Positions 1-64,000 of a stretch of DNA of 64,000 bases are shown here, in pieces; positions within the stretch are counted from its first letter, which is position 1; every line of letters begins with the position of its first letter. Source of the stretch: Planctomycetaceae bacterium. GTDB lineage: Bacteria > Planctomycetota > Planctomycetia > Pirellulales > UBA1268. The position numbers and the translations under genes are program-made. The DNA is taken from positions 24,894 through 88,893 of the forward strand of contig CANFQO010000005.1 in NCBI GenBank assembly GCA_947449135.1, read 5' to 3'. Below the pieces are notes generated by a model. The model saw only the letters and a program-made list of their open reading frames with translations, did no database searches and was not told the DNA's origin.

Positions 1-970
1 CTGCCGTCAGCGGAAGTTTTAAAATATTGGAACACCCCGGGCACAAGAGCCGCACAACGTCATGCTCCGCCGTCATCGGCATTACATCGGCCAGCACGGT
101 CTCCGCAAATTCACTGCACGATGCAAATCGATCCTCAGGGTTCTTCGCCAGAGCCCAATGCACCGCGTTGCAGAGCCGCGGTGGTAGGCCGGGATACCGG
201 TCTGCAAGAGGCGGCGGTGGCAGAGTCAGATGCTCGACCGCGAGGGCCGTCTTTCCTGTGAACGGCAGTGACCCAGCGATCAGTTCGTAGACCATAACGG
301 CCAACGCATACTGATCGGAACGACCGTCGATCACCGCCTTTGGCGAGAACTGCTCCGGAGACATGTACTCCTGAGTGCCGACGCCGATATTTGTGCCCGT
401 GAGCGGTTCCGCCGCGTCCCCCACCATGTCCGCATCCTGCAACTGCTTTGCGATGCCAAAATCGCCCAAGAAAGAATGCCAGAAGCCGTCGAAGAAGATG
501 TTGGCTGGTTTCACATCACGGTGCACGATCCCGGCTGCATGCACTGCGTCGAGCGCCGATGCAATATCCGGAAGCCACAGATGGAGAGTCGCGGGGTGAT
601 TCTGCAGGGGCCGTCCAGCTGCATCCCGTAGTCGCCGCTGCGACAGAGAGCCTCCTGGCAGAAACCGCATCGCGACAAAGGGTACGCCCGCAAAATCCCC
701 GCCGGCATCCTCACCGCAGTCCACGATCTTCACGATGTGTGGATGGGGTACCGCCGCCATCGTACTGACCTCGCGCGCAAATCGCTTTGCGATCTGTGGC
801 CTGTACAGCAGCTCCTTCTTGGGCATCTTGATGACGACTGGAATGCCATCCTGGATGTCCCATGCCCGGTAGGCGATCCCCATGCCCCCTTCGCCGAGTT
901 GCGAAATCAGTCGGTAGCGACCCGCGATCGTTTTACGACGTCGTGATCCCTCCGGAACATCAGTGACCAT
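1..970 (-). CDS. Ser/Thr protein kinase (3' end runs off the window start)
   Basis: Reverse-strand translation starts at ATG (cat at 968-970). It shows a GEGGMG glycine loop, VVIKMP lysine, HRDVKPANIFF catalytic loop, GDFG and GTQEYMSPEQ. A CPGC zinc-ribbon-like motif sits at the window edge. It is absent from the ORF track because no stop lies inside the window. Confidence 0.85.
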   Translation of the reverse strand, partial: MVTDVPEGSRRRKTIAGRYRLISQLGEGGMGIAYRAWDIQDGIPVVIKMPKKELLYRPQIAKRFAREVSTMAAVPHPHIVKIVDCGEDAGGDFAGVPFVAMRFLPGGSLSQRRLRDAAGRPLQNHPATLHLWLPDIASALDAVHAAGIVHRDVKPANIFFDGFWHSFLGDFGIAKQLQDADMVGDAAEPLTGTNIGVGTQEYMSPEQFSPKAVIDGRSDQYALAVMVYELIAGSLPFTGKTALAVEHLTLPPPPLADRYPGLPPRLCNAVHWALAKNPEDRFASCSEFAETVLADVMPMTAEHDVVRLLCPGCSNILKLPLTA

Positions 971-1272
971 GACGGTTTCCCTTAGCGAGCCGCGTGAGAT
1001 CACCGACCAAGGAGAAAACTCTTAACGAAATGTACTGACACCGATCCATTGAGAACCTGCTGCTCTTGGGTTCTGTGGGGGTCAGTGGGCTGAGAATGCT
1101 TCGTGACTGGCAACCAAGGGTAGCTTCAATGGAGCCCAGCCACCTCGCCGGGTGGGTATGCTACTCACAACGCGACGATTCGCAAAACGGGCCAGGGCCA
1201 TCCTCGGAGAATCTCGCTCACTGGGTATGTTTACCCCGGCGCTGTCTCATTCATGGACCGCCCTTTCATGCG

Positions 1273-4200
1273 TCACGGCAGAATGCCCATGCGTTGGCGA
1301 TGCAACTCTCCTGTCGAGACGCCCCAGACGCGGGCGGTGCCGTCGTCGGCCCCCGTCACGATGAAGCGTCCCTCGGCCCCGAAGGCCACGCCCCAGATGG
1401 GGCCCTCGTGAGCATCGAGTGCAAGCAGGTGACGTCCGCTCTCGGTCTGCCAGAGATGGAGGCTGCCGTCGGCACCCCCGGCTGCGATCCTGGTGCCGTC
1501 TGGCGAAAACGCCACCTCCCAGACCTGCCCCACCGGGCCCGTCAACTCGATGCTCGACCAACCATCCGCCGGGCTCCAGAGCCGCACCGTACCATCGGAA
1601 GATGCGGTGGCGACGCGACTCCCATCCCGAGAGTAGACCACCCAGTTGACGTCATCAGCATGCCCCGGGAATGCCCCGCATGACACCCCGGTGACCGCGT
1701 CCCACTCCCTCACGAGACCGTCAGCACAGGCCGTTGCCAGCCGCCGGCCATCGGGAGACCAGGCCACGCCATGCACGCGCAATGGGTGGGGCAGCGTCAC
1801 CATGCTACCGGAGTCGAGCAGATGGGAGACGATTCTTACAGCGCCTCGCTCGATGCCCGCTTCTTCCCGGTCCGTACCGGCAATGGCAATCCGGCGTCCA
1901 TCCGGCGAGAAGTCCACCGCGAACACCGGCCCCAAGTGGGCATCGAGCTGCCCCACGGGCTTGGCATCGGCGACGGCATAGAGACGCAGGCTACCGTCAC
2001 CGCACGCGGCGGCAACGAGATCGCCGCTCGGGGAAAAATCGACTGCGTTCACCCGCCCGCGGATGGCCGGCATCTCGCGCACGACGCCGCATGTCTCCAG
2101 GTCCCAGAGCCCGAGACGGCCCTGCGCCGTGGCCGTTGCCACGAACCTGCCGTCGGGGGAACAGGCCACTCCCCGCACGCCAACGCCATCATCGCTGCCA
2201 CACTGCATGATCGGCTGGATCCCTTCACCGACGCCCCAGACCCGCGCGGTCGTATCTGCAGAGGCGGTCGCAAAGCGGCCGGCTGGCAGACGCGCGACCG
2301 ACCAGACGACATCACGATGCCCCACCAACTGCTGCTCGATAGTGCCGGTCGTGGAATTCCAGATGCGGAGGATCGCATCGGCCGACACCGTCGCAAGACC
2401 GGAACCATCCGCCTTCCATGCAACGCCGTTCACCCGCAATGGATGCCGCAGTACCCGTGCAACCGCTGAGTCCTCCACATTCCAGAGCCGAGCTGTGCCA
2501 TCCTCTGCCGCCGACGCCAGGTGGCGATCATCGGGGGAAAACGCAACCGCAAACACCCGTCGCGTATGGCCGCGCAAGTCGGGCAGCGGCTCACCGGTCG
2601 TGACATTCCAGAGCCGTATCACACCGTCGCCACAGGCGGCGGCCAGTCGGTCGCCGCTGGCCGCGAAGTCAACACCGTAAATGTTCCGGTCGCGGGTTGC
2701 AGATTTCCATGCGGGTGTGAAGGCAGCCCGCTGCTCGCACCGTTCTGCATCCCAGAGGGAGAGACTGCCGTCACCCGACGCGGTCGCGATCGTGCGACCA
2801 TCCGGAGCAAAGGCAATGCCATAGATGGCCGCGGAGTGACCCTTCAGCCTGCCGATCATCCTTCCTTGCACGGCGTCCCACACGATCGCCATGCCATCCT
2901 CGGCGGCCGTCACCAGCCGCAGTCCGTCTGGGGCGAAAGCCATCGACCAGATAGGCGCGAGATGCCCACTGAGCCGATGTGATTCCCGATACATGCCCCC
3001 AGCGTCTGTCGCCCAGAGACGAACGATGCCCTGATCGTCGCCGGTTGCCAGCAGGTCGCCCGTCGTCGTCGCGGCCACGGCCCTCACCGTCACATCATGA
3101 CCGTGAAGCGTCATGACCGAGTCGTCGATCCGTGCGGCGAGGCAGTCGATTTCAATAGGCCTGCCATCCACGACATCGACCGCTCGAGCCCGCTCCAGGA
3201 GGCCTGCTGCGATCGGGATGTTGCGTCGGCCAGCGGCCGCTGCTGCACGCTGCACGAGCGCATAGTACGACTCCGTCCGCTCACCGGCGCGATGCCGATC
3301 GGCGAGTTGCTCCTGGTGCCAGGCACGGTTCGAGTAGAAGGCCGCCGCCATGCCCACCAGAGAGACCACCACGACAGCCGCAACCAGGATGTGATGGCGT
3401 CGCACAAACCGCGCCGCCCGCTCGGGGATCGTCGCAGACCGAGCCCGAACCGGCTCGCCCGTCAGCCACCGCGTGAGATCGGCCTCGAGTTCATCGGCCG
3501 TCGCGTAACGATCAGCCGGCCGCTTCTGCAGACACTTTTCGGTGACGGCGGCTAACTGTCGCGCGTCCGCTGCCCGCATGACCGCGTTAGCGACCAACGC
3601 CCGAGAGACCGTCGCCGCCGCCTGCGTCTCCTGTTCACGAATGATTCGGGCCGCCGCTAGGACGGACATGCCCCGCACGTCGTAGGGAAGGTCGCCGGTG
3701 AGCAGTTCATGTAAGACCAGGCCAAGTGCGTAGACGTCGGTACGCGAATCGATTCGAGAGGCGTCGACATCGAACTGTTCCGGGCTCATGTACCGGAGCG
3801 TGCCCACGAGTTGTCCGACATCGGTCTGCAGGGTCGTGACCGCGAGATCGGCATCCGTGGTCCGAGCCACGCCGAAATCGATGACCTTTGGCTCGCCGTC
3901 ATCGCCGACGAGAATATTGCCGGGCTTGAGATCACGGTGCACGATCCCCAGGCGATGGCCATAGGCCACTGCCCCTACCACGCGACGGAGCAGCGCGACC
4001 CGTTGCCGGATCAAGAGGCCTCGGTCTCTCACAAACCGATCGATTGGCAGCGCCCCTGCCACCAACTCCATCACGAAGAATGGTACCGAGCCGCCACCGT
4101 GCCGACAGGTGCCCGCGGTATGCACCTGGGCGATATGAGGATGCCGCAAACGAGCCAGCAGGTGTCCCTCCAGCTCAAAGCGTTTCATCATCGCGCGGCT

Positions 4201-4479
4201 CGCAAAGCCATTCCGCAGCACCTTCACTGCCACCGGCCGGGCCGGCGTCTGCTGACGCGCCTCATATACCCGCCCCATGCCCCCCTCACCAAGCAGGCGA
4301 ACAATCGTCACGCCGCCGAGATCGCTGCCGGCTACGAGATCGATAATCTCTTCGCCATCAAAGCCAAACGAGTCCGCCTGGCCCGAAAGCTGTCCGGAGA
4401 GGCCAAGCAATTCCTCTCCTGCCGCGGGGCCTGCCGCAGGAGATCCGGTGGTGGAATCCGTTCCGACGTAGCGGCGCAT
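1273..4479 (-). CDS. Ser/Thr protein kinase with one TM helix and a long C-terminal WD40 repeat region (about two beta-propellers)
   Basis: 1068-aa ORF. Kinase motifs are GEGGMGRVY, VAVKVL, HRDLKPGNILV, IDFGVAR and GTLRYMSPEQ. A TM segment (ILVAAVVVVSLVGMAAAFY) follows. After it there are more than 12 repeats of the type GH...V..VAFSPDG..LATAS.DG..RLWD. Confidence 0.9.
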   Translation of the reverse strand: MRRYVGTDSTTGSPAAGPAAGEELLGLSGQLSGQADSFGFDGEEIIDLVAGSDLGGVTIVRLLGEGGMGRVYEARQQTPARPVAVKVLRNGFASRAMMKRFELEGHLLARLRHPHIAQVHTAGTCRHGGGSVPFFVMELVAGALPIDRFVRDRGLLIRQRVALLRRVVGAVAYGHRLGIVHRDLKPGNILVGDDGEPKVIDFGVARTTDADLAVTTLQTDVGQLVGTLRYMSPEQFDVDASRIDSRTDVYALGLVLHELLTGDLPYDVRGMSVLAAARIIREQETQAAATVSRALVANAVMRAADARQLAAVTEKCLQKRPADRYATADELEADLTRWLTGEPVRARSATIPERAARFVRRHHILVAAVVVVSLVGMAAAFYSNRAWHQEQLADRHRAGERTESYYALVQRAAAAAGRRNIPIAAGLLERARAVDVVDGRPIEIDCLAARIDDSVMTLHGHDVTVRAVAATTTGDLLATGDDQGIVRLWATDAGGMYRESHRLSGHLAPIWSMAFAPDGLRLVTAAEDGMAIVWDAVQGRMIGRLKGHSAAIYGIAFAPDGRTIATASGDGSLSLWDAERCEQRAAFTPAWKSATRDRNIYGVDFAASGDRLAAACGDGVIRLWNVTTGEPLPDLRGHTRRVFAVAFSPDDRHLASAAEDGTARLWNVEDSAVARVLRHPLRVNGVAWKADGSGLATVSADAILRIWNSTTGTIEQQLVGHRDVVWSVARLPAGRFATASADTTARVWGVGEGIQPIMQCGSDDGVGVRGVACSPDGRFVATATAQGRLGLWDLETCGVVREMPAIRGRVNAVDFSPSGDLVAAACGDGSLRLYAVADAKPVGQLDAHLGPVFAVDFSPDGRRIAIAGTDREEAGIERGAVRIVSHLLDSGSMVTLPHPLRVHGVAWSPDGRRLATACADGLVREWDAVTGVSCGAFPGHADDVNWVVYSRDGSRVATASSDGTVRLWSPADGWSSIELTGPVGQVWEVAFSPDGTRIAAGGADGSLHLWQTESGRHLLALDAHEGPIWGVAFGAEGRFIVTGADDGTARVWGVSTGELHRQRMGILP

Positions 4480-4516
4480 AGACCGGCGGTTATACAGTCC
4501 TCGCGAGGGGATGTCT

Positions 4517-4975
4517 TTATCCGATGTTTTTCATGCCATGACTTTGCTCAGGACTCTGGCCCGGAATATCGCCTGAGATAACTGCTCTCTCTGGAGCGGC
4601 TGCCATTCCTGCCGAGGCTGGCGTCCCCGCGGCAGATTTGTCGCCCGATGGTGGAGACGTTCTGCCGTCTACAGCTATCGGGAAAGCTTGCGTCAGGATC
4701 GCAGTACGGTTCGCCGCCAGAGCCAGCAGCGAATCCCGGGCTGCGATGATGCGACGGATCCGGTGTAGGCTCCTGAATGACGTGTGCCCCAGTTCACCCT
4801 GCCGCCAACGTCGGAGCTGAATCTGGGCCGCGACAATGATCCGCTCCATATCTGTTTCGTCCGGGGAAACCCGCAGCACCCGGTGCGGCTGCACGGGCGG
4901 CCGAGAGCATGCCGCCGCGGCGGCGGGCCACCCACCAGAATGGCTGAAAATCGCTGGGTTATTGGATTCAGACAT
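4517..4975 (-). CDS. Possible small hypothetical protein upstream of the WD40 kinase (weak)
   Basis: An internal ATG at 4975 within the 4517..5179 minus ORF gives a 152-aa product with a helical, Arg-rich middle. GC3 drops in the 3' third and I recognise no motif. It may be non-coding leader sequence. Confidence 0.25.
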   Translation of the reverse strand: MSESNNPAIFSHSGGWPAAAAACSRPPVQPHRVLRVSPDETDMERIIVAAQIQLRRWRQGELGHTSFRSLHRIRRIIAARDSLLALAANRTAILTQAFPIAVDGRTSPPSGDKSAAGTPASAGMAAAPERAVISGDIPGQSPEQSHGMKNIG

Positions 4976-5148
4976 GATGTGTGGTCTGGAAGATGGTGCA
5001 TTGAGGCCTGCGGCCGCACGGCCGCTCCTGTGAGATATGGCGAGAGCGGAGCCCCTCAGGGGCAAAAGCGGATACACTTCCCCGGAAACAGCCCGACATA
5101 CCGCCTTGTCGCACTGAACCCCGCCATACTCGAGTCCGAAGACGTCGT

Positions 5149-5766
5149 ATGGATACCGACGACACGATCTCGCCGGCATTTGCAGCGTGCCTCCAGAGGT
5201 TGGCCGCCGGAGACCTCTCTGCGCGGGATCGGATCATCGAACTCGTTGCCGACCGGCTTCATGCGCTGGCCCATCGGATGCTTGGCCGCTTCCCCGGCGT
5301 TCGCCGCTGGGAGGACACCGACGACGTCTTTCAGAATGCCGCCATGCGTCTGCACCGGGCCTTGGCCGCGATGCAGTTCGAGTCACCCCGATCGATCATG
5401 GCCCTGGCCGCCACGCAGTTGCACCGGGAGCTGATCGACTTGGCGCGACGGCATAACGGCCCCTCGTCCTACGCTGCCAACCACGGCACGAACGTATTGC
5501 CCACCGCGACTGGCGAAAGCGAGCCAGCCCGCCACATCGATCATAGCCCTGCGGCGGAAACCGGCCTCGACCGCTGGACGCTCTTTCACGAGGCAATCGC
5601 AGGTCTGTCCGAGCAGGATCGCGAGGTCTTCCATCTCGTCTGGTATCTGGGCGCCGATCAGAAGACGATCGCCACGCTCCTTGACTGCTCCGAACGCACC
5701 GTCAAATACCGCTGGCGATCCGCCCGGGAGGCCGTTCGCGCGGCACTCGACGGCCAGCCCCCCTGA
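5149..5766 (+). CDS. ECF-type RNA polymerase sigma-70 family factor
   Basis: 205 aa with an ATG start. The region 2-like segment is DTDDVFQNAAMRLHRAL. The region 4 HTH is LSEQDREVFHLVWYLGADQKTIATLLDCSERTVKYRWRSAREAV. It lies divergent from the kinase gene. Confidence 0.85.
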   Translation: MDTDDTISPAFAACLQRLAAGDLSARDRIIELVADRLHALAHRMLGRFPGVRRWEDTDDVFQNAAMRLHRALAAMQFESPRSIMALAATQLHRELIDLARRHNGPSSYAANHGTNVLPTATGESEPARHIDHSPAAETGLDRWTLFHEAIAGLSEQDREVFHLVWYLGADQKTIATLLDCSERTVKYRWRSAREAVRAALDGQPP

Positions 5767-5772
5767 CGCGGC

Positions 5773-6510
5773 TCAGGCGTCCTCGTCTGCATCGACCAAC
5801 TCCCGGAGGATGGCAATCGCCTCGTCGAGCGACACCGCATCGTAGCCACGGATGCAGGCCTTGCGATCGCACTCGGCAAGCAGCAGCACGTCCAGAAAAT
5901 CGGCGTGCGATTCGAGCCGCTGCCGAGCCCGCATTCCGAGTGTCTGGTTGCCGTGGGCCGTGGCTGCCTCCAACGATTCGACGAGCCAGCGGGTCCGCTC
6001 CGTGATCAGGTCGCCGAGAGCAGATACGCCGGCTGCCACCGGATCAGCCCGGTCGATCGCCCTCCCCAGATCGTGCACGAGAGCGGCCGTCAGCAATTCC
6101 TCGTCGAAGGGCCGCTCCTCGTACACCCGGTCAAAGACCTGCAGCGTGTGGTCAAGGACATCCCCCTCCGGATGCTTCACCGGATCCTGCTTCACATGCT
6201 CCAGCATCCGCACAAGATCCGCAATCGTATCCAGACGGTCATCACCGGGCCGGGCGGCCCCGCCCGCCCGACCGCTGGCGCGACTGACCTCGCGACGGAC
6301 TTGGTCGTGACTGGGCAACTGCTCTTCCGGCACCCAGCCACGGGCCACCCGCCGTGCCGCCCGAAACCTGGACCGCCTCGCGTCGCTGCCATTGGCCACC
6401 ATTCGGGCCGCCTCCTCCGCAATTCGCTGCCGGAGTTTGTCGGCGGACGCATCGCGACGCTCATCACCCATCGTCTCACCTCCGATTTCATCAATCGTCA
6501 GACTCGTCAC
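5773..6510 (-). CDS. HD-domain phosphohydrolase family protein
   Basis: 245 aa. Motifs are HPEGDVLDHTLQV and ALVHDLGRAID (the H..HD signature). An alternative ATG lies at 6471. The 5' end overlaps the stop of the upstream S46 gene by 20 nt. Confidence 0.75.
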   Translation of the reverse strand: MTSLTIDEIGGETMGDERRDASADKLRQRIAEEAARMVANGSDARRSRFRAARRVARGWVPEEQLPSHDQVRREVSRASGRAGGAARPGDDRLDTIADLVRMLEHVKQDPVKHPEGDVLDHTLQVFDRVYEERPFDEELLTAALVHDLGRAIDRADPVAAGVSALGDLITERTRWLVESLEAATAHGNQTLGMRARQRLESHADFLDVLLLAECDRKACIRGYDAVSLDEAIAILRELVDADEDA

Positions 6511-9262
6511 GGGCCGCCACCGGCCGCCACCGGATGTTCTTCACCAGTGCCGTTGTCGCGTAGGTGGCGATGCCCAGCGGCCGCGACGGCAAAACCTCGT
6601 TGCGGACCGACACACGGTGGCCCTTGAGCGGCTGATCGATCACCTGTTCGTCGTCGATGAAGCAGACGATCCGATCGGGGGTGACCCGCACGCGAACCGC
6701 ATACCAGCGGCCGGTCTTAAACTCCTTATAGAGCGTCGTGGCGTTATGGGCGGCATCATCGCCATCGATGCTCGACAGCCCCACCACGCCGCCCCCCCAG
6801 CCACCGACGATGAGGCTGCACGGATCCTCTCCCACCGGAAACGTCAGCCCGCAAAAAAAATCGTTGCCATCTGCCCGCTGCGCGTCGAGGGAGACCTCGT
6901 AGCCCTGACGTGGCACATCGCCGGTCCAGGTGATGCCACTTAAGTCGGCACCCATGCCGATTCGAATCGCACCGTCCTCCACCACGACATCCCCGTCGCC
7001 ACCAAAGCGGGTCGGGCGCCACTTCCCGAGCGTCGTGCCGTCGAAGAGCGACCGCCACGCGTCATCCTGAGCGGTCTCAGCCGAGGTGGAGCCGCCCGCA
7101 CCGCCGCCGAGCAATTCAGCAACAAGCGCATCGGCGGCATACACGGTACGCAGCGCCGCCAGGATGCCCGCCGAGTTGACCGACACCGCGCGGGCCTGCG
7201 CGTCGTCGTAGGCGATGTCGAGCACGAGCGACTGGATGTTGCCGTCGAAGATCAGGCCGACGAGTTCGCCCGCAGTGTTGACGACGGGGCTCCCGGAGTT
7301 GCCTCCGATGATGTCGGCGGTGGAGACGAAGTTGAAAGGCGTCTTCAGAAAGGCGTCATCCCCTTCCAACTGTGGCCGCAGCTTCTCCCATCGCGGCGGC
7401 AGATCGAAGGGCGACGCATCCCTCTTCGATTGGGCCCGTTCGAAGAGACCGGCATAGGTTGTGATCGCCGGCACCTGCCTGCCCGCCTCCTCATACCCTT
7501 TCACCGTGCCATAGGCGAGTCGCAGCGTGAAGGTGGCGTCGGGATAGACGCTCTCCCCCTCACTGGCGAAAACCACCTGCGTGATCTCCGCATGCGCCTG
7601 CCGCTTGATCTCACCCGCTGTCTCGACGATTTTTCGCAGCGACCGCGACTCCTCGTCGACGATGCGAGCCAGACCAAGCATCGGATCGGTCGACGCGTCG
7701 ATAGCCGCCTGGCCGCCGTCGTAGAGACCGCGACGTGTATCTGGCCGCACGGCGTCCGCTCCGCCCCGCTTGGCTAGGCCAGTGCCACCGACGAGTTCCG
7801 CTGCCCGTTCCCGCGGCGATTTTCCTGAGAGCACCTTCTGAACCAGTGGATCTTCAGGTCCAAGTGACGTTGCTAGAAACGTCAGCGAGTCGGCCAGTTT
7901 CACGATCTCAAAGGCGTCGTAGACCGGCTCGTCGGAAAAGAGCGCAAGCTCCAGCGACTCGCGATTGGAGTCCCTGAATTCACGGAGCCGTTCGCCGCTC
8001 GGTTTCGCGGCCTCGGCCGCAGCCCGCAGGAGCGTTCGGGCATTGCCGAAATACTGGCTGTTGAAGCCGACTGCCCCTTCAAGCAGGTTGTGCCGCAGGG
8101 CGACGGCGGCGATTTCTTTTTCCGCCTGCTCGATCCGGTCAAAAGGCGACGGCCGTGACGCCCCTGCTGCTCCGGCGGCCCGCTTCGCGACCAACTCACG
8201 CAATTTTTCTTCTGACGCACGCTTCCGCGTGATGAACTTTGGGTCGAGCAACCCGGCGAGAATTCCCTCTCGTGCCTTACGGCCGTTCTGCACGCCAAAC
8301 AGGTCGCCCATCGCCTGCCGCCTCTCCTCGAGCCCCTCGTCCGAATAGGCGTCGAGCATTACCTCAAGCCGGTTGAGCATGGCAAGCGAGAACGGAATCT
8401 GCCGGTCTCGCATCGCCAGGAGTTCCGGCAGCGTGTCGGCCCGGTCGGTATGGCCCGGATGGCCCGAGACGAAGACGAGATCACCTGCGGCGATCGGTTG
8501 CCGGCTCCATGTGAGGTGGTGCGGCACCCGCGCCGGCTTGCCGTTTTCGTAGGCCCGAAAGAAGCAGACATCGAGGTTGTAGCGGGGAAACTCAAAGTTG
8601 TCGGCATCGCCGCCAAAGAAGGCTATCTGCTGCTCCGGCGCGAAGACGAGCCGCACGTCTGTGTATTTCTTGGCTCGATAAAGATGGTAGAGGCCGCCCT
8701 GATAGAGCGTGACAACGTCGCTCCGCAGGCCCGTCGCAGCGAGCGACTCCTTCTCGATCTCCGCCATCACCTTCCGCCGAGCTGCAAACGCCTCCGCCGC
8801 AGGCATGCCCACCGTGACAGCTGCCTGCACGCGGGCGGTGACGTCCTCGATCGAGACAAGCACGTTGAGCTCGAGGTCAGGGCACTTGAGCTCATCGGCC
8901 TGCGAGGCCGCCGCGAAGCCGTCCCGATAGTAGTTGTGCTGCTCGGTGCCGAGCTTCTGCAGGCTATCGGCTCCGACATGGTGGTTGGTCAGCACGAGGC
9001 CGTCGGCCGAGACGAACGATCCCGAGCCACCCGAGTTGAACCGCACCGACGCCTGCTGGAGGTGCATCAGCCATTCCGGCGAGATGTTCTTCCCGCCGAG
9101 CGCGGCGGCGTGGTCCTTCTCCAGCCGCGCAAGAGGCGGATGACTGAAGAGCCACATTCCCTCATCGGCTCGGACCCCGGCCGCGACCAACGTCGAGACG
9201 ACCATGGTTGCAATGACCAACGTTTGGATCGGTCGGATAAACGTCTGCTGAGTTGTCTGCAT
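6491..9262 (-). CDS. Peptidase S46 (DPP7/DPP11-like) fused to a C-terminal DUF1080/LamG-like domain
   Basis: I chose the ATG at 9262 (MQTTQQTF, then a signal/TM helix, then DEGMWLF, which is typical of the mature S46 N-terminus). Catalytic motifs are LTNHHV and IIGGNSGSPVVN. The last ~210 aa (WRSLFDGTTLGKWRP...VKNIRWRPV) look like DUF1080. Confidence 0.85.
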   Translation of the reverse strand: MQTTQQTFIRPIQTLVIATMVVSTLVAAGVRADEGMWLFSHPPLARLEKDHAAALGGKNISPEWLMHLQQASVRFNSGGSGSFVSADGLVLTNHHVGADSLQKLGTEQHNYYRDGFAAASQADELKCPDLELNVLVSIEDVTARVQAAVTVGMPAAEAFAARRKVMAEIEKESLAATGLRSDVVTLYQGGLYHLYRAKKYTDVRLVFAPEQQIAFFGGDADNFEFPRYNLDVCFFRAYENGKPARVPHHLTWSRQPIAAGDLVFVSGHPGHTDRADTLPELLAMRDRQIPFSLAMLNRLEVMLDAYSDEGLEERRQAMGDLFGVQNGRKAREGILAGLLDPKFITRKRASEEKLRELVAKRAAGAAGASRPSPFDRIEQAEKEIAAVALRHNLLEGAVGFNSQYFGNARTLLRAAAEAAKPSGERLREFRDSNRESLELALFSDEPVYDAFEIVKLADSLTFLATSLGPEDPLVQKVLSGKSPRERAAELVGGTGLAKRGGADAVRPDTRRGLYDGGQAAIDASTDPMLGLARIVDEESRSLRKIVETAGEIKRQAHAEITQVVFASEGESVYPDATFTLRLAYGTVKGYEEAGRQVPAITTYAGLFERAQSKRDASPFDLPPRWEKLRPQLEGDDAFLKTPFNFVSTADIIGGNSGSPVVNTAGELVGLIFDGNIQSLVLDIAYDDAQARAVSVNSAGILAALRTVYAADALVAELLGGGAGGSTSAETAQDDAWRSLFDGTTLGKWRPTRFGGDGDVVVEDGAIRIGMGADLSGITWTGDVPRQGYEVSLDAQRADGNDFFCGLTFPVGEDPCSLIVGGWGGGVVGLSSIDGDDAAHNATTLYKEFKTGRWYAVRVRVTPDRIVCFIDDEQVIDQPLKGHRVSVRNEVLPSRPLGIATYATTALVKNIRWRPVAARDESDD

Positions 9263-9537
9263 GGTGGATGTCGTCTCTCGGCTGCGGTGGCGTCTCTCTC
9301 CCCCAAAGCCTATCCCAAACCCACCAGCACGTGTCCACCGCCGCTGGCTGGAGGCACGCAGGCCGTGACGGATACCGACGACCTTGTGACGGCGCTGGCT
9401 GCCGTCGTGGCTGGCGTTTTTTTCTTCGAAGCCGTGGCCTGACTGCGATCGAGGCGAACTCCGGCAGTTGACACAGTGACTATACTTCTGTACAGTTCCG
9501 GCGAGACAAGCATCCGCACGCCTTGGAGGACTTCGCC

Positions 9538-11076
9538 ATGCTCGCACGACTGCAGACCTTTTCGCTGCTGGGGATCGACGCGGTGCCGGTGGACGTGGAG
9601 GTCGACGTCTCCACCGGTGCCCTGCCCTCGACCGTGCTCGTCGGCCTGCCCGACCCCGCCATCCGGGAGAGCACGCACCGCGTCGCACGGGCAATGGTCA
9701 ACTCGGGCTTCAACCGACCGAACGATCGGATCGTCATCAACTTGGCCCCGGCGGAGATGCCCAAGCAGGCGGCCACGTTTGACCTGCCGATCACCCTCGG
9801 CATCCTCGCCGGCAGCGGTCAGTTTTCGTCGGAGCGGTTCCAGGACTATGCCGTTGTGGGCGAACTCTCGCTGGAGGGTTCCACGCGGCCGACGCGGGGT
9901 GCCCTCTCGGTGGCTATTTCTGCGGCACGGCAGAAAAAACTGCGGGGGCTCGTGGTGCCCACGGCGAGCGCCACGGAGGCGGCGGTCGTGGAGGACATCG
10001 AGGTGATTCCGGTCTCGTCGCTTACCGAGGCCGTCCAGTTTTTCTCAGGCGATCTCAACATTCCGCGGTGCCCGCCCCGCGTCACTGAATGGTTTGATCG
10101 CTTTGCGGCCTACGATGTCGACTTCGCCGATGTTCGTGGCCAAGAGGCCGCCAAACGCGCGGTCTGCGTGGCTGCAGCAGGCGGGCACAACTGTCTCATG
10201 GTTGGGCCTCCCGGTGGCGGCAAGACAATGCTCGCCAAGCGGATCCCGACGATCCTGCCGCAGCTCTCGGCAGCGGAGTCGATCGAGACGACTCGAATCT
10301 ATAGTGCGCTTGGTCTCTTGTCAGCCGGCCAGCCGCTCCTGGCCACACGGCCCTTCCGCGCCCCGCACCACACGATCAGCGAAGCCGGACTGATCGGCGG
10401 CCGATCGATACCGATGCCAGGCGAGATCAGTCTCGCACATAACGGCGTGCTTTTTTTGGACGAACTACCGGAGTTCAACCGTCGCACACTGGAAGTGCTG
10501 CGACAGCCGCTTGAAGATGGCTTCGTGTCGATCAGTCGTGCAAAAGGAAGTACACGATTTCCATCCGACTTCATGATGGTGGCTGCCTTCAATCCCTGCC
10601 CGTGTGGCTACCGAGGCGATCCGCGACGACAGTGCCAGTGCACGGCGCCGCAGGTCGAGCGTTACATGAGCAAAATCTCGGGGCCGCTGCTCGATCGCAT
10701 CGACATCCATCTGGAGGTTCCGGCCGTGCCGTTCCGCGAACTCTCGGCCAGTCGCGCCGGCACGTCGAGCGGCCAGATGCGAGAGACGGTGATGGCAGCC
10801 CGACTTCGGCAGGCGGAGCGGTTTGCAGGGCTGCCGGTTCGCTCAAATGCGAGGATGACCAGCCGGCAGGTCCGTGAGTTCTGTCCGCTCGACCCGGCGG
10901 CCGCGGAGCTGGTGAAGTCGGCAGTCAGTGATCTGGGCCTCTCGGCCCGCGCCCACGACAAGGTGCTCCGCGTCGCCCGGACGATTGCCGACCTCGATGC
11001 CACCGACAAAATCGGCTGTGCCCATGTCAGTGAGGCGATCAACTACCGGGTGCTCGACCGCGGGCTGTGGACCTGA
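9538..11076 (+). CDS. comM: YifB/ComM family Mg-chelatase-like AAA+ ATPase
   Basis: ATG at 9538 is preceded by GGAGGA at 9525-9530; the track start at 9523 is TTG. The Lon-protease-like N-domain is followed by Walker A GPPGGGKTMLAKR, LFLDELPEF, and C-terminal SARAHDKVLRVARTIADL. Confidence 0.9.
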   Translation: MLARLQTFSLLGIDAVPVDVEVDVSTGALPSTVLVGLPDPAIRESTHRVARAMVNSGFNRPNDRIVINLAPAEMPKQAATFDLPITLGILAGSGQFSSERFQDYAVVGELSLEGSTRPTRGALSVAISAARQKKLRGLVVPTASATEAAVVEDIEVIPVSSLTEAVQFFSGDLNIPRCPPRVTEWFDRFAAYDVDFADVRGQEAAKRAVCVAAAGGHNCLMVGPPGGGKTMLAKRIPTILPQLSAAESIETTRIYSALGLLSAGQPLLATRPFRAPHHTISEAGLIGGRSIPMPGEISLAHNGVLFLDELPEFNRRTLEVLRQPLEDGFVSISRAKGSTRFPSDFMMVAAFNPCPCGYRGDPRRQCQCTAPQVERYMSKISGPLLDRIDIHLEVPAVPFRELSASRAGTSSGQMRETVMAARLRQAERFAGLPVRSNARMTSRQVREFCPLDPAAAELVKSAVSDLGLSARAHDKVLRVARTIADLDATDKIGCAHVSEAINYRVLDRGLWT

Positions 11077-11215
11077 CGAGCCGAACGCACAACGCTCGTA
11101 AATGGCGTTGTCACGTTCTTTTCGGCTGTATCATACTTGCAGTCCGGGCGAGCAGATCCCCGCGAATAATCGCGACGGTACTTCACACGTCGCCCCAACT
11201 GACCGGAACAGAACC

Positions 11216-12628
11216 ATGCCCCGCCGCATGCCCCCACCATTCGTCGCCGACATGCAACTCATGTCGCGACGGCGAATGCTGGCCACAGCGGTCGGCACGA
11301 GTGGGCTGTCGCTGCCTGTGATGCTGGCTCTTCAAGCGGCGGCCAAGGATTCACCGACCCCGGAGACCCGACGCCCCGCAAAGTCGCTGATCATCGTCTA
11401 TCTCTGGGGCGGCATGAGCCACATCGACTCGCTCGATCCCAAGCCGGAGGCTGCGAGCGAGGTGCGGGGTGAATTCCAGCCGATCTCCACAGCCACCCCA
11501 GGCATCGCGCTCTGCGAACACCTACCACTGCTGGCTCGCCACACCGAGAAGATGGCGATCATCCGCTCGATTTTTCATGACGACTCCGCCCACGGCCGCG
11601 GCATGTATTGGAACCTCACCGGCCATGCCCCGCCCACCAGCGGCGGCCTCTCGCCAAAATCGACCGACTGGCCGACCCTGGCGGCGATGGTCTCCAAGCT
11701 CAAGCCGCCGCCATCGGACGTTCCGCCCGCGGTGCGACTGCCCTACCCGATGGTCGATGGCGTGATCCAGGCGGGCGAATATGGTGGCTGGCTGGGCGTG
11801 GAGCACACTCCCATCATCATGCGACCATCCCGGGGCGAGGAATTTGGCGGTGTCTCACCGTCGATGGGATTCGAGCCGCTGCGGTACGGCGAACTCGACC
11901 GCTCGCGTATCGCTGAGCGTCATGGGCTTCTTTCCCAGTTGGATCGTCTTTCACACACGGATCGCCCGATCGGTCTGCCCAGTGATTTTGCCGGCTTCAA
12001 CCATTTCCACTCGCTGGCCAGGGAAATGATGCTGGGCTCGGCGGTGAAGACCGCCTGCGATCTGGACCGGGAGGACCCCCGCGTTCTCGAGTCGTACGGC
12101 AATCATCTTGGCGGCCAGAGCATGCTGCTGGCCCGCCGGCTCACTGAAGCCGGCGTTCCCGTGGTGCAGGTCTGCTGCGCCGCGGGAAATCTCAACGGTG
12201 GTGTCGGCGACATGTGGGATACCCACGCCGACAATTTCAACCGTCTCAAGACCAGACTGCTCCCCGTGCTCGACCAGGGGCTGTCGGCACTGCTACAGGA
12301 TCTCGAGAACCGCGGCACACTTGGCGAAACGCTCGTCGCAGTGCTCACTGATTTCGGTCGGTCACCCCGAGTCAATGGCATCGCCGGCCGTGATCATTAT
12401 CCGGGATGTTACTCGGTCGCGCTTGCCGGCGGCGGCATCCGCGGAGGACAGGTGTTTGGTAGCAGCGATGCCACTGGCTCCCGCCCGCACGCCGACCCCT
12501 GCGGCCCGCCCGACATTCACGCCACCATCTTCCAGGCACTCGGGCTCTCACCCCGTGCCGAACTCCGCGACCATCTCGGGCGGCCCATGGCCGCCACCGA
12601 CGGCCGCGTGCTTCCGCTGCTAGCCTGA
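11216..12628 (+). CDS. DUF1501 domain protein (sulfatase-fold, TAT-type signal)
   Basis: MSRRRMLATAVGTSGLSLP is a twin-arginine-like signal. IIVYLWGGMSHIDSLDPKP and TDFGRSPRVN..GRDHYP are typical of DUF1501. No PSCyt/DUF1553 partner is adjacent. Confidence 0.85.
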   Translation: MPRRMPPPFVADMQLMSRRRMLATAVGTSGLSLPVMLALQAAAKDSPTPETRRPAKSLIIVYLWGGMSHIDSLDPKPEAASEVRGEFQPISTATPGIALCEHLPLLARHTEKMAIIRSIFHDDSAHGRGMYWNLTGHAPPTSGGLSPKSTDWPTLAAMVSKLKPPPSDVPPAVRLPYPMVDGVIQAGEYGGWLGVEHTPIIMRPSRGEEFGGVSPSMGFEPLRYGELDRSRIAERHGLLSQLDRLSHTDRPIGLPSDFAGFNHFHSLAREMMLGSAVKTACDLDREDPRVLESYGNHLGGQSMLLARRLTEAGVPVVQVCCAAGNLNGGVGDMWDTHADNFNRLKTRLLPVLDQGLSALLQDLENRGTLGETLVAVLTDFGRSPRVNGIAGRDHYPGCYSVALAGGGIRGGQVFGSSDATGSRPHADPCGPPDIHATIFQALGLSPRAELRDHLGRPMAATDGRVLPLLA

Positions 12629-12735
12629 TCGCATGACCAATCGCCCCCCTGTGAAACCAGCGCGGATCTGGCCACGCTGATCAGAGGTGAACCGGACACT
12701 CGACACCGTGCGCGGCATTCTGCGACAATGGCAGA

Positions 12736-13476
12736 ATGACCTCCACTGTTTCAACGTCTGATCGCGCGAATTCCCCCCCCACCGGACACCCGCGGCGAAG
12801 ACTGCTCGCTGCTGCCATCGCCCTGGCGTGCCTCGGCGTGCTTGCACTCTCCGTCGATCTGGACGTCGCCCGCTGGTGCAAGGCGGGGCACATCCCCAAA
12901 GAGATCATGCGGTTTCTCAACTTTTCTGAGGTGTTTGCCCATGGCATCGGCGTGGCCACCCTGCTGCTGACCGCGGCGGTGCTCGACCCGACGCTCGCAG
13001 GCAGACGGGCGACGCCGAGTTTCAGCATTCTGCCGGTGAGCCGCGACTTCGTGCGGATGGCGATGACCGCATTCGCGGGCGGAATCATGGCCAACCTGAT
13101 CAAGGAGACGCTTGTCGACAGAATCCGGCCCCGGGCCGCCGATCTTGCAACTGCTGCCTCGTCGCTGGCCACGTTTGGAGACTCCATCGCGGCCAATATC
13201 ATCAGCCACAGCGACGCCAACAGCTTTCCCTCCGGTCACGCCGCCGTCGCGGCCGGTTTCGCTGCCGCACTCTCCTGGAAGTATCCGCGGGGCGCGTGGC
13301 TGTTTGTCGCGTTGGCGACTGCCGCCGCGGCCCAGCGGGTGGCAAGCTCGGCCCACTATCCGAGCGATGTTCTGCTGGGTGCCGCGGTGGGGCTGGTCGG
13401 TGCGGCTCTCCTTCTCGGCAACTCGAAGCCAGAAAGCACGACAGGCAACACCACCACTTCGCTAGTTCCCCGCTGA
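12736..13476 (+). CDS. PAP2 (type 2 phosphatidic acid phosphatase) family membrane protein
   Basis: All three PAP2 motifs are present: KETLVDRIRPR, SFPSGHA and SSAHYPSDVLLGA. The protein has several hydrophobic helices. Confidence 0.85.
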   Translation: MTSTVSTSDRANSPPTGHPRRRLLAAAIALACLGVLALSVDLDVARWCKAGHIPKEIMRFLNFSEVFAHGIGVATLLLTAAVLDPTLAGRRATPSFSILPVSRDFVRMAMTAFAGGIMANLIKETLVDRIRPRAADLATAASSLATFGDSIAANIISHSDANSFPSGHAAVAAGFAAALSWKYPRGAWLFVALATAAAAQRVASSAHYPSDVLLGAAVGLVGAALLLGNSKPESTTGNTTTSLVPR

Positions 13477-13649
13477 CATTTCAGCTGGAGAGACTGGCCG
13501 CGGCATCGATCACACAGCCGCGAAACAGACGGTTCTCGTCTCCGAATGTGGTTTCTCGGCCGGCTTCGTGCTACGATTACCACGTCGATAGTCCGCATCC
13601 TGCCTTCCAAATCCTCGTGTGACGACCGGTATTCAGCCGGGATTTCCCC

Positions 13650-14120
13650 ATGCCTGCCCCCAAAAAAGCCCGCAAGTCATCCGTTGGAAAGCAGGCGGAC
13701 GCCTCCGCCTCGGGCGACGAATCGGCCAAGGGCACCGCTGACGCGTCGGCAAAACGCGATGGCAAGCGGGTTCTTCTTGTCGACGACGACAACGAGATCG
13801 TGGAGTCGATGCGAACAGTGCTCGAGTCGCGGGGCTACGAGATTCTGGTCGCCCGTGATGGGAATCAAGGGCTCATGATGGCGGAGAAGGATGAGCCGGA
13901 CCTCGTCGTGCTCGACATGATGATGCCCAAGCGCAGCGGCTTCCTGGTGCTGGAAAAGCTGCGCCGGAGCCGCCAAGTGCCGATGAAGGTGATCATGATC
14001 ACCGCCAACGAGGGCAGCCGTCACAAGGCCTACGCTGAGATGCTTGGCGTCGATGACTACATCCGCAAGCCGTTCGCCATGGACCGGTTGCTGCAGAGCA
14101 TCGACAAACTCCTGTCGTAG
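13650..14120 (+). CDS. Single-domain response regulator (CheY-like receiver) with a basic, disordered N-terminal tail
   Basis: Receiver motifs are KRVLLVDDD, DLVVLDMMMP, VIMITA and DYIRKPF. The first ~38 aa are Lys/Ala/Ser-rich. Confidence 0.85.
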   Translation: MPAPKKARKSSVGKQADASASGDESAKGTADASAKRDGKRVLLVDDDNEIVESMRTVLESRGYEILVARDGNQGLMMAEKDEPDLVVLDMMMPKRSGFLVLEKLRRSRQVPMKVIMITANEGSRHKAYAEMLGVDDYIRKPFAMDRLLQSIDKLLS

Positions 14121-14142
14121 GCCAAACCGGGCTTGGTTTGGC
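14121..14142 (+). terminator. Stem-loop immediately after the response-regulator stop codon
   Basis: gccaaacc (14121-28) pairs perfectly with ggtttggc (14135-42) across the 6-nt loop gggctt. The trailing sequence atttcgg is only a weak U-tract. Confidence 0.4.
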
Positions 14143-14303
14143 ATTTCGGAGCGGTTTGCTGCCATAGCCCCACCGCAGCCTCCCCAGCCTTCCGCTGGCA
14201 AAACAGGTCGAATGCGCAGGCATTTCCTGAGATTGACCCATTTCCAGGCTGGCCCTACATTCCGGCGGCAACCTCCACTTCGTCTCCGGACCTGATTCCC
14301 ACC

Positions 14304-16196
14304 GTGACAATCCAGCCAGCACTGCCGGCCTCGCACGACGACCTCAAGGAGCGTGTGCGCGATGCCGTCGACATCGTCGATCTGGTAGGGACATACCTTT
14401 CGCTGCGGCGGGCAGGCAAGGCCATGGTGGGACTGTGCCCATGGCACGAAGACTCCCGCCCCAGCTTCCACGTCAACCCAGAACGCCAGACCTTCCGCTG
14501 CTGGGTCTGCAATCTCGGCGGCGACGTTTTCAGCTTTCTGATGCGGATGGAACGGCTTGAGTTCCGCGAGGCGCTCGAGCAGCTGGCGCAGAGGGCAGGC
14601 ATCGACCTGCCCCGCGGCCGCGGCGGCCTGCCCACTGACGAAAAAGCCTCTATCCTCGCCGCACTCACCTGGGCCGCCGATCGCTACCGCGACTGCCTCT
14701 GCGGTGCCCCTGAGGCCAAGGCAGCTCGTAATTATCTTGCCTCGCGCGGTCTCACGCAGAACACGATCGACACCTTCCGGCTCGGTTTTGCCCCGCCGGC
14801 CTGGGACTGGCTGCTCCGGCAGGCCTCGGCAGCTGGCATCGCCACCGCCCACCTGGCCAAGGCAGGCCTCGTCGTGGAACGGCAGGACCGCTCGGGGCAC
14901 TACGACCGCTTCCGCGACCGGGTGATGTTTCCGATCTGCGATCACTTCTCGCGATGCGTGGCCTTCGGAGGCCGCGTGCTCCCAGGCGCGCCTCCCGACT
15001 CCGCGAAATACATCAATTCCCCCGAAACTCCGCTCTTTTCCAAGAGCTCGATGCTCTACGGTCTCGATACCGCCCGCGATGCGATGAGTAAGTCGCGACG
15101 GGCGATCGTCGTCGAGGGATATACCGACTGCTTGGCCGCACGGCAGGCTGGGATCAATGACGTGGTGGCGGTGCTCGGGACAGCCTTGGGCGAACGCCAT
15201 GCGAAGTTGCTCCGGCGCTATGCCGATCGGATCGTGCTTGTGCTCGATGGTGACGATGCTGGCCGCCGCCGAGCCGACGAGATTCTGGATGTCCTGCTCG
15301 CCGAACCGATCGACGTGCGAATCGCGCGATTGCCGGTAGGAGTGGATCCGTGCGAATTCGTGCTCGAGCAGGGCCGTGACGCGTTCGAATCACTCGTCGC
15401 GACCGCGGGCGATCCCCTCGACTACCGCCTCGACGAGGCGCTGGCCCGCCTTGCTCCCGACGCGGGTGACGACGCGGCGTTGGCGGCTGTGGAGAGCGTA
15501 CTCGTGGCTCTCGCGAAGGTGTCGACGCAATCGTCCCTCGCCCCCTCGCAGTCACGTCTCCGTGAGGATCAGGTGGTGGGCCGGCTGTCACGACGGTTCG
15601 GTCTTTCCCGTGAGGTCCTACGGTCCCGAATGCTGGCCTTGCGGAGCAGTGCCGCCAAGCGGACGGCGAAGCCCAGCGGCGCTGATGGCGACGGGGGCGA
15701 TGAAGCCCAGCAAACACCCGGCCTCATGCGGCGGCTGCCGGCGTGGGACCGAGAGGTGATCGAGGTGCTCGTCGGCGTGCCAGATGGCGCCGGCCTGATC
15801 GTCCGCGATGTCCAATCGGCCGAGCTCGAAACCCAGGAGGGACGCGCCGTGCTGGAGGCTGCCCGCCGACTCCATGCCGACGGCCGTCAGATCGCGCTGG
15901 CGGGACTCCTGCTTGAAATCAACGACCCTGCCGTACAAAGCCTGCTCGTGGCCGTCGACGAGACCTCGTCGACGCGGACTCCGCTCGACAGCCAAGAACG
16001 CGTTCATCATCTCGAAGACGCTCTGCGACGCCGCTCCGCCCAGCGGCAGGCGCATCGAAGCGCACGAACACTGAAAACCTCCCGGCTGGATCCCGGCTCG
16101 GAGGCGGCTCTTTTGGAACAGCTTGTCGCCCAACGACGGGCTGTTCAAGGAATGACTGATGTTGATGTGGGCATGACCGAACCCAAGGATGGGTGA
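14304..16196 (+). CDS. dnaG: DNA primase DnaG
   Basis: Zinc ribbon CPWHEDSRPSFHVNPERQTFRCWVCNLGGDVFSF. TOPRIM motifs IVVEGYTDCLA and LVLDGDDAGRRRA. I chose the GTG at 14304 because the track start at 14133 is TTG and lies inside the upstream hairpin. Confidence 0.9.
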   Translation: MTIQPALPASHDDLKERVRDAVDIVDLVGTYLSLRRAGKAMVGLCPWHEDSRPSFHVNPERQTFRCWVCNLGGDVFSFLMRMERLEFREALEQLAQRAGIDLPRGRGGLPTDEKASILAALTWAADRYRDCLCGAPEAKAARNYLASRGLTQNTIDTFRLGFAPPAWDWLLRQASAAGIATAHLAKAGLVVERQDRSGHYDRFRDRVMFPICDHFSRCVAFGGRVLPGAPPDSAKYINSPETPLFSKSSMLYGLDTARDAMSKSRRAIVVEGYTDCLAARQAGINDVVAVLGTALGERHAKLLRRYADRIVLVLDGDDAGRRRADEILDVLLAEPIDVRIARLPVGVDPCEFVLEQGRDAFESLVATAGDPLDYRLDEALARLAPDAGDDAALAAVESVLVALAKVSTQSSLAPSQSRLREDQVVGRLSRRFGLSREVLRSRMLALRSSAAKRTAKPSGADGDGGDEAQQTPGLMRRLPAWDREVIEVLVGVPDGAGLIVRDVQSAELETQEGRAVLEAARRLHADGRQIALAGLLLEINDPAVQSLLVAVDETSSTRTPLDSQERVHHLEDALRRRSAQRQAHRSARTLKTSRLDPGSEAALLEQLVAQRRAVQGMTDVDVGMTEPKDG

Positions 16197-16305
16197 AGGT
16201 GCCCGTCTCGTCGCTGCAATCGGCCTCGCCGGGAACCTTGGTTTCCGACCGGGCCGGGGGGCGGTGCGCGAGGTGACGGTACGATGGTGAAGGAGAACCC
16301 AACTG

Positions 16306-18090
16306 ATGCGCCGATCTGCGAGCACCCCGTCGATGTCCCACTCTGCAAACGACTCCGGTCCGGCACATACCGGAACCGATCACGATGACCAGATTGAAGC
16401 AGCAGTCGAGCCTGCTGCACCGCTGTCCGGTTCCTCGGCCCACGCCGACGCCGATCTGACGGCACTGATCGTCGCCGGCAAGGCGCAGGGCTATCTGACG
16501 TTCGATCAGGTCAATTCCTACCTCCCAGACGAGGCCGTCGACCCGGAGAAGATCGACTGCCTGCTCGTAGCGCTCGAGGAGCAGGGAATCGAGCTCGTCG
16601 ACACCCCGCCCGAGCCTGGTGAGCAGGTGGCGAGCGTGTCCGCGAAGGCAGCCAAGCCGCGGGCAGTGCAGCCACGCCGCGACGAGGCGATCACAACGGC
16701 ACCGTCGAACGCTGGCAACGATCCGATCCGGATGTATCTGGCCCAGATGGCCGAAATCCCCCTGCTGACCCGGGCCGAGGAGATCTCGCTGGCCAAGAAG
16801 ATCGAAGTCACCCGCAAGCGGTTTCGACGTGCGATCCTCGGCTGTTCCTATTCGCTGCAGGCGACAGTCGAGACGCTTCGCCGCGTTCACGAGGGGAAGC
16901 TGCCATTCGATCGCACGATCAAGGTGTCGCTCACCGAACGGCTGACGAAGGAACAGATCCAGTCGCGGATGCCTCATAACCTTCAGACGCTTGAACGCCT
17001 GATCGAGCAGGACAAGGACGACTTCCGACTGCTCATTAGTCGGAAGACGACGCCTGCCGCGGCCCGCGCTGCCCGGCTGCGATTTCGTCGCAGCCGCGGC
17101 AAGTCACTGATGCTGGTCGAGGAATTGAGCCTGCGGACGCGACGAGTGCAGCCGCTGGTAAAACTGCTCCGTGGTATGTCAGGCCGCATGGACAGCCTCC
17201 AGCGTGACCTGCGGCTGATGGACGCCGGCACGATATCCCGTGATGACCGGGCCGACATGCGGAAGGAACTCCGCGACCTGATGCTGACGACGCTCGAAAG
17301 CCCGCGCTCCCTACGTCGTCGGGTCGATATGTTCGCCGGACTCAAGGCGGAATACGAGGCCGCCAAGCGAAACCTCTCGGCTGCCAACCTGCGGCTCGTC
17401 GTGTCGATCGCCAAGAAATACCGCAATCGCGGCCTGAGCTTTTTGGATCTGATCCAGGAGGGCAACACTGGCCTGATGCGGGCGGTTGACAAGTACGAAT
17501 ACCGCCGTGGCTTCAAGTTCTCGACCTACGCGACCTGGTGGATCCGCCAGGCGATCACGCGGGCCATTGCCGATCAGGCCCGCACGATCCGCATCCCGGT
17601 GCACATGATCGACGTCCTCTCGAAGCTGCGAACCACGGCCAAGAAGCTGCTCCATGAACTCGGCCGCGAGCCGACATCGGAGGAGATCGCGCAGGCCGCC
17701 GGCGTGCCGATGGAGGAGGCGCGGCGGGTGCTTGATATGGGTCGGCAGCCGATGAGCCTTGACCGGCCCGTCGGCGAAAGTGAGGACGCCAGCTTCAGCG
17801 AGTTCGTGGAAGACGTCAGCACCGTCAGCCCAACCCATTCGGCTACGCACGGCCTGCTCAAGGATCGACTCGAGTCGCTCTTGAAGACACTCACCTACCG
17901 CGAACGGGAGATCATCCGTCTACGGTACGGCCTCACCGATGGCTACACCTACACGCTGGAAGAGGTGGGACGAATCTTCCGGGTGACCAGGGAGCGTGTC
18001 CGGCAGATCGAGGCCAAGGCTGTCAAGAAGCTGCAGCACCCGGTCCGCTCGAAACAGCTCGAGACGTTCATGGAGGCGATGCCTGGCTGA
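16306..18090 (+). CDS. rpoD: Primary RNA polymerase sigma factor RpoD (sigma-70)
   Basis: ATG is preceded by AAGGAG. Regions 2.1-2.4 read [60 protein letters not shown]. Region 4.2 reads [27 protein letters not shown]. Confidence 0.95.
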
Positions 18091-18162
18091 TCGCCGGCTG
18101 CGTGAACGTTCGATTCCCGCCACGCCGGGCCGGCCACAACGGGTCGTGCCCGGCGTGAATTC

Positions 18163-18197
18163 GGGCCGGCTGCGAGAGTAGCCGGCCCGGTGTTTTC
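18163..18197 (+). terminator. Rho-independent-type terminator after rpoD
   Basis: gggccggct (18163-71) pairs perfectly with agccggccc (18180-88) across an 8-nt loop, followed by ggtgttttcc. A second 9-bp hairpin, cacgccggg/cccggcgtg, lies at 18121-18157. Confidence 0.55.
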
Positions 18198-18260
18198 CGG
18201 GCTGCGATCTGATAAACTCGCTCCCGGGAACAGTGCCCCGACCGAACCGAAAGCAACTTC

Positions 18261-18983
18261 ATGTCCACTGCCGTCATCAGCGACATCATGCGGACCCTGC
18301 ACCGCATCCACACGCAGCTTTCCGACCTCCGCGGTCGGATCGCTGCCGGCCCCCGACAGATTGCAGCGTATACAGCCCAGGTCGACGCGGCCGACGCGGG
18401 GCGGACGGGCGTGCAAGAGGACGTCAAGAAGGCCAAGATGGCGGCGGACCAAAAGCAACTGCAACTCAAGTCGGCCGAGTCGAAAATCCACGACCTCGAC
18501 GGCAAGCTCAACGCCTGCAAGACCAATCGCGAATACCAGACGCTCACCGAGCAGATCGCAGCCGATCGGATGGCCACGAAGGTGCTCGAAGACGAAATTC
18601 TCGAGTCGCTCGAGCGGATCGACACGGTCAAGAAGACGCTGCCCGCCGCGGAGGCCGCCGTGGAGGCCGCCCGCAAGGTGCTCGGCGAGACGAAGGCCCG
18701 TGTTGCCGCCGAAGCATCCCAGCTCGACAGTGAGGTGCAGCGACTCCTTCGCGAACTCGAGACGACCGAGCGAGAACTCCCCACCGACATCCGCGACCTC
18801 TACGACCGCGCCGTCAAGAACAAGGGCGAGGAAGGGCTGGCACCGCTCGATGGCGAGAGTTGCGGAGGCTGCTTCCGCCAGATTACTGGCAACATGTATT
18901 CTGAACTGCTCATAGGCAAGGTGGTGATGTGCCGTAGCTGCGGCCGGCTGCTCTACCTGCCCGAGAAGACATCGTCGGGCTGA
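18261..18983 (+). CDS. COG1579-type coiled-coil / C4 zinc-ribbon protein
   Basis: 240 aa. A long coiled coil is followed by CGGCFRQI....CRSCGRLLY (two CxxC pairs), the architecture of the COG1579 / HP0958-like family. Confidence 0.8.
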   Translation: MSTAVISDIMRTLHRIHTQLSDLRGRIAAGPRQIAAYTAQVDAADAGRTGVQEDVKKAKMAADQKQLQLKSAESKIHDLDGKLNACKTNREYQTLTEQIAADRMATKVLEDEILESLERIDTVKKTLPAAEAAVEAARKVLGETKARVAAEASQLDSEVQRLLRELETTERELPTDIRDLYDRAVKNKGEEGLAPLDGESCGGCFRQITGNMYSELLIGKVVMCRSCGRLLYLPEKTSSG

Positions 18984-18988
18984 TCCGG

Positions 18989-19059
18989 TGTCTTCCTGTC
19001 TGTGTGTTCTTGCCGGGGTTTTCTTGCAGGGGTGTTCTTTCCTGGGTATTCCTTCCGAG
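18989..19059 (+). repeat. Phased 14-nt pyrimidine-rich tandem repeat in the intergenic region upstream of greA
   Basis: Three head-to-tail units: tgttcttgccgggg (19005-18), ttttcttgcagggg (19019-32) and tgttctttcctggg (19033-46). Degenerate copies flank them: tgtcttcctgtctg (18989-19002) and tattccttccgag (19047-59). A 6-bp hairpin, ccgagc/gctcgg, overlaps the last unit at 19054-19069. Confidence 0.6.
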
Positions 19060-19121
19060 CCACAGCTCGGTGATGCCCATTCTCATCATCACGATCTCCG
19101 ATATTTTTCAGGGAGTACCTC

Positions 19122-19604
19122 ATGTCCTCCGACCGCATTCCGATGACCCGCGCCGGCTACGACAAGCTCAAGGCGGAAGCTGACCAGTTGGAAACCGTGG
19201 AAATGCCGAAGTTGGCCCAGAGGGTGGCCGCGGCTCGGAGCGAGGGTGATCTCAGTGAGAACGCCGAATACCACGGGGCACGGGAAAGCCAGGGAATGAT
19301 GCAGGCCAAAATCAACGTCCTCCGCGACAAGCTCGCGCGGGCGGTGATCGTGGAACGGGCGAAGGAAGCAGGCGACGAGGTCGTGTTCGGGGCCACTGTG
19401 GTGGTGAAGGACCTCAAGTTCGGTGACGAGGAGATCTTCGTGCTCGTCGGCGCCGGCGAAGAGGATTACGACGCTGGCCGGATCAATGTGGCCAGCCCGT
19501 TGGCGCAGGGCCTGCTGGGTCGCAAGGTGGGCGAGAAGGTTTCCATCGACGTGCCCGCCGGCACCATGAAGTTTGAAATCCGAGCGGTCCGGTTCGACGA
19601 CTAG
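19122..19604 (+). CDS. greA: Transcription elongation factor GreA
   Basis: 160 aa. ATG is preceded by GGGAG. Motifs are MTRAGYDKLKAE and the acidic-tip segment GDLSENAEYHGARE. The C-terminal FKBP-like domain reads VSIDVPAGTMKFEI. Confidence 0.95.
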   Translation: MSSDRIPMTRAGYDKLKAEADQLETVEMPKLAQRVAAARSEGDLSENAEYHGARESQGMMQAKINVLRDKLARAVIVERAKEAGDEVVFGATVVVKDLKFGDEEIFVLVGAGEEDYDAGRINVASPLAQGLLGRKVGEKVSIDVPAGTMKFEIRAVRFDD

Positions 19605-19650
19605 CCGCCAGGGGTGGGTAAGAAGCCCGTCTGGCCGTAGAGCCAAACCG

Positions 19651-21258
19651 ATGCCAAGCCTCGAGTCGCTCCACTTCACCAATCGCTTCACGCGTGAACT
19701 GCCCGGCGACACCGAGCGGGAGAATCGTCGCCGGCAGGTGCGCCAAGCCTGCTGGTCGGGCGTGAACCCCACACCCGTTGCCGCGCCCAGGCTCGTGGCC
19801 CATGCCCGTGAGGTCGCCGAACTCCTCGACATTGAAGTGACGACCGACAACGAGCAGGCGTTCGCGGACGTATTCGGCGGCAACCGGCTGCTGCCGGGCA
19901 TGGAGCCGTTTGCGATGTGCTACGGCGGCCATCAGTTCGGCAACTGGGCAGGCCAATTGGGCGATGGTCGGGCCATCAATCTGGGTGAGGTGATCAACAG
20001 CCGCGGCGAGCACTGGACGCTCCAACTCAAGGGTGCAGGACCCACGCCCTACTCCCGCACCGCCGACGGTCTCGCCGTGATGCGGTCATCGGTCCGTGAA
20101 TTTCTCTGCAGCGAAGCTATGCACCATCTGGGAGTGCCCACCACGCGGGCGCTATGCCTCGTCGCTACCGGAGAGCAGGTGGTCCGCGACATGTTCTACA
20201 ACGGCAACCCGGGGCCAGAGCCGGGCGCCGTGGTCTGTCGTGTGGCGCCATCGTTCACCCGGTTTGGAAATTTTCAGATCTTTGCGGCCCGGCAGGAAAT
20301 CGATCAGCTTCGCCAGTTGGTCGACTTCACCGTCCGGACCGACTTTCCCCACCTGCTGCCACCTTCGGGCCCGCCTACGGCCGAAACCTATGCAGCGATG
20401 TTCGACGAGGTCTGCCGGCGAACCGCCGCCATGATCGTCCACTGGATGCGGGTGGGGTTCGTGCATGGCGTGATGAACACCGACAACATGTCGATCTTGG
20501 GACTGACGATCGACTACGGCCCCTACGGCTGGCTCGAGAACGTCGATCCCGACTGGACGCCCAACACGACCGATGCCCAGGGCCGGCGCTACTGTTTCAT
20601 CGCCCAGCCGCAGATCGGCCACTGGAATCTCCTCCAACTCGCCAATGCACTGCTGCCGGTCGTGGGTGATGCCAAGCCGCTCGAGGCAGGACTGCACGCC
20701 TACGCCCGCCACTTTCAGGAGGGCTATCGGCGGATGATGGCCGACAAACTCGGAATCAGCCTGATGACCACTGATGTTGACGACTCTCTCGTCGCCGATC
20801 TCTGGCCGATCCTGGCCGCCGCTGACATCGATATGACGCTCTTTTTCCGTGATCTGGCAACGATCAAAGCGGGCGACGACGCCACGGCTGATCCTGCCCG
20901 CTTTCTCACGGCAGTGTCTTCCGGCTTCTACGACACCGAGGCCCGGGTTGCAGTCGACCGGACTGCTCTGGGCGTCTGGCTTGCTCGCTATCAGGCCCGC
21001 ATCAGCGCGGAAGCACTTCCTGACAGCATCCGCCGGGATCGGATGAATACCGTCAATCCGCTCTATGTGCCGCGAAACTATTTGGCCCAACTGGCGATCG
21101 ACAAGGCCGAGGCGGGCGACTTCTCTCGGGTTCGGGAGATGCTCGACGTCTTGAGGTGGCCCTACACCGAGCAGCCCGGCCGCGAGGAATACGCGGCCAA
21201 ACGGCCCGAATGGGCCCGTCACCGGGCCGGCTGCTCGATGCTGTCATGCAGTTCGTGA
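19651..21258 (+). CDS. selO: SelO/YdiU family protein adenylyltransferase (AMPylase)
   Basis: ATG at 19651 (MPSLESLHFTNRFTRELPGD). Motifs are GGHQFGNWAGQLGDGRA, LKGAGPTPYSR and HGVMNTDNMSILGLTIDYGPYGW. The track start at 19573 is TTG and lies inside greA. Confidence 0.9.
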   Translation: MPSLESLHFTNRFTRELPGDTERENRRRQVRQACWSGVNPTPVAAPRLVAHAREVAELLDIEVTTDNEQAFADVFGGNRLLPGMEPFAMCYGGHQFGNWAGQLGDGRAINLGEVINSRGEHWTLQLKGAGPTPYSRTADGLAVMRSSVREFLCSEAMHHLGVPTTRALCLVATGEQVVRDMFYNGNPGPEPGAVVCRVAPSFTRFGNFQIFAARQEIDQLRQLVDFTVRTDFPHLLPPSGPPTAETYAAMFDEVCRRTAAMIVHWMRVGFVHGVMNTDNMSILGLTIDYGPYGWLENVDPDWTPNTTDAQGRRYCFIAQPQIGHWNLLQLANALLPVVGDAKPLEAGLHAYARHFQEGYRRMMADKLGISLMTTDVDDSLVADLWPILAAADIDMTLFFRDLATIKAGDDATADPARFLTAVSSGFYDTEARVAVDRTALGVWLARYQARISAEALPDSIRRDRMNTVNPLYVPRNYLAQLAIDKAEAGDFSRVREMLDVLRWPYTEQPGREEYAAKRPEWARHRAGCSMLSCSS

Positions 21259-21289
21259 CAATGCCCCGGGGGGAGCGAGGAGCGACGCT

Positions 21290-22279
21290 GTGCGACCATC
21301 CACCGACATCGCCATCCGTACGGTAGCAGTCCTTGACAGAGGCGAACCCTATCGTGGACAGGTGTTTCACGACGGCCAACTCTGGGAAGGCCACAGTACC
21401 GGCGGTGTCGCCTCCTACCGACTCGATGTCCATACCGCTGACGGCACACAGATCCTGGCCACGGCCCGCGTGCCACACACGCAGGAGTATCTCTATCCGT
21501 TCGGCCCCAAAACCATCCTGAGCGTGGGCAAGCATTACACGCACCGCTGGGGCTGCCTGACCTACCACTCCATCGCGCGGTATCAACACGGCCGGCTGCG
21601 GGTGAAGACCCGGGCCATGCCAATGGCGTTGCAAGTCGAGCAATTTGGTGGCGACTCTGGTCGCATGTACTTCAACGAAACTGGTTCACGGAAGGTGTTT
21701 CGCTGGACCCGCTGGGGCGCCCGTCCGCTGGCTCCTGATATCCATTTCCCCGGCGCCATCCTGCCGTTCGAGAAGTTCGTCTTCGTGCTGGAACGCAACT
21801 GGCTGAGAGCAGGGGCCGAGAATATCGCCAAAATTGATCTCGCCAGCCAGCGGATCGAGAGGACCTTCCGGCAGCCCCGCAACAAGCTATCGACACTGAT
21901 CGATCTGCACGGATACCCCTGGCTCGCCGCAGTCGAAAGCTGGGCCGACCAGGTCCTGCTCATCGACAAGGAGCACAACACGCTGGCCGGCACGCTCCCG
22001 ACGCCTGGCACCCCCATCGATGCGGCCCAGTTCGGCACGTACCTGCTGGTCATCAGCCGGGATCCCAAGCGGCTGCGACTCTTCGATCTCGCTCTCTCCG
22101 GCGCGCCTGAGATCGCGGAGTGGGATCTCTCAGCTCTCGGCGACGACTTCTGCAACATCACGACGATGCATGTCGATCAACAGAGTGGAAACGTATTCCT
22201 ACGCTCGCCATTCCATCCGCTGATCGACGGCAACACGCCTGCGGTGAAGATGGTGATGCCGCTTCGCTCGCGAGGCTAG
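21290..22279 (+). CDS. Hypothetical protein (possibly beta-propeller-like, no signal peptide)
   Basis: 329 aa. GTG start is preceded by GGGGGAGCGAGGAG. Coding-like composition with no recognisable catalytic motif. Confidence 0.6.
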   Translation: MRPSTDIAIRTVAVLDRGEPYRGQVFHDGQLWEGHSTGGVASYRLDVHTADGTQILATARVPHTQEYLYPFGPKTILSVGKHYTHRWGCLTYHSIARYQHGRLRVKTRAMPMALQVEQFGGDSGRMYFNETGSRKVFRWTRWGARPLAPDIHFPGAILPFEKFVFVLERNWLRAGAENIAKIDLASQRIERTFRQPRNKLSTLIDLHGYPWLAAVESWADQVLLIDKEHNTLAGTLPTPGTPIDAAQFGTYLLVISRDPKRLRLFDLALSGAPEIAEWDLSALGDDFCNITTMHVDQQSGNVFLRSPFHPLIDGNTPAVKMVMPLRSRG

Positions 22280-22344
22280 AAAGGCCGGATCAGGAAGGCG
22301 GCGTTTCTTGCGGCCCACTGCCCATCACCCACCACCCCGTGCCA

Positions 22345-23496
22345 TCACCCCCGGCTCCAGCCCGGTCGCGGCTGTGGGTGCACCTTCGGTGACGCGCCCG
22401 CGGAGAGCGCGGCCAGTCGTGCCCGCGTCGCCTCGACGGCCGGGCCCGTGAGATGCTCGATGGCGAGGTCGAATCGCACGCTCGCGTTCGGTGCCAATGG
22501 CACCACCCGCCCCTGCGATTCCTCGTAGGAACGTGGATTCGGGAAATTGGTGCCGGGCTCCAACCCCGTCACATAGCCATCGGCGAGTCCGCCCTGGTTC
22601 TTCCAGAGCGTGAAACAGGGGAGCGTGTCGGTCTGCCACGACACGCAGGCGGCATGCCGCCCCTCCGGGGCCACGAGCATCGCCGAGGCGATCCCCTTCG
22701 CGTCGGGCAGGTGCCGCATGAAATGGCACTCCTCGCTGCGGCCGGCCCGAGGCGTGTCGAAGCGATTCCAACTGCCCACATCGACCGTCGCCGCTTGATC
22801 GCGGGGCGCCAGTTCCTCGACCGCCGCCACGAGTTCTGCTCCGGGCCCGAGGTGCGGCGGTCCAAAGTTGATGTGATAGAGCATCTGCATCGTGGCCGGT
22901 CTGTCGGAGATGTTCTTCACCGTATCGGTCCACGACACCCGCTGGCGGTCGGCATGCAACGTGAGCGCGGTCGTCATTCGCAGGGCGTGAAAGTGAAACC
23001 GCGTCTCGTCGACAGCGCCTGTGAGCGTGATCGTGCCGGTAGCGCTATCCAGCGTCACGTCGAGATGGTGAGCGGGAAGATTGGCAATTCGGCCATGCAG
23101 TGGGTGCTGTAGGCGGCCTGCCTCGTCAAAATCGGGGGCGCCGTTGCTCACAAGACCGCAGCGGGCGACAAGTTCGTCAAACCCGTCAAGCCAGCCGAGC
23201 CCTGACGGTTCCACAAGCGGCACGAATCGCGGATGCACAGGACCATGCACGGGCGACTGCCAGCCAAGTTCGAACTCCCCCGCCATGATCTTCCAGATAC
23301 CGAGGCCGCGGTCGGGAAGGACGAACACCTTCGTGGACCCTGCGACGAGTTCCACGAGAAGCACCCCGTCCCGGCGGCCACCAGCGAGCCTGCGAGAACG
23401 CACGGAGAGCGGACCAATGGACACGTCGACCTTGTCGGCGCCGGAAAACGACGTTCCACGGTGTGAAGTGATCAGTTGCAGCGTCTGTGACGACAT
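22345..23496 (-). CDS. DUF4432 / aldose-1-epimerase-like family protein
   Basis: ATG at 23496 (MSSQTLQLI). Segments HPLHGRIANLPA, MQMLYHINFGPP and GLEPGTNFPNPR resemble the galactose-mutarotase-like DUF4432 family. Confidence 0.7.
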   Translation of the reverse strand: MSSQTLQLITSHRGTSFSGADKVDVSIGPLSVRSRRLAGGRRDGVLLVELVAGSTKVFVLPDRGLGIWKIMAGEFELGWQSPVHGPVHPRFVPLVEPSGLGWLDGFDELVARCGLVSNGAPDFDEAGRLQHPLHGRIANLPAHHLDVTLDSATGTITLTGAVDETRFHFHALRMTTALTLHADRQRVSWTDTVKNISDRPATMQMLYHINFGPPHLGPGAELVAAVEELAPRDQAATVDVGSWNRFDTPRAGRSEECHFMRHLPDAKGIASAMLVAPEGRHAACVSWQTDTLPCFTLWKNQGGLADGYVTGLEPGTNFPNPRSYEESQGRVVPLAPNASVRFDLAIEHLTGPAVEATRARLAALSAGASPKVHPQPRPGWSRG

Positions 23497-23593
23497 GACA
23501 TGGGCTCCTGGTTGGCGAACTCGATGGCCAGCGAAGCATCCTACCGCGCCATCAGCGTCGGTGAGGCGTCCGGCAACCAGAGACGACACCGAT

Positions 23594-24328
23594 TCAACAC
23601 TCCTCGATCCCCTCCCAGAGGGCCGAACCGACCCGCACAAGCGTCGCCCCCTCGAGAATCGCCTCGACGAAATCGCCGCTCATCCCCATCGACAGTTCTT
23701 GCAGCCCAGTCGCGGTCGTCATGCGGCCCGTCAACTCGTCGCGCAGTCCGCGAAGCCTGGCAAACTGCCGCCGCGCCACCGAACCCGTGGCATCCTCCTC
23801 CGGGGCGGCCGCCATGCCCATCAGGCCGAGGATCCGCACGTGTGGCATGTCCACAGCCGCCTCAAGTAAGCCCGCTGCGTCGGTCTCCATCACGCCCGTG
23901 CGACCGGGATCGCCTGCGACATTCACTTCGATCAGGGCATTGCAGACGATCCCTGCGATAGCCGCTTCGGCCTCGATCGCCTCGAGGAGCCGCAGGCTAT
24001 CGAGCGAGTGTAGCAGTGTCAGCAGAGGGAGCGTCTTCCGGATCTTGTTCCGCTGCAGGTGGCCAACGAGATGCCACCGGGGCGTGGGATCGTGATCGGC
24101 GATCGCCGCGCTCTTTTCCCAGAGCGACTGCGGACGACTCTCCGCCAGATCGGCGCAGCCCGCATCGAGGAGCATCCGGGTCAACCCGGCCGACACGTAT
24201 TTGGTCACACCGACAAGCCGCACCGTTTCGGGATCGCGGCCAGCCCGGCGACAGGCCTCTGCCACGCGGCCGCGAACCGCGGCGAGGTTACTGCGACATC
24301 GGTCAGCGAGATCGTCCGCGGCAGCCAT
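23594..24328 (-). CDS. yggS: YggS family pyridoxal-phosphate homeostasis protein
   Basis: ATG at 24328. Motifs are LVGVTKYV (PLP lysine), WHLVGHLQRNK, EVNVAGD, and LSMGMSGDFVEAILEGATLVRVGSALW. Confidence 0.9.
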   Translation of the reverse strand: MAAADDLADRCRSNLAAVRGRVAEACRRAGRDPETVRLVGVTKYVSAGLTRMLLDAGCADLAESRPQSLWEKSAAIADHDPTPRWHLVGHLQRNKIRKTLPLLTLLHSLDSLRLLEAIEAEAAIAGIVCNALIEVNVAGDPGRTGVMETDAAGLLEAAVDMPHVRILGLMGMAAAPEEDATGSVARRQFARLRGLRDELTGRMTTATGLQELSMGMSGDFVEAILEGATLVRVGSALWEGIEEC

Positions 24329-24348
24329 CGCGCACCTTAGCCCGCGGC

Positions 24349-26274
24349 TCAGTGAATCTCGATCGATCGGTCCACGACGCCGGTCCGCTCGATGCGGCCC
24401 ATAAGAAAGCCGCACGAGATGTTGCAGCCGAGTACCGTGCGGTTCCGCGGCTCATCGAGCGTGCGGTAGACGAGCCACTGATCCAGTCCCTCCTGGATCC
24501 GGAAGCCCGTGGCCTGCTGGGGCGGCAGATTCTGCCGCGTGTCGGCCACCGTCAACTGCCGCCAGGTCAGCGGCCGTCCCTGCCGGGCAGGCTCAAGATC
24601 GAGCCAGAGAGGCGAGTAGCAGCGGCTGCCGGGGGTCTGATGGTCGAGCGCGAGTCCCTCTGTGGTGAGGGCGAAGCTGCCGCGTCCTGCGGTCTTCCAT
24701 TCGGGAAGTGCCAGCGGCAGCGCCAGCAGTCGCGGCTTGGTGTCGTGGACCGACACCTCCCGCGTATCCTTCGCCTGCTCTCCTTCGAGCGCAGCGGCCA
24801 GCGTCACCACTGATTCCACCCGCAACCCACCGGCGGTGGCGTCATCGGAGTGCCTGTGGTTTGTCAGCCCGTCAAACAGCGTGCCACTGGCGGCTTTGTC
24901 CGGCCGCTGCGTAATGGCGTCGGCCAGGAGCACGATGCGGTCCGCGGGCAGAAGCACGATCTGCCGGTCGATCTGCAGGCCACCCGTCAGAGGCGCGATG
25001 ATTTCGAGATAGGTTGCCTTCTTGTCCGACTCCCAACAGGACAGCGTCCAAGGCCCCTCGATGTCGAGCGTCTCTCCGCCCCGAGATGCCCGCCACTGCC
25101 ACGGCCCATCGACGAGCAGCCGATCGCCAACGGCGATCTCCAACCGTGGCACAACGTCGCGGTATTCGAGCAGCACACGGATCGAATTCCGCTCCCAGCC
25201 AGAGCGAATGATCGCGACGGACGCCGCCGGATCGTGCAGATCCCGCGGCAACAGGCTGTCCTGATTGTCTGCGTTCTTGCTCTTCCCCTTGTTCCTCTTT
25301 CCCTTGTTGTTGGACTTGCCCGACGCCCGCGATCCGACCGGCCCCTGCACCACCTCCGCCGTGCGGCGAACCCGCTTGCGTTCCGATTCGGCCGCCACCG
25401 TGAACAGCGGATCGGTATACGCCGCCGGCATCCGGCCGGCCCCTACCAGAAGCCTTCCCTGGCCGCCCAGCAGGCGGAGCGTCGTGGCCACAGCCTTCTG
25501 CAAGAGTTTCTCAGTGGCGGCGTCCCACGGCAGCGTCCCGGTCGCCAGCGCAATATCCCGCGTCAGGCACCATTGCACCACCCGCTCGATGCTCGCCGAC
25601 GAGCCCTCGAGGCGAACCGTCCCCTCGGCCGAAACGAGCCGGCCGATCTCTCGCACAAGCGCCGCAGTGGCGTCGCCCTCGAGGCATCTGCAGGCCTCGA
25701 TATCGCAGAACAGCCGTGCCACGGCGAGCACGAATCGGGTGGAGAGCGTGTCAGCTGCCGTCAGCGAAGGCTGAGCAGACCGTGCTGCTTTCACCAAACG
25801 CTCGAGCAGCCCGCCCGCCGAACCACCAGCCCGCCGCGTCCGGGCCATCCAGGCCAGGCTCCAGGTCGCCGCCTCGCACAGGAGCCAGCGTTCGCGGTCC
25901 ACGGTCGTGGCGGCCGCGTCGTCGAGGCAATCACCAATCGCCCCCTCGATCAAGGTCATGTGCTGCACATCCTGCGAACCGCGATCAACCTGCCGCGCGA
26001 GACGCCGCAGGCGGCGACGGACATCGATTGACTCACTCATGTCGGCGAGCCCGCGAATCCGCCGCCCAGCCGCTCCGGTTCCTACCCTGGCTGGCGTTGG
26101 GCCAACCACGGGCGCCGCTGGGGTCGCTCCTTCGGCCGAGCCGGCATTCCCGGAATCTTCCGTCTCAGCCGCCACAGGGGCATTCTCCATACGGTCTTCA
26201 GAGGCGGCCTTGCCCCGCTTCCCGCCCCGCTTGGGCTTGCCGTTTCGAATCTGGCTTGTGTTCGTCGTGACCAT
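24349..26274 (-). CDS. Hypothetical 641-aa protein (possible heparinase II/III-like fold; function uncertain)
   Basis: Long ORF with coding-like composition. A basic N-terminus is followed by a helical half, a Lys/Asn-rich linker (GKSNNKGKRNKGKSKN) and a beta-rich C-terminal half (IIRSGWERNSIRVLLEYRD). The fold assignment is only an impression. Confidence 0.6.
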   Translation of the reverse strand: MVTTNTSQIRNGKPKRGGKRGKAASEDRMENAPVAAETEDSGNAGSAEGATPAAPVVGPTPARVGTGAAGRRIRGLADMSESIDVRRRLRRLARQVDRGSQDVQHMTLIEGAIGDCLDDAAATTVDRERWLLCEAATWSLAWMARTRRAGGSAGGLLERLVKAARSAQPSLTAADTLSTRFVLAVARLFCDIEACRCLEGDATAALVREIGRLVSAEGTVRLEGSSASIERVVQWCLTRDIALATGTLPWDAATEKLLQKAVATTLRLLGGQGRLLVGAGRMPAAYTDPLFTVAAESERKRVRRTAEVVQGPVGSRASGKSNNKGKRNKGKSKNADNQDSLLPRDLHDPAASVAIIRSGWERNSIRVLLEYRDVVPRLEIAVGDRLLVDGPWQWRASRGGETLDIEGPWTLSCWESDKKATYLEIIAPLTGGLQIDRQIVLLPADRIVLLADAITQRPDKAASGTLFDGLTNHRHSDDATAGGLRVESVVTLAAALEGEQAKDTREVSVHDTKPRLLALPLALPEWKTAGRGSFALTTEGLALDHQTPGSRCYSPLWLDLEPARQGRPLTWRQLTVADTRQNLPPQQATGFRIQEGLDQWLVYRTLDEPRNRTVLGCNISCGFLMGRIERTGVVDRSIEIH

Positions 26275-26395
26275 GAGTGCACCCGTGTCTGGGAATCGTC
26301 AGCGTCTGGCTCGGATTCGCACCGGCCGTCAAGGTTCGGTATGGTAACCGACGGCAGCCCAGGCATCCACGAGCCCGGTCACCCCAGAAACCTGA

Positions 26396-27133
26396 GTGCC
26401 CATGCGTTCCACATTGCCCCCGACTTCGCACCTCCTACAGTGGGTCACCGTCGCGGCCCCGTCGGTGCTGGCGGTCCTCGTGCTTTCGATCGCCGCCTGG
26501 GCTGCGGAGCCGGCCGCCCCCGATCGCCATCCGGAGCTCAAACGGCTCTCCCCCAAGGAGGATGTCTGGATCGACGCCAAGGGCAAACGCGTCGTGGTCG
26601 GGGGCGCGATCGCCGTCGCCAAGGGACCGATCGAATATTTCGCATGCCCGCAGGGGACGAAGGAACATGAGTCGATCGTGGCCACCCGATCAACGGCCCA
26701 ACTGGTGCACGTCGGCCTGCTCGCCATCGGCCTCATCCCCGGCAAGCCCGTGTCGTTCGACCCCGAATACGTCGCTGCCACCGGACCGGTGGTCCGCGTC
26801 ACGATGCGGTGGAAGGACGAGGCGGGCCAGATGCAAGAACAGCCCGCGCAACAGTGGATCCGCGACACCCGCACCGCCAAGCCGATGCAGGAAGACTGGG
26901 TGTTCGCCGGGAGCGTGTTCTGGACCGACCCCTCCGACGGCAAGGAGTATTACCAGGCCGACGGCGGCGACCTGGTCTGCCTGTCGAACTTTCCGACAGC
27001 GATGCTTGATCTGACGATCGAGAGCTCACAGTCCAACGATGCGCTCCTGTTCGACGCTTTCGATGGCCGCGTGCCACCCAGAGGGACTGACGTCGAGATG
27101 ATCCTCGAAGCGGCGCAGACCTCCACTCCTTGA
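26396..27133 (+). CDS. Secreted YdjY-like domain protein
   Basis: GTG at 26396 or ATG at 26402. A signal/TM segment (VTVAAPSVLAVLVLSIAAWA) is followed by GPIEYFACPQGTKEHESIV..LVHVGLLAIGLIPGKP, which resembles the YdjY domain family common in planctomycetes. Confidence 0.65.
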   Translation: MPMRSTLPPTSHLLQWVTVAAPSVLAVLVLSIAAWAAEPAAPDRHPELKRLSPKEDVWIDAKGKRVVVGGAIAVAKGPIEYFACPQGTKEHESIVATRSTAQLVHVGLLAIGLIPGKPVSFDPEYVAATGPVVRVTMRWKDEAGQMQEQPAQQWIRDTRTAKPMQEDWVFAGSVFWTDPSDGKEYYQADGGDLVCLSNFPTAMLDLTIESSQSNDALLFDAFDGRVPPRGTDVEMILEAAQTSTP

Positions 27134-27187
27134 GCGGCGCCACCTCCAGCGAGCGCAACTGGATTCGGTGAAAACCACGAACGGTAC

Positions 27188-28681
27188 TCACTCTTGTTCG
27201 GAACGCTGAAGTAGGCCGGGAAGCTCCTCCCCCTGCTTCAGGGCTGGCTCGATGAGCGGCGTCAGACCCCGCATCGTCTTGAGTGTCGCTCTGTCGTCCG
27301 GGCCGGCCGGATCAGCAACCATGTCAGCGGCGGCGTACGCTGGTGCGATCGACGATTCCGCTGCGTAATCGAATCGCGGTCGCATGACGAAGGATGGCAG
27401 GCAACCGTCTCGATCAAACACCTCCCTCGCCCGCCGAAGACCGTACTGATACTCCTGCTCGCCGGTCGTATCACGATTTTCCATGTGGCTGGTGAACTCC
27501 GGGTCGGGATTCACCTCCATGTCGGCCCACCACTCGCTCAGGAAGGCCACCTGCTCGCAATCCGCAAGCAGCCAGTTTTTCAGCAGCGTGCGCGCGAAGA
27601 GCGGATTGTGCCGCCAGCCCGTGCCCAGCACACGCACGCCCGGCAGCATCCGGCGGACATCCTGCGCAGGCATCGAGATGATGTATCCGCCGTAATATGT
27701 CCGTCGCCGGACGGCCTCGAGCAGGTTCGTCCGGTCGGCGGCGAGGATCTTCCCGGGCCGGGGGTCGACGACCGGCTCGAAGTAGGTTGGTTCCGAGGCG
27801 GAGGCGAGGATCGCGAGTGCCACGTCGGCGGCATCGGTCATCAGACGCAAGTCGCCGAGCCGTTCCTCGGGCGGAATCCGGCTGAGCAGGTCGTGCATCG
27901 CCCGGTCCACGAAAAACGTCACGGCTCGGCCTACCCTCCGATCCGGTCCGAGCACGAGGTTCGGGTGCTCGCGGCGGAACCTGTCCGGATGCCGCAGGTA
28001 ATACGCGTGTACCTCCGGCTTCCAGGAAACCTCCATGTTCGTGAGATCGATCTCCTTGAGTCTCCCCGGCGAGAAGGAATCCTCGGGGTGGCGGTCCTCG
28101 AGCACCTCCTTGTTGCAGGCCACAATCAGACAGGGGTGCTGGGGCGTCGCGACGCTCCGTCGCACGATCTCGTCGATCGACCGCGTGTCCTGCCAGGATC
28201 GCACTCCAAGCGCGAACGCGATGAATTCGCTGAGCGCAGTGTGCTTGATTTCCGTGCCCAGGCCGCGGGCGAGCTTCGACATCTTGTTGTTGACGTTTTC
28301 CATGGCACGCACTTCATCACGGTTTCCATGCTTTAGCCGTTCCTCCGCATGCTGAACGGTGGCATCGGTAAATCCATGACAGCAGAAATAGGCGGCAGGA
28401 ATTGAGCCACTGCTGTTTCCGGCGACGATCGTCCGCCCCTCCCGGAGCGACGGGATTCGAACATACGCTTCATGCATGACGCCGGCATCGTAGGGGAGGC
28501 TCGAGCCTTTGCCCTGGAAACAGAGCAGCAGTTCCATCGCGGCAAACCGGGCTTGCAGCGCCACCGATGCCGAATCGGCGGTGCCCTGCGCCGAAGTCGG
28601 GCGGTCACACACCAGGCCAAGGACGAGCGCCGCCCACAGCCCCGCGGGCCTGCACACGATCGTCCGGAGACGCCATCTCAT
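27188..28681 (-). CDS. Secreted patatin-like / GxSxG lipase family protein
   Basis: Signal peptide (GLWAALVLGLVCDRPTSAQG). An oxyanion-like segment FQGKGSSLPYDAGVM and a nucleophile elbow IVAGNSSGS (G-x-S-x-G) are present. The canonical DGG/DGA Asp motif is not obvious. The start overlaps the upstream gene's stop by 4 nt (ATGA). Confidence 0.65.
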   Translation of the reverse strand: MRWRLRTIVCRPAGLWAALVLGLVCDRPTSAQGTADSASVALQARFAAMELLLCFQGKGSSLPYDAGVMHEAYVRIPSLREGRTIVAGNSSGSIPAAYFCCHGFTDATVQHAEERLKHGNRDEVRAMENVNNKMSKLARGLGTEIKHTALSEFIAFALGVRSWQDTRSIDEIVRRSVATPQHPCLIVACNKEVLEDRHPEDSFSPGRLKEIDLTNMEVSWKPEVHAYYLRHPDRFRREHPNLVLGPDRRVGRAVTFFVDRAMHDLLSRIPPEERLGDLRLMTDAADVALAILASASEPTYFEPVVDPRPGKILAADRTNLLEAVRRRTYYGGYIISMPAQDVRRMLPGVRVLGTGWRHNPLFARTLLKNWLLADCEQVAFLSEWWADMEVNPDPEFTSHMENRDTTGEQEYQYGLRRAREVFDRDGCLPSFVMRPRFDYAAESSIAPAYAAADMVADPAGPDDRATLKTMRGLTPLIEPALKQGEELPGLLQRSEQE

Positions 28682-30540
28682 CTGAGCACCTCGCTCAGCG
28701 GCTGCGGCCGACGCTCAGTCGCTGACACCGCCCGCCGCAGCCCCACGACCATCCAGCCATCGATCACGTTCAGATAGTCCAGCTCAAGAAACGGCTGCAC
28801 GCGTGCGTTGGGGAAACGAGGCATGGGGTGGAGTTCATGACCGAAAAACAGCCCGAGTACGTTCTGCCAGACGGCCCTCTTCCCTATGGGAACCGATTCC
28901 GAAAATGCGAACGGCTCCCGGATCAATCGCGGTCCCCCTGGATCCCTGTCAATGAGGTATCGAATCCGCACGCTGCACGGCCCGCTGTCGGCGGATTTTC
29001 CATCGATTTCGCAGCCGGTCGCCCGGAGGTCCAACTCAATACCACCAGGCAGAAACCGCATCGACATGGGCGACACATCACCAAGGGTGATCGTCGCGGG
29101 AATCCGCCCGGGAGCCAGCGCATCCCAATCGGTGCTCGTGAGCTTGAACTGGACCTCCCAAAGCCCGCGCACGGTAGCCTCGTCCACGCGGCCACCACCA
29201 ATGACGGCGAGGCTGTTCGTCACGGCCGACTCATGAACCCAGGTGATGAGATCAAGGTCGGAACGCCGCTCCGGAGGAATTGGGGGGCGTGCGGAGACTG
29301 CCGCCAACTGATTGTCGCGCGCGTAGAAGGTCTCGCTCCACATGCCCGCTGCGTCATTCCACAGTCGTACACGCGGGATGTAGTCGAGGGCTGCCAGGCG
29401 ATCCCAGGCGGCATATTGCAGCAGACCATTGACGCGGTAGGCCAGCCTGAGCCCCTCTTCACGGACACGTTCGCCGACCGATTTCTCGATCGCATGAGCC
29501 ACGATGCGGTCGTTGACGATCAGCCGGTCTTGTATCGCGTGGCCGGCCACCCTCCTCGCCAGCCCGCATTGCCCGAGCCATCCGTCGAGACAGATCCCTG
29601 ACAGTCGCGTGTGAAAGTCGGCCGTCACCGCTGGGGCATCGGCAACGACGCGTGACGGCAGAATCCTCAGGGGCTGGACGCCGTCGACGCTCGGGGAGGC
29701 CCCGGCCCGCACGTGGATCCTGCGCTGATCGGCCGAGGCAGCGACATGGCCTGCTCCAACCGCGTGGAGGAGCAGCCGGTTCTCGCCGTCGCTCTCGGGT
29801 GCCGTCGCCGACAGCGTGACGCGGATGTCACCACGGCCGGCGATCGTGGCTCCCTGCCGACGCTCCCGGAAGTTCACAGGCTGGTCGAAGTGCTGCCGCG
29901 ATATCGCGGTGACGAATTCACCGCTGAGAAACGACGTGGAATTCGCCGTCGAGAGACGACGCTGGATCGTCTCCACGACGGCTGCCGAAGGCAGCAGATC
30001 CGCCACCTGAGCATAGGCCTGCCGAACTGCAGACTCGCCATCCCGCGACGACCGCAGCCTGTCATCGTGAAGGTGCATCTCGATCGTTATCAGGGCTTTT
30101 TTCGCGGCCTCGACATTACCGCCGGTCAGTCGGACCATGCGAGCCAGCCGGGCAACGCTCACGCGGAGATCGTTCACGGATGCCTGAATCTTGCCAGGAA
30201 GGATGCGAAACAGGGAACGCTCGATGCGGCGCAGTTCGGCCTCATCAGGGCGATCCCGCTGAAGTTCGGCATCCAGCCGATCGAGTGCGAGTTCATCGTC
30301 GAGGATGACACCGATTGCCTGCTTTTCCAGATGAGCTCGCACGGAGATCAGTTGTGCGGCGACCTCATGGCGGGCCGCCGCGATCTCTGCCGGTGAAGAC
30401 AATGTGAGCGGCGACGGTGGCAGAGTGCCGCACGATCCCGTCACAAACTCCTCTTTCGGCGGCGTCCCATGGAGGATCGGGGCCCCGAGTGGCAGGAGCA
30501 ACGCGGCAAATAAAAGAGGGTGTCGAATGAGCGTCATCAC
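28678..30540 (-). CDS. Secreted hypothetical protein (620 aa), first gene of a two-gene operon with the patatin-like lipase
   Basis: GTG at 30540 or ATG at 30537. Signal peptide LLFAALLLPLGAPILHG. A helical N-terminal third is followed by a beta-rich remainder. I recognise no motif. Confidence 0.7.
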   Translation of the reverse strand: MMTLIRHPLLFAALLLPLGAPILHGTPPKEEFVTGSCGTLPPSPLTLSSPAEIAAARHEVAAQLISVRAHLEKQAIGVILDDELALDRLDAELQRDRPDEAELRRIERSLFRILPGKIQASVNDLRVSVARLARMVRLTGGNVEAAKKALITIEMHLHDDRLRSSRDGESAVRQAYAQVADLLPSAAVVETIQRRLSTANSTSFLSGEFVTAISRQHFDQPVNFRERRQGATIAGRGDIRVTLSATAPESDGENRLLLHAVGAGHVAASADQRRIHVRAGASPSVDGVQPLRILPSRVVADAPAVTADFHTRLSGICLDGWLGQCGLARRVAGHAIQDRLIVNDRIVAHAIEKSVGERVREEGLRLAYRVNGLLQYAAWDRLAALDYIPRVRLWNDAAGMWSETFYARDNQLAAVSARPPIPPERRSDLDLITWVHESAVTNSLAVIGGGRVDEATVRGLWEVQFKLTSTDWDALAPGRIPATITLGDVSPMSMRFLPGGIELDLRATGCEIDGKSADSGPCSVRIRYLIDRDPGGPRLIREPFAFSESVPIGKRAVWQNVLGLFFGHELHPMPRFPNARVQPFLELDYLNVIDGWMVVGLRRAVSATERRPQPLSEVLR

Positions 30541-30688
30541 GAGATCACCAGGCAGACTCGCTGGCTTCCTCGTTGCCGCTCGATGCCCTCTACGATATTC
30601 GGAGAAAATTGAAAATCCAGTTCCCTGCTCCTATCGTTTCACGATTCCGTTCCCGAGTGGTAACCAGCGTGCATCACGGGGACTTGCC
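30541..30688. promoter_or_regulatory. Relatively AT-rich divergent intergenic region between the two patatin-containing transcription units
   Basis: Local GC drops, for example in tacgatattcggagaaaattgaaaatccagttccc, which includes TTGAAA. In-frame codons of the long ORF here have low GC3, which argues that the region is non-coding. Confidence 0.3.
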
Positions 30689-33600
30689 GTGGATATCTTT
30701 CGAGTCGTGCTCTGCCTGGGCCTCGGTGTATTTCTCTGGAGGCTGAACGTCCGCGGTCGTGAGCCGATCCGGGACTTTTTCGTCTGGGGCGTCGATTACC
30801 CCTTTCATTTCCTGCTGACAGCGACGCTCGTGCTCGTCATCTGGGGGCAAGTGGGTACCGGCTTCGGACTTCAGGGCTTGTTCCTGAATGAGGACCCGCT
30901 GACACAGGTCCTCCTCGGCGCGACGGTGATGCTGCTGCTTGCGACGATCACGGTCCACTACGTGACGCTCGGCACCTCGCGCCGCGGGTGGTGGACGGCG
31001 CTGCACGGAGTCTCAAGGTTCCTGCGAGGTGTGAACGCGGCAAACAATCGCTCGCGGCCCGTCCAATCAGTGCTCGCCAATGGCTTTCTTGAGCAGTTGA
31101 CACGCGCGGACATCAAGACCATCGACCTCGCGTCGCGACTCTCACTGGCATCCGGTGGGTCAGCCGCAGCGACGGTCCTTCCCGCTGCTGTGAGCGATCA
31201 GTTGGAAAGCGAGGCATTTCGGGTGCTCGTCGCTCCGGCCATCCTTCTCAGCAAGGGATTCGGCCTGATTCTTCTGGTCGGCGTGGTGCCCACGATCGTG
31301 ATCCCGTTGGTGAGCCGCGACCCCGCAGGCTGCCTGGAGCGTCTACCGTGGCTCGTAGGCGTGTGCCTCGGTGACGCGATCGGCATCGTCATCGGCTGCT
31401 GGACGACCTCATGGGCGGCAGAGGCGGCGGAGTGGGGCAACAGGAAGCGGACGATCCTTGCCACTATCCGGGAGTGGGCGAAGACGGTGGAAACAGCCCG
31501 CGGTGTTGGGGACGATTCCAGCAAGGCCGCAGTTGCCGTCCCACCACGGCCAGCGTGGCTCACGCTTTTGACAGCGTTCTTTTTGATTCATGCCGCCTGC
31601 AATCTGCTGCTCCCAGAGCCGGTGACGGCGCGATGGATCGACTGGCCCCAGGGCCGTGTGCCAGCCGGGTTGCTCGGGACTTTCCCGTGGCTCCCGCTGG
31701 TGATCCTGCTCGCCGAGACCGCGGCGGCCAGCCTGCTTGTGGCCGGCCTGCCGGATCTTCCCTGGTTGTTCGGCCCTGATCGCTTTGCCCGGCTGGTCGC
31801 TGAGGGCCGGTCCCTCTCTGCATCCGCCGTCGCGCTCACGCTGCGAGCGCTGAGGGCCCGCTGGGTTCATCGGGCGGCGTGGCTTGCCGCCACGCTGCTC
31901 GCCCTTGCCTCCGTGCTGACGACCATCCTCATGTCGCCCGAAATCACGAGTTCCGTCTGGCTAGGCCTGCGTGGATACGCCTCGCTCGGGGCGATGCTGC
32001 TGTGCTGGATCGTGACATTTTGGCTGGCCACGCATGCGGCCACCGGATACGGCTCTCGAACCCTGCGGGAGCAGTCGGCTGCGATCGGCGGATTATGCGG
32101 GCTGGCAGCCCTTCACATCTTGTCTGCACCGGCGTGGTTTGTCGCGCCACTGGCTGCGACCGCAGCGGTCATCTCCGGATCGCGATCGCTTGCCGCACTG
32201 TGGCAGGGCGACCCGTATGGAACACTGCGTCACACGCTCGCGGTGTGTCTCGCCATCGCGTCCGGTATGACACTGTATCTCGGCTGGGCGACGGGATGGT
32301 TTCCGGAGGCGGCGGCCGCATGGCTGGGGGTGGCGATGCTGTTCCTCGGATCGACGACGCTCGGCGGCGTTGCCACCCGGGAGCCGTCGCTCCTCTATCC
32401 CGCGACGGTGCTGCTTGGCTATTTCGCATTTGCGATTCCGTATTCGGCCCTCGGCGAACGGTGGCAGTCGGCGATGCCTGCGGCAGGATCGATCGCCATC
32501 GCCGTCGCCCTGCTGGCTGCGGTCTACACGATCATCGTATTTACCCGGCCACGCAGCGCACTGCTCACCACCGTGGCACTCGTCGGGACGGCGGTCCTGC
32601 TCAATGGGGCGGCGCTGTTCGTGACGCCAAACGAGTTCAAGGGCACGTTTCCCAACATGGATGCGTATTACCGCCTCCCGGTCTATCTCGATTCGCGGGA
32701 CTACTTCCGTGACACCACGCCATCGACGGCCCGCATGCGCATTCGCGCCGTCACAGAGGACTTTGACCGCATGGAGCGACAGGGCGCCAGCGAGAGGCTG
32801 GCGACGGTCTATTTCACGATGGGTCCGCTCAGCCTCCGGCCCGACGGTAGCCACGCGGTGTCGCTCACCGTCGACGACCCTCGCGGCCGCCTGCGTGCGG
32901 TGACGGGCGACACGGTTCGACTGGCGGCCGAGGAATGGTTCACGATCCGGATTGATGGCGAGGATTGCATCGCACTCGCCGAAGAGTCCTTCTATCGCCG
33001 GATCTTTCCGTGGTTTCGCTATGAAACGCTGCATATGATCCGTGACGGCATCATCCGCGGGCCGACCCGCCCACTGGTGCGGGAGGGCGATCCTGTGCCG
33101 TCGCGGCGGCCAGGCATGCCGCGACTGACCTCCTATCGCTTCCTCATAGGCGACGGCAGCCGCGCTGGTCCGGAAGACAGCGACCTGCTTGGTCTGCGGC
33201 TCGTTGGCTTGGCAGAAGACTACCGCCGTGCGGATGCGGAGTACGCGCTCATTTCCATGAACTGGCGCGGGCTGGTGACGGCGGTCAGGCACGAACCACA
33301 GTGTGACGTGTACACGGTGGAATTCGAGATCCCCGAACGTGGCGGCCGACTCGACGACCAGGAACTGAGCACGATGGCATCGTGGATGGAACGCTGTCAT
33401 CTCGACACGCTGCGGCCTGCAGCGCCGGCGCTGGTGACGGACGGTGAGACACGACAGCGTCTTCAACGGCTCCAGATGGCGAATGCGTCGGCGGGAGGCT
33501 GCCTCGTTCTCGAGGACGCACGCAGCGAGCCACCGGTCCCGGTCGGCGTGTTTCTGGCGAGCGAACTGGCGACAGAGGACAAGCACCCAGCGTTTGCACC

Positions 33601-35689
33601 GTATGCGCCCCGCCGCGACGCGATTGATGCGACGATCGGGGCCGTGCCTGGCCCGGTCAGCGCCGAGAGGACATCATTCTCCGGCGACGCCAGTCGCTTC
33701 ACGCTGCGGCCGGCGCACGACCGCGGCCTGTTCGCCAGCGCCGACGGCGCGGTGGCGCACGCCACGAGCGCACGCGTCGCGGCACAGCACACGGATTCGG
33801 TCACCGTCGCCCTCTACAACTCCGGCCGGCTCCGCCCCGGCGATCGGCTGATTCTCACCTGGAATGGCCAAGACGCATCGGCAAGTGGTCCGAGGCTGCA
33901 GCACGGTGCCGTATTCGAACTGCTTGATGTCGGGAAGAACATGGCGGATGACCCGATCGGCGAATCCGTTGAAGCGTACCCCCCTGGCGCGGTCTGGGCG
34001 ACGCTTCGACCGGTGGACCGACATGCCGTCGCTCAGACTGCCACTCGCGCACTCGGGGTGGATGCGGATCCGTTTCTGGTCGGCCAGTGGCAGACCGTGC
34101 AACTGCTCAACAACACGGAAGTGCTCATGGCCTGGCGGAGTCTGGTAGGCGGCCTCTGGCAGGGACGGAAACCGAAGCTTGTCATCGTTACCGTGAGCGG
34201 CGGTGGCATCCGTGCAAGCATCTGGACGTCGGTCGTACTGCGAAAGCTCGAGGCGACGCTTGGCTCCGATTTCCCCTACCACATCCGCCTGATAACCGGG
34301 GCATCGGGCGGCATGGTCGGGGGCTCGTACTACGCCACAACGCTCGTTCCACCTGCCGAGGACGTGTTGCGCGGCCACCGCGCGAATTTCTCGCAGTTGC
34401 ACGGAATGACGATCGAAGACTTCGTGAACCGAATGGCAACCGACCAGCTGGATGCGGTCGCCGGCCGCATGCTGTTCGCGGACCTCCCCGGCACGCTCAG
34501 CCCGTTCGCGAAAAAGGGAGATCGGGGACGGACGCTCGAACAGACCTGGATCCGCTGGACGGGCGGCCCCGACAGTCCGCTGGGTCGCCCTCTGCAGTCA
34601 TACGCCGCGGACGAACGGCTGGGCTGGCGGCCCACGCTCGCCTACACGCCGATGATGGTCGAGGATGGTCGGCGACTGCTGATCAGCAATCTGGATCTGG
34701 CCTTCGCCACGCGAAACGTCGGCGGCCTGCTCCTCGAACCCTCTTCGCGAAAGATCGAGCGGCCGACGATTCAGGGAGGCGACTTCGACCTTAGTATTCA
34801 TGAAGAGGACGACGTCTTCTCGCTCTCCGCCGTCGAATTCTTCCGGCTTTTCCCCAAGGCCCACGATTTCCAGGTCACCACAGCGGCTCGCATGAGCGCC
34901 TCATTTCCATGGGTGTCGCCCGCGATCAATCTTCCCACGCTCCCGCCCCGCCGCGTCGTCGACGCAGCCTACTACGACAATTATGGCGTCAACCTGTCGT
35001 CGCTCTGGCTCTCCAAGATGAGTGCCTGGCTCGAGGAGAACACGTCGGGAGTTCTTGTCGTGCAGATCCGCGACAACGTCAGTCAGGGCGCACGTACCGA
35101 GATCGACTTCGATCGCATCCAACCCGAGAATTCGTTGCTCGACCGGCTCGTGTGGCACGGCGGCAGCAAGCTGATCCGGCCGGGACTGCAGGCGATCAGC
35201 ACGCCGCTCATTGGGGTGACCAACGCGCGCACCTGGACGATGGCTTTTCGGAATGACGAACAGGTCGACCTCCAGGATCTGCTGTTCGACGAGAAACAGG
35301 GCAGTGATTTCTTCCGTACAGTCGTCTTTGAATGCCCGGTGGAGGTCTCGCTCAACTGGAAGCTATCCGATAGGGAGAAAGCGGTGCTGATCGGCGGCTT
35401 CGGACGGCCTGATGCGACACCCCGACAGGAATTGTCGCGGGTGAAGGACTTCATGACGGGCAGGGACTCGTACGAGTTTCACAAGTGGCGGATCGACCAC
35501 CGCAACTCGCCGTCTTTTTTACGGCAGCTCAAGGAGCGTTATGACGAGCAACTGCGGGCGCTGGGCATCGCCGATACCGCGCGTCTCAGCCCACTGGATA
35601 GCCAGAAGCTGTATGAAAACGTGATTCGGAATCTCAAGCGGCTTGAACTCCTCGCCGACTGGTGGGAGTCGGGCCGCGTCGGCGATTGA
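30689..35689 (+). CDS. Giant polytopic membrane protein with a C-terminal patatin-like phospholipase domain
   Basis: The ORF is open from 30404. I prefer the GTG at 30689 (MDIFRVVLCLGLGVFLW). The ATG at 30527 would overlap the divergent gene. About 15 or more hydrophobic helices fill the first ~800 aa, followed by a soluble middle region. Patatin motifs are VTVSGGGIRASIW (oxyanion), ITGASGGMVG (GxSxG) and VVDAAYYDNYG (Asp). Confidence 0.85.
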   Translation: MDIFRVVLCLGLGVFLWRLNVRGREPIRDFFVWGVDYPFHFLLTATLVLVIWGQVGTGFGLQGLFLNEDPLTQVLLGATVMLLLATITVHYVTLGTSRRGWWTALHGVSRFLRGVNAANNRSRPVQSVLANGFLEQLTRADIKTIDLASRLSLASGGSAAATVLPAAVSDQLESEAFRVLVAPAILLSKGFGLILLVGVVPTIVIPLVSRDPAGCLERLPWLVGVCLGDAIGIVIGCWTTSWAAEAAEWGNRKRTILATIREWAKTVETARGVGDDSSKAAVAVPPRPAWLTLLTAFFLIHAACNLLLPEPVTARWIDWPQGRVPAGLLGTFPWLPLVILLAETAAASLLVAGLPDLPWLFGPDRFARLVAEGRSLSASAVALTLRALRARWVHRAAWLAATLLALASVLTTILMSPEITSSVWLGLRGYASLGAMLLCWIVTFWLATHAATGYGSRTLREQSAAIGGLCGLAALHILSAPAWFVAPLAATAAVISGSRSLAALWQGDPYGTLRHTLAVCLAIASGMTLYLGWATGWFPEAAAAWLGVAMLFLGSTTLGGVATREPSLLYPATVLLGYFAFAIPYSALGERWQSAMPAAGSIAIAVALLAAVYTIIVFTRPRSALLTTVALVGTAVLLNGAALFVTPNEFKGTFPNMDAYYRLPVYLDSRDYFRDTTPSTARMRIRAVTEDFDRMERQGASERLATVYFTMGPLSLRPDGSHAVSLTVDDPRGRLRAVTGDTVRLAAEEWFTIRIDGEDCIALAEESFYRRIFPWFRYETLHMIRDGIIRGPTRPLVREGDPVPSRRPGMPRLTSYRFLIGDGSRAGPEDSDLLGLRLVGLAEDYRRADAEYALISMNWRGLVTAVRHEPQCDVYTVEFEIPERGGRLDDQELSTMASWMERCHLDTLRPAAPALVTDGETRQRLQRLQMANASAGGCLVLEDARSEPPVPVGVFLASELATEDKHPAFAPYAPRRDAIDATIGAVPGPVSAERTSFSGDASRFTLRPAHDRGLFASADGAVAHATSARVAAQHTDSVTVALYNSGRLRPGDRLILTWNGQDASASGPRLQHGAVFELLDVGKNMADDPIGESVEAYPPGAVWATLRPVDRHAVAQTATRALGVDADPFLVGQWQTVQLLNNTEVLMAWRSLVGGLWQGRKPKLVIVTVSGGGIRASIWTSVVLRKLEATLGSDFPYHIRLITGASGGMVGGSYYATTLVPPAEDVLRGHRANFSQLHGMTIEDFVNRMATDQLDAVAGRMLFADLPGTLSPFAKKGDRGRTLEQTWIRWTGGPDSPLGRPLQSYAADERLGWRPTLAYTPMMVEDGRRLLISNLDLAFATRNVGGLLLEPSSRKIERPTIQGGDFDLSIHEEDDVFSLSAVEFFRLFPKAHDFQVTTAARMSASFPWVSPAINLPTLPPRRVVDAAYYDNYGVNLSSLWLSKMSAWLEENTSGVLVVQIRDNVSQGARTEIDFDRIQPENSLLDRLVWHGGSKLIRPGLQAISTPLIGVTNARTWTMAFRNDEQVDLQDLLFDEKQGSDFFRTVVFECPVEVSLNWKLSDREKAVLIGGFGRPDATPRQELSRVKDFMTGRDSYEFHKWRIDHRNSPSFLRQLKERYDEQLRALGIADTARLSPLDSQKLYENVIRNLKRLELLADWWESGRVGD

Positions 35690-35888
35690 ACGCTGCCACC
35701 AACCCATTGCCCCGAATGGGTCCTCTGCCAGGGGGTATGAGGGATCAGGGACGGAGGGGATCGTCGGCGGAGACGCCGGCAGCCTCCCCGTCCGTTCGCC
35801 GGCACACCATGGAGACATCGGTGGCGTCAGGGTTATACTTTCGCCGCCCGGTGCGGATACCGTCACATCCAGCAGAAAGTCACAGCGG

Positions 35889-37610
35889 ATGCCTGAAGAC
35901 ACGGATCGACTTCGAGCGCTATTCGACGCCGTCGCCACCGACGGATTCACGTCGGCCGAGGCGATCCACAACTGCATCTCCGAGTGCGGCCTGAGCATTG
36001 ATGATCACCGTCTTCGGACGATGCGGACAAGACTGCAAGCCCAGCAGCAAAGGCCCATCGATCAGGAGGCTTTCACCGACATCGTCCGCGATGAACTGCT
36101 GACCGTGAGCCGCATTGTTCGCCGTCAACTCGTCGTCCCGGACTGGCCCGAGTTCTGCCAGGCCATCCGCCGCATCTACGACGAGGTCGCCCCGGATCGG
36201 AGCGGAGCGAACGCGAACTACATTCCGATTCTGCGCGACGCCGACCCGGAGAAGTGGGGCGTGGCTCTTTGCAGCGTGGATGGCCAGCGGTTCTGCCTCG
36301 GCGACGTGGATGTCTATCACTCGATTCAGTCTGTCTCAAAGCCGCTGACCTACGCATACGCGCTTTCCAAGGAGGGCGAGGAGTTCACCCATGCTCATGT
36401 GGGCATGGAGCCCTCCGGTCGACCGTTCAACGATCTGTCCCTCCTGCCGGATCTGCGACCTTTCAACCCCTGCGTCAACGCCGGCGCGATCATGATCGCC
36501 GGCATCGTGGCCTCAGGGAGTCCGGATCGATCAGCGAGGGAAGTCACGCAGGACATCATGGACCTGTGGACTGCACTCTGTGGTGGTGTGGGCGAGGTTC
36601 GCTTTAGCGAGGAGACGATGCTCTCCGAACGCGCGACCGCCCACAACAACTTCGCCATCGCCTATCTCCTACAGGGACGCAAAGGGCTTCCACGCAACGT
36701 CGACCTGCACAAGACGCTCGACATCTACCTGTCTTGCTGCAGCATCGAGATGACGGCGTCGATGCTCTCCGTGGCCGCGGCCACTCTGGCCAATGGCGGC
36801 GTGTGTCCCGTCACCGGCGTTCAGGTGCTGCCCACGGAGCTTGTCAAACGGACGCTGGCGGTCATGCAGTTCGCAGGCATGTATGACAACGCGGGCGCGT
36901 TCACGTTCAGTGTGGGCCTTCCCGCAAAGTCTGGCGTCGCCGGTGCCGTGATGGCGGTGGTGCCCAACCTGATGGGATTCGCGACGTTCTCGCCTCGCCT
37001 GGACGCATACGGCAACTCCGTCCGCGGTGTCGCCTTCTGTCGTCAGCTGGTCGACCGCTTCACCTTTCATGTGTACGACAGCCTTTCTGGAGGTCGCACT
37101 GGCTGCAAGCAGGATCCGCGGGAATCGCAGCGGAACCGCAAGCACCGCGACCTCTCCGATCTGCGATGGGCCCTTTCCTATGGCGATCGGTACGCCAGCA
37201 AGGTGCGCGATCTGGCGCTCACCAGCATGATCGACATCTGCCTTGGCGATGGGGATATCGAGGACAGCGAATTAGCCGTCATCGCGAGCACGCTCGAAGA
37301 CATCGTCGGCTCACCGATCGAGGTGTCGGAGCTAGAGTCGCTCGCGCGGAATCGACAGGCGCAGGCCTTGGCTTCCGCCATACCGCCGTTCGAAGGCCTG
37401 GTCGCAAGGCTCGCTCAGGAGCAGGTGCATCTCGATGACAACGCTCGCGAGCTCATTCTCGAATCGGCGTTCCGAGTGGCCTGTGCCGACGGCGAGGTGG
37501 AGCCGCAGGAGCATGAGCGTCTGCTCAAGATCGCCGAAGCTCTGGCCATCCATGCTGGCGTGCTTCAACTGGAGATAGACCGCTTTCAACGCAAATTAGC
37601 AAAGCGTTGA
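35889..37610 (+). CDS. glsA: Glutaminase A with an N-terminal GLS-type EF-hand-like extension and a C-terminal TerB-like domain
   Basis: ATG at 35889. The core reads ANYIPILRDADPEKWGVALCSVDGQRF, QSVSKPLTYAYAL (Ser-x-x-Lys), NPCVNAGAI and GLPAKSGVAGAVMAVVPN. The C-terminus has two ADG/GDG-E helical pairs: ICLGDGDIEDSELAVIAS and RVACADGEVEPQEHERLLKIAEAL. Confidence 0.9.
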   Translation: MPEDTDRLRALFDAVATDGFTSAEAIHNCISECGLSIDDHRLRTMRTRLQAQQQRPIDQEAFTDIVRDELLTVSRIVRRQLVVPDWPEFCQAIRRIYDEVAPDRSGANANYIPILRDADPEKWGVALCSVDGQRFCLGDVDVYHSIQSVSKPLTYAYALSKEGEEFTHAHVGMEPSGRPFNDLSLLPDLRPFNPCVNAGAIMIAGIVASGSPDRSAREVTQDIMDLWTALCGGVGEVRFSEETMLSERATAHNNFAIAYLLQGRKGLPRNVDLHKTLDIYLSCCSIEMTASMLSVAAATLANGGVCPVTGVQVLPTELVKRTLAVMQFAGMYDNAGAFTFSVGLPAKSGVAGAVMAVVPNLMGFATFSPRLDAYGNSVRGVAFCRQLVDRFTFHVYDSLSGGRTGCKQDPRESQRNRKHRDLSDLRWALSYGDRYASKVRDLALTSMIDICLGDGDIEDSELAVIASTLEDIVGSPIEVSELESLARNRQAQALASAIPPFEGLVARLAQEQVHLDDNARELILESAFRVACADGEVEPQEHERLLKIAEALAIHAGVLQLEIDRFQRKLAKR

Positions 37611-37668
37611 ATGGCGGGTGTCACCTTGTCTCGACTGGAATACCCTCACACCCCATAGGCGTCACCAC

Positions 37669-38712
37669 ATGATCTCCTCGAAAGCCTACGCCGCCCTATC
37701 AGCCACCAAGCCGCTACAGCCCTTTCGCCTCGAGCGACGCGATCCGCGGCCCGACGACATCGTCATTGAGATCGCCTATTGCGGCATCTGCCACTCCGAC
37801 ATCCACACCGCCCGCGGCGAATGGGGCCCGACCGCCTACCCGTGCGTGCCGGGGCATGAAATCGTCGGCACGGTGGTCGCCACGGGCAAAAAGGTCAGAG
37901 GCTTCAAACTCGGCGACCTCGCGGGCGTGGGCTGCTTGGTGGATTCATGCGGAACGTGCAAAGCGTGCCGGGCCAGCGAGGAGCAGTTCTGCCAGAAACA
38001 CATCGCGTTCACATACAACAGCACGGAACTGGACGGAAAGACGCCCACGCAAGGCGGCTACTCCACCCACATTGTGGTCCGAGAGAAGTATGCGTTCCGG
38101 ATCAAGAAGGGAGTCCCGCTTGCCCGTGTCGCGCCGCTTTTGTGCGCCGGGATCACCACCTATTCGCCGCTCAAGCGGCACAAGATCGGAAAGGGGCACC
38201 GCGTCGGCGTGGTTGGGCTTGGTGGCCTTGGCCACATGGCGGTGAAGCTCTCACGGGCGATGGGGGCACACGTCACCGTGTTCAGCACATCGCGAAACAA
38301 GGAACGCGATGCGAAACAACTCGGGGCGAGTGATTTTGTGCTCAGCACGAAACCGGCGAATTTCGAGCCGCTGACGGGCACGCTGGATTTCATCATCGAC
38401 ACCGTGTCGGCCAAACACGACTTCACGCCATACCTCATGGCGCTGAAGAACGACGCCACCATGGTCCTCGTCGGCGCCTCGCCCCTGCCGAGCGAAGTGC
38501 TGGCTTCGTCACTCATCATGGGCCGCAAACGACTCGCGGGATCACTGATCGGCGGCGTGCGGGAGACCCAAGAGATGCTCGACTTCTGCTTCCGCAAGAA
38601 GATTTATTGCGACATCGAACTGATTCCGGCAGCAAAGATCAACGAAGCCTATGAGCGGACGATCAAGGGTGACGTGAAATATCGCTTCGTGATCGACGCC
38701 GCGACCTTTTGA
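37669..38712 (+). CDS. Zinc-dependent NAD(P)-alcohol dehydrogenase (YahK/cinnamyl-ADH-like)
   Basis: ATG at 37669. Motifs are CGICHSDIH, PGHEIVG, the structural zinc site CGTCKACRASEEQFC, and the Rossmann segment GVVGLGGLGHMAVK. Confidence 0.9.
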   Translation: MISSKAYAALSATKPLQPFRLERRDPRPDDIVIEIAYCGICHSDIHTARGEWGPTAYPCVPGHEIVGTVVATGKKVRGFKLGDLAGVGCLVDSCGTCKACRASEEQFCQKHIAFTYNSTELDGKTPTQGGYSTHIVVREKYAFRIKKGVPLARVAPLLCAGITTYSPLKRHKIGKGHRVGVVGLGGLGHMAVKLSRAMGAHVTVFSTSRNKERDAKQLGASDFVLSTKPANFEPLTGTLDFIIDTVSAKHDFTPYLMALKNDATMVLVGASPLPSEVLASSLIMGRKRLAGSLIGGVRETQEMLDFCFRKKIYCDIELIPAAKINEAYERTIKGDVKYRFVIDAATF

Positions 38713-38776
38713 TTGAGATCTCTTCTGCCGTCGAGTTCACTTCATCAGCCAACCCGCTCACGTGTCATCCCGATCC

Positions 38777-40501
38777 TCATTTGGATGAGCCTCCCGACTT
38801 CGTTGGCTTCGCGCGCCGGGTGCCGGTCTTCCGCGGCCCCGACCACTCGAGCACCTGAGCGTCGGCCAGCAGTTGGGCCCGCAGCTTCCCGTAGTCGACC
38901 GACTGCACCGGTATACCGTCGTCGATCGCGATCGAGGCCGCCGTCGCCGTTGACTGCCCCAGCACCATGAACACGGGCTCCATGCGGATCGACCCAAAGG
39001 CGATGTGGGAAGCCGCAAGACAGAACGGCACGAGCAGATTCTCACACTCATCACGCCGCGGACGGATGCTGCGGTAGCTGATCCGGTATGGAGAGACGCC
39101 CACCTGGATGTCGCCTTCATTCCGGACGGCTCCCTCCTCCGTGACATAGCGTTGGCAATGGTGGGAATCCATGTTGTAGGCCCCTAGGCCAACCGGATCC
39201 TCAGAAACTATCTCGTGCTGACAGTGGCGCTGCGTCATCACGTATTCCGACACCATCCGTCGCGCCTCACGCACATAGATTTGGTGGGGCCAGTTGTCGT
39301 TGTCGGTGAACTCGTCTCGGGCTAGACCGAGTCGTTGGAACTGCTCACGGACGTCTGGTGGCACCCGGGGATTGTTGGCCAGCGTGTACATCAGCCCCAG
39401 TTGGTAGCGACGATGCTCGGCGACGATCCGCTCCCGAGTTGCGTAGTCGGCGTCGGGATAGGCGTAGTTGGCGCCGATAAAGTCGGTGCTGATGGCGAAG
39501 TTGTTGTTGGTGTCGGTCTTCCGATTGGGCATCCAGACTGGATTCCACGGCTGCCGGTGGTCGCCAGCCTCGCAGTTTCGCAGCAGCAACTCGTAGACCT
39601 TCTCGTCGTAGCCGTCTGGCTTTAGCCAAGGACGTCGGTTCTCCGGCACATCGGTGGTGCACATGCGGAAGTTGTACGCCTGCACGCGGTGGTCGCCCTC
39701 GCCGTCGATGCCGTGCGGATCTGGAGAGACTAGCGGCAGGAGGCCGCTCGACGAATCGCCGGGCTTCACCCAGGGATCGACGTCGTGCGTGAACTGGTGC
39801 TTTTTCGCCTTGGCAATGCGCACGCCGGCGAGCGATTCTCCGTAAACATTTTCGGCCTCACGCCCCACGTGGTAAGAGACCCCGGCCTTCGCCATGAGAT
39901 CCCCCTCGTAGGTCGCGTCAATGAACATGCTGCCGGCGAACCGTCGACCGCTCTCCATGCGGATAGCCACGATCCGTCCGGCCGACATCTCGACGCCTCC
40001 GGGCTTCAGATCGAGTCGCTCGCCAGTGACCACTTCGATGCCGGTCTCGCGCAGCCAGTCGCGGTAGACCATTTCGGCGACATGCGGCTCGAACGTCCAC
40101 ATCTCTTGCTCGCCCGCCGACTTCCGCCGGTTTTCGTAGTCGTCACGAAGCTGGTGCTTCCAGGCCGCATCGGACGCATAGTGTCGGCCGATACGCCGGT
40201 AGAACTCGCGAGAAAGCCCGCCAATCGCCCCCTTGTTGCCGATGTCGGTCGCCCCCAAGCCACCGGCGGTAAGGCCACCCAGATGCTGGCTCGGCTCGAT
40301 AATAACCACCGACTTGCCGAGCTTGTGCGCCTGGATCGCCGCCACGATGCCACCGGAAGTGGCGCCGTAGACGACGATCTGCCGCGGCTCGGATTGGCCG
40401 TGGGCGGCGGTGACCGTCAGGAAGACAGCCGTAAGCAATGCGACAACGGAGACACTCTGCGCCGGTCGGCAGGCGAACGAAAACAAGACTCGGCTTGTCA
40501 T
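38777..40501 (-). CDS. Secreted FAD-dependent oxidoreductase
   Basis: Signal peptide, then the dinucleotide fold IVVYGATSGGIVAAIQAHKLGKSVVIIEP..HLGGLTAGGLG. 574 aa. Confidence 0.85.
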   Translation of the reverse strand: MTSRVLFSFACRPAQSVSVVALLTAVFLTVTAAHGQSEPRQIVVYGATSGGIVAAIQAHKLGKSVVIIEPSQHLGGLTAGGLGATDIGNKGAIGGLSREFYRRIGRHYASDAAWKHQLRDDYENRRKSAGEQEMWTFEPHVAEMVYRDWLRETGIEVVTGERLDLKPGGVEMSAGRIVAIRMESGRRFAGSMFIDATYEGDLMAKAGVSYHVGREAENVYGESLAGVRIAKAKKHQFTHDVDPWVKPGDSSSGLLPLVSPDPHGIDGEGDHRVQAYNFRMCTTDVPENRRPWLKPDGYDEKVYELLLRNCEAGDHRQPWNPVWMPNRKTDTNNNFAISTDFIGANYAYPDADYATRERIVAEHRRYQLGLMYTLANNPRVPPDVREQFQRLGLARDEFTDNDNWPHQIYVREARRMVSEYVMTQRHCQHEIVSEDPVGLGAYNMDSHHCQRYVTEEGAVRNEGDIQVGVSPYRISYRSIRPRRDECENLLVPFCLAASHIAFGSIRMEPVFMVLGQSTATAASIAIDDGIPVQSVDYGKLRAQLLADAQVLEWSGPRKTGTRRAKPTKSGGSSK

Positions 40502-40552
40502 CTGCGCGACTCGTACTCCCCGGTCGCACTCGATGTGGCGACCGACGCGATG

Positions 40553-41455
40553 CTACGCCACGTGACAGTGGGCAAGAACATCAGCTGGCGTGCTGATATA
40601 GCCGGTGTAGAACGGCCCGAACTCCGCGTATCGCGCGCTGGCCTCGTCAAACCGCATCGTGTAGACGATCTCCTTGAGAAACTCGGGGCGGCGAGCCCAG
40701 AGTGTCACGCCCCACTCCCAGTCATCAAGACCCACGCTCACGGTGATGAGCTGCGTCACACGCCCGCCAAATGTCATGCCCGTCCGGCCATGCTCTGCCA
40801 TCAGTCGGCTGCGCTCGGCGAAGGGCAAGGAAAACCAGTTCTCCCCAACCTTGCGTTTTTTGTTCATCGGATAGAAGCAGGCGTTGGGCCACGGCGGCAG
40901 TTCCGGCTCCAGACGCGCCCGCCGCATGTGGTCTTCGCGGGCGGCATAGCCCTGCACCTTCGCCTTCCACGTCGGACTGTCGCGGGTCTCCCCTTCGACG
41001 ATAAGACGCTCACCGAACTGCTCCACGGTCGGCACGTATTCGCTCACCTCCGTCAGCCCCACGAATGAATAGGTCGGCTCGATCGCCTGTCCCAGCGGCC
41101 CCGCCAGCAGTCGCTGATGCACGTCGTCGACTTTGAGCGGCGATGGGTCCATCGCCATCACTCCGAAATCGGCCTTGTGGCCTGGAACGAGCCAAGTCTG
41201 CAGCCGCGTGGGCGCCATTGCTCCGGACGGATCGAGCGCCTCGCAGAAGAGCCGCATGCCTTCCGCTCGGACCGCCGGCGCAAGGGCGGCCAGACGGGCC
41301 CGGTCAAACCGGTAGAAGAGATGACTCACGTGCCAGCCCTGTGCCGGAGATGTCGACACCTCGCTACTGGCCTGCTGACCCGGATGCTGGCTGGCATGCT
41401 GCCCCGGATGGACCGTGGCATTGGGAACGGGGCCATGGGGGGTGGTCGGCTGCAT
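40553..41455 (-). CDS. Chlorite dismutase family protein (HemQ/ChdC-like coproheme decarboxylase)
   Basis: ATG at 41455. Segments are GWHVSHLFYRF, FYPMNKKR..ENWFSLPF.ER..LM.EHG and LDDWEWGVTLWA. The track start at 41680 is GTG and adds an implausible extension. Confidence 0.8.
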   Translation of the reverse strand: MQPTTPHGPVPNATVHPGQHASQHPGQQASSEVSTSPAQGWHVSHLFYRFDRARLAALAPAVRAEGMRLFCEALDPSGAMAPTRLQTWLVPGHKADFGVMAMDPSPLKVDDVHQRLLAGPLGQAIEPTYSFVGLTEVSEYVPTVEQFGERLIVEGETRDSPTWKAKVQGYAAREDHMRRARLEPELPPWPNACFYPMNKKRKVGENWFSLPFAERSRLMAEHGRTGMTFGGRVTQLITVSVGLDDWEWGVTLWARRPEFLKEIVYTMRFDEASARYAEFGPFYTGYISTPADVLAHCHVA

Positions 41456-41721
41456 CAGCGCGGATCTCCGGCGGTGAGGGGTCGGTGGCCCCGAGATGGG
41501 GCGGACTGAGAACCGAGCGGCGTGGTTCTCCGAGGATTCCTCGGAGTGTACGCCAGGAATCCCCGCTCGCACAGCGACGCGACAGGCCACCGGCAGACGG
41601 TGCGATTTTGGATTGAAATCGATACCATACGGGGAGAGGCCGAGGGTGGAGTCGTCTGCCCACAGCTCCACCTGCGACACCGGCGGCAGTGGCCGCCCTC
41701 ACCGAAAGAGGACCGAACATC
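41456..41721. promoter_or_regulatory. Divergent intergenic region carrying several inverted repeats, upstream of the WXG-like operon
   Basis: gagaacc/ggttctc hairpin (~41510-41529). Near-palindrome ccgaggattcctcgg (41530-41544). ggattcc...ggaatcc (41534-41562). AT-richer cgattttggattgaaatcg (~41602-41620). An AAGAGGA Shine-Dalgarno-like element sits at 41705-11, before the ATG at 41722. Confidence 0.3.
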
Positions 41722-41994
41722 ATGGGACAGGTCATCGTCGATCCCGAGGAGCTGCGTCGGTTTGCGGCCCGTCTGCGATTTTTCAGCACCGAGGTGATGA
41801 CGCAGATGCAAGGGGTACAACGGCAGCTCGCAGCACTCAGCTCAAGCTGGCGCGACCAGGAACAGCAAAAGTTCACGGAGGAATTCGAGCAGCAGCTGAG
41901 CACCTTCGCCCGGTTCGTCGAAGCGACTGAAGATTACGTCCCCTACCTCATCCGCAAGGCCGAACGGGTCGAACAATACCAGCAGCAGCGCTGA
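41722..41994 (+). CDS. WXG100-like small helical protein (W-R-D variant)
   Basis: 90 aa from the ATG at 41722, which has an SD-like AAGAGGA upstream. The track gives GTG at 41689. MGQVIVDPEELRRFA...SSSWRDQEQQKFTEEFEQQL has Trp at residue 43 and a predicted helix-turn-helix length of ~90 aa. As far as I recall, it is colinear with YukE/EsxA-type proteins. Confidence 0.65.
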   Translation: MGQVIVDPEELRRFAARLRFFSTEVMTQMQGVQRQLAALSSSWRDQEQQKFTEEFEQQLSTFARFVEATEDYVPYLIRKAERVEQYQQQR

Positions 41995-42010
41995 CAGCAG
42001 CACCTGATTC

Positions 42011-42652
42011 ATGTCAACCCAGGCAGAAGTCAAATCGATCGATACGCTCGCCTTCGTGAAGGCGGCCATGGTGGCGTTTGGCCATGAAACGGGCCAATCA
42101 CTTGCCGAGGTCGAGATGCAGGCCCAACGGATCGTCGATTGGATCTGCCTCGAACAAGCCGCCTACTGGAAGACGGAGGTCCGCAAGGCGGCTGATGGCG
42201 TCAACCAGGCCATCAAAGACCTTCAGCACTGCCGCACCTACAAGAAAGTGGGCAACAACGAGCCCTCGTGCATCGAGGAAAAGAAGGCGCTCGAAAAAGC
42301 CAAGAAGAAACTCGCACGTGCCGAGGAGAAGGCGGAGGCCGTGCGGCGGTGGACGCCCGTGGTGCGTCAGCAATTCCAGGAAACGGGGGTCCGCCTGACC
42401 CGATTCCGGGAGATCATCGACGTTGACTGCCCCAAGGCCGTGGCACGGTTGGAACGGATGCTCGTCTCGCTCGACCACTATGCCCACACCTCGGCGCCGC
42501 GGGGCACTGCCGGCGGCGCAGGGGACGTGACGAAGGCATCGGTCGCGCGGCCTGCCGACGAAGCGGCCAACGCCGCGCCGCAGCCAGACCGACCACTCAT
42601 CGACACACCGACTCCGCCGAGTCCGAACGGTGGCGAAGGGAGCAGCCGATGA
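42011..42652 (+). CDS. Hypothetical helical protein (213 aa) within the WXG/FtsK-like operon
   Basis: ATG lies 16 nt after the upstream stop. Predicted to be largely alpha-helical with a KKALEKAKKKLARAEEKAEA coiled segment and a Pro/Ala-rich tail. Its stop overlaps the next start (ATGA at 42649-52). Confidence 0.65.
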   Translation: MSTQAEVKSIDTLAFVKAAMVAFGHETGQSLAEVEMQAQRIVDWICLEQAAYWKTEVRKAADGVNQAIKDLQHCRTYKKVGNNEPSCIEEKKALEKAKKKLARAEEKAEAVRRWTPVVRQQFQETGVRLTRFREIIDVDCPKAVARLERMLVSLDHYAHTSAPRGTAGGAGDVTKASVARPADEAANAAPQPDRPLIDTPTPPSPNGGEGSSR

Positions 42653-42882
42653 ATGCCGATCTTTCCAGCGGCGCGTCGAAGATGGCGCTCGCCATGAAGC
42701 AGCTCAGCCTGAAGTGGGAAGCCGCCCGGGAGACCTGGGACGATGCCACGGCCAGGGCTTTTCACAAGGAGCACATCGAACCGCTTCCCCCGCGGGTCAA
42801 GGAGACTCTCGAGGCCATCGGCCGCTTGGCAGAGGTGCTCGCCCGCGCCAGCCGCGATGTGAGCGACACCCATGATTATTGA
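42649..42882 (+). CDS. Small WXG100-like protein (W-D-D variant, 77 aa)
   Basis: ATG is preceded by GAAGGGA. ETWDDATARAFHKEHIEPL mimics the W-x-G plus aromatic segment of WXG100 proteins. Its stop overlaps the TTG start of the ATPase (TTGA at 42879-82). Confidence 0.55.
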   Translation: MNADLSSGASKMALAMKQLSLKWEAARETWDDATARAFHKEHIEPLPPRVKETLEAIGRLAEVLARASRDVSDTHDY

Positions 42883-45800
42883 TCCGACCCGCCACGGCCA
42901 CGCCGGCGGCTGACTGCAGCTTCTTCACTCTGCAAAAGCCACGCTCTCGCTCACCCTCCCCGCATCGTGCGAATCGTCTCGTCACACTCTCCCATACCGT
43001 AGATGGACCTGCTGCCTTGAATCACACAGCCTACGACCGCGACCTGCTGCGAGAACAGATCCTCCGACTCCGGAAGGCGGCCGCCGCGCGAAGCCACCTG
43101 GAGCAGGAGATCACCCTCGAGCACGAGAAGGAAACGATGGCCGCGCGGAAGCACGCGGACACGGAAACCTCCGCCTTGGAGGAGAGCTATTCCGGTGAGT
43201 CCGACGCCCTCCGCCGCGAACACGCCTCAGTGATTGAAAAAGCTGATGCCGAGGCCCTCGCCGAGCGATCGAAGCTCGACGCACAGCGCAAGGGTTTTGC
43301 CGCGACGATTGACCGGAACTGGGAGCAACAGCAGGAGCAACTCAAGGGCGACGCGCAGTTTGACGACAACTCCGCCAAGGAAGTCTTCAAGGACAAAAGG
43401 AAAGAGCCGGGGACCACCCTGCAGCGCACCGAGAAGAGTCTGGCTGCCATCGCCGCCCAACTCGGTGAGGCCGACGCCCGCAGCCTGCAGTTCCTGAAGG
43501 ACCAAGGGCTGGCAGCGGCTCTTCCCGCCCTCCCCAACACCCCTCCCGCCGAACAGGGTTCTCCGGCGTCGAACGAACCAGCATCCGCTAAGGCTGCGGC
43601 AGAGCCGCTCCCGACGGGTGCGGAACTGCTCACGCTCCTCGAGCAGCTTCGCGGCACCGTGGCCAACCAGACCACGGCACTCCTAGGGCTCAAGTCAGTG
43701 GCCACCGCTTTCTCGGGCGGCACCAAGGCGGCGGTGATCGTCCTCCCGATCCTGCTGGGGATCGTGTCCGCAGTGATGACCTACCTCCTGTTCGGCGGAA
43801 ACGCTACCACCAAGGCGATTGCCGCGTTGACGGCTTTGGCCACTGTGGCGGTCGTTGGTGTCGGGCTCGGACTATGGCTGATTGGCCGGCTTCGCCGAGC
43901 CGCCTGCAAGCAGGCTGCAGCCCTTCGGGAGGAGCTCGTTCACACCATCGATCGCACGCGTCAGTGCCTCACCGCGAGCACCGGATTCGTCAAAAAACGT
44001 CACGACGCTCAATTGGCCAAGCTCGATGCTACGTTTGCCGAGGAGTCGAAGCAGCGGAAGATGAAAACTGAGGCCGATCTCTCTGCCGCACAGCAGAAAC
44101 GTGACAAGCTTCACGCCGAACTCAACGCAAAATTCACCGGGGCCCTCGACAAAGTCCAAAAGAAGCTCGACGCCACGCGCGAGGCCGCCGAAAAGAAATA
44201 CCCAGCGCGACTGGAATCGCTCGCCACGAACCGCACCAACCGACTGCAACAGCTCGCTCAGGAACGCGACGACCGGCTGGCCGCGGCCGACCACCGACGA
44301 AACGAACGCTGGCAGCTTATGACCGACGCGTGGCGGACGGCCCGCACCGAGACGGCTGCCGTCTACGACAAGGCCACCAGCATCGACACAGCCGCATTCC
44401 AGCCTTGGAGCGCGCTGGCAACCGATGAGACCCCGTTGCCCGCGGTAGCGCCGCCAGGACTGCGATTTGGGCAGCTCGCCCTGTCGCTCGAGAGGGTGCC
44501 AGGGGGCGTGTCGTCGCGGCCCGAATTCAATGCCTTCGGGCCGGTGTCCTGGACACAGCCCGCGACCGTGCCGTTCCCGGTAGAGGCATCGCTGCTCATC
44601 AAGACCAGTGGCGACCAGAAAGAGGTGGCGTCCGAGATGATGCAAGCGATGATGCTGCGGATCGCCAGCGGCGTGCCGGCGGGCCAGACCCGCTTCACGA
44701 TCATCGACCCACTCGGCCTCGGCAAACAGTTCGCGGGGTTCATGCACCTCGCCGATTACGACGAACTGCTCGTCACCAGCCGGATCTGGACGGAACCACC
44801 GCAGATCGAGCAATGCCTGGCCGACATCACCGAACAGATCGAACTGGTGATTCAGAAATATCTGCGAAACGAATACGAATCGATCGGCGACTACAACGCC
44901 GACGCCGAGGTGCCAGAGCCCTATCGTTTCGTCGTGGTGGCGAACTTCCCGGCCAACTTCAACGAAACCAGTGCCCGCCGGCTGGCGAGTATCGCCGCCT
45001 CCGGCGCGCGGTGCGGCGTCTACACGATCGTCTCGGTCGACACCTCGCAGCACATGCCTTCCAACTTCAATATCGCCGACATCGAACAGCACGCGACCAC
45101 GCTCGTGCTCAAGGATGGCGTCTACACCTGGAATGACCCCGAGTTTGGCAAATGGCCGCTCGCCGTGGAGCAACCGCCATCGGACGAGTTGTTCACCAAG
45201 ATCATCCAGCGAGTTGGCAAGGCGGCCAAGGCAGCCAAGCGGGTGGAGGTGCCTTTCGACCGCGTGGCGCCCAAGGAAGAGGACTGGTGGACGGGAAGCA
45301 CCGCCACCGAAGTGCTTGCCCCGCTGGGTCCCGCGGGTGCCAAGAAGCTTCAGTATATGAAGCTCGGCAAAGGCACGAGCCAGCACGCGCTGATCGCCGG
45401 AAAGACGGGCTCCGGCAAGTCAACGCTCATGCACGCGTTGATCACGAGCCTGGCGCTCAATTACAGCCCGAACGAGATTCAGTTCTACCTGATCGACTTC
45501 AAGAAGGGCGTCGAGTTCAAGCTCTACGACCACTACCGTCTGCCGCACGCACGGGTGATCGCGATCGAGAGCGAGCGCGAATTTGGCCTATCGGTGCTCG
45601 AGCAACTCGACCGCGAACTGAAGCGCCGCGGCGACCTGTTCCGAGAATTCGCGGTGCAGGACGTCGCCGGTTTCCGCCAGTCGGGCAATGGTGAACCGAT
45701 GCCTCGCATCCTCCTCATCATCGACGAGTTCCAGGAAATCTTCGTCGAGGACGACAAGATCGCCCAGGATGCATCCTTGATTCTCGACCGTCTGGTGCGG

Positions 45801-47222
45801 CAGGGTCGTGCCTTCGGTATGCACGTGCTGCTCGGCTCCCAGACGCTCGGCGGCTCCTATAGTCTGCCCCGCGCCACGATGGGTCAGATGGCGGTCCGCA
45901 TCGCGCTGCAATGCAACGAGGCCGATTCCAGCCTGATTCTCAGCGAGGAAAACACGGCCGCCCGCCTGCTGACGCGTCCCGGCGAGGCGATCTACAACGA
46001 TGCCAACGGCATGGTCGCCGGCAACAATCCCTTCCAGGTCGTGTTCTTGAACGACGAGCGTCGCGAGCGGTATCTCGGCGCTCTGCGGCGGCTGGCCGAC
46101 CGGCGGACCGACATTCCGGCCCTGCCCCGCATGGTGTTCGATGGCAACGAGGCGGCCGACCCTGCGGGGAATGCCCTGCTGGCGGAACTGCTCAGCGCCG
46201 GCACCGTGGCTGGGAGTTCGCAGACGGCGCCGCTGGCGTGGCTTGGCGACGCCATCGCCATCAAGGATCCGACAGCTGCCATCTTTCGTCGTCAGGGTGG
46301 CGCCAACCTGCTCATCGTGGGCCAGCGCGAGGATCTGGGTGTGAGTCTGCTGGCCATGTCGATGGTCAGTCTTGCCGCAGCACACGATCCGCATCCGGGC
46401 GGTGCCCTGGGCCGCGCAGCGCGGTTCGTGGTATTCGAGCCTGCGATCGCCGAGGAGAAGCCCGACATCCTGCTTTCGAAACTCGCCCCCTCACTGCCGC
46501 ACGAGACGGAGTTGGTCGGTCGGCTCGGGGTCGGCGATGCGGTCCAGCGGCTGGCCGACGAGGTGCGCCGGCGGATCGACGAGCAGGTGCTCGACGGCGA
46601 GGCCGTCTACGTGATCATCCGCGACCTGGCTCGCTTCCGTGAACTGCGGCGAAACGAAGGCGACTTCGGATACTCATTCGGTGGCGACCAGAAGGCCACG
46701 CCGGCCCAGAATCTGGTGACGCTCCTCAAGGATGGGCCTCCCGTCGGCGTGCATGTGCTCATCTGGTGCGACTCGCTCACGAACCTGCAGCGGACGTTCG
46801 AACGCGGCACGCTCAAGGAATTCGAACTCCGCGTGCTCTTCCAGATGAGCGGCTCCGACTCCAGCCAGCTCGTCGATAGCCCAGCCGCGGTGAAGCTTGG
46901 TCCGCAGCGGGCACTCTTCATTCACGAGGAGACGGGCACGCTCGAGAAATTCCGACCGTATGCTTTCCCGGCGGGTGAATGGCTCACCGGAATGTCGGCA
47001 GCGATGAAGGCGCGGCCGCAGGGCACACCCGTGCAGCGGCCGGTCGCCGCGCCGGCGGCATCACCCTCGAAACCAACCGCCGCCCCCGGCGACGATTTCG
47101 GCTTCACGGGCAAACTCGGCGGCGGCTTCGGTGCCGACGAATTCAACTTCGCCAAGTTTCTCGATGACACGCCCGCAGAGGATGGGGCCGAGGGCTCTCC
47201 GCCCGGCGACGGCCAGCCGTAG
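42879..47222 (+). CDS. Membrane-anchored FtsK/SpoIIIE-family ATPase with three P-loop modules (EssC/EccC-like)
   Basis: 1447 aa. An N-terminal coiled coil is followed by two TM helices (nt ~43729-43887) and a second coiled coil. Module 1 is degenerate (LLIKTSGDQKEV). Module 2 is intact, with Walker A IAGKTGSGKST (45399-45422) and Walker B LLIIDEFQE (~45711). Module 3 is degenerate (LLIVGQREDLGVS). The start codon is uncertain (TTG). Confidence 0.9.
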   Translation: MIRPATATPAADCSFFTLQKPRSRSPSPHRANRLVTLSHTVDGPAALNHTAYDRDLLREQILRLRKAAAARSHLEQEITLEHEKETMAARKHADTETSALEESYSGESDALRREHASVIEKADAEALAERSKLDAQRKGFAATIDRNWEQQQEQLKGDAQFDDNSAKEVFKDKRKEPGTTLQRTEKSLAAIAAQLGEADARSLQFLKDQGLAAALPALPNTPPAEQGSPASNEPASAKAAAEPLPTGAELLTLLEQLRGTVANQTTALLGLKSVATAFSGGTKAAVIVLPILLGIVSAVMTYLLFGGNATTKAIAALTALATVAVVGVGLGLWLIGRLRRAACKQAAALREELVHTIDRTRQCLTASTGFVKKRHDAQLAKLDATFAEESKQRKMKTEADLSAAQQKRDKLHAELNAKFTGALDKVQKKLDATREAAEKKYPARLESLATNRTNRLQQLAQERDDRLAAADHRRNERWQLMTDAWRTARTETAAVYDKATSIDTAAFQPWSALATDETPLPAVAPPGLRFGQLALSLERVPGGVSSRPEFNAFGPVSWTQPATVPFPVEASLLIKTSGDQKEVASEMMQAMMLRIASGVPAGQTRFTIIDPLGLGKQFAGFMHLADYDELLVTSRIWTEPPQIEQCLADITEQIELVIQKYLRNEYESIGDYNADAEVPEPYRFVVVANFPANFNETSARRLASIAASGARCGVYTIVSVDTSQHMPSNFNIADIEQHATTLVLKDGVYTWNDPEFGKWPLAVEQPPSDELFTKIIQRVGKAAKAAKRVEVPFDRVAPKEEDWWTGSTATEVLAPLGPAGAKKLQYMKLGKGTSQHALIAGKTGSGKSTLMHALITSLALNYSPNEIQFYLIDFKKGVEFKLYDHYRLPHARVIAIESEREFGLSVLEQLDRELKRRGDLFREFAVQDVAGFRQSGNGEPMPRILLIIDEFQEIFVEDDKIAQDASLILDRLVRQGRAFGMHVLLGSQTLGGSYSLPRATMGQMAVRIALQCNEADSSLILSEENTAARLLTRPGEAIYNDANGMVAGNNPFQVVFLNDERRERYLGALRRLADRRTDIPALPRMVFDGNEAADPAGNALLAELLSAGTVAGSSQTAPLAWLGDAIAIKDPTAAIFRRQGGANLLIVGQREDLGVSLLAMSMVSLAAAHDPHPGGALGRAARFVVFEPAIAEEKPDILLSKLAPSLPHETELVGRLGVGDAVQRLADEVRRRIDEQVLDGEAVYVIIRDLARFRELRRNEGDFGYSFGGDQKATPAQNLVTLLKDGPPVGVHVLIWCDSLTNLQRTFERGTLKEFELRVLFQMSGSDSSQLVDSPAAVKLGPQRALFIHEETGTLEKFRPYAFPAGEWLTGMSAAMKARPQGTPVQRPVAAPAASPSKPTAAPGDDFGFTGKLGGGFGADEFNFAKFLDDTPAEDGAEGSPPGDGQP

Positions 47223-47274
47223 GCTCAAAGAAGCCGTAAAGTTTTCTGCTGGAGCACGGATTGAACGGGCTGAA

Positions 47275-47293
47275 GTGGTGCCACGGGCACCAC
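47275..47293 (+). terminator. Stem-loop downstream of the FtsK-like ATPase gene
   Basis: gtggtgcc (47275-82) pairs perfectly with ggcaccac (47286-93) across the 3-nt loop acg. There is no U-tract. Confidence 0.35.
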
Positions 47294-47313
47294 CACCGTG
47301 GGCTCCTGTTGCC

Positions 47314-47331
47314 GCGGAGTGAACGCTCCGC
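47314..47331 (-). terminator. Stem-loop immediately after the htrA-like stop codon
   Basis: gcggag (47314-19) pairs perfectly with ctccgc (47326-31) across a 6-nt loop. It abuts the stop codon at 47332-34 on the minus strand. Confidence 0.3.
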
Positions 47332-48471
47332 CTACTTATCGTGAGGCCGGCGGCCGACCCGCACCGTGATCGTCATCTGCTCGCCATCGCGGATGACCTC
47401 CAGCGGCACCTCCGCCCCGACGGGTGCACGTGTGAGGAGCAGAACGAGTTCCGCCGGCTCTGTAATCTCTTCGCCGTCGAAGCTCAGCACCACGTCCCCA
47501 GGCTTCACGCCCGCCTCCGCGGCCGGCGATTTCGGCTCCACGGCGGCCACGGCGGCGCCGGGTCCAGCGGCGAGCCCCGGCGGCAGCTCCCGCAACGCCA
47601 TGCCAAGGTAGCCACGCTCCACATGACCGGTCATCCGAATCTCGTCGCAGACCCGCCGGGCCGTATTGCTCGGGATCGCGAAACCGATACCACGGAAGCC
47701 CTTTCCCACGATCGCCGTCGTGATCCCCATCACATGACCGTCCACGTCGACGAGCGGCCCACCGGAATTACCTGGATTGATCGAGGCATCGGTCTGCAGG
47801 AATTCCTGGAACGGGTTGTCGACCACGCCCCGTCGTCCTACGGCACTGACAATGCCGTAGGTGATCGTACGATCGAGGCCGAAAGGATTGCCGATGGCCC
47901 ACACCATCTCACCAACCTCCGCGGTATCGCTGTCGGCCCAGTCGGCCTTCGGCAGATCCTTCGCATCGACCCGCAGCACGGCCAGATCGGTGGCGGCATC
48001 GGCCCCCACGAGGCTGGCCTTGTAGCGACGTCCGTCGGCCAGCGTCACATCGATCTCGTCGCTCTGGGAGACGACATGGTAATTGGTGACGATCACGCCA
48101 TCGGATTCCACGATCACACCCGAACCAACCGATTCGTTGGTGGCGCCAGCGGGAGACTCTCCACGAAGCGCGGCAATCTCGTCGGCGAGCGTGTGCACCC
48201 GCTTCTTGGACGTCACATTGACTACCGCCGGACCAATGACACGGGCGAGCGTCGTGAACAATTTGCCGACCGCCCTCAATTCGGCGCCGGCCGCCGCATC
48301 ACGGATCGCGGAGAGTTCGGCCCGCGTCTTCGCATACTGGATCCGACCGGCCAGCGACGGCCAGACAAGCAGCCCCACGAGCGTCACGAATCCGAGAAAC
48401 AAGATCAGCGTCCGCACGTTGGCGACATGGCCCGGATTTTCAGCCTGTCTGGACTGGATCGACGAACTCAT
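47332..48471 (-). CDS. Membrane-anchored S1C (HtrA/DegS-like) serine protease with one PDZ domain
   Basis: N-terminal TM (LILFLGFVTLVGLLVW). Catalytic residues sit in VTNYHVV, DLAVLRV and GNSGGPLV. The C-terminal PDZ reads PAAEAGVKPGDVVLSFDG. Confidence 0.9.
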   Translation of the reverse strand: MSSSIQSRQAENPGHVANVRTLILFLGFVTLVGLLVWPSLAGRIQYAKTRAELSAIRDAAAGAELRAVGKLFTTLARVIGPAVVNVTSKKRVHTLADEIAALRGESPAGATNESVGSGVIVESDGVIVTNYHVVSQSDEIDVTLADGRRYKASLVGADAATDLAVLRVDAKDLPKADWADSDTAEVGEMVWAIGNPFGLDRTITYGIVSAVGRRGVVDNPFQEFLQTDASINPGNSGGPLVDVDGHVMGITTAIVGKGFRGIGFAIPSNTARRVCDEIRMTGHVERGYLGMALRELPPGLAAGPGAAVAAVEPKSPAAEAGVKPGDVVLSFDGEEITEPAELVLLLTRAPVGAEVPLEVIRDGEQMTITVRVGRRPHDK

Positions 48472-49715
48472 GGGGCGGCCATCCGGGGTGCGAGCGTCCG
48501 CCTCACGAGGTCGATGGCGGTTTTGGCCGCACGCGACAATGCAAGCGATGGGCCTCCTCCAAGCATATGCTCGATCCGCTCGATCTGTTGACCGTCTGAC
48601 AGTGCGATATCGACCACGCTGCGGCCGTCGGGGCCCGGACGGGCCGCCCCAATCGCCAGGCCGAGCGTGGCCTTAAACTCGGTTCGAGCCCGTTCAGCGA
48701 GGGCCTGCATGCCGGTGATGGAATGATCGTGCGCGATGCCGGCGAATGCCGGCAGGACGGTGCTGCCCCGGTAGACCGTGGCGGCTGGCTCGTGCGGCTG
48801 GAGTTGCATCTGCCTCTGGGCCTCAGCATGCGCGAGACAGGCGGACACACGGCCCTCGGTGCCGATCTCGACCGTGCCGAGCGTCTGCCCGGCTGCAGCC
48901 AGGGCCCGCACCGCGGCATCCTCCACCTCGTCGTCATCCACGCCATAGACGTGGGCTCCCAGACAGTCCCGGATCGTCTGCTCCGTGGGGGCGATCTTCG
49001 TCAGGCACTCCGCACGATCACGGCCCCGCGCCACGATCCGCAGCGTGATGGTGGCTTCGTGTGCCGTGATGCCGACGAGCGGATCACGGCCGCGACGGAT
49101 CAGATCGGGCAGCATTTCCTCGACCGCGCTCTCCCCTGCTCCAAAACACTTGATCCGGCGATGCACGAACACCCCCGCATCGGGCTGCATGGCTGCGAGC
49201 GCGGATTCCACGGTGCCCCTCCACATCATCCGCATCTCCGACGGCACACCCGGAAGCGCGATGATCCGGCTCGTGCTCCCATCCGGCCGCCGGACGTCGA
49301 GGTCGATGCCCGGAGCCGTGCCATCGGGGTTTGGAATGATACGACTGCCGCGAGGAAACATCGCCTGCCGCCGGTTACTCTCAGGCATCGCCGCAGCTCT
49401 TCGGGCAAACCTCGCCTCCACCGCGGCAAGTGCCGCTGCCGAGAGTTCGAGTGGCTCGCCGGCAACTGCCGCGAGCACGTCCCTGGTGAGATCGTCGGCC
49501 GTCGGCCCCAGCCCGCCAGTGGCCACCACGACGTCGCACCGCGAGACCGCGGCCTGAAACGCCTCGATGCCCGCTTCGAGCGTGTCGCAGGCGGTGGTGT
49601 GAAAGAGCACCGGAATGCCGAGCAGCCCCAACTCCGTGGAGAGCCACTGGCTGTTCGTGTCGAGACGCTGCCCGGTGGTGAGTTCGTCGCCGATCGCTAT
49701 CACTTCAGCATGCAT
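48468..49715 (-). CDS. cinA: CinA family protein (MoCF-type N-domain plus PncC-like NMN deamidase domain)
   Basis: EVIAIGDELTTGQRLDTNSQWLS...VVVATGGLGPTADDLTR. 415 aa. Its stop overlaps the htrA-like start by 4 nt. Confidence 0.9.
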   Translation of the reverse strand: MHAEVIAIGDELTTGQRLDTNSQWLSTELGLLGIPVLFHTTACDTLEAGIEAFQAAVSRCDVVVATGGLGPTADDLTRDVLAAVAGEPLELSAAALAAVEARFARRAAAMPESNRRQAMFPRGSRIIPNPDGTAPGIDLDVRRPDGSTSRIIALPGVPSEMRMMWRGTVESALAAMQPDAGVFVHRRIKCFGAGESAVEEMLPDLIRRGRDPLVGITAHEATITLRIVARGRDRAECLTKIAPTEQTIRDCLGAHVYGVDDDEVEDAAVRALAAAGQTLGTVEIGTEGRVSACLAHAEAQRQMQLQPHEPAATVYRGSTVLPAFAGIAHDHSITGMQALAERARTEFKATLGLAIGAARPGPDGRSVVDIALSDGQQIERIEHMLGGGPSLALSRAAKTAIDLVRRTLAPRMAAP

Positions 49716-49795
49716 ACGCCTTCGTATACCCCAGCCAAGCCCCGTTGCACAGGCCCGGGCTGGTCGGATGCCGGTCGCCGGGAAACAATACGGTC

Positions 49796-51034
49796 ATGAA
49801 ACTCGGACTGCTTGGCATCGATGACCGGATCGCAGCGGTGGTCGCCGCCGCCCCGGCGGCCGGTGACACGGTCGTGATTGGCTGCGATCTGCCTGACTCG
49901 AGGCCGCTGGACGGATCGGTGGCCGCGAATATGCCCCGAGATCCCTCTTGGGAGCCGTTGCTCGATCCGCAGGTCTGTGATGCGGTGCTCGTCGGCGTCG
50001 ACGGCTGGAATGACGCCCGAGCGGATGGTGTGAGGGCGCTCGTACAGGCGGGACGCGCCCTTTTGCTTTCCCACCCGCTGGTGCTTTCGATGCTCTGGGC
50101 CTACGAGCTCGACATGATCCACGGCGATTCCGGCGCGAGACTGATCCCCTTCCTACCCGACCGTCTGCATCCATTCATTCGCAGACTCCAGGAGCAGATC
50201 GAGGCGGGGCTCGCGGGCGCGGGCCCACTGGGAGCTGTCGAGACGATCACGATGGAACGGCGGATGGTCGACAGATCTCGCGATGCCGTTCTCCGCGCGG
50301 TCGCCGTCGACGCCGATCTTGTCAGGGTTCTGGCAGGAGATCCCTCCCGGCTCTCGACACTTGGCGCTGCTGATGCTGACGCCGCCTGGAATACGCTCGC
50401 GGTCGGCTTCAGCGGGCCGACACAGGTGCCGGTACGATGGCAGGTGGTCCGAGGCGACCAACCTGGCCTGCGGATCACGGTCGTGCAGGCTCAGGGGTCG
50501 TGTGCTGTCGACATTCCTGACGATCCCCCTGATCGCACCGGCCGTGACAACCGGCTGCCCTGGACCTGGTCGGGCGAGTACACCGAAACGGAAGCCTTCG
50601 ATCGCGGAGCAGTGATGCTCGAGGAGTTGCATCGCGTCCGTCAGGCCACGCCGATCCCTCCTGCCGCCTGGTCTGACGCGGCCCGCGCGATTGAGTTGGC
50701 CGAGACAGTGCCTCGGAGTCTCGCCAGAGGGCGGGCAATCGACCTCCACCAGGAAGAGTTCTCGGAGCTTGGCACATTCCGCGGCACCATGGCCTCGCTC
50801 GGCTGCGGACTTGTGCTGGCAGCCCTGCTGGTGCTCGTCCTGGCAACCTTGGTGGGCGGTATCGCCCGTGAGGCAGGCTGGGCCTGGGGTGAACAAATCG
50901 CGGGCATCTGGCCCTGGGTCGTCCTCTCCGTGCTGTCACTCTTTCTGGCCCTCCAGGTTCTGCCGCTCCTCATCAGCGCCGGCGCCGCCCCCCCCGCCGA
51001 AGGGCCGCCGGATCAGCGGCCACGGCGGGAGTGA
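49796..51034 (+). CDS. Hypothetical membrane-anchored protein with a degenerate Gfo/Idh/MocA-like N-terminus
   Basis: ATG at 49796 (MKLGLLGIDDRIAAVV). Two C-terminal TM helices (LGCGLVLAALLVLVLATLVGGI and IWPWVVLSVLSLFLALQVLPLLI). The nucleotide-binding GxGxxG is not intact. Confidence 0.6.
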   Translation: MKLGLLGIDDRIAAVVAAAPAAGDTVVIGCDLPDSRPLDGSVAANMPRDPSWEPLLDPQVCDAVLVGVDGWNDARADGVRALVQAGRALLLSHPLVLSMLWAYELDMIHGDSGARLIPFLPDRLHPFIRRLQEQIEAGLAGAGPLGAVETITMERRMVDRSRDAVLRAVAVDADLVRVLAGDPSRLSTLGAADADAAWNTLAVGFSGPTQVPVRWQVVRGDQPGLRITVVQAQGSCAVDIPDDPPDRTGRDNRLPWTWSGEYTETEAFDRGAVMLEELHRVRQATPIPPAAWSDAARAIELAETVPRSLARGRAIDLHQEEFSELGTFRGTMASLGCGLVLAALLVLVLATLVGGIAREAGWAWGEQIAGIWPWVVLSVLSLFLALQVLPLLISAGAAPPAEGPPDQRPRRE

Positions 51035-51295
51035 TTTCGTGAGGAATTTTCTGCCATCCGGCATTCCCAGACCCTCAAGACCGCCGAAAACGCCACCGGC
51101 CTCCATCTGGGAAAGCTGTGCCGTCCCACGTCGCTGGCGGTGAACCACGGGGCTGGCCCATCCGATTCAAGGGGAGCAGTGTGGAAATCGGCCCGGCGGC
51201 CGATGAAGCACGGCCGATGCGACCACCGCATCGTTGCCTGATCGACCGTGTGCCAGTGTCGATCGGAGTGGGGCGTTTCGGGGGGTCTGGTCTTC

Positions 51296-52612
51296 ATGCG
51301 CTGTCCGTCGATCGTTGTTGCAGCCGTCGCCCTGCTGTTGGCATCCTCCCTCACCGGAGATGCTGGCGCGGTGGAAGGCCGCCGGACGGCGATCGTCAGT
51401 GCCATCGAATCGACCCGGGATAGCGTCGTCAACATTCACGGCCAGAAGTTCGTGCCCAACCCGGACGATGAGAACGCCGGTGAGTTGAAACGCGTCAATG
51501 GCATGGGAACCGGCGTCGTCGTCGATCCCAGGGGCTACGTCGTCACCAACTATCACGTCGTGGAGGGTGTCCGCCGGATCGAGGTCACCCTTGCATCGGG
51601 CAAGACCACGTCAGCCACGCTTGTCTCCCACGATCCCCGGACCGACCTCGCGGTCATCAAGGTGGAGAACGACCGGCCGCTACCCGTGATCACGATCGGC
51701 ACCTCGTCCGATCTGATGATCGGCGAGACCGTGCTGGCGCTTGGCAATGCTTACGGCTACGAGCACACTGTCACCCGCGGCATCGTATCGGCTCTCCATA
51801 GAGATGTGGAGGTGAGCCGCACGCAGCGATATGACGATCTGATCCAGACCGACGCCAGTATCAATCCCGGCAACTCTGGCGGCCCGCTGCTGAACATCAA
51901 CGGCGAGATGATCGGCATCAACGTGGCGGTACGAGCCGGTGCACAGGGAATCGGCTTTGCGATCCCTGTGGATAAAGTGCTGGAGGTAGTGGCGGCACTG
52001 CTCTCGGTCGAGCGAGTGGATCGCACCTGGCACGGCATTGTGTCCCGCACCGACGGTCAGCGGGGTGTGATCGTTGAGACCGTGCACAGCCGGAGCCCGG
52101 CGGAGAGTGTCGGCGTGAAGGCGGGCGACGTGATCACGCAGATCGGCGAGACGCCTGTAGCCCGTCCGCTCGACATCGAGCGCGGCCTGCTCGGCCATCG
52201 GGCCGGAGACAGCGTGTCGGTGACCGTGATGCGGGCAGGCGCGGAGGAGAAACTAGACCTGTCGTTGGCAGCGGCTCGTCGCGACATCCTCACGATCGAG
52301 GAACGCTGCTGGCAGGACATCGGCCTTCGACTGGAGGCAATGCCTGCGGCCAAGGTTCAACGACTGCAGTCTCGGTATCGGGGCGGATTGCTGGTGAGCG
52401 CGGTCCGCGAAGGCGGGCCGGCGAGTGAGCAGGGCATCCGAGAAGGCGACATTCTGGTCGGCCTTCATGTGTGGGAGACGATCATGCCCGACAACATCTC
52501 CTACATCCTCGAGAAGGCGGAAGAGGAGCACCTGAACCCCATCAAATTCTACGTGCTCCGTGGCCGCGAGACGCTCTTCGGCCATCTCGTCTCCGACACG
52601 ATTCGCCGCTAG
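51296..52612 (+). CDS. Periplasmic S1C (HtrA/DegP/DegQ-like) serine protease with two PDZ domains
   Basis: ATG at 51296 with a signal peptide. Catalytic residues sit in VTNYHVV, DLAVIKV and GNSGGPLLN. Two PDZ-like segments are present: PAESVGVKAGDVITQIG and PASEQGIREGDILVGL. Confidence 0.9.
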   Translation: MRCPSIVVAAVALLLASSLTGDAGAVEGRRTAIVSAIESTRDSVVNIHGQKFVPNPDDENAGELKRVNGMGTGVVVDPRGYVVTNYHVVEGVRRIEVTLASGKTTSATLVSHDPRTDLAVIKVENDRPLPVITIGTSSDLMIGETVLALGNAYGYEHTVTRGIVSALHRDVEVSRTQRYDDLIQTDASINPGNSGGPLLNINGEMIGINVAVRAGAQGIGFAIPVDKVLEVVAALLSVERVDRTWHGIVSRTDGQRGVIVETVHSRSPAESVGVKAGDVITQIGETPVARPLDIERGLLGHRAGDSVSVTVMRAGAEEKLDLSLAAARRDILTIEERCWQDIGLRLEAMPAAKVQRLQSRYRGGLLVSAVREGGPASEQGIREGDILVGLHVWETIMPDNISYILEKAEEEHLNPIKFYVLRGRETLFGHLVSDTIRR

Positions 52613-52864
52613 GCCACTGGCGGGAATTGATCGAGCAACGATCGGGCATCCACCCTGCCCGCTGAAAACTGGGCGGCATAGCGATCGTCTTCGACGCATG
52701 GAGGCCCCTCGTCCAGCAACGCTCTCGGCGACGTGGATGCCGGCTCTGGTTCGATATAGAGTAGAGAAGTGGGTTTCCGCCCACAGAGTGTCGAGCTCGC
52801 GTTGTTGGCATTTTCAGAGTCGGGGTGTCTGGCTCTCGAGTGTCACGGCCAAGGCTGGGAAAGG

Positions 52865-55471
52865 ATGCGTGGCATGATCGTGCGAATGCCGTGGGTGCGC
52901 CATGTCGTGTTGCTCTGCGGTTTCCTGCCCGTTGCCGGGCGGGCTTCAGCAGACGGCGACGCCGTTCCAGCGGTTCGGTTCGACCGCGACATCCTGCCAA
53001 TCCTTGCGGAGAACTGCTTCGCCTGTCACGGTCCCGATGCGGCCAACCGGCAGGCCGATCTCCGGCTCGATACCGCCGAGGGTTCAACCGCCGACCGCGA
53101 CGGGGTCCGCGCGATTGTCCCGGGCAACCCGCAGGCGAGCGAGATGCTCACCCGCGTCCATTCGTCGGACCCGGCCGTCGTGATGCCGCCGCCGGAGACG
53201 AACAAGCTGCTCACCGACACAGAAAAGGTGATCCTCGAGCGGTGGATCGCCGCCGGCGCGACTCGAGACGCCCACTGGGCCTACAGGCCGCTGGTGCGTC
53301 CGGAGATGCCTGCCGGAGACGCCGGCGGTCCGGTCGATGCCTTTCTCAACGCCGAGTTGGCGGCCGCGGGGCTCACACCGCTGCCCACCGTCAATCGGGT
53401 CACGCTGGCGCGGCGGGTCGCCCTCGATCTTACCGGTCTGCCGCTCGAGCCCGCGGAGATCGACGCCTTCGTGGCCGACCAATCGCCCGCTGCGTTTGAA
53501 CGACTGGTTGATGGGTTGCTTTCGAGCCCACAACACGCGGAGCGTTTGACCGCCTGGTGGCTCGATCTGGTGCGGTATGGCGACAGCGTGGGCTACCACG
53601 GGGATCAGGAGATCACGATGTGGCCCTACCGCGACTGGGTCATCGCAGCCTTCACTGCAAACATGCCGTTTGATCAGTTCACGCGAGAGCAACTCGCCGG
53701 CGATCTTTTGCCCAATGCATCACGCCAGAACAAGGTCGCGGCGAGCTTCAATCGGCTCAACCTCATGAGCGCCGAGGGGGGCGGCCAGGACAAGGAATAC
53801 CATGCGAAGTACGCCGCCGACCGGGTGCGTGCCACCAGCGGTGCCTGGCTCGGCTCAACGCTCGGCTGCGCGGAATGCCACGACCACAAGTTCGATCCCT
53901 TCACCACGCGGGACTTCTACGCGTTTGCCGCCTTCTTTGCGGATGTACAGGAGCGGGGCATCTACCACGGAGCCCATGCCAACGGGATCTGGGGGGAGAT
54001 GATGCGGCTGCCCACGTCGGAGCAGGCGGCCAGACAGGCCACGCTGGAGGCGCGGATCACCGAGCTTACGCCGCTCTACGAGGCCGACACCCCCGAACTC
54101 CTCGCCGCCCGTGCGGAGTGGATTGAGGTAGAAGCTGCCCGCCTGGTCCAGTCAGACGTGCCAGACGCCGAGGCGGCTGCCAACGACGAGGGAAAAAAGA
54201 ACGCCGTCACGCTTCCAAAGGAAGTGCGGGAGGCTCTGCGAGTGGAGGCCACCGCGCGGAACGAGGCGCAGGTCAAGCTCCTGGCCGACCACCACCGCAC
54301 GCTCTGGCCGCCGCTTGACGGGGTGCGGCAGGAACTCACGCAGCGGCGCAACGAACTCGAGAGCGTGATCGCCGCGCAGCCCTTCATGCCTGCCACGATC
54401 GCCGGGCCGCCACGTATGGTGCGGGTGCTGCCCCGCGGCAACTGGATGGACGATTCCGGTGTCGAAGTGCTGCCAGCGCCCCCTGCCTTCCTGCCCCGGG
54501 AACAGACACCACCCGACGATCAGCGACTCACCCGAGCCGACCTGGCCCGCTGGCTCACCGCTCCTGAGAATCCGCTGGTGGCCCGGGTTCTCGCCAACCG
54601 TCTGTGGGCGATCTGCTTCGGTCAGGGCCTATCCCGCCGGCTCGACGACCATGGCGCGCAAGGCGAGCCGCCGAGCCACCCGGAACTGCTTGACTGGCTG
54701 GCCTGCGAACTCCGCGACGGCGGCTGGGACATTCGCCGCGTGCTGAAAATGCTGGTGACAAGCGAGGCCTACCATCGGGCGAGCGCTTCGAGTGGACCAG
54801 TGGTTGAACGTGACCCTGAGAACCGGTTGTTCGCCCGCCAGAACCGCTACCGGATCGATGCCGAGATGGTCCGCGACACGGCGCTGGCAGCAAGCGGCCT
54901 GCTCGTTCGACAGGTGGGTGGCCCAAGCGTGCGGCCCTATCAACCCGCCGGCTACTGGGACTACCTCAACTTTCCAGCCCGCACCTATCAGGCCGATGTG
55001 GGTGAGAAGCTCTATCGCCGCGGGCTCTACGTCCATTGGCAGCGGCAGTATCTCCATCCGGCGATGGTGGTGTTTGATGCTCCCAGCCGCGAGGAATGCA
55101 CGGCCCGCCGAGCCCGCTCCAACACGCCGCTGCAGGCACTCGTGCTGCTCAACGATCCCGAATATGTCGAAGCTGCTCGGGCGTTGGCGGCCAAAACCCT
55201 TGCCGAAGCCGGGAGCGATCCGGCTGACCGGGCCCGCTTCATGCTCCGCCGGGCGATCGGCCGGCTGCCTTCGGAAGATGAGATCGCCGTGCTGACCGAT
55301 CTGGTGGAGCGACAGCGGCAGTCGTGGGCAGGCGACACCGAAGCGGTCCAAACCTTTCTTGCCGTCGGTGCCACCCCACCGCCTCCGACGGTCGATCCGG
55401 TCGATCTAGCCGCCTGGACCAGTGCCGCCCGCACGGTGCTGAATCTGCACGAGACCTACTCTCGGAATTGA
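52865..55471 (+). CDS. PSCyt1/PSCyt2(DUF1549)/PSD1(DUF1553) planctomycete cytochrome-c domain protein
   Basis: ATG at 52865 with a signal peptide. The heme motif is ILAENCFACHGPD. DUF1549-like segment: RRVALDLTGLPL..EIDAF. DUF1553-like segment: LGCAECHDHKFDP and RSNTPLQALVLLND. Confidence 0.9.
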   Translation: MRGMIVRMPWVRHVVLLCGFLPVAGRASADGDAVPAVRFDRDILPILAENCFACHGPDAANRQADLRLDTAEGSTADRDGVRAIVPGNPQASEMLTRVHSSDPAVVMPPPETNKLLTDTEKVILERWIAAGATRDAHWAYRPLVRPEMPAGDAGGPVDAFLNAELAAAGLTPLPTVNRVTLARRVALDLTGLPLEPAEIDAFVADQSPAAFERLVDGLLSSPQHAERLTAWWLDLVRYGDSVGYHGDQEITMWPYRDWVIAAFTANMPFDQFTREQLAGDLLPNASRQNKVAASFNRLNLMSAEGGGQDKEYHAKYAADRVRATSGAWLGSTLGCAECHDHKFDPFTTRDFYAFAAFFADVQERGIYHGAHANGIWGEMMRLPTSEQAARQATLEARITELTPLYEADTPELLAARAEWIEVEAARLVQSDVPDAEAAANDEGKKNAVTLPKEVREALRVEATARNEAQVKLLADHHRTLWPPLDGVRQELTQRRNELESVIAAQPFMPATIAGPPRMVRVLPRGNWMDDSGVEVLPAPPAFLPREQTPPDDQRLTRADLARWLTAPENPLVARVLANRLWAICFGQGLSRRLDDHGAQGEPPSHPELLDWLACELRDGGWDIRRVLKMLVTSEAYHRASASSGPVVERDPENRLFARQNRYRIDAEMVRDTALAASGLLVRQVGGPSVRPYQPAGYWDYLNFPARTYQADVGEKLYRRGLYVHWQRQYLHPAMVVFDAPSREECTARRARSNTPLQALVLLNDPEYVEAARALAAKTLAEAGSDPADRARFMLRRAIGRLPSEDEIAVLTDLVERQRQSWAGDTEAVQTFLAVGATPPPPTVDPVDLAAWTSAARTVLNLHETYSRN

Positions 55472-55506
55472 CTCTTCTTCCCTTCCTCGCCCATCAGGCT
55501 CATCCC

Positions 55507-56949
55507 ATGACTGCCTTCCATGCACCGCTCGTGTCACGCCGATCGCTGCTCGCCGATGTCGCCGGCGGGCTCGGTGCCATCGCCGTCGGCACCATGGCCG
55601 GCGGGGCGGGCGCTGCAGCCGCTGTTCGCGCGTCCGGTGCCCCGGCAGATCTCTGGCCAGGCGTCATCCGGGCCTATCATGTGCCGCCGAAGGCGAAGCG
55701 GGTGATCTGGCTCTACATGGCCGGCGGTATGACGCACCTCGACACGTTCGACCACAAGCCAAAGCTTGAGGCGATGCATGGCCAGCCAATGCCGGAAAGT
55801 TTCACCGCCGGCCAGCAGATCGCGCAGCTGCAGGGGCAGAAGCTCACCTGCATGGCACCCCAGCATTCCTTTCAGCGTGTGGGGCAGAGCGGTCAGGAGA
55901 TCAGCACGATCTTTCCGGAGATTTCCGCCCGCATCGCCGATCGGATCGCGATCGTGAGGTCGATGCACACCGAGGCGATCAACCACGATCCAGCCCACAC
56001 GTTCATGAACACCGGTTCGATGATCTCCGGCCGCCCGGCAGCGGGCAGCTGGCTGTGGTATGGCCTCGGCAACGATGCCCACGATCTGCCCGGATTCGTC
56101 GTGATGGTGAGTACCGGCAACTTCGGCCAGAAGCAGCCGATCGCCAGCCGACAATGGCATTCCGGCCTGCTGCCGAGCCGGTTCCAGGGAGTCTCGTTCC
56201 GTTCGCAGGGCGATCCGGTGTTCTACGTCAAGTCACCACCCGGTGTCGTGCCAGCGAGGCAGCGGGACGTGGTCGACGCCGTCTCCCGGCTCGATAATCT
56301 TCGCGGGGCGTGGGCCGACGATCCGGAGATTGCAGCCCGGCTGTCCCAATACGAACTCGCCTTCCAAATGCAGGCGAGCGTGCCCGAACTCGTTGACCTC
56401 TCCGATGAGCCACAGAGCACTTTCGATCTCTACGGCACCAAGGGGGGCGACGGCTCGTTCGCAGCCAACTGCCTGCTGGCCCGCCGGCTGGCTGAACGAG
56501 GCGTCCGCTTCATTCAGCTCTACCATCGCGACTGGGACCACCACGGCGGCGTGAAGGCGCACGTGCAAGGCACTGCGGCCGAGGTCGATCGCGGCGCCGC
56601 CGCCCTGGTTGAAGACTTGGCCCGCCGCGGCATGCTCGACGAAACACTCGTCGTCTTCGGCACCGAATTCGGACGCACGCCGATGGCGCAGGGGGACGGC
56701 CGCGACCACCACATGAAGGCGTTCTCGATCTGGCTGGCCGGCGGCGGTATCAAGGGGGGCCTGACATATGGCGCCACCGACGATCTGGGCTACGGGGTCG
56801 TGGAGAATCCCGTCACGGTCCACGATCTGCATGCCACGCTCCTGCACCTGCTGGGAATCGACCACACCAGGCTCACCATCCGCTCCCAGGGCCGCGACTT
56901 TCGCCTCACCGACGTCCACGGGCATGTGGTGCACGACCTGATCGCCTGA
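55507..56949 (+). CDS. DUF1501 domain protein (TAT signal), partner of the upstream PSCyt/DUF1553 gene
   Basis: ATG at 55507. Twin-arginine-like signal VSRRSLLADVAGGLGAIAVG. Motifs are VIWLYMAGGMTHLDTFDHKP and GTEFGRTPMAQGDGRDHH. Confidence 0.9.
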   Translation: MTAFHAPLVSRRSLLADVAGGLGAIAVGTMAGGAGAAAAVRASGAPADLWPGVIRAYHVPPKAKRVIWLYMAGGMTHLDTFDHKPKLEAMHGQPMPESFTAGQQIAQLQGQKLTCMAPQHSFQRVGQSGQEISTIFPEISARIADRIAIVRSMHTEAINHDPAHTFMNTGSMISGRPAAGSWLWYGLGNDAHDLPGFVVMVSTGNFGQKQPIASRQWHSGLLPSRFQGVSFRSQGDPVFYVKSPPGVVPARQRDVVDAVSRLDNLRGAWADDPEIAARLSQYELAFQMQASVPELVDLSDEPQSTFDLYGTKGGDGSFAANCLLARRLAERGVRFIQLYHRDWDHHGGVKAHVQGTAAEVDRGAAALVEDLARRGMLDETLVVFGTEFGRTPMAQGDGRDHHMKAFSIWLAGGGIKGGLTYGATDDLGYGVVENPVTVHDLHATLLHLLGIDHTRLTIRSQGRDFRLTDVHGHVVHDLIA

Positions 56950-57052
56950 ACGGCCCACGGCCACCCGTCGCCTGTTGCCCCGACTTCTGGTAGGCTTCGC
57001 CCGGTTCCCGGGTGGAAACGTCCTGTTTCTCTATCTTCGGAGGTGTGTTCCC

Positions 57053-58330
57053 ATGGCTGCATCCCGCACTCGACTCGGCCGTCGACAACTGCTCAAGGGC
57101 GGCCTCGCCGCCATGGCCGCGCCGATGATCATCCCGTCCTCCGCCCTCGGCCTCGACGGCGCGGTGCCGCCGAGTGAGCGGATCGTCGTCGGTGGCATCG
57201 GCATCGGCCGGCGCGGCGAATACGATCTCGGCTGTTTCCTCGAACAGCCCGACGTGGTGTTCGCCGCCATCTGCGACGTGAAGCAGGGCCGCCGTGACGC
57301 CGTGAAGCAGATGGCCGACACGAAGTATGGCAATCAGGATTGCGCCCAGTATCGCGACTTCCACGAACTGCTCGACCGCAAGGACATCGATGCCGTGCTG
57401 ATCGCCACTGGGCCCAACTGGCACGGGACGGCCTCGATGTATGCCGCGAAGGCTGGCAAGGACATCTACTGCGAAAAGCCCTGCACGAAGAACATCGCCG
57501 AGAGCCTCATCCTCCGCGACACCATGCGTCGCTGTGGAACCGTCTTCCAGGCAGGAACGCAGCGTCGAAATCTGCCTCACTTTGCCTTCGCCTGTGAGCT
57601 TGCCCGCACGGGCCGCCTTGGCAAGATGAAGAAGGTGTTTGCTCATCCCAACGGCATGCAGGCGCTGATGAGCGGCTGGCTGCCCGAGGAGCCGCTGCCG
57701 AATCCGGCCGTCGATGACTGGGACAGGTATCTCGGACCAGCGGCATGGCGGCCGTTCAACACCAAGACCCTTCAGGATGGATTCAATTTCGAAAAGGGTG
57801 GCGGGCTGGTTGGCGGTGGCGTGCTCGAATGGGGCTCGCACTGCGTCGACCTCTGCCAGTGGGCCGTCAACGACTGCGCTCCACCGGTGGAATACAACCC
57901 ACCGAAAGACGGCTACATCGTGACCACCTACGCCGATGGCGTGGAACTGATCTTCCGCGAGAAGGACTGGATTCCGCTCGGCTCCTGCCCGGTGCGATTC
58001 GAGGGGGAGACGGGCTGGGTGGAGGCCGGCGACAGCGGCAAGCTCGTCCTCAGTTCGCCGACGTTGCTCGCCGGACGAACGGTCGAGGAGATCGGCGGCT
58101 ATCCCGCCACGTTCCACGTCCGCGACTTCCTCGACTGCGTGAAGACGCGAGGCCAGCCGAAGGGGAATGCCGACGCGGCCTGCAACGCCCACATCGCCTG
58201 CCATGCGACCAACGTTGCGATTGCCCTCAATCGCACCGTGAAATTCGACAACGCCACCAACACGTTCGTCGGCGACGACGAGGCCAACCGGATGCGTTCC
58301 GAGGCCCTTCGTGAGCCGTGGCGGCTGTAG
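57053..58330 (+). CDS. Gfo/Idh/MocA family oxidoreductase with TAT signal
   Basis: ATG at 57053. TAT signal SRTRLGRRQLLKGGLAAMAA. Rossmann segments are VVGGIGIGRRG and DAVLIATGPNWH, followed by EKP. Confidence 0.9.
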   Translation: MAASRTRLGRRQLLKGGLAAMAAPMIIPSSALGLDGAVPPSERIVVGGIGIGRRGEYDLGCFLEQPDVVFAAICDVKQGRRDAVKQMADTKYGNQDCAQYRDFHELLDRKDIDAVLIATGPNWHGTASMYAAKAGKDIYCEKPCTKNIAESLILRDTMRRCGTVFQAGTQRRNLPHFAFACELARTGRLGKMKKVFAHPNGMQALMSGWLPEEPLPNPAVDDWDRYLGPAAWRPFNTKTLQDGFNFEKGGGLVGGGVLEWGSHCVDLCQWAVNDCAPPVEYNPPKDGYIVTTYADGVELIFREKDWIPLGSCPVRFEGETGWVEAGDSGKLVLSSPTLLAGRTVEEIGGYPATFHVRDFLDCVKTRGQPKGNADAACNAHIACHATNVAIALNRTVKFDNATNTFVGDDEANRMRSEALREPWRL

Positions 58331-58436
58331 TACCGAGTCTTTTTCCTGTCATTCCGTCTCTGTCATTCCATCTCAGCGTGCCTTTTTTGCAGGGCATGCG
58401 TCAGCCGTGGTGAAACACTTTCTGGAATCCCATCCC

Positions 58437-60299
58437 ATGACATTCGCCTGTCGCTTCGCTGTTGCCCTCGTCGCCTTCCTACTTGGAATCACGTCCTTGG
58501 CGGCGGAGCCGTTGCCGAGCGAGCCCGAACTCCTCGCCGTGCTTCGCTCCGATGCTCCCGAGGCCGACAAGGCGATCACCTGCAAGCGGCTGGCGATCAA
58601 GGGGTCGGCCGCGGCAGTTCCTGATCTCGCGAAGCTGTTGGGCAACGAGCGGCTCGCCTCCTGGGCCCGCATCGCACTGGAGGCGATTCCCGGCCCAGAG
58701 GCCGATGCGGCACTGCGAAACGCGGCCGGTTCGCTCTCGGGTATGCGGCTGGTCGGCGTGATCAACTCCATCGGCGTCCGCCGGGATGCGGCTGCATTGC
58801 CGATGCTCCAAGCCAAACTGACCGATGCGGATGCCGAGGTGGCTGCGGCTGCCCGGCATGCGATTGGCTCCATCGGCACGACGCAGGCCGCTGCAATTCT
58901 CACGAAGGCGATGGCTGTGCCGGGCGGATCCCTCGACGCCACGGCACAGGCTGGCGTCGTCTGCGCCGAACGCCTGCTCGTTTCCGGCAAAAAGCCCGAG
59001 GCTCTGGCCCTCTATGACGCGATCCGCAAGGCGGGCGTCGCCGAGCAGCGGGTCGCGGAAGCCACGCGAGGCGCGATCCTCGCGCGGGGCCTCGAGGGCA
59101 TCCCGCTCCTGCTCGAAACACTCCGGTCGCCTTCGCCGCGGCTCTCGAATATTGCGCTGTATGCCGCCCGTGAACTCGACGACCGCCCGCAGGCGGGCGC
59201 AGTGGATCTCGCTCTCGCGACCGAAATGGCGAAGCCGCCGGGCGACGCTGCCGCGGCCGATCGCGTCGTGAAGATCATCGACGTCCTGGCTGACAGAAAC
59301 GCCGACGGCGGTGCCAGCGATGCGGTTCTTCAAGCTGTGATCAACTCCGCAACCGGCCGTGCCAAGCCGATCCGTCTGGCAGCGATCGCCGCGGTGGGCC
59401 GGATCGGCAACGCCTCGGCCCTGAGCCCGCTGCTTGTCTCGGCCGAAGACGCCGATGGAGACATCGCTCTCGTCGCCAACAAGGCACTTTCTAGTCTCGC
59501 TGGGTCTGAGGTCGATCGAGAGATCGTGGCCCGACTGCCCAAGGCGGATGCCAACGTCCTGCCGGCGCTCGTGCGGGCGATTGGGAATCGCCAAATTGCT
59601 GCCGTTGCGGAACTCAAGCCGCTGGTGAACCATGCCAGCGATGCCGTCCGTACCTCCACTGTTGCGGCCCTGGGCAAGGTCGTCGACCTGCCGAATCTCG
59701 GCATTCTGATCGATCAGGTCGTGAAGCCCTCCGTTGCAGGCGACGTCGGCAAGAAGGCGATTCTGGAAGCCAGCATCCGGATGCCCGATCGCGAGGCATG
59801 TGCCGAGAAACTTGCGGTCGCCATCGACACCGCGCCGGCCGAGGCGAAGGTGACGCTCCTGGACGTGGTGGGCGAAGTCGGTGGCACGCGGGCGCTCGCC
59901 GCCGTCGCCGCAGCGGCGAAGTCGAACGACCCCGCCCTGCAGGACGCCTCCACTCGATTGCTGGGCAAATGGATGACGCCAGACGCGGCTCCGGTGCTCT
60001 TGGAACTCTCCAAGTCCTTCACGGACGGCAAGTTCCAGACCCGTGCGATCCGCGGCTATATCCGGGTTGCCCGGCAGATGGCCTTGCCAGATGCCGAGCG
60101 GGCCGAAATCTGTCGCAACGCGCTCAAAATTGCCAAGGATCCGGCCGACCAGAAGACCGTACTCGAGATCCTGCCGCGGTATCCGAGCCCAGCCACGCTC
60201 GCCGTCGCGAAGGAGGCTGCCACGATGCCCGGACTTGAGGCCGAGGCGACCGCGGCGGCGGCAGCGATCGAGCAAAAGCTGGCGAAACCCGCAGGCTGA
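58437..60299 (+). CDS. Secreted HEAT/armadillo-repeat protein
   Basis: ATG at 58437 with a signal peptide. It contains repeated ~30-aa Ala/Leu-rich helical pairs with motifs such as AAVPDLAKLL...RIALEAIPG and VRTSTVAALGKV. Confidence 0.75.
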   Translation: MTFACRFAVALVAFLLGITSLAAEPLPSEPELLAVLRSDAPEADKAITCKRLAIKGSAAAVPDLAKLLGNERLASWARIALEAIPGPEADAALRNAAGSLSGMRLVGVINSIGVRRDAAALPMLQAKLTDADAEVAAAARHAIGSIGTTQAAAILTKAMAVPGGSLDATAQAGVVCAERLLVSGKKPEALALYDAIRKAGVAEQRVAEATRGAILARGLEGIPLLLETLRSPSPRLSNIALYAARELDDRPQAGAVDLALATEMAKPPGDAAAADRVVKIIDVLADRNADGGASDAVLQAVINSATGRAKPIRLAAIAAVGRIGNASALSPLLVSAEDADGDIALVANKALSSLAGSEVDREIVARLPKADANVLPALVRAIGNRQIAAVAELKPLVNHASDAVRTSTVAALGKVVDLPNLGILIDQVVKPSVAGDVGKKAILEASIRMPDREACAEKLAVAIDTAPAEAKVTLLDVVGEVGGTRALAAVAAAAKSNDPALQDASTRLLGKWMTPDAAPVLLELSKSFTDGKFQTRAIRGYIRVARQMALPDAERAEICRNALKIAKDPADQKTVLEILPRYPSPATLAVAKEAATMPGLEAEATAAAAAIEQKLAKPAG

Positions 60300-60337
60300 T
60301 CCGGTGCGGCTCGTCTGACGTTGGTTAGACTTTCCCC

Positions 60338-61279
60338 GTGGAAACAGACTTCGTCACCTGGCTGCTCGACCGCATTCCCGCCGACCCGCGGCTGGAGGTG
60401 CCCCCCGGCGATGACGCCGCCGTGCTGCGGCCGCCCGCCATGCGACGGACGGTCGTCACCGTCGACATGCTCACCGAGGGCGTCGACTTTATTCTTGGCC
60501 CCGACTGTCCGCCGCGGGCTGTCGGCCACAAGGCCGTGGCCGTGAGCCTCAGCGATCTGGCGGCGATGGGCTCCCGACCCGAGGCCGTGGTCGTGGCCGT
60601 CTGCCTGCCGCAAAAGGGCGGCGACGCGATCGCCCACGGGCTGCTCGAGGGCATTCAGGCAATCACCGCCGAGCACGGCTGCACATTGGCCGGCGGCGAC
60701 ACCAACTCATGGGACGGGCCGCTCGTTGTGAGCGTGACGGCGATTGGTAGCGTGCCGCCGGGGGGGGCCTGGCGACGCGACGGCGCGAAGCCGGGAGACC
60801 TGCTCGTAGTCACGGGAGCCTGCGGCGGCAGCCTGCTCGGCCGTCATCTCGCCGTGCAGCCGCGATGCCGCGAAGCGCTGTTTATTGAAAGCCGATTCGA
60901 GGTGCATGCGGCCATCGACGTCAGCGACGGCCTCTCGCTCGACCTTTCGCGGATGATGCAGGCGAGCCGAACGGGCGCTGTCGTGCGGCTGGCCGATGTG
61001 CCGATCCACGCCGATGCCCGTCGGATGAGCCTCCGGCCCGGAGACGGAAAAACTCCGCTCGACCATGCCCTCTCCGATGGTGAGGATTTTGAACTCATTC
61101 TCGCCATGCCAGCCGAAGCCGCGCATGCCCTCGTGGCATCAGCGGGAAATGCCCCGCTCGATCTGCCGATCACGATCATCGGGGAGGTGACGGCCGAGCC
61201 GGGGCTCATCGCTGAGGATGCCGCCGGCGGACGAACCGCACTCGAACCACAGGGCTACGTTCATGCCTTCAACGGCTGA
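60338..61279 (+). CDS. thiL: Thiamine-monophosphate kinase ThiL
   Basis: GTG start. Motifs are GDDAAVL, VVTVDMLTEGVDF, GHKAVAVSLSDLAAMG, LAGGDTN and DVSDGL. Confidence 0.9.
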   Translation: METDFVTWLLDRIPADPRLEVPPGDDAAVLRPPAMRRTVVTVDMLTEGVDFILGPDCPPRAVGHKAVAVSLSDLAAMGSRPEAVVVAVCLPQKGGDAIAHGLLEGIQAITAEHGCTLAGGDTNSWDGPLVVSVTAIGSVPPGGAWRRDGAKPGDLLVVTGACGGSLLGRHLAVQPRCREALFIESRFEVHAAIDVSDGLSLDLSRMMQASRTGAVVRLADVPIHADARRMSLRPGDGKTPLDHALSDGEDFELILAMPAEAAHALVASAGNAPLDLPITIIGEVTAEPGLIAEDAAGGRTALEPQGYVHAFNG

Positions 61280-61787
61280 CGGCAACACGCCGCCGACACG
61301 CACCGTGACCGTCCCAGACGAGGCCGCCCTCGCGCCGCTGGCCCGACGACTGGTGGCGGTGCTGCCGCCGCAGGCGTTTGTCACACTCGAAGGCGATCTC
61401 GGCGCGGGCAAGACGACGTTCGTGAAGGCCGTGGCCGCGGCCATCGGCATTGACCCATCCGAGGTGGTCAGCCCAACCTTCGGACTGATCCACGTTCACG
61501 ATGTGCTGGATGATCTGCTGCCCGGGCCCCACGACCGGCCGAGGCAGAACACTCCGGAGCGGCTCGTGCATGCCGATCTCTATCGTCTCTTAGGCGCTGG
61601 CGACCTGGCGGAGATCGGCTGGGAGGATGCGACCAAAGGACGATGCTGGGTGTTCGTCGAGTGGCCGCAGCGGGCACCGGAGGCCCTGCCTGCCGACCGG
61701 CTCGCCATCACGATCGAGATCGACTCTGAAACCGGCCGCACGTTCCGGTTCACACCGCGTGGTGACTTCACGCTCGCCGCTTTATGA
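61263..61787 (+). CDS. tsaE: tRNA t6A37 biosynthesis ATPase TsaE
   Basis: ATG at 61263, overlapping the thiL end by 17 nt. Motifs are LEGDLGAGKTTFVKA, SPTFGLIH, HADLYRL and VEWP. Confidence 0.85.
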   Translation: MPSTADGNTPPTRTVTVPDEAALAPLARRLVAVLPPQAFVTLEGDLGAGKTTFVKAVAAAIGIDPSEVVSPTFGLIHVHDVLDDLLPGPHDRPRQNTPERLVHADLYRLLGAGDLAEIGWEDATKGRCWVFVEWPQRAPEALPADRLAITIEIDSETGRTFRFTPRGDFTLAAL

Positions 61788-62374
61788 TGCCGAACCACCC
61801 ACACCGCGAGGTTCCGATGCGACTCCATGCCCACTCCTCCTTGCTCTGCGTCGTCGACATCCAGGGACGACTCCTGCCTGCGATTCCCACGGGCCCGCAG
61901 GTGGTCGCCATGGCCGGCCGGCTCGCCGACGCGGCAGCACTCCTCGGTGTGCGCACGCTGCTCACGGAGCAGTATCCCCAGGGGCTCGGCCCCACGCCTC
62001 CAGACCTCGCCGCCAAACTGCCACCCGCGCTGACGAAGATGGCCTTCAGCTGCTGCGGCAGCGAGGCTTTCACGGCTGCCCTCTCGGACGACATCGAGTC
62101 GGCCCTGCTCTGCGGGCTCGAAACCCACGTCTGCATTCAGCAGACAGCCCTCGACCTGCTCGCCCGCGGGCTGACGGTGTTCATCGCTGTCGATGCCGTC
62201 GGCTCCCGGCATGCACTCGACCACGAGATCGCGCTGCGGCGTCTTGAGGCCTCAGGTGCGATCCTCACCACCACCGAAGCCGCGCTCTTCGAATGGTGCG
62301 GCTCAGCGGAGCATCCGCAGTTTCAGGCAGTCCGCAAGCTCGTGCTGGCCAACCGGGCTTCAGACCGGGCTTGA
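61784..62374 (+). CDS. Isochorismatase-family hydrolase
   Basis: The start overlaps the tsaE stop (ATGA). Segments are LLCVVDIQ, LTEQYP and LCGLETHVCIQQTALDLLARG..V.IAVDAVGS, consistent with the cysteine hydrolase fold. Confidence 0.8.
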   Translation: MMPNHPHREVPMRLHAHSSLLCVVDIQGRLLPAIPTGPQVVAMAGRLADAAALLGVRTLLTEQYPQGLGPTPPDLAAKLPPALTKMAFSCCGSEAFTAALSDDIESALLCGLETHVCIQQTALDLLARGLTVFIAVDAVGSRHALDHEIALRRLEASGAILTTTEAALFEWCGSAEHPQFQAVRKLVLANRASDRA

Positions 62375-63328
62375 TCAGGGTGACGGGATAGACGGTATGG
62401 CCGGTCCACCGGCGTCGACCGCATTCTCCGGCTCCAGCGTGAGGTCGACACGACCTTCCATGCCCGCAGCGTTCGGATCGGCAGCCAACTCGCGCAACCT
62501 GGCGATCTTCGACGCCGCGGAGCGTTCGCCCGGCTGTTCCCGGCCAGGCGCCGAGCCAAACAGGATCGTCAGCGGCGGCGGGCCAACGAGTTCCCAGCGA
62601 CGGAGTCCATATTTTCCTACAGGCCGACATTCTGTGAGCCCGAGTTGCTTCCATTCAGGCCCGACTGCCAGCGCAATCGCCGCCCCCTCCTCCACGAGCG
62701 GATCGCCCCATGTGGAGCCCTCCGGTCCCTGAGGACTCGACTCGACTCCTGAAATCCGCGGATAGATCGCTGCCGATTCGGCAGTGAAGTCGGCGCTTGG
62801 AAGCACGACGGCATCGGCATCGATCGCGAGCAGCCCTCCCTTCACACCCACCATCGCCACCGGTTCGCGGCACTGAATTTCGACGGTGGCAGCGGCTGGA
62901 TGCCGGGGGCTCACGTCGACGACGAGCTTCACCCATGGGTGCATTTCAAAGGCCCGCGCCAGCCGACGCGAGAGTTCGGGATCATCGAGCGGCAGGCCAC
63001 CGTCAAGGCTCGCATTGCGAAGGGCTTCCGCCTTGAGATCACAACGCACCCAGGGGGCTACGCCCAGCAGTTCCACGGCGTCGGGCGTCAGCACGACGTC
63101 ATGATGCGTCCGGGTCGATTCTGATACCCGCGACCAGATCCCCCAGCCAGCCAGGGCCGCTCCAGCGATCACTGCGATCGCACCGAGGCCCGCCCGATGT
63201 TCGGTCAGAAAAGCAGCAAAACCGCCGCTTTCCGGCTCTTCAGCGAGGAGCGGTCGACCACGGCGCGGAGGGGCACCCATACCATCGCCCCTTTCACCAG
63301 ACTTCGATCTGCGGCGTGAGTTCCACAC
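62375..63328 (-). CDS. FtsQ/DivIB-like (POTRA-type) bitopic membrane protein
   Basis: It lies directly downstream of murB on the same strand and overlaps it. An alternative ATG lies at 63280. A basic cytoplasmic N-terminus is followed by one TM (LGAIAVIAGAALAGWGIW) and a ~220-aa periplasmic region laid out like POTRA plus an FtsQ domain. Sequence similarity was judged by eye only. Confidence 0.5.
   Translation of the reverse strand: MWNSRRRSKSGERGDGMGAPPRRGRPLLAEEPESGGFAAFLTEHRAGLGAIAVIAGAALAGWGIWSRVSESTRTHHDVVLTPDAVELLGVAPWVRCDLKAEALRNASLDGGLPLDDPELSRRLARAFEMHPWVKLVVDVSPRHPAAATVEIQCREPVAMVGVKGGLLAIDADAVVLPSADFTAESAAIYPRISGVESSPQGPEGSTWGDPLVEEGAAIALAVGPEWKQLGLTECRPVGKYGLRRWELVGPPPLTILFGSAPGREQPGERSAASKIARLRELAADPNAAGMEGRVDLTLEPENAVDAGGPAIPSIPSP

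Positions 63329-64000: not shown

Follow-up and report, generated by a model that had tools for sequence, protein, structure and literature searches.

[quoted passage not shown] Type VII secretion has been defined and studied almost wholly in Actinomycetota (T7SSa) and in Bacillota and Actinomycetota (T7SSb and T7SSc-j), and the latest subtype survey was limited to those phyla. A 2023 review describes Gram-negative pairs of WXG100 and FtsK proteins as few, found in silico only and of unconfirmed function, which matches the earlier remark on this locus that homologues in PVC-group bacteria had hitherto been noted only in silico. Here, we analyzed a four-gene cassette within a 64,000-nucleotide stretch of planctomycete DNA (the window). 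This analysis showed that the cassette, widespread across Planctomycetota, is related to the Gram-positive/mycobacterial type VII secretion core but stripped down. Its homology to the T7SS core is well supported, and protein export by it is plausible. What is new is that a diderm phylum has a defined cassette of four strongly conserved genes, with a reduced ATPase and two partner families that lack characterization, one of which (g2) alone comprises some 2,000 clusters at 50% identity. The cassette thus offers a compact, genetically simple system for asking what a minimal T7SS-type machine is.

A conserved cassette among core genes

Reading of the sequence confirmed four plus-strand open reading frames in the order g1-g2-g3-g4, packed as the original prediction had described, with a 16-nt gap between g1 and g2 and an ATGA overlap (42649–42652) between g2 and g3. 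The genes and the features within them are:

41707–41712, plus strand: Shine-Dalgarno-like AGAGGA, 9 nt ahead of the ATG of g1 (read from sequence)
41722–41994, plus strand: g1, WXG100-family protein of 90 aa, HP0062-like subtype with the turn W43-R-D (Pfam PF06013)
42011–42652, plus strand: g2, 213-aa helical protein with a long hairpin (AF2 model)
42649–42882, plus strand: g3, protein of 77 aa whose W30-x-D32 turn is invariant (weak WXG100-type matches)
42879–47222, plus strand: g4, membrane ATPase related to EccC/EssC, with 1447 aa (start TTG 42879) or 1401 aa (start TTG 43017)
43017–43688, plus strand: g4 N-terminal charged region, residues ~47–270 (alignment, conserved from "AYDRDLL" onward)
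43707–43895, plus strand: g4 two-helix transmembrane (TM) hairpin, residues 277–339 (KD19 peaks 2.54 and 2.26)
43911–44498, plus strand: g4 second charged region, putative stalk, residues ~345–540 (alignment)
44511–45293, plus strand: g4 block A, degenerate ATPase-like domain, residues 545–805 (AF2 fold)
45294–46073, plus strand: g4 block B, FtsK-type ATPase domain, residues 806–1065 (Pfam, PDB phmmer)
45399–45422, plus strand: Walker A motif G841KTGSGKS in block B (read from sequence)
~45708–45728, plus strand: Walker B motif LLIIDE in block B (read from sequence)
46221–46988, plus strand: g4 block C, degenerate ATPase-like domain, residues 1115–1370 (hhalign, AF2)
47124–47168, plus strand: motif GFGADEFNFAKFLDD in the g4 C-terminal tail (alignment)

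The longest g1 reading frame opens at GTG 41689, and the g1 proteins of relatives are 89–90 aa long; the position of the AGAGGA sequence favors the 90-aa ATG start. For g4, TTG 42879 and TTG 43017 are the only possible start codons. Its first 46 residues lack conservation, and most relatives' proteins are called from the equivalent of TTG 43017, which makes the TTGA overlap at 42879–42882, previously read as translational coupling of g3 and g4, doubtful in this window.

The cassette is present in at least 405 species-level genomes from two classes of Planctomycetota, and it gives thousands of planctomycete "hypothetical proteins" a probable functional context. The order g1-g2-g3-ATPase is kept in 46 of the 51 loci with enough upstream sequence, and g3, which adjoins the ATPase gene in 59 of 64 loci, is the gene linked most tightly to it. 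This order spans Planctomycetia and Phycisphaerae amid unrelated flanks, and is kept even where the ATPase is only 43% identical and the flanks are again unrelated; the synteny that had been proposed as a test thus holds phylum-wide. All four are genuine genes, and selection on them is purifying (dN/dS 0.03–0.13 for g1, 0.05–0.17 for g3 and 0.13–0.32 for g2).

In the window, the cassette is flanked by a divergent chlorite-dismutase/HemQ-family gene and by convergent HtrA-like and CinA genes, of which the hemQ-like and htrA-like neighbors had been recognized before; dnaG, rpoD and greA are also among the core genes around it. The planctomycete nature of the host is borne out by a PSCyt1/PSCyt2/PSD1 gene and by the nearest relatives, which are Pirellulales MAGs. 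A locus for secretion or competition would not usually show such very strong conservation or such housekeeping surroundings. In agreement with the original prediction, none of the T7SSa or T7SSb accessory components (EccB, EccD, EccE and MycP; EsaA, EssA, EssB and EsaB/YukD) was found among the larger ORFs within ~10 kb in the window, nor were these families found in related loci with different flanks. Likewise, across the window and the related loci, no other membrane-protein gene lies within the cassette or is co-conserved in its flanks.

The small helical proteins

By the threshold that Pfam sets, g1 is firmly a WXG100 protein, scoring 41.9 bits against PF06013 (E 1.2e-10; gathering score 27.3 bits) over positions 2–83 of the 86 in the model. 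Its score against TIGR03930, 36 bits, lies under the cut-off of 44.85. The best PDB matches are HP0062 of H. pylori (3fx7/2gts, E 3e-7), followed by EsxB and EsxA, and g1 aligns over its full length with all three solved hairpins. The central tryptophan had been placed at residue 43, where it indeed lies, within SSSWRDQEQQKF. In contrast to the T7SS core, g1 lacks the canonical W-x-G: the turn reads W43-R-D, with the tryptophan kept and the glycine replaced by aspartate. The family turn is (T/S)W(R/Q)DQE in the alignment, and HP0062, the closest solved relative, likewise has aspartate for glycine in the common SWRD turn; W-R-D is a recognized variant and no grounds for exclusion from the WXG100 family. 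g1, which was found in 51 related loci, has a maximum KD19 hydropathy of 0.44 and no Sec signal peptide, and g2 and g3 also lack signal peptides and TM segments, as expected for T7SS substrates; g1 is a candidate substrate or cofactor. By our reading of the alignment, the T7SS C-terminal export motifs YxxxD/E and HxxxD/ExxhxxxH are unconserved in g1.

The TWDDATARAF sequence attributed to g3 is present, and its W-x-D turn aligns, in the family profile, on the W-x-G of S. aureus EsxA. EsxA (E 0.007) and 4lws are the best PDB matches of this profile, both weak. The window g3 has no Pfam match and reaches TIGR03930 at E 0.028, while 4 of 29 relatives match PF06013, all below threshold (best E 0.0012). 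Comparison of the g3 and g1 families by hhalign gave E 1.5e-4 to 5.7e-4 at 29–52% probability, and a clean g3 HMM matches g1 at E 0.002. These tests are concordant, if all sub-threshold, and g3 is probably a WXG100-like hairpin that has diverged and become shorter at its N-terminus. The earlier claim of two WXG100-like proteins, for which a profile search of the small products had been proposed, thus stands for g1, which passes PF06013, and is only suggestive for g3, which gave no significant WXG100 match.

The protein g2 is a member of a large, new family without annotation: it belongs to no Pfam or NCBIfam family, its model retrieved nothing from the PDB by Foldseek at E ≤ 0.001, and its relatives comprise 606 matches in a word search and 2,004 clusters at 50% identity (E ≤ 1e-3). 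The AF2 model (mean pLDDT 68 over the whole protein) has a hairpin of two long helices, residues 31–77 and 88–136 (pLDDT 85–97), whose tip loop is bordered by the conserved C74 and C87 (P85-x-C87), and a disordered, proline-rich tail from residue ~160. In 5 of 6 tested long variants (337–380 aa), a C-terminal domain matches Pfam Imm33 at 28–46 bits (gathering score 27 bits). Imm33 comprises immunity proteins from polymorphic toxin systems. It could be argued from these variants that the cassette, like many T7SSb loci, is an inter-bacterial conflict or toxin-delivery module, with g2 in a targeting or immunity-type role alongside effectors encoded elsewhere, and T7SSb systems are described as exporting toxins along with small helical WXG100-like partners. 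However, the window g2 has the disordered tail in place of an Imm33-like domain, neither the window nor the related loci showed a toxin, LXG, Rhs or variable effector gene within the cassette or beside it, and PADLOC returned only generic FtsK-domain matches. The locus is, moreover, syntenic and conserved rather than polymorphic, and we consider a conflict function improbable.

Domain architecture and kinship of the ATPase

The ATPase was correctly described as having two TM helices (residues ~277–339), and these separate two long charged regions. The first, of ~220 residues, looks coiled-coil-like from its composition, has no Pfam domain and stands where EssC has FHA domains; no FHA or Yop-YscD_cpl match was obtained for g4 in Pfam at E ≤ 1. 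The second is placed like the stalk of EccC (PMC6986878).

Three ATPase-like domains follow. Block B is the only canonical one and the sole stretch matched by Pfam FtsK_SpoIIIE. Its Walker A motif includes K847, as predicted, and is invariant in the alignment of relatives together with D949 and E950; block B as a whole is near-invariant across classes. Block A (motifs GVPAGQT, PYRFVVVANFP and SGARCGVYTIVSVD) adopts an alternating beta-alpha fold in AF2 (pLDDT ~65–85) and aligns in register with block B by hhalign, weakly (E 0.008), with no PDB match by sequence. Block C (motifs LLIVGQREDLGVS, YVIIRDLARF and GVHVLIWCDS) is modeled at pLDDT 75–91 and aligns with block B over 203 columns in register (probability 94%, E 1.4e-7), its single sequence having no PDB match. 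The protein is thus not the triple-P-loop ATPase first described, as it has one canonical Walker A/B pair between two degenerate domains. EccC and EssC, in contrast, contain an ATPase-like DUF domain and three FtsK-like ATPase domains, D1–D3 (PMC6986878), four in all. The degenerate domain ahead of the catalytic one recalls the DUF that precedes ATPase 1 in EccC, and block A is proposed as its counterpart; by the same analogy, block C is proposed as a substrate-recognition domain corresponding to EccC ATPase 3 (PMC6986878). The cassette can also serve to ask how WXG100 proteins work with a motor that has only one active domain. In the C-terminal tail, GFGADEFNFAKFLDD is kept in close relatives and missing from relatives of 43% identity, and the tail around it is disordered (low pLDDT).

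By sequence and fold scores, g4 is nearer to EccC/EssC than to FtsK, and the EssC/EccC-like ATPase originally recognized beside the WXG100 gene ranks with these proteins on both counts. It scores 110 bits against PF01580 and 103–112 bits on the EccCa, EssC and EccCb models, although it misses the curated cut-offs by a wide margin (TIGR03924, 111.7 against 509; TIGR03925, 102.9 against 347; TIGR03928, 107.9 against 778). The PDB list is topped by 4nh0, EccC5 and YukB (phmmer E 1.4e-33 for EccC 4nh0, ~5e-10 for FtsK). With the model as query, Foldseek placed the three-domain EccC 4nh0 first (E 1.2e-18, 882–915 columns), and the nearest database matches outside the g4 family are EccC-like and FHA-bearing multi-domain proteins.

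These comparisons also bear on whether the ATPase could translocate DNA, like FtsK/SpoIIIE, TraB or TcpA, and serve chromosome segregation or conjugation, the small genes being incidental. The Pfam FtsK_SpoIIIE domain, the label "cell division protein FtsK" on some relatives in database records, and TcpA and FtsK motors among the fold matches all agree with this, and the single catalytic domain does share their RecA-like FtsK-type motor fold. Yet the FtsK equivalog NF007615 gives only 28.4 bits against a cut-off of 1566, the FtsK/SpoIIIE and TcpA scores are much weaker (28–43 bits), and FtsK and TcpA cover only ~240 columns of the model (E ~1e-6 to 1e-7). No FtsK gamma (DNA-recognition) or winged-helix domain appears among the Pfam matches at E ≤ 1, the tandem domains of g4 are colinear with those of EccC, the gene is tightly linked to a WXG100 gene and the surroundings are not those of a mobile element. 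An FtsK-type DNA translocase is accordingly disfavored and, in our judgment, very improbable.

Proposed export and a possible cytoplasmic alternative

As the best explanation overall, we propose that the cassette is a T7SS-related module of the secretion type whose membrane partner is encoded elsewhere, with a probability of about 0.5 for this reading as a whole. The case for homology is built on the PF06013 match of g1 and its HP0062, EsxB and EsxA relatives, the alignment of g3 with EsxA, the EccC/EssC scores of g4 and Foldseek; that for functional linkage is built on the conserved loci (46/51 and 59/64), purifying selection, the lack of signal peptides and the TM hairpins, which are retained in 64 of 78 scorable g4 homologues. 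The shared architecture extends to a WXG100 gene adjoining that of an FtsK/SpoIIIE-family ATPase that is anchored in the membrane and has two TM helices, a putative stalk and tandem ATPase-like domains. To these features the planctomycete cassette, unlike the T7SS core, adds the specific partners g2 and g3.

By analogy with EccC/EssC, g1 would pack into a four-helix bundle, pairing either with itself, as HP0062 does, or with g3. This bundle may dock on block C and thereby promote oligomerization of g4. The one active domain, by hydrolyzing ATP, would then drive the helical proteins to the cytoplasmic membrane or through it into the periplasm, with g2 as a possible adaptor, chaperone or co-substrate. 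The TM hairpin would be an anchor and not the whole channel, in which case at least one further membrane partner, encoded elsewhere, is required.

Several observations speak against this explanation: the lack of a co-conserved membrane gene, the TM losses described below, the missed EccC/EssC cut-offs, the unconserved export motifs of g1, and the presence of one canonical P-loop among the three ATPase-like domains.

Some lineages do without the TM hairpin. It is cleanly deleted at L002/L003, L014, L016, L017, L020, L023, L029 and L032, and TM-less ATPases occur in at least nine related species-level genomes. The losses fall at approximately three separate tree positions, all in the window's own clade, and these genomes have an intact cassette and an ATPase 74–82% identical to that of the window. 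Such recurrent clean loss argues against the ATPase alone being the channel and, in close relatives, counts against the originally suggested "stripped-down machine" with the ATPase as its only membrane part. These natural variants directly raise the question of whether the membrane anchor, and hence secretion itself, is essential.

They also lend weight to a role in the cytoplasm, in which the T7SS-descended ATPase would remodel, assemble or disassemble g1-g2-g3 bundles in the cytosol or at the inner face of the membrane, the TM hairpin only localizing it, as a conserved housekeeping-type function without export. The lack of a co-conserved membrane partner or channel gene, the unusually strong conservation of g1 and of block B, the compact cassette amid core genes and the long charged regions on either side of the TM hairpin would all fit. 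Nevertheless, most scorable homologues retain both TM helices, the characterized WXG100/EccC-type pairs are all secretion systems, no specific cytoplasmic function can be named, and a membrane partner could still recruit the TM-less variants. A cytoplasmic role is, on balance, the less likely reading.

Returning to the T7SS-related module, we tentatively consider that the planctomycete version may be its own kind of machine, either a new secretion route through another channel or a WXG100/FtsK pair repurposed for a conserved, non-secretory cellular function, an idea we hold to be rather unlikely. Such a machine would combine one active motor domain between two degenerate ones, a W-R-D WXG100 protein, two partners absent from other known systems and a membrane anchor that lineages have repeatedly been able to lose. 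For the proposed secretion-type module, a Gram-negative precedent exists in H. pylori, where HP0062, a hairpin that dimerizes into a four-helix bundle, clusters with an FtsK/SpoIIIE protein (HP0066). No DnaK homologue is found at the planctomycete cassette, whereas a pan-genome study groups one with the WXG100 gene cluster of H. pylori, whose WxG/FtsK pair has been termed a minimal T7SS set.

A four-gene cassette in Planctomycetota

The cassette comprises four genes on the same strand, which are present as originally predicted, including the 16-nt gap between g1 and g2 and the ATGA overlap between g2 and g3:

41722-41994, + strand: g1, WXG100 protein, 90 aa; ATG start with AGAGGA at -9 (GTG 41689 is the start of the longest ORF)
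42011-42652, + strand: g2, helical partner protein, 213 aa
42649-42882, + strand: g3, short protein, 77 aa
42879-47222, + strand: g4, EccC/EssC-related ATPase, 1447 aa

The TTGA overlap predicted between g3 and g4 exists in the longest ORF only and disappears if g4 begins at TTG 43017, which, together with TTG 42879, is its sole start codon candidate. Residues 1-46 of g4 are not conserved, and most relatives have their start called at the position that corresponds to the second TTG. Comparison with close relatives gave dN/dS values of 0.03-0.13 for g1, 0.05-0.17 for g3, and 0.13-0.32 for g2, which indicate purifying selection on these three genes; none of them encodes a hydrophobic segment. 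A promoter and terminator scan returned background levels only. The flanks contain a divergent chlorite-dismutase/HemQ-family gene and convergent HtrA-like and CinA genes, and a PSCyt1/PSCyt2/PSD1 gene further along the window identifies the genome as planctomycete. Accessory genes of type VII secretion systems (T7SS) were found neither in the window flanks, as predicted, nor in the related loci inspected. There was also no co-conserved membrane protein near the cassette in the window or related loci, and no further g1, g2, or g3 paralogue in the window.

A scan of species-representative genomes identified at least 405 relatives, the best 80 of which all come from Planctomycetota, including Pirellulales, Planctomycetaceae, Thermoguttaceae, Schlesneria, and also Phycisphaerales and Tepidisphaerales. 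According to locally built HMMs, the order g1-g2-g3-ATPase is retained in 46 of 51 loci (counting those whose upstream sequence exceeds 2.6 kb), and g3 adjoins the ATPase in 59 of 64. Some Schlesneria-like loci have g3 alone ahead of the ATPase. In the related loci L004/L005, the cassette recurs amid unrelated flanks with an ATPase just 43% identical to that of the window. A 429-aa ORF of the window (49745-51034, + strand), which has two C-terminal hydrophobic helices and no Pfam family, has a counterpart in the close relative L002, where it lies downstream of CinA, and none in L004/L005, and is thus placed outside the cassette. Cassettes were also seen in metagenome-assembled genome (MAG) records labelled Candidatus Kuenenia (L006, L013, L024, L025, L028, L037, and L052) and Chitinophagaceae (L021). 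Their ATPases are ~60-82% identical (best segment) to that of the window, which otherwise groups with Pirellulales-labelled MAGs; the Kuenenia and Bacteroidota labels are probably binning or taxonomy-label errors and not true occurrences.

In a 2023 review, WXG100/FtsK pairs of some Gram-negatives are described as in silico observations never confirmed for secretion (citing Sutcliffe, 2011; Unnikrishnan, 2017). The pair of H. pylori has been termed a minimal T7SS set, and a 2024 survey of T7SS subtypes was limited to Bacillota and Actinomycetota. Our search of the literature for planctomycete T7SS found no account of this four-gene cassette. New here are the defined four-gene unit and its phylum-wide breadth, the g2 and g3 families, an ATPase that combines one active domain with two degenerate ATPase-like ones, and the apparently recurrent loss of a transmembrane (TM) hairpin.

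The small proteins

The g1 protein matches Pfam WXG100 with 41.9 bits (E 1.2e-10). This score exceeds Pfam's own gathering cut-off of 27.3, so that g1 qualifies as a WXG100 protein; it lies under the cut-off of the NCBI model TIGR03930. The predicted W43 is found inside SSSWRDQEQQKF. Among solved structures, g1 is most similar to H. pylori HP0062 (3fx7/2gts; E 3e-7, full length), with EsxB and EsxA next. HP0062 folds as a hairpin and dimerises as a four-helix bundle. Like g1, it has an SWRD turn, in which W-R-D replaces W-x-G, and its gene clusters with that of an FtsK/SpoIIIE protein. Across 47 distinct relatives, g1 has a length of 89-90 aa and the near-invariant motifs VDPxELRxFA, (T/S)W(R/Q)DQE, and a C-terminal RKAxxxxxYL. 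T7SS export motifs (YxxxD/E; HxxxD/ExxhxxxH) were sought in the g1 alignment, and the lone positional match (V66-E70-V73-I77) was rejected because it is not family-conserved.

The g3 protein, which contains the predicted TWDDATARAF, is probably a divergent, shortened WXG100-like hairpin, as judged from sequence comparison. It has no match in Pfam and aligns in register with TIGR03930 at E 0.028. When a profile of 29 diverse relatives was compared with the PDB, S. aureus EsxA ranked top (E 0.007) and 4lws, which we take to be the T. curvata EsxAB structure, ranked second; the invariant W30-x-D32 of g3 falls on the EsxA W-x-G in the profile alignment. The Pfam family matched by most of these relatives was WXG100 (4 of 29, every one sub-threshold). 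Position-defined alignments of g3 and g1 matched each other across the turn in hhalign (E 1.5e-4 to 5.7e-4), and a search of the window with a clean g3 HMM returned, besides g3, g1 as the sole match (E 0.002). Of the two WXG100-like proteins originally predicted, g1 is settled by its Pfam score, and g3 is suggested by several weak matches that agree. In the g3 alignment (A2), the C-terminus reads R-(D/E)-C in most relatives and R-D-V in the window's protein and its closest relatives.

No curated family was found for g2 in Pfam or NCBIfam. Its AF2 model contains a helix (4-27), a hairpin of two helices (31-77 and 88-136; pLDDT 85-97), a further helix (141-158), and a disordered Pro-rich tail. 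The invariant cysteines C74 and C87 (C74...P85-x-C87) flank the tip loop of the hairpin, and C140 (DVDCPK) is nearly invariant; the cysteines could form a disulfide or metal site. Foldseek against the PDB gave generic long-helix matches only (F-BAR, SipB/IpaB, and HlyD; best E 0.11), no fold family was assigned, and hhalign detected no kinship with g1 or g3. The family is large, with 2,004 clusters in an exhaustive profile search (50% identity, E <= 1e-3) and 1,265 at E <= 1e-10. Long variants (337-380 aa) contain an extra C-terminal Imm33-like domain (Pfam PF24719, 28-46 bits; gathering threshold of 27 passed in five of six tested; proteins P0297, P0316, P0369, P0387, and P0425). These fusions on some g2 proteins are a weak hint of a toxin or conflict role, which we consider improbable; the window's g2 has the disordered tail and not this domain. 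Similarly long g2 ORFs (354-377 aa) occur at L041, L058, L059, L071, and L072, mainly loci of the Phycisphaerae/Tepidisphaerales type; the Imm33 scan covered the P-numbered proteins. A second g2-like ORF (235 aa), which may be a paralogue, lies at 1241-1948 of L009, ~6 kb upstream of the cassette.

Domain architecture and kinship of the ATPase

The two hydrophobic helices (~277-339) and the Walker A motif G841KTGSGKS with K847 predicted in g4 were both recovered. The protein had been described as a triple-P-loop ATPase; it contains a single Pfam FtsK_SpoIIIE stretch (814-989) with a single strict Walker A, and its two further ATPase-like blocks are degenerate. The proposed likeness to EssC/EccC was borne out, since g4 reaches 103-112 bits with the EccCa, EssC, and EccCb models versus 28 with that of FtsK, and phmmer against the PDB ranks T. 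curvata EccC first (1.4e-33), then EccC5 and YukB, with TcpA and FtsK at ~1e-10. Among 5.8 billion proteins searched, the top non-family matches were EccC-like and FHA-bearing multi-domain proteins. By sequence, T7SS ATPases are nearer to the FtsK_SpoIIIE domain than DNA translocases are, and a DNA-translocase role is very unlikely. The scores of g4 lie below every curated EccC/EssC cut-off. PADLOC returned only generic FtsK-domain matches (SspH and mad8), and no defence system was assigned.

The ATPase alignment (A1) revealed two more conserved blocks with ghost motifs on either side of the catalytic block B (806-1065). Block C (1115-1370) aligns in register with the catalytic block (hhalign probability 94%, E 1.4e-7) and has LLIVGQREDLGVS at the Walker A site and YVIIRDL at Walker B. 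Block A (545-805) aligns in register but weakly (hhalign E 0.008). Neither the block A profile nor the single block C sequence had a sequence match in the PDB; both blocks are detectable solely by profile-profile comparison or fold. An AF2 model of residues 541-1447 has a mean pLDDT of 58.6, with ~65-85 in block A, which adopts an alternating beta-alpha fold, and 75-91 in block C. Foldseek matches this model best to 4nh0, the cytoplasmic region of EccC with its three domains (E 1.2e-18), and from the 882-915 alignment columns we infer coverage of all three blocks, the aligned residues not being part of the Foldseek output. EssC and EccC D2-D3 fragments follow, and FtsK and TcpA cover one domain only. 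Global TM-scores of these matches are low (~0.2).

In canonical EccC, two TM helices and a stalk are followed by a DUF with a Rossmann fold and by ATPases 1-3 (PMC6986878). Compared with this protein, g4 is short of one ATPase-like domain and has only its middle domain catalytically intact. Block A may correspond to the DUF, block B to ATPase 1, and block C to the substrate-binding terminal domain. In the otherwise disordered C-terminal tail, residues 1416-1430 (window 47124-47168) form a conserved GFGADEFNFxKFLDDPP motif, which is found in the closer relatives only and is missing at 43% identity.

Loss of the TM hairpin and possible roles

There is good support for homology between the cassette and the T7SS core, with a probability of roughly 0.85. 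The main difficulty in interpreting the cassette is a group of ATPases (L002/L003, L014, L016, L017, L020, L023, L029, and L032) in which exactly the TM hairpin is removed by a clean in-frame deletion. They retain no residual hydrophobic segment, and their C-terminal 850 residues are 74-82% identical to those of the window's protein. Their cassettes are intact, a compensating gene in cis is absent, and the ATPase's own membrane anchor is therefore dispensable for its function in these lineages. A crude neighbour-joining tree without support values places TM-less variants at three separate positions within the window's own clade, beside TM-bearing relatives, which suggests recurrent loss. A stripped-down machine, one of the two options originally proposed, is hard to reconcile with these variants if the ATPase is its only membrane component. 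Together with very strong conservation and a housekeeping context, the same variants favour the main rival explanation, a T7SS-derived ATPase/WXG100 complex with a cytoplasmic, non-secretory role, which is a tentative and rather unlikely alternative.

For a T7SS-like export or targeting mechanism, we consider the odds about even. In such a mechanism, g1, alone or with g3, would form a helical bundle that is recognised by the C-terminal degenerate domain of g4, and the single active domain would power its delivery, either as far as the cytoplasmic membrane or through it. The g2 protein would act as an adaptor, chaperone, or co-substrate, and an additional membrane partner would be required.

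Two further ORFs lie elsewhere in the window. The first (30404-35689, + strand) encodes 1761 aa without a Pfam family at E <= 1e-5; the second (35643-37610, + strand) encodes a 655-aa protein with an unusual fusion of a glutaminase domain to a C-terminal TerB (tellurite-resistance) domain.
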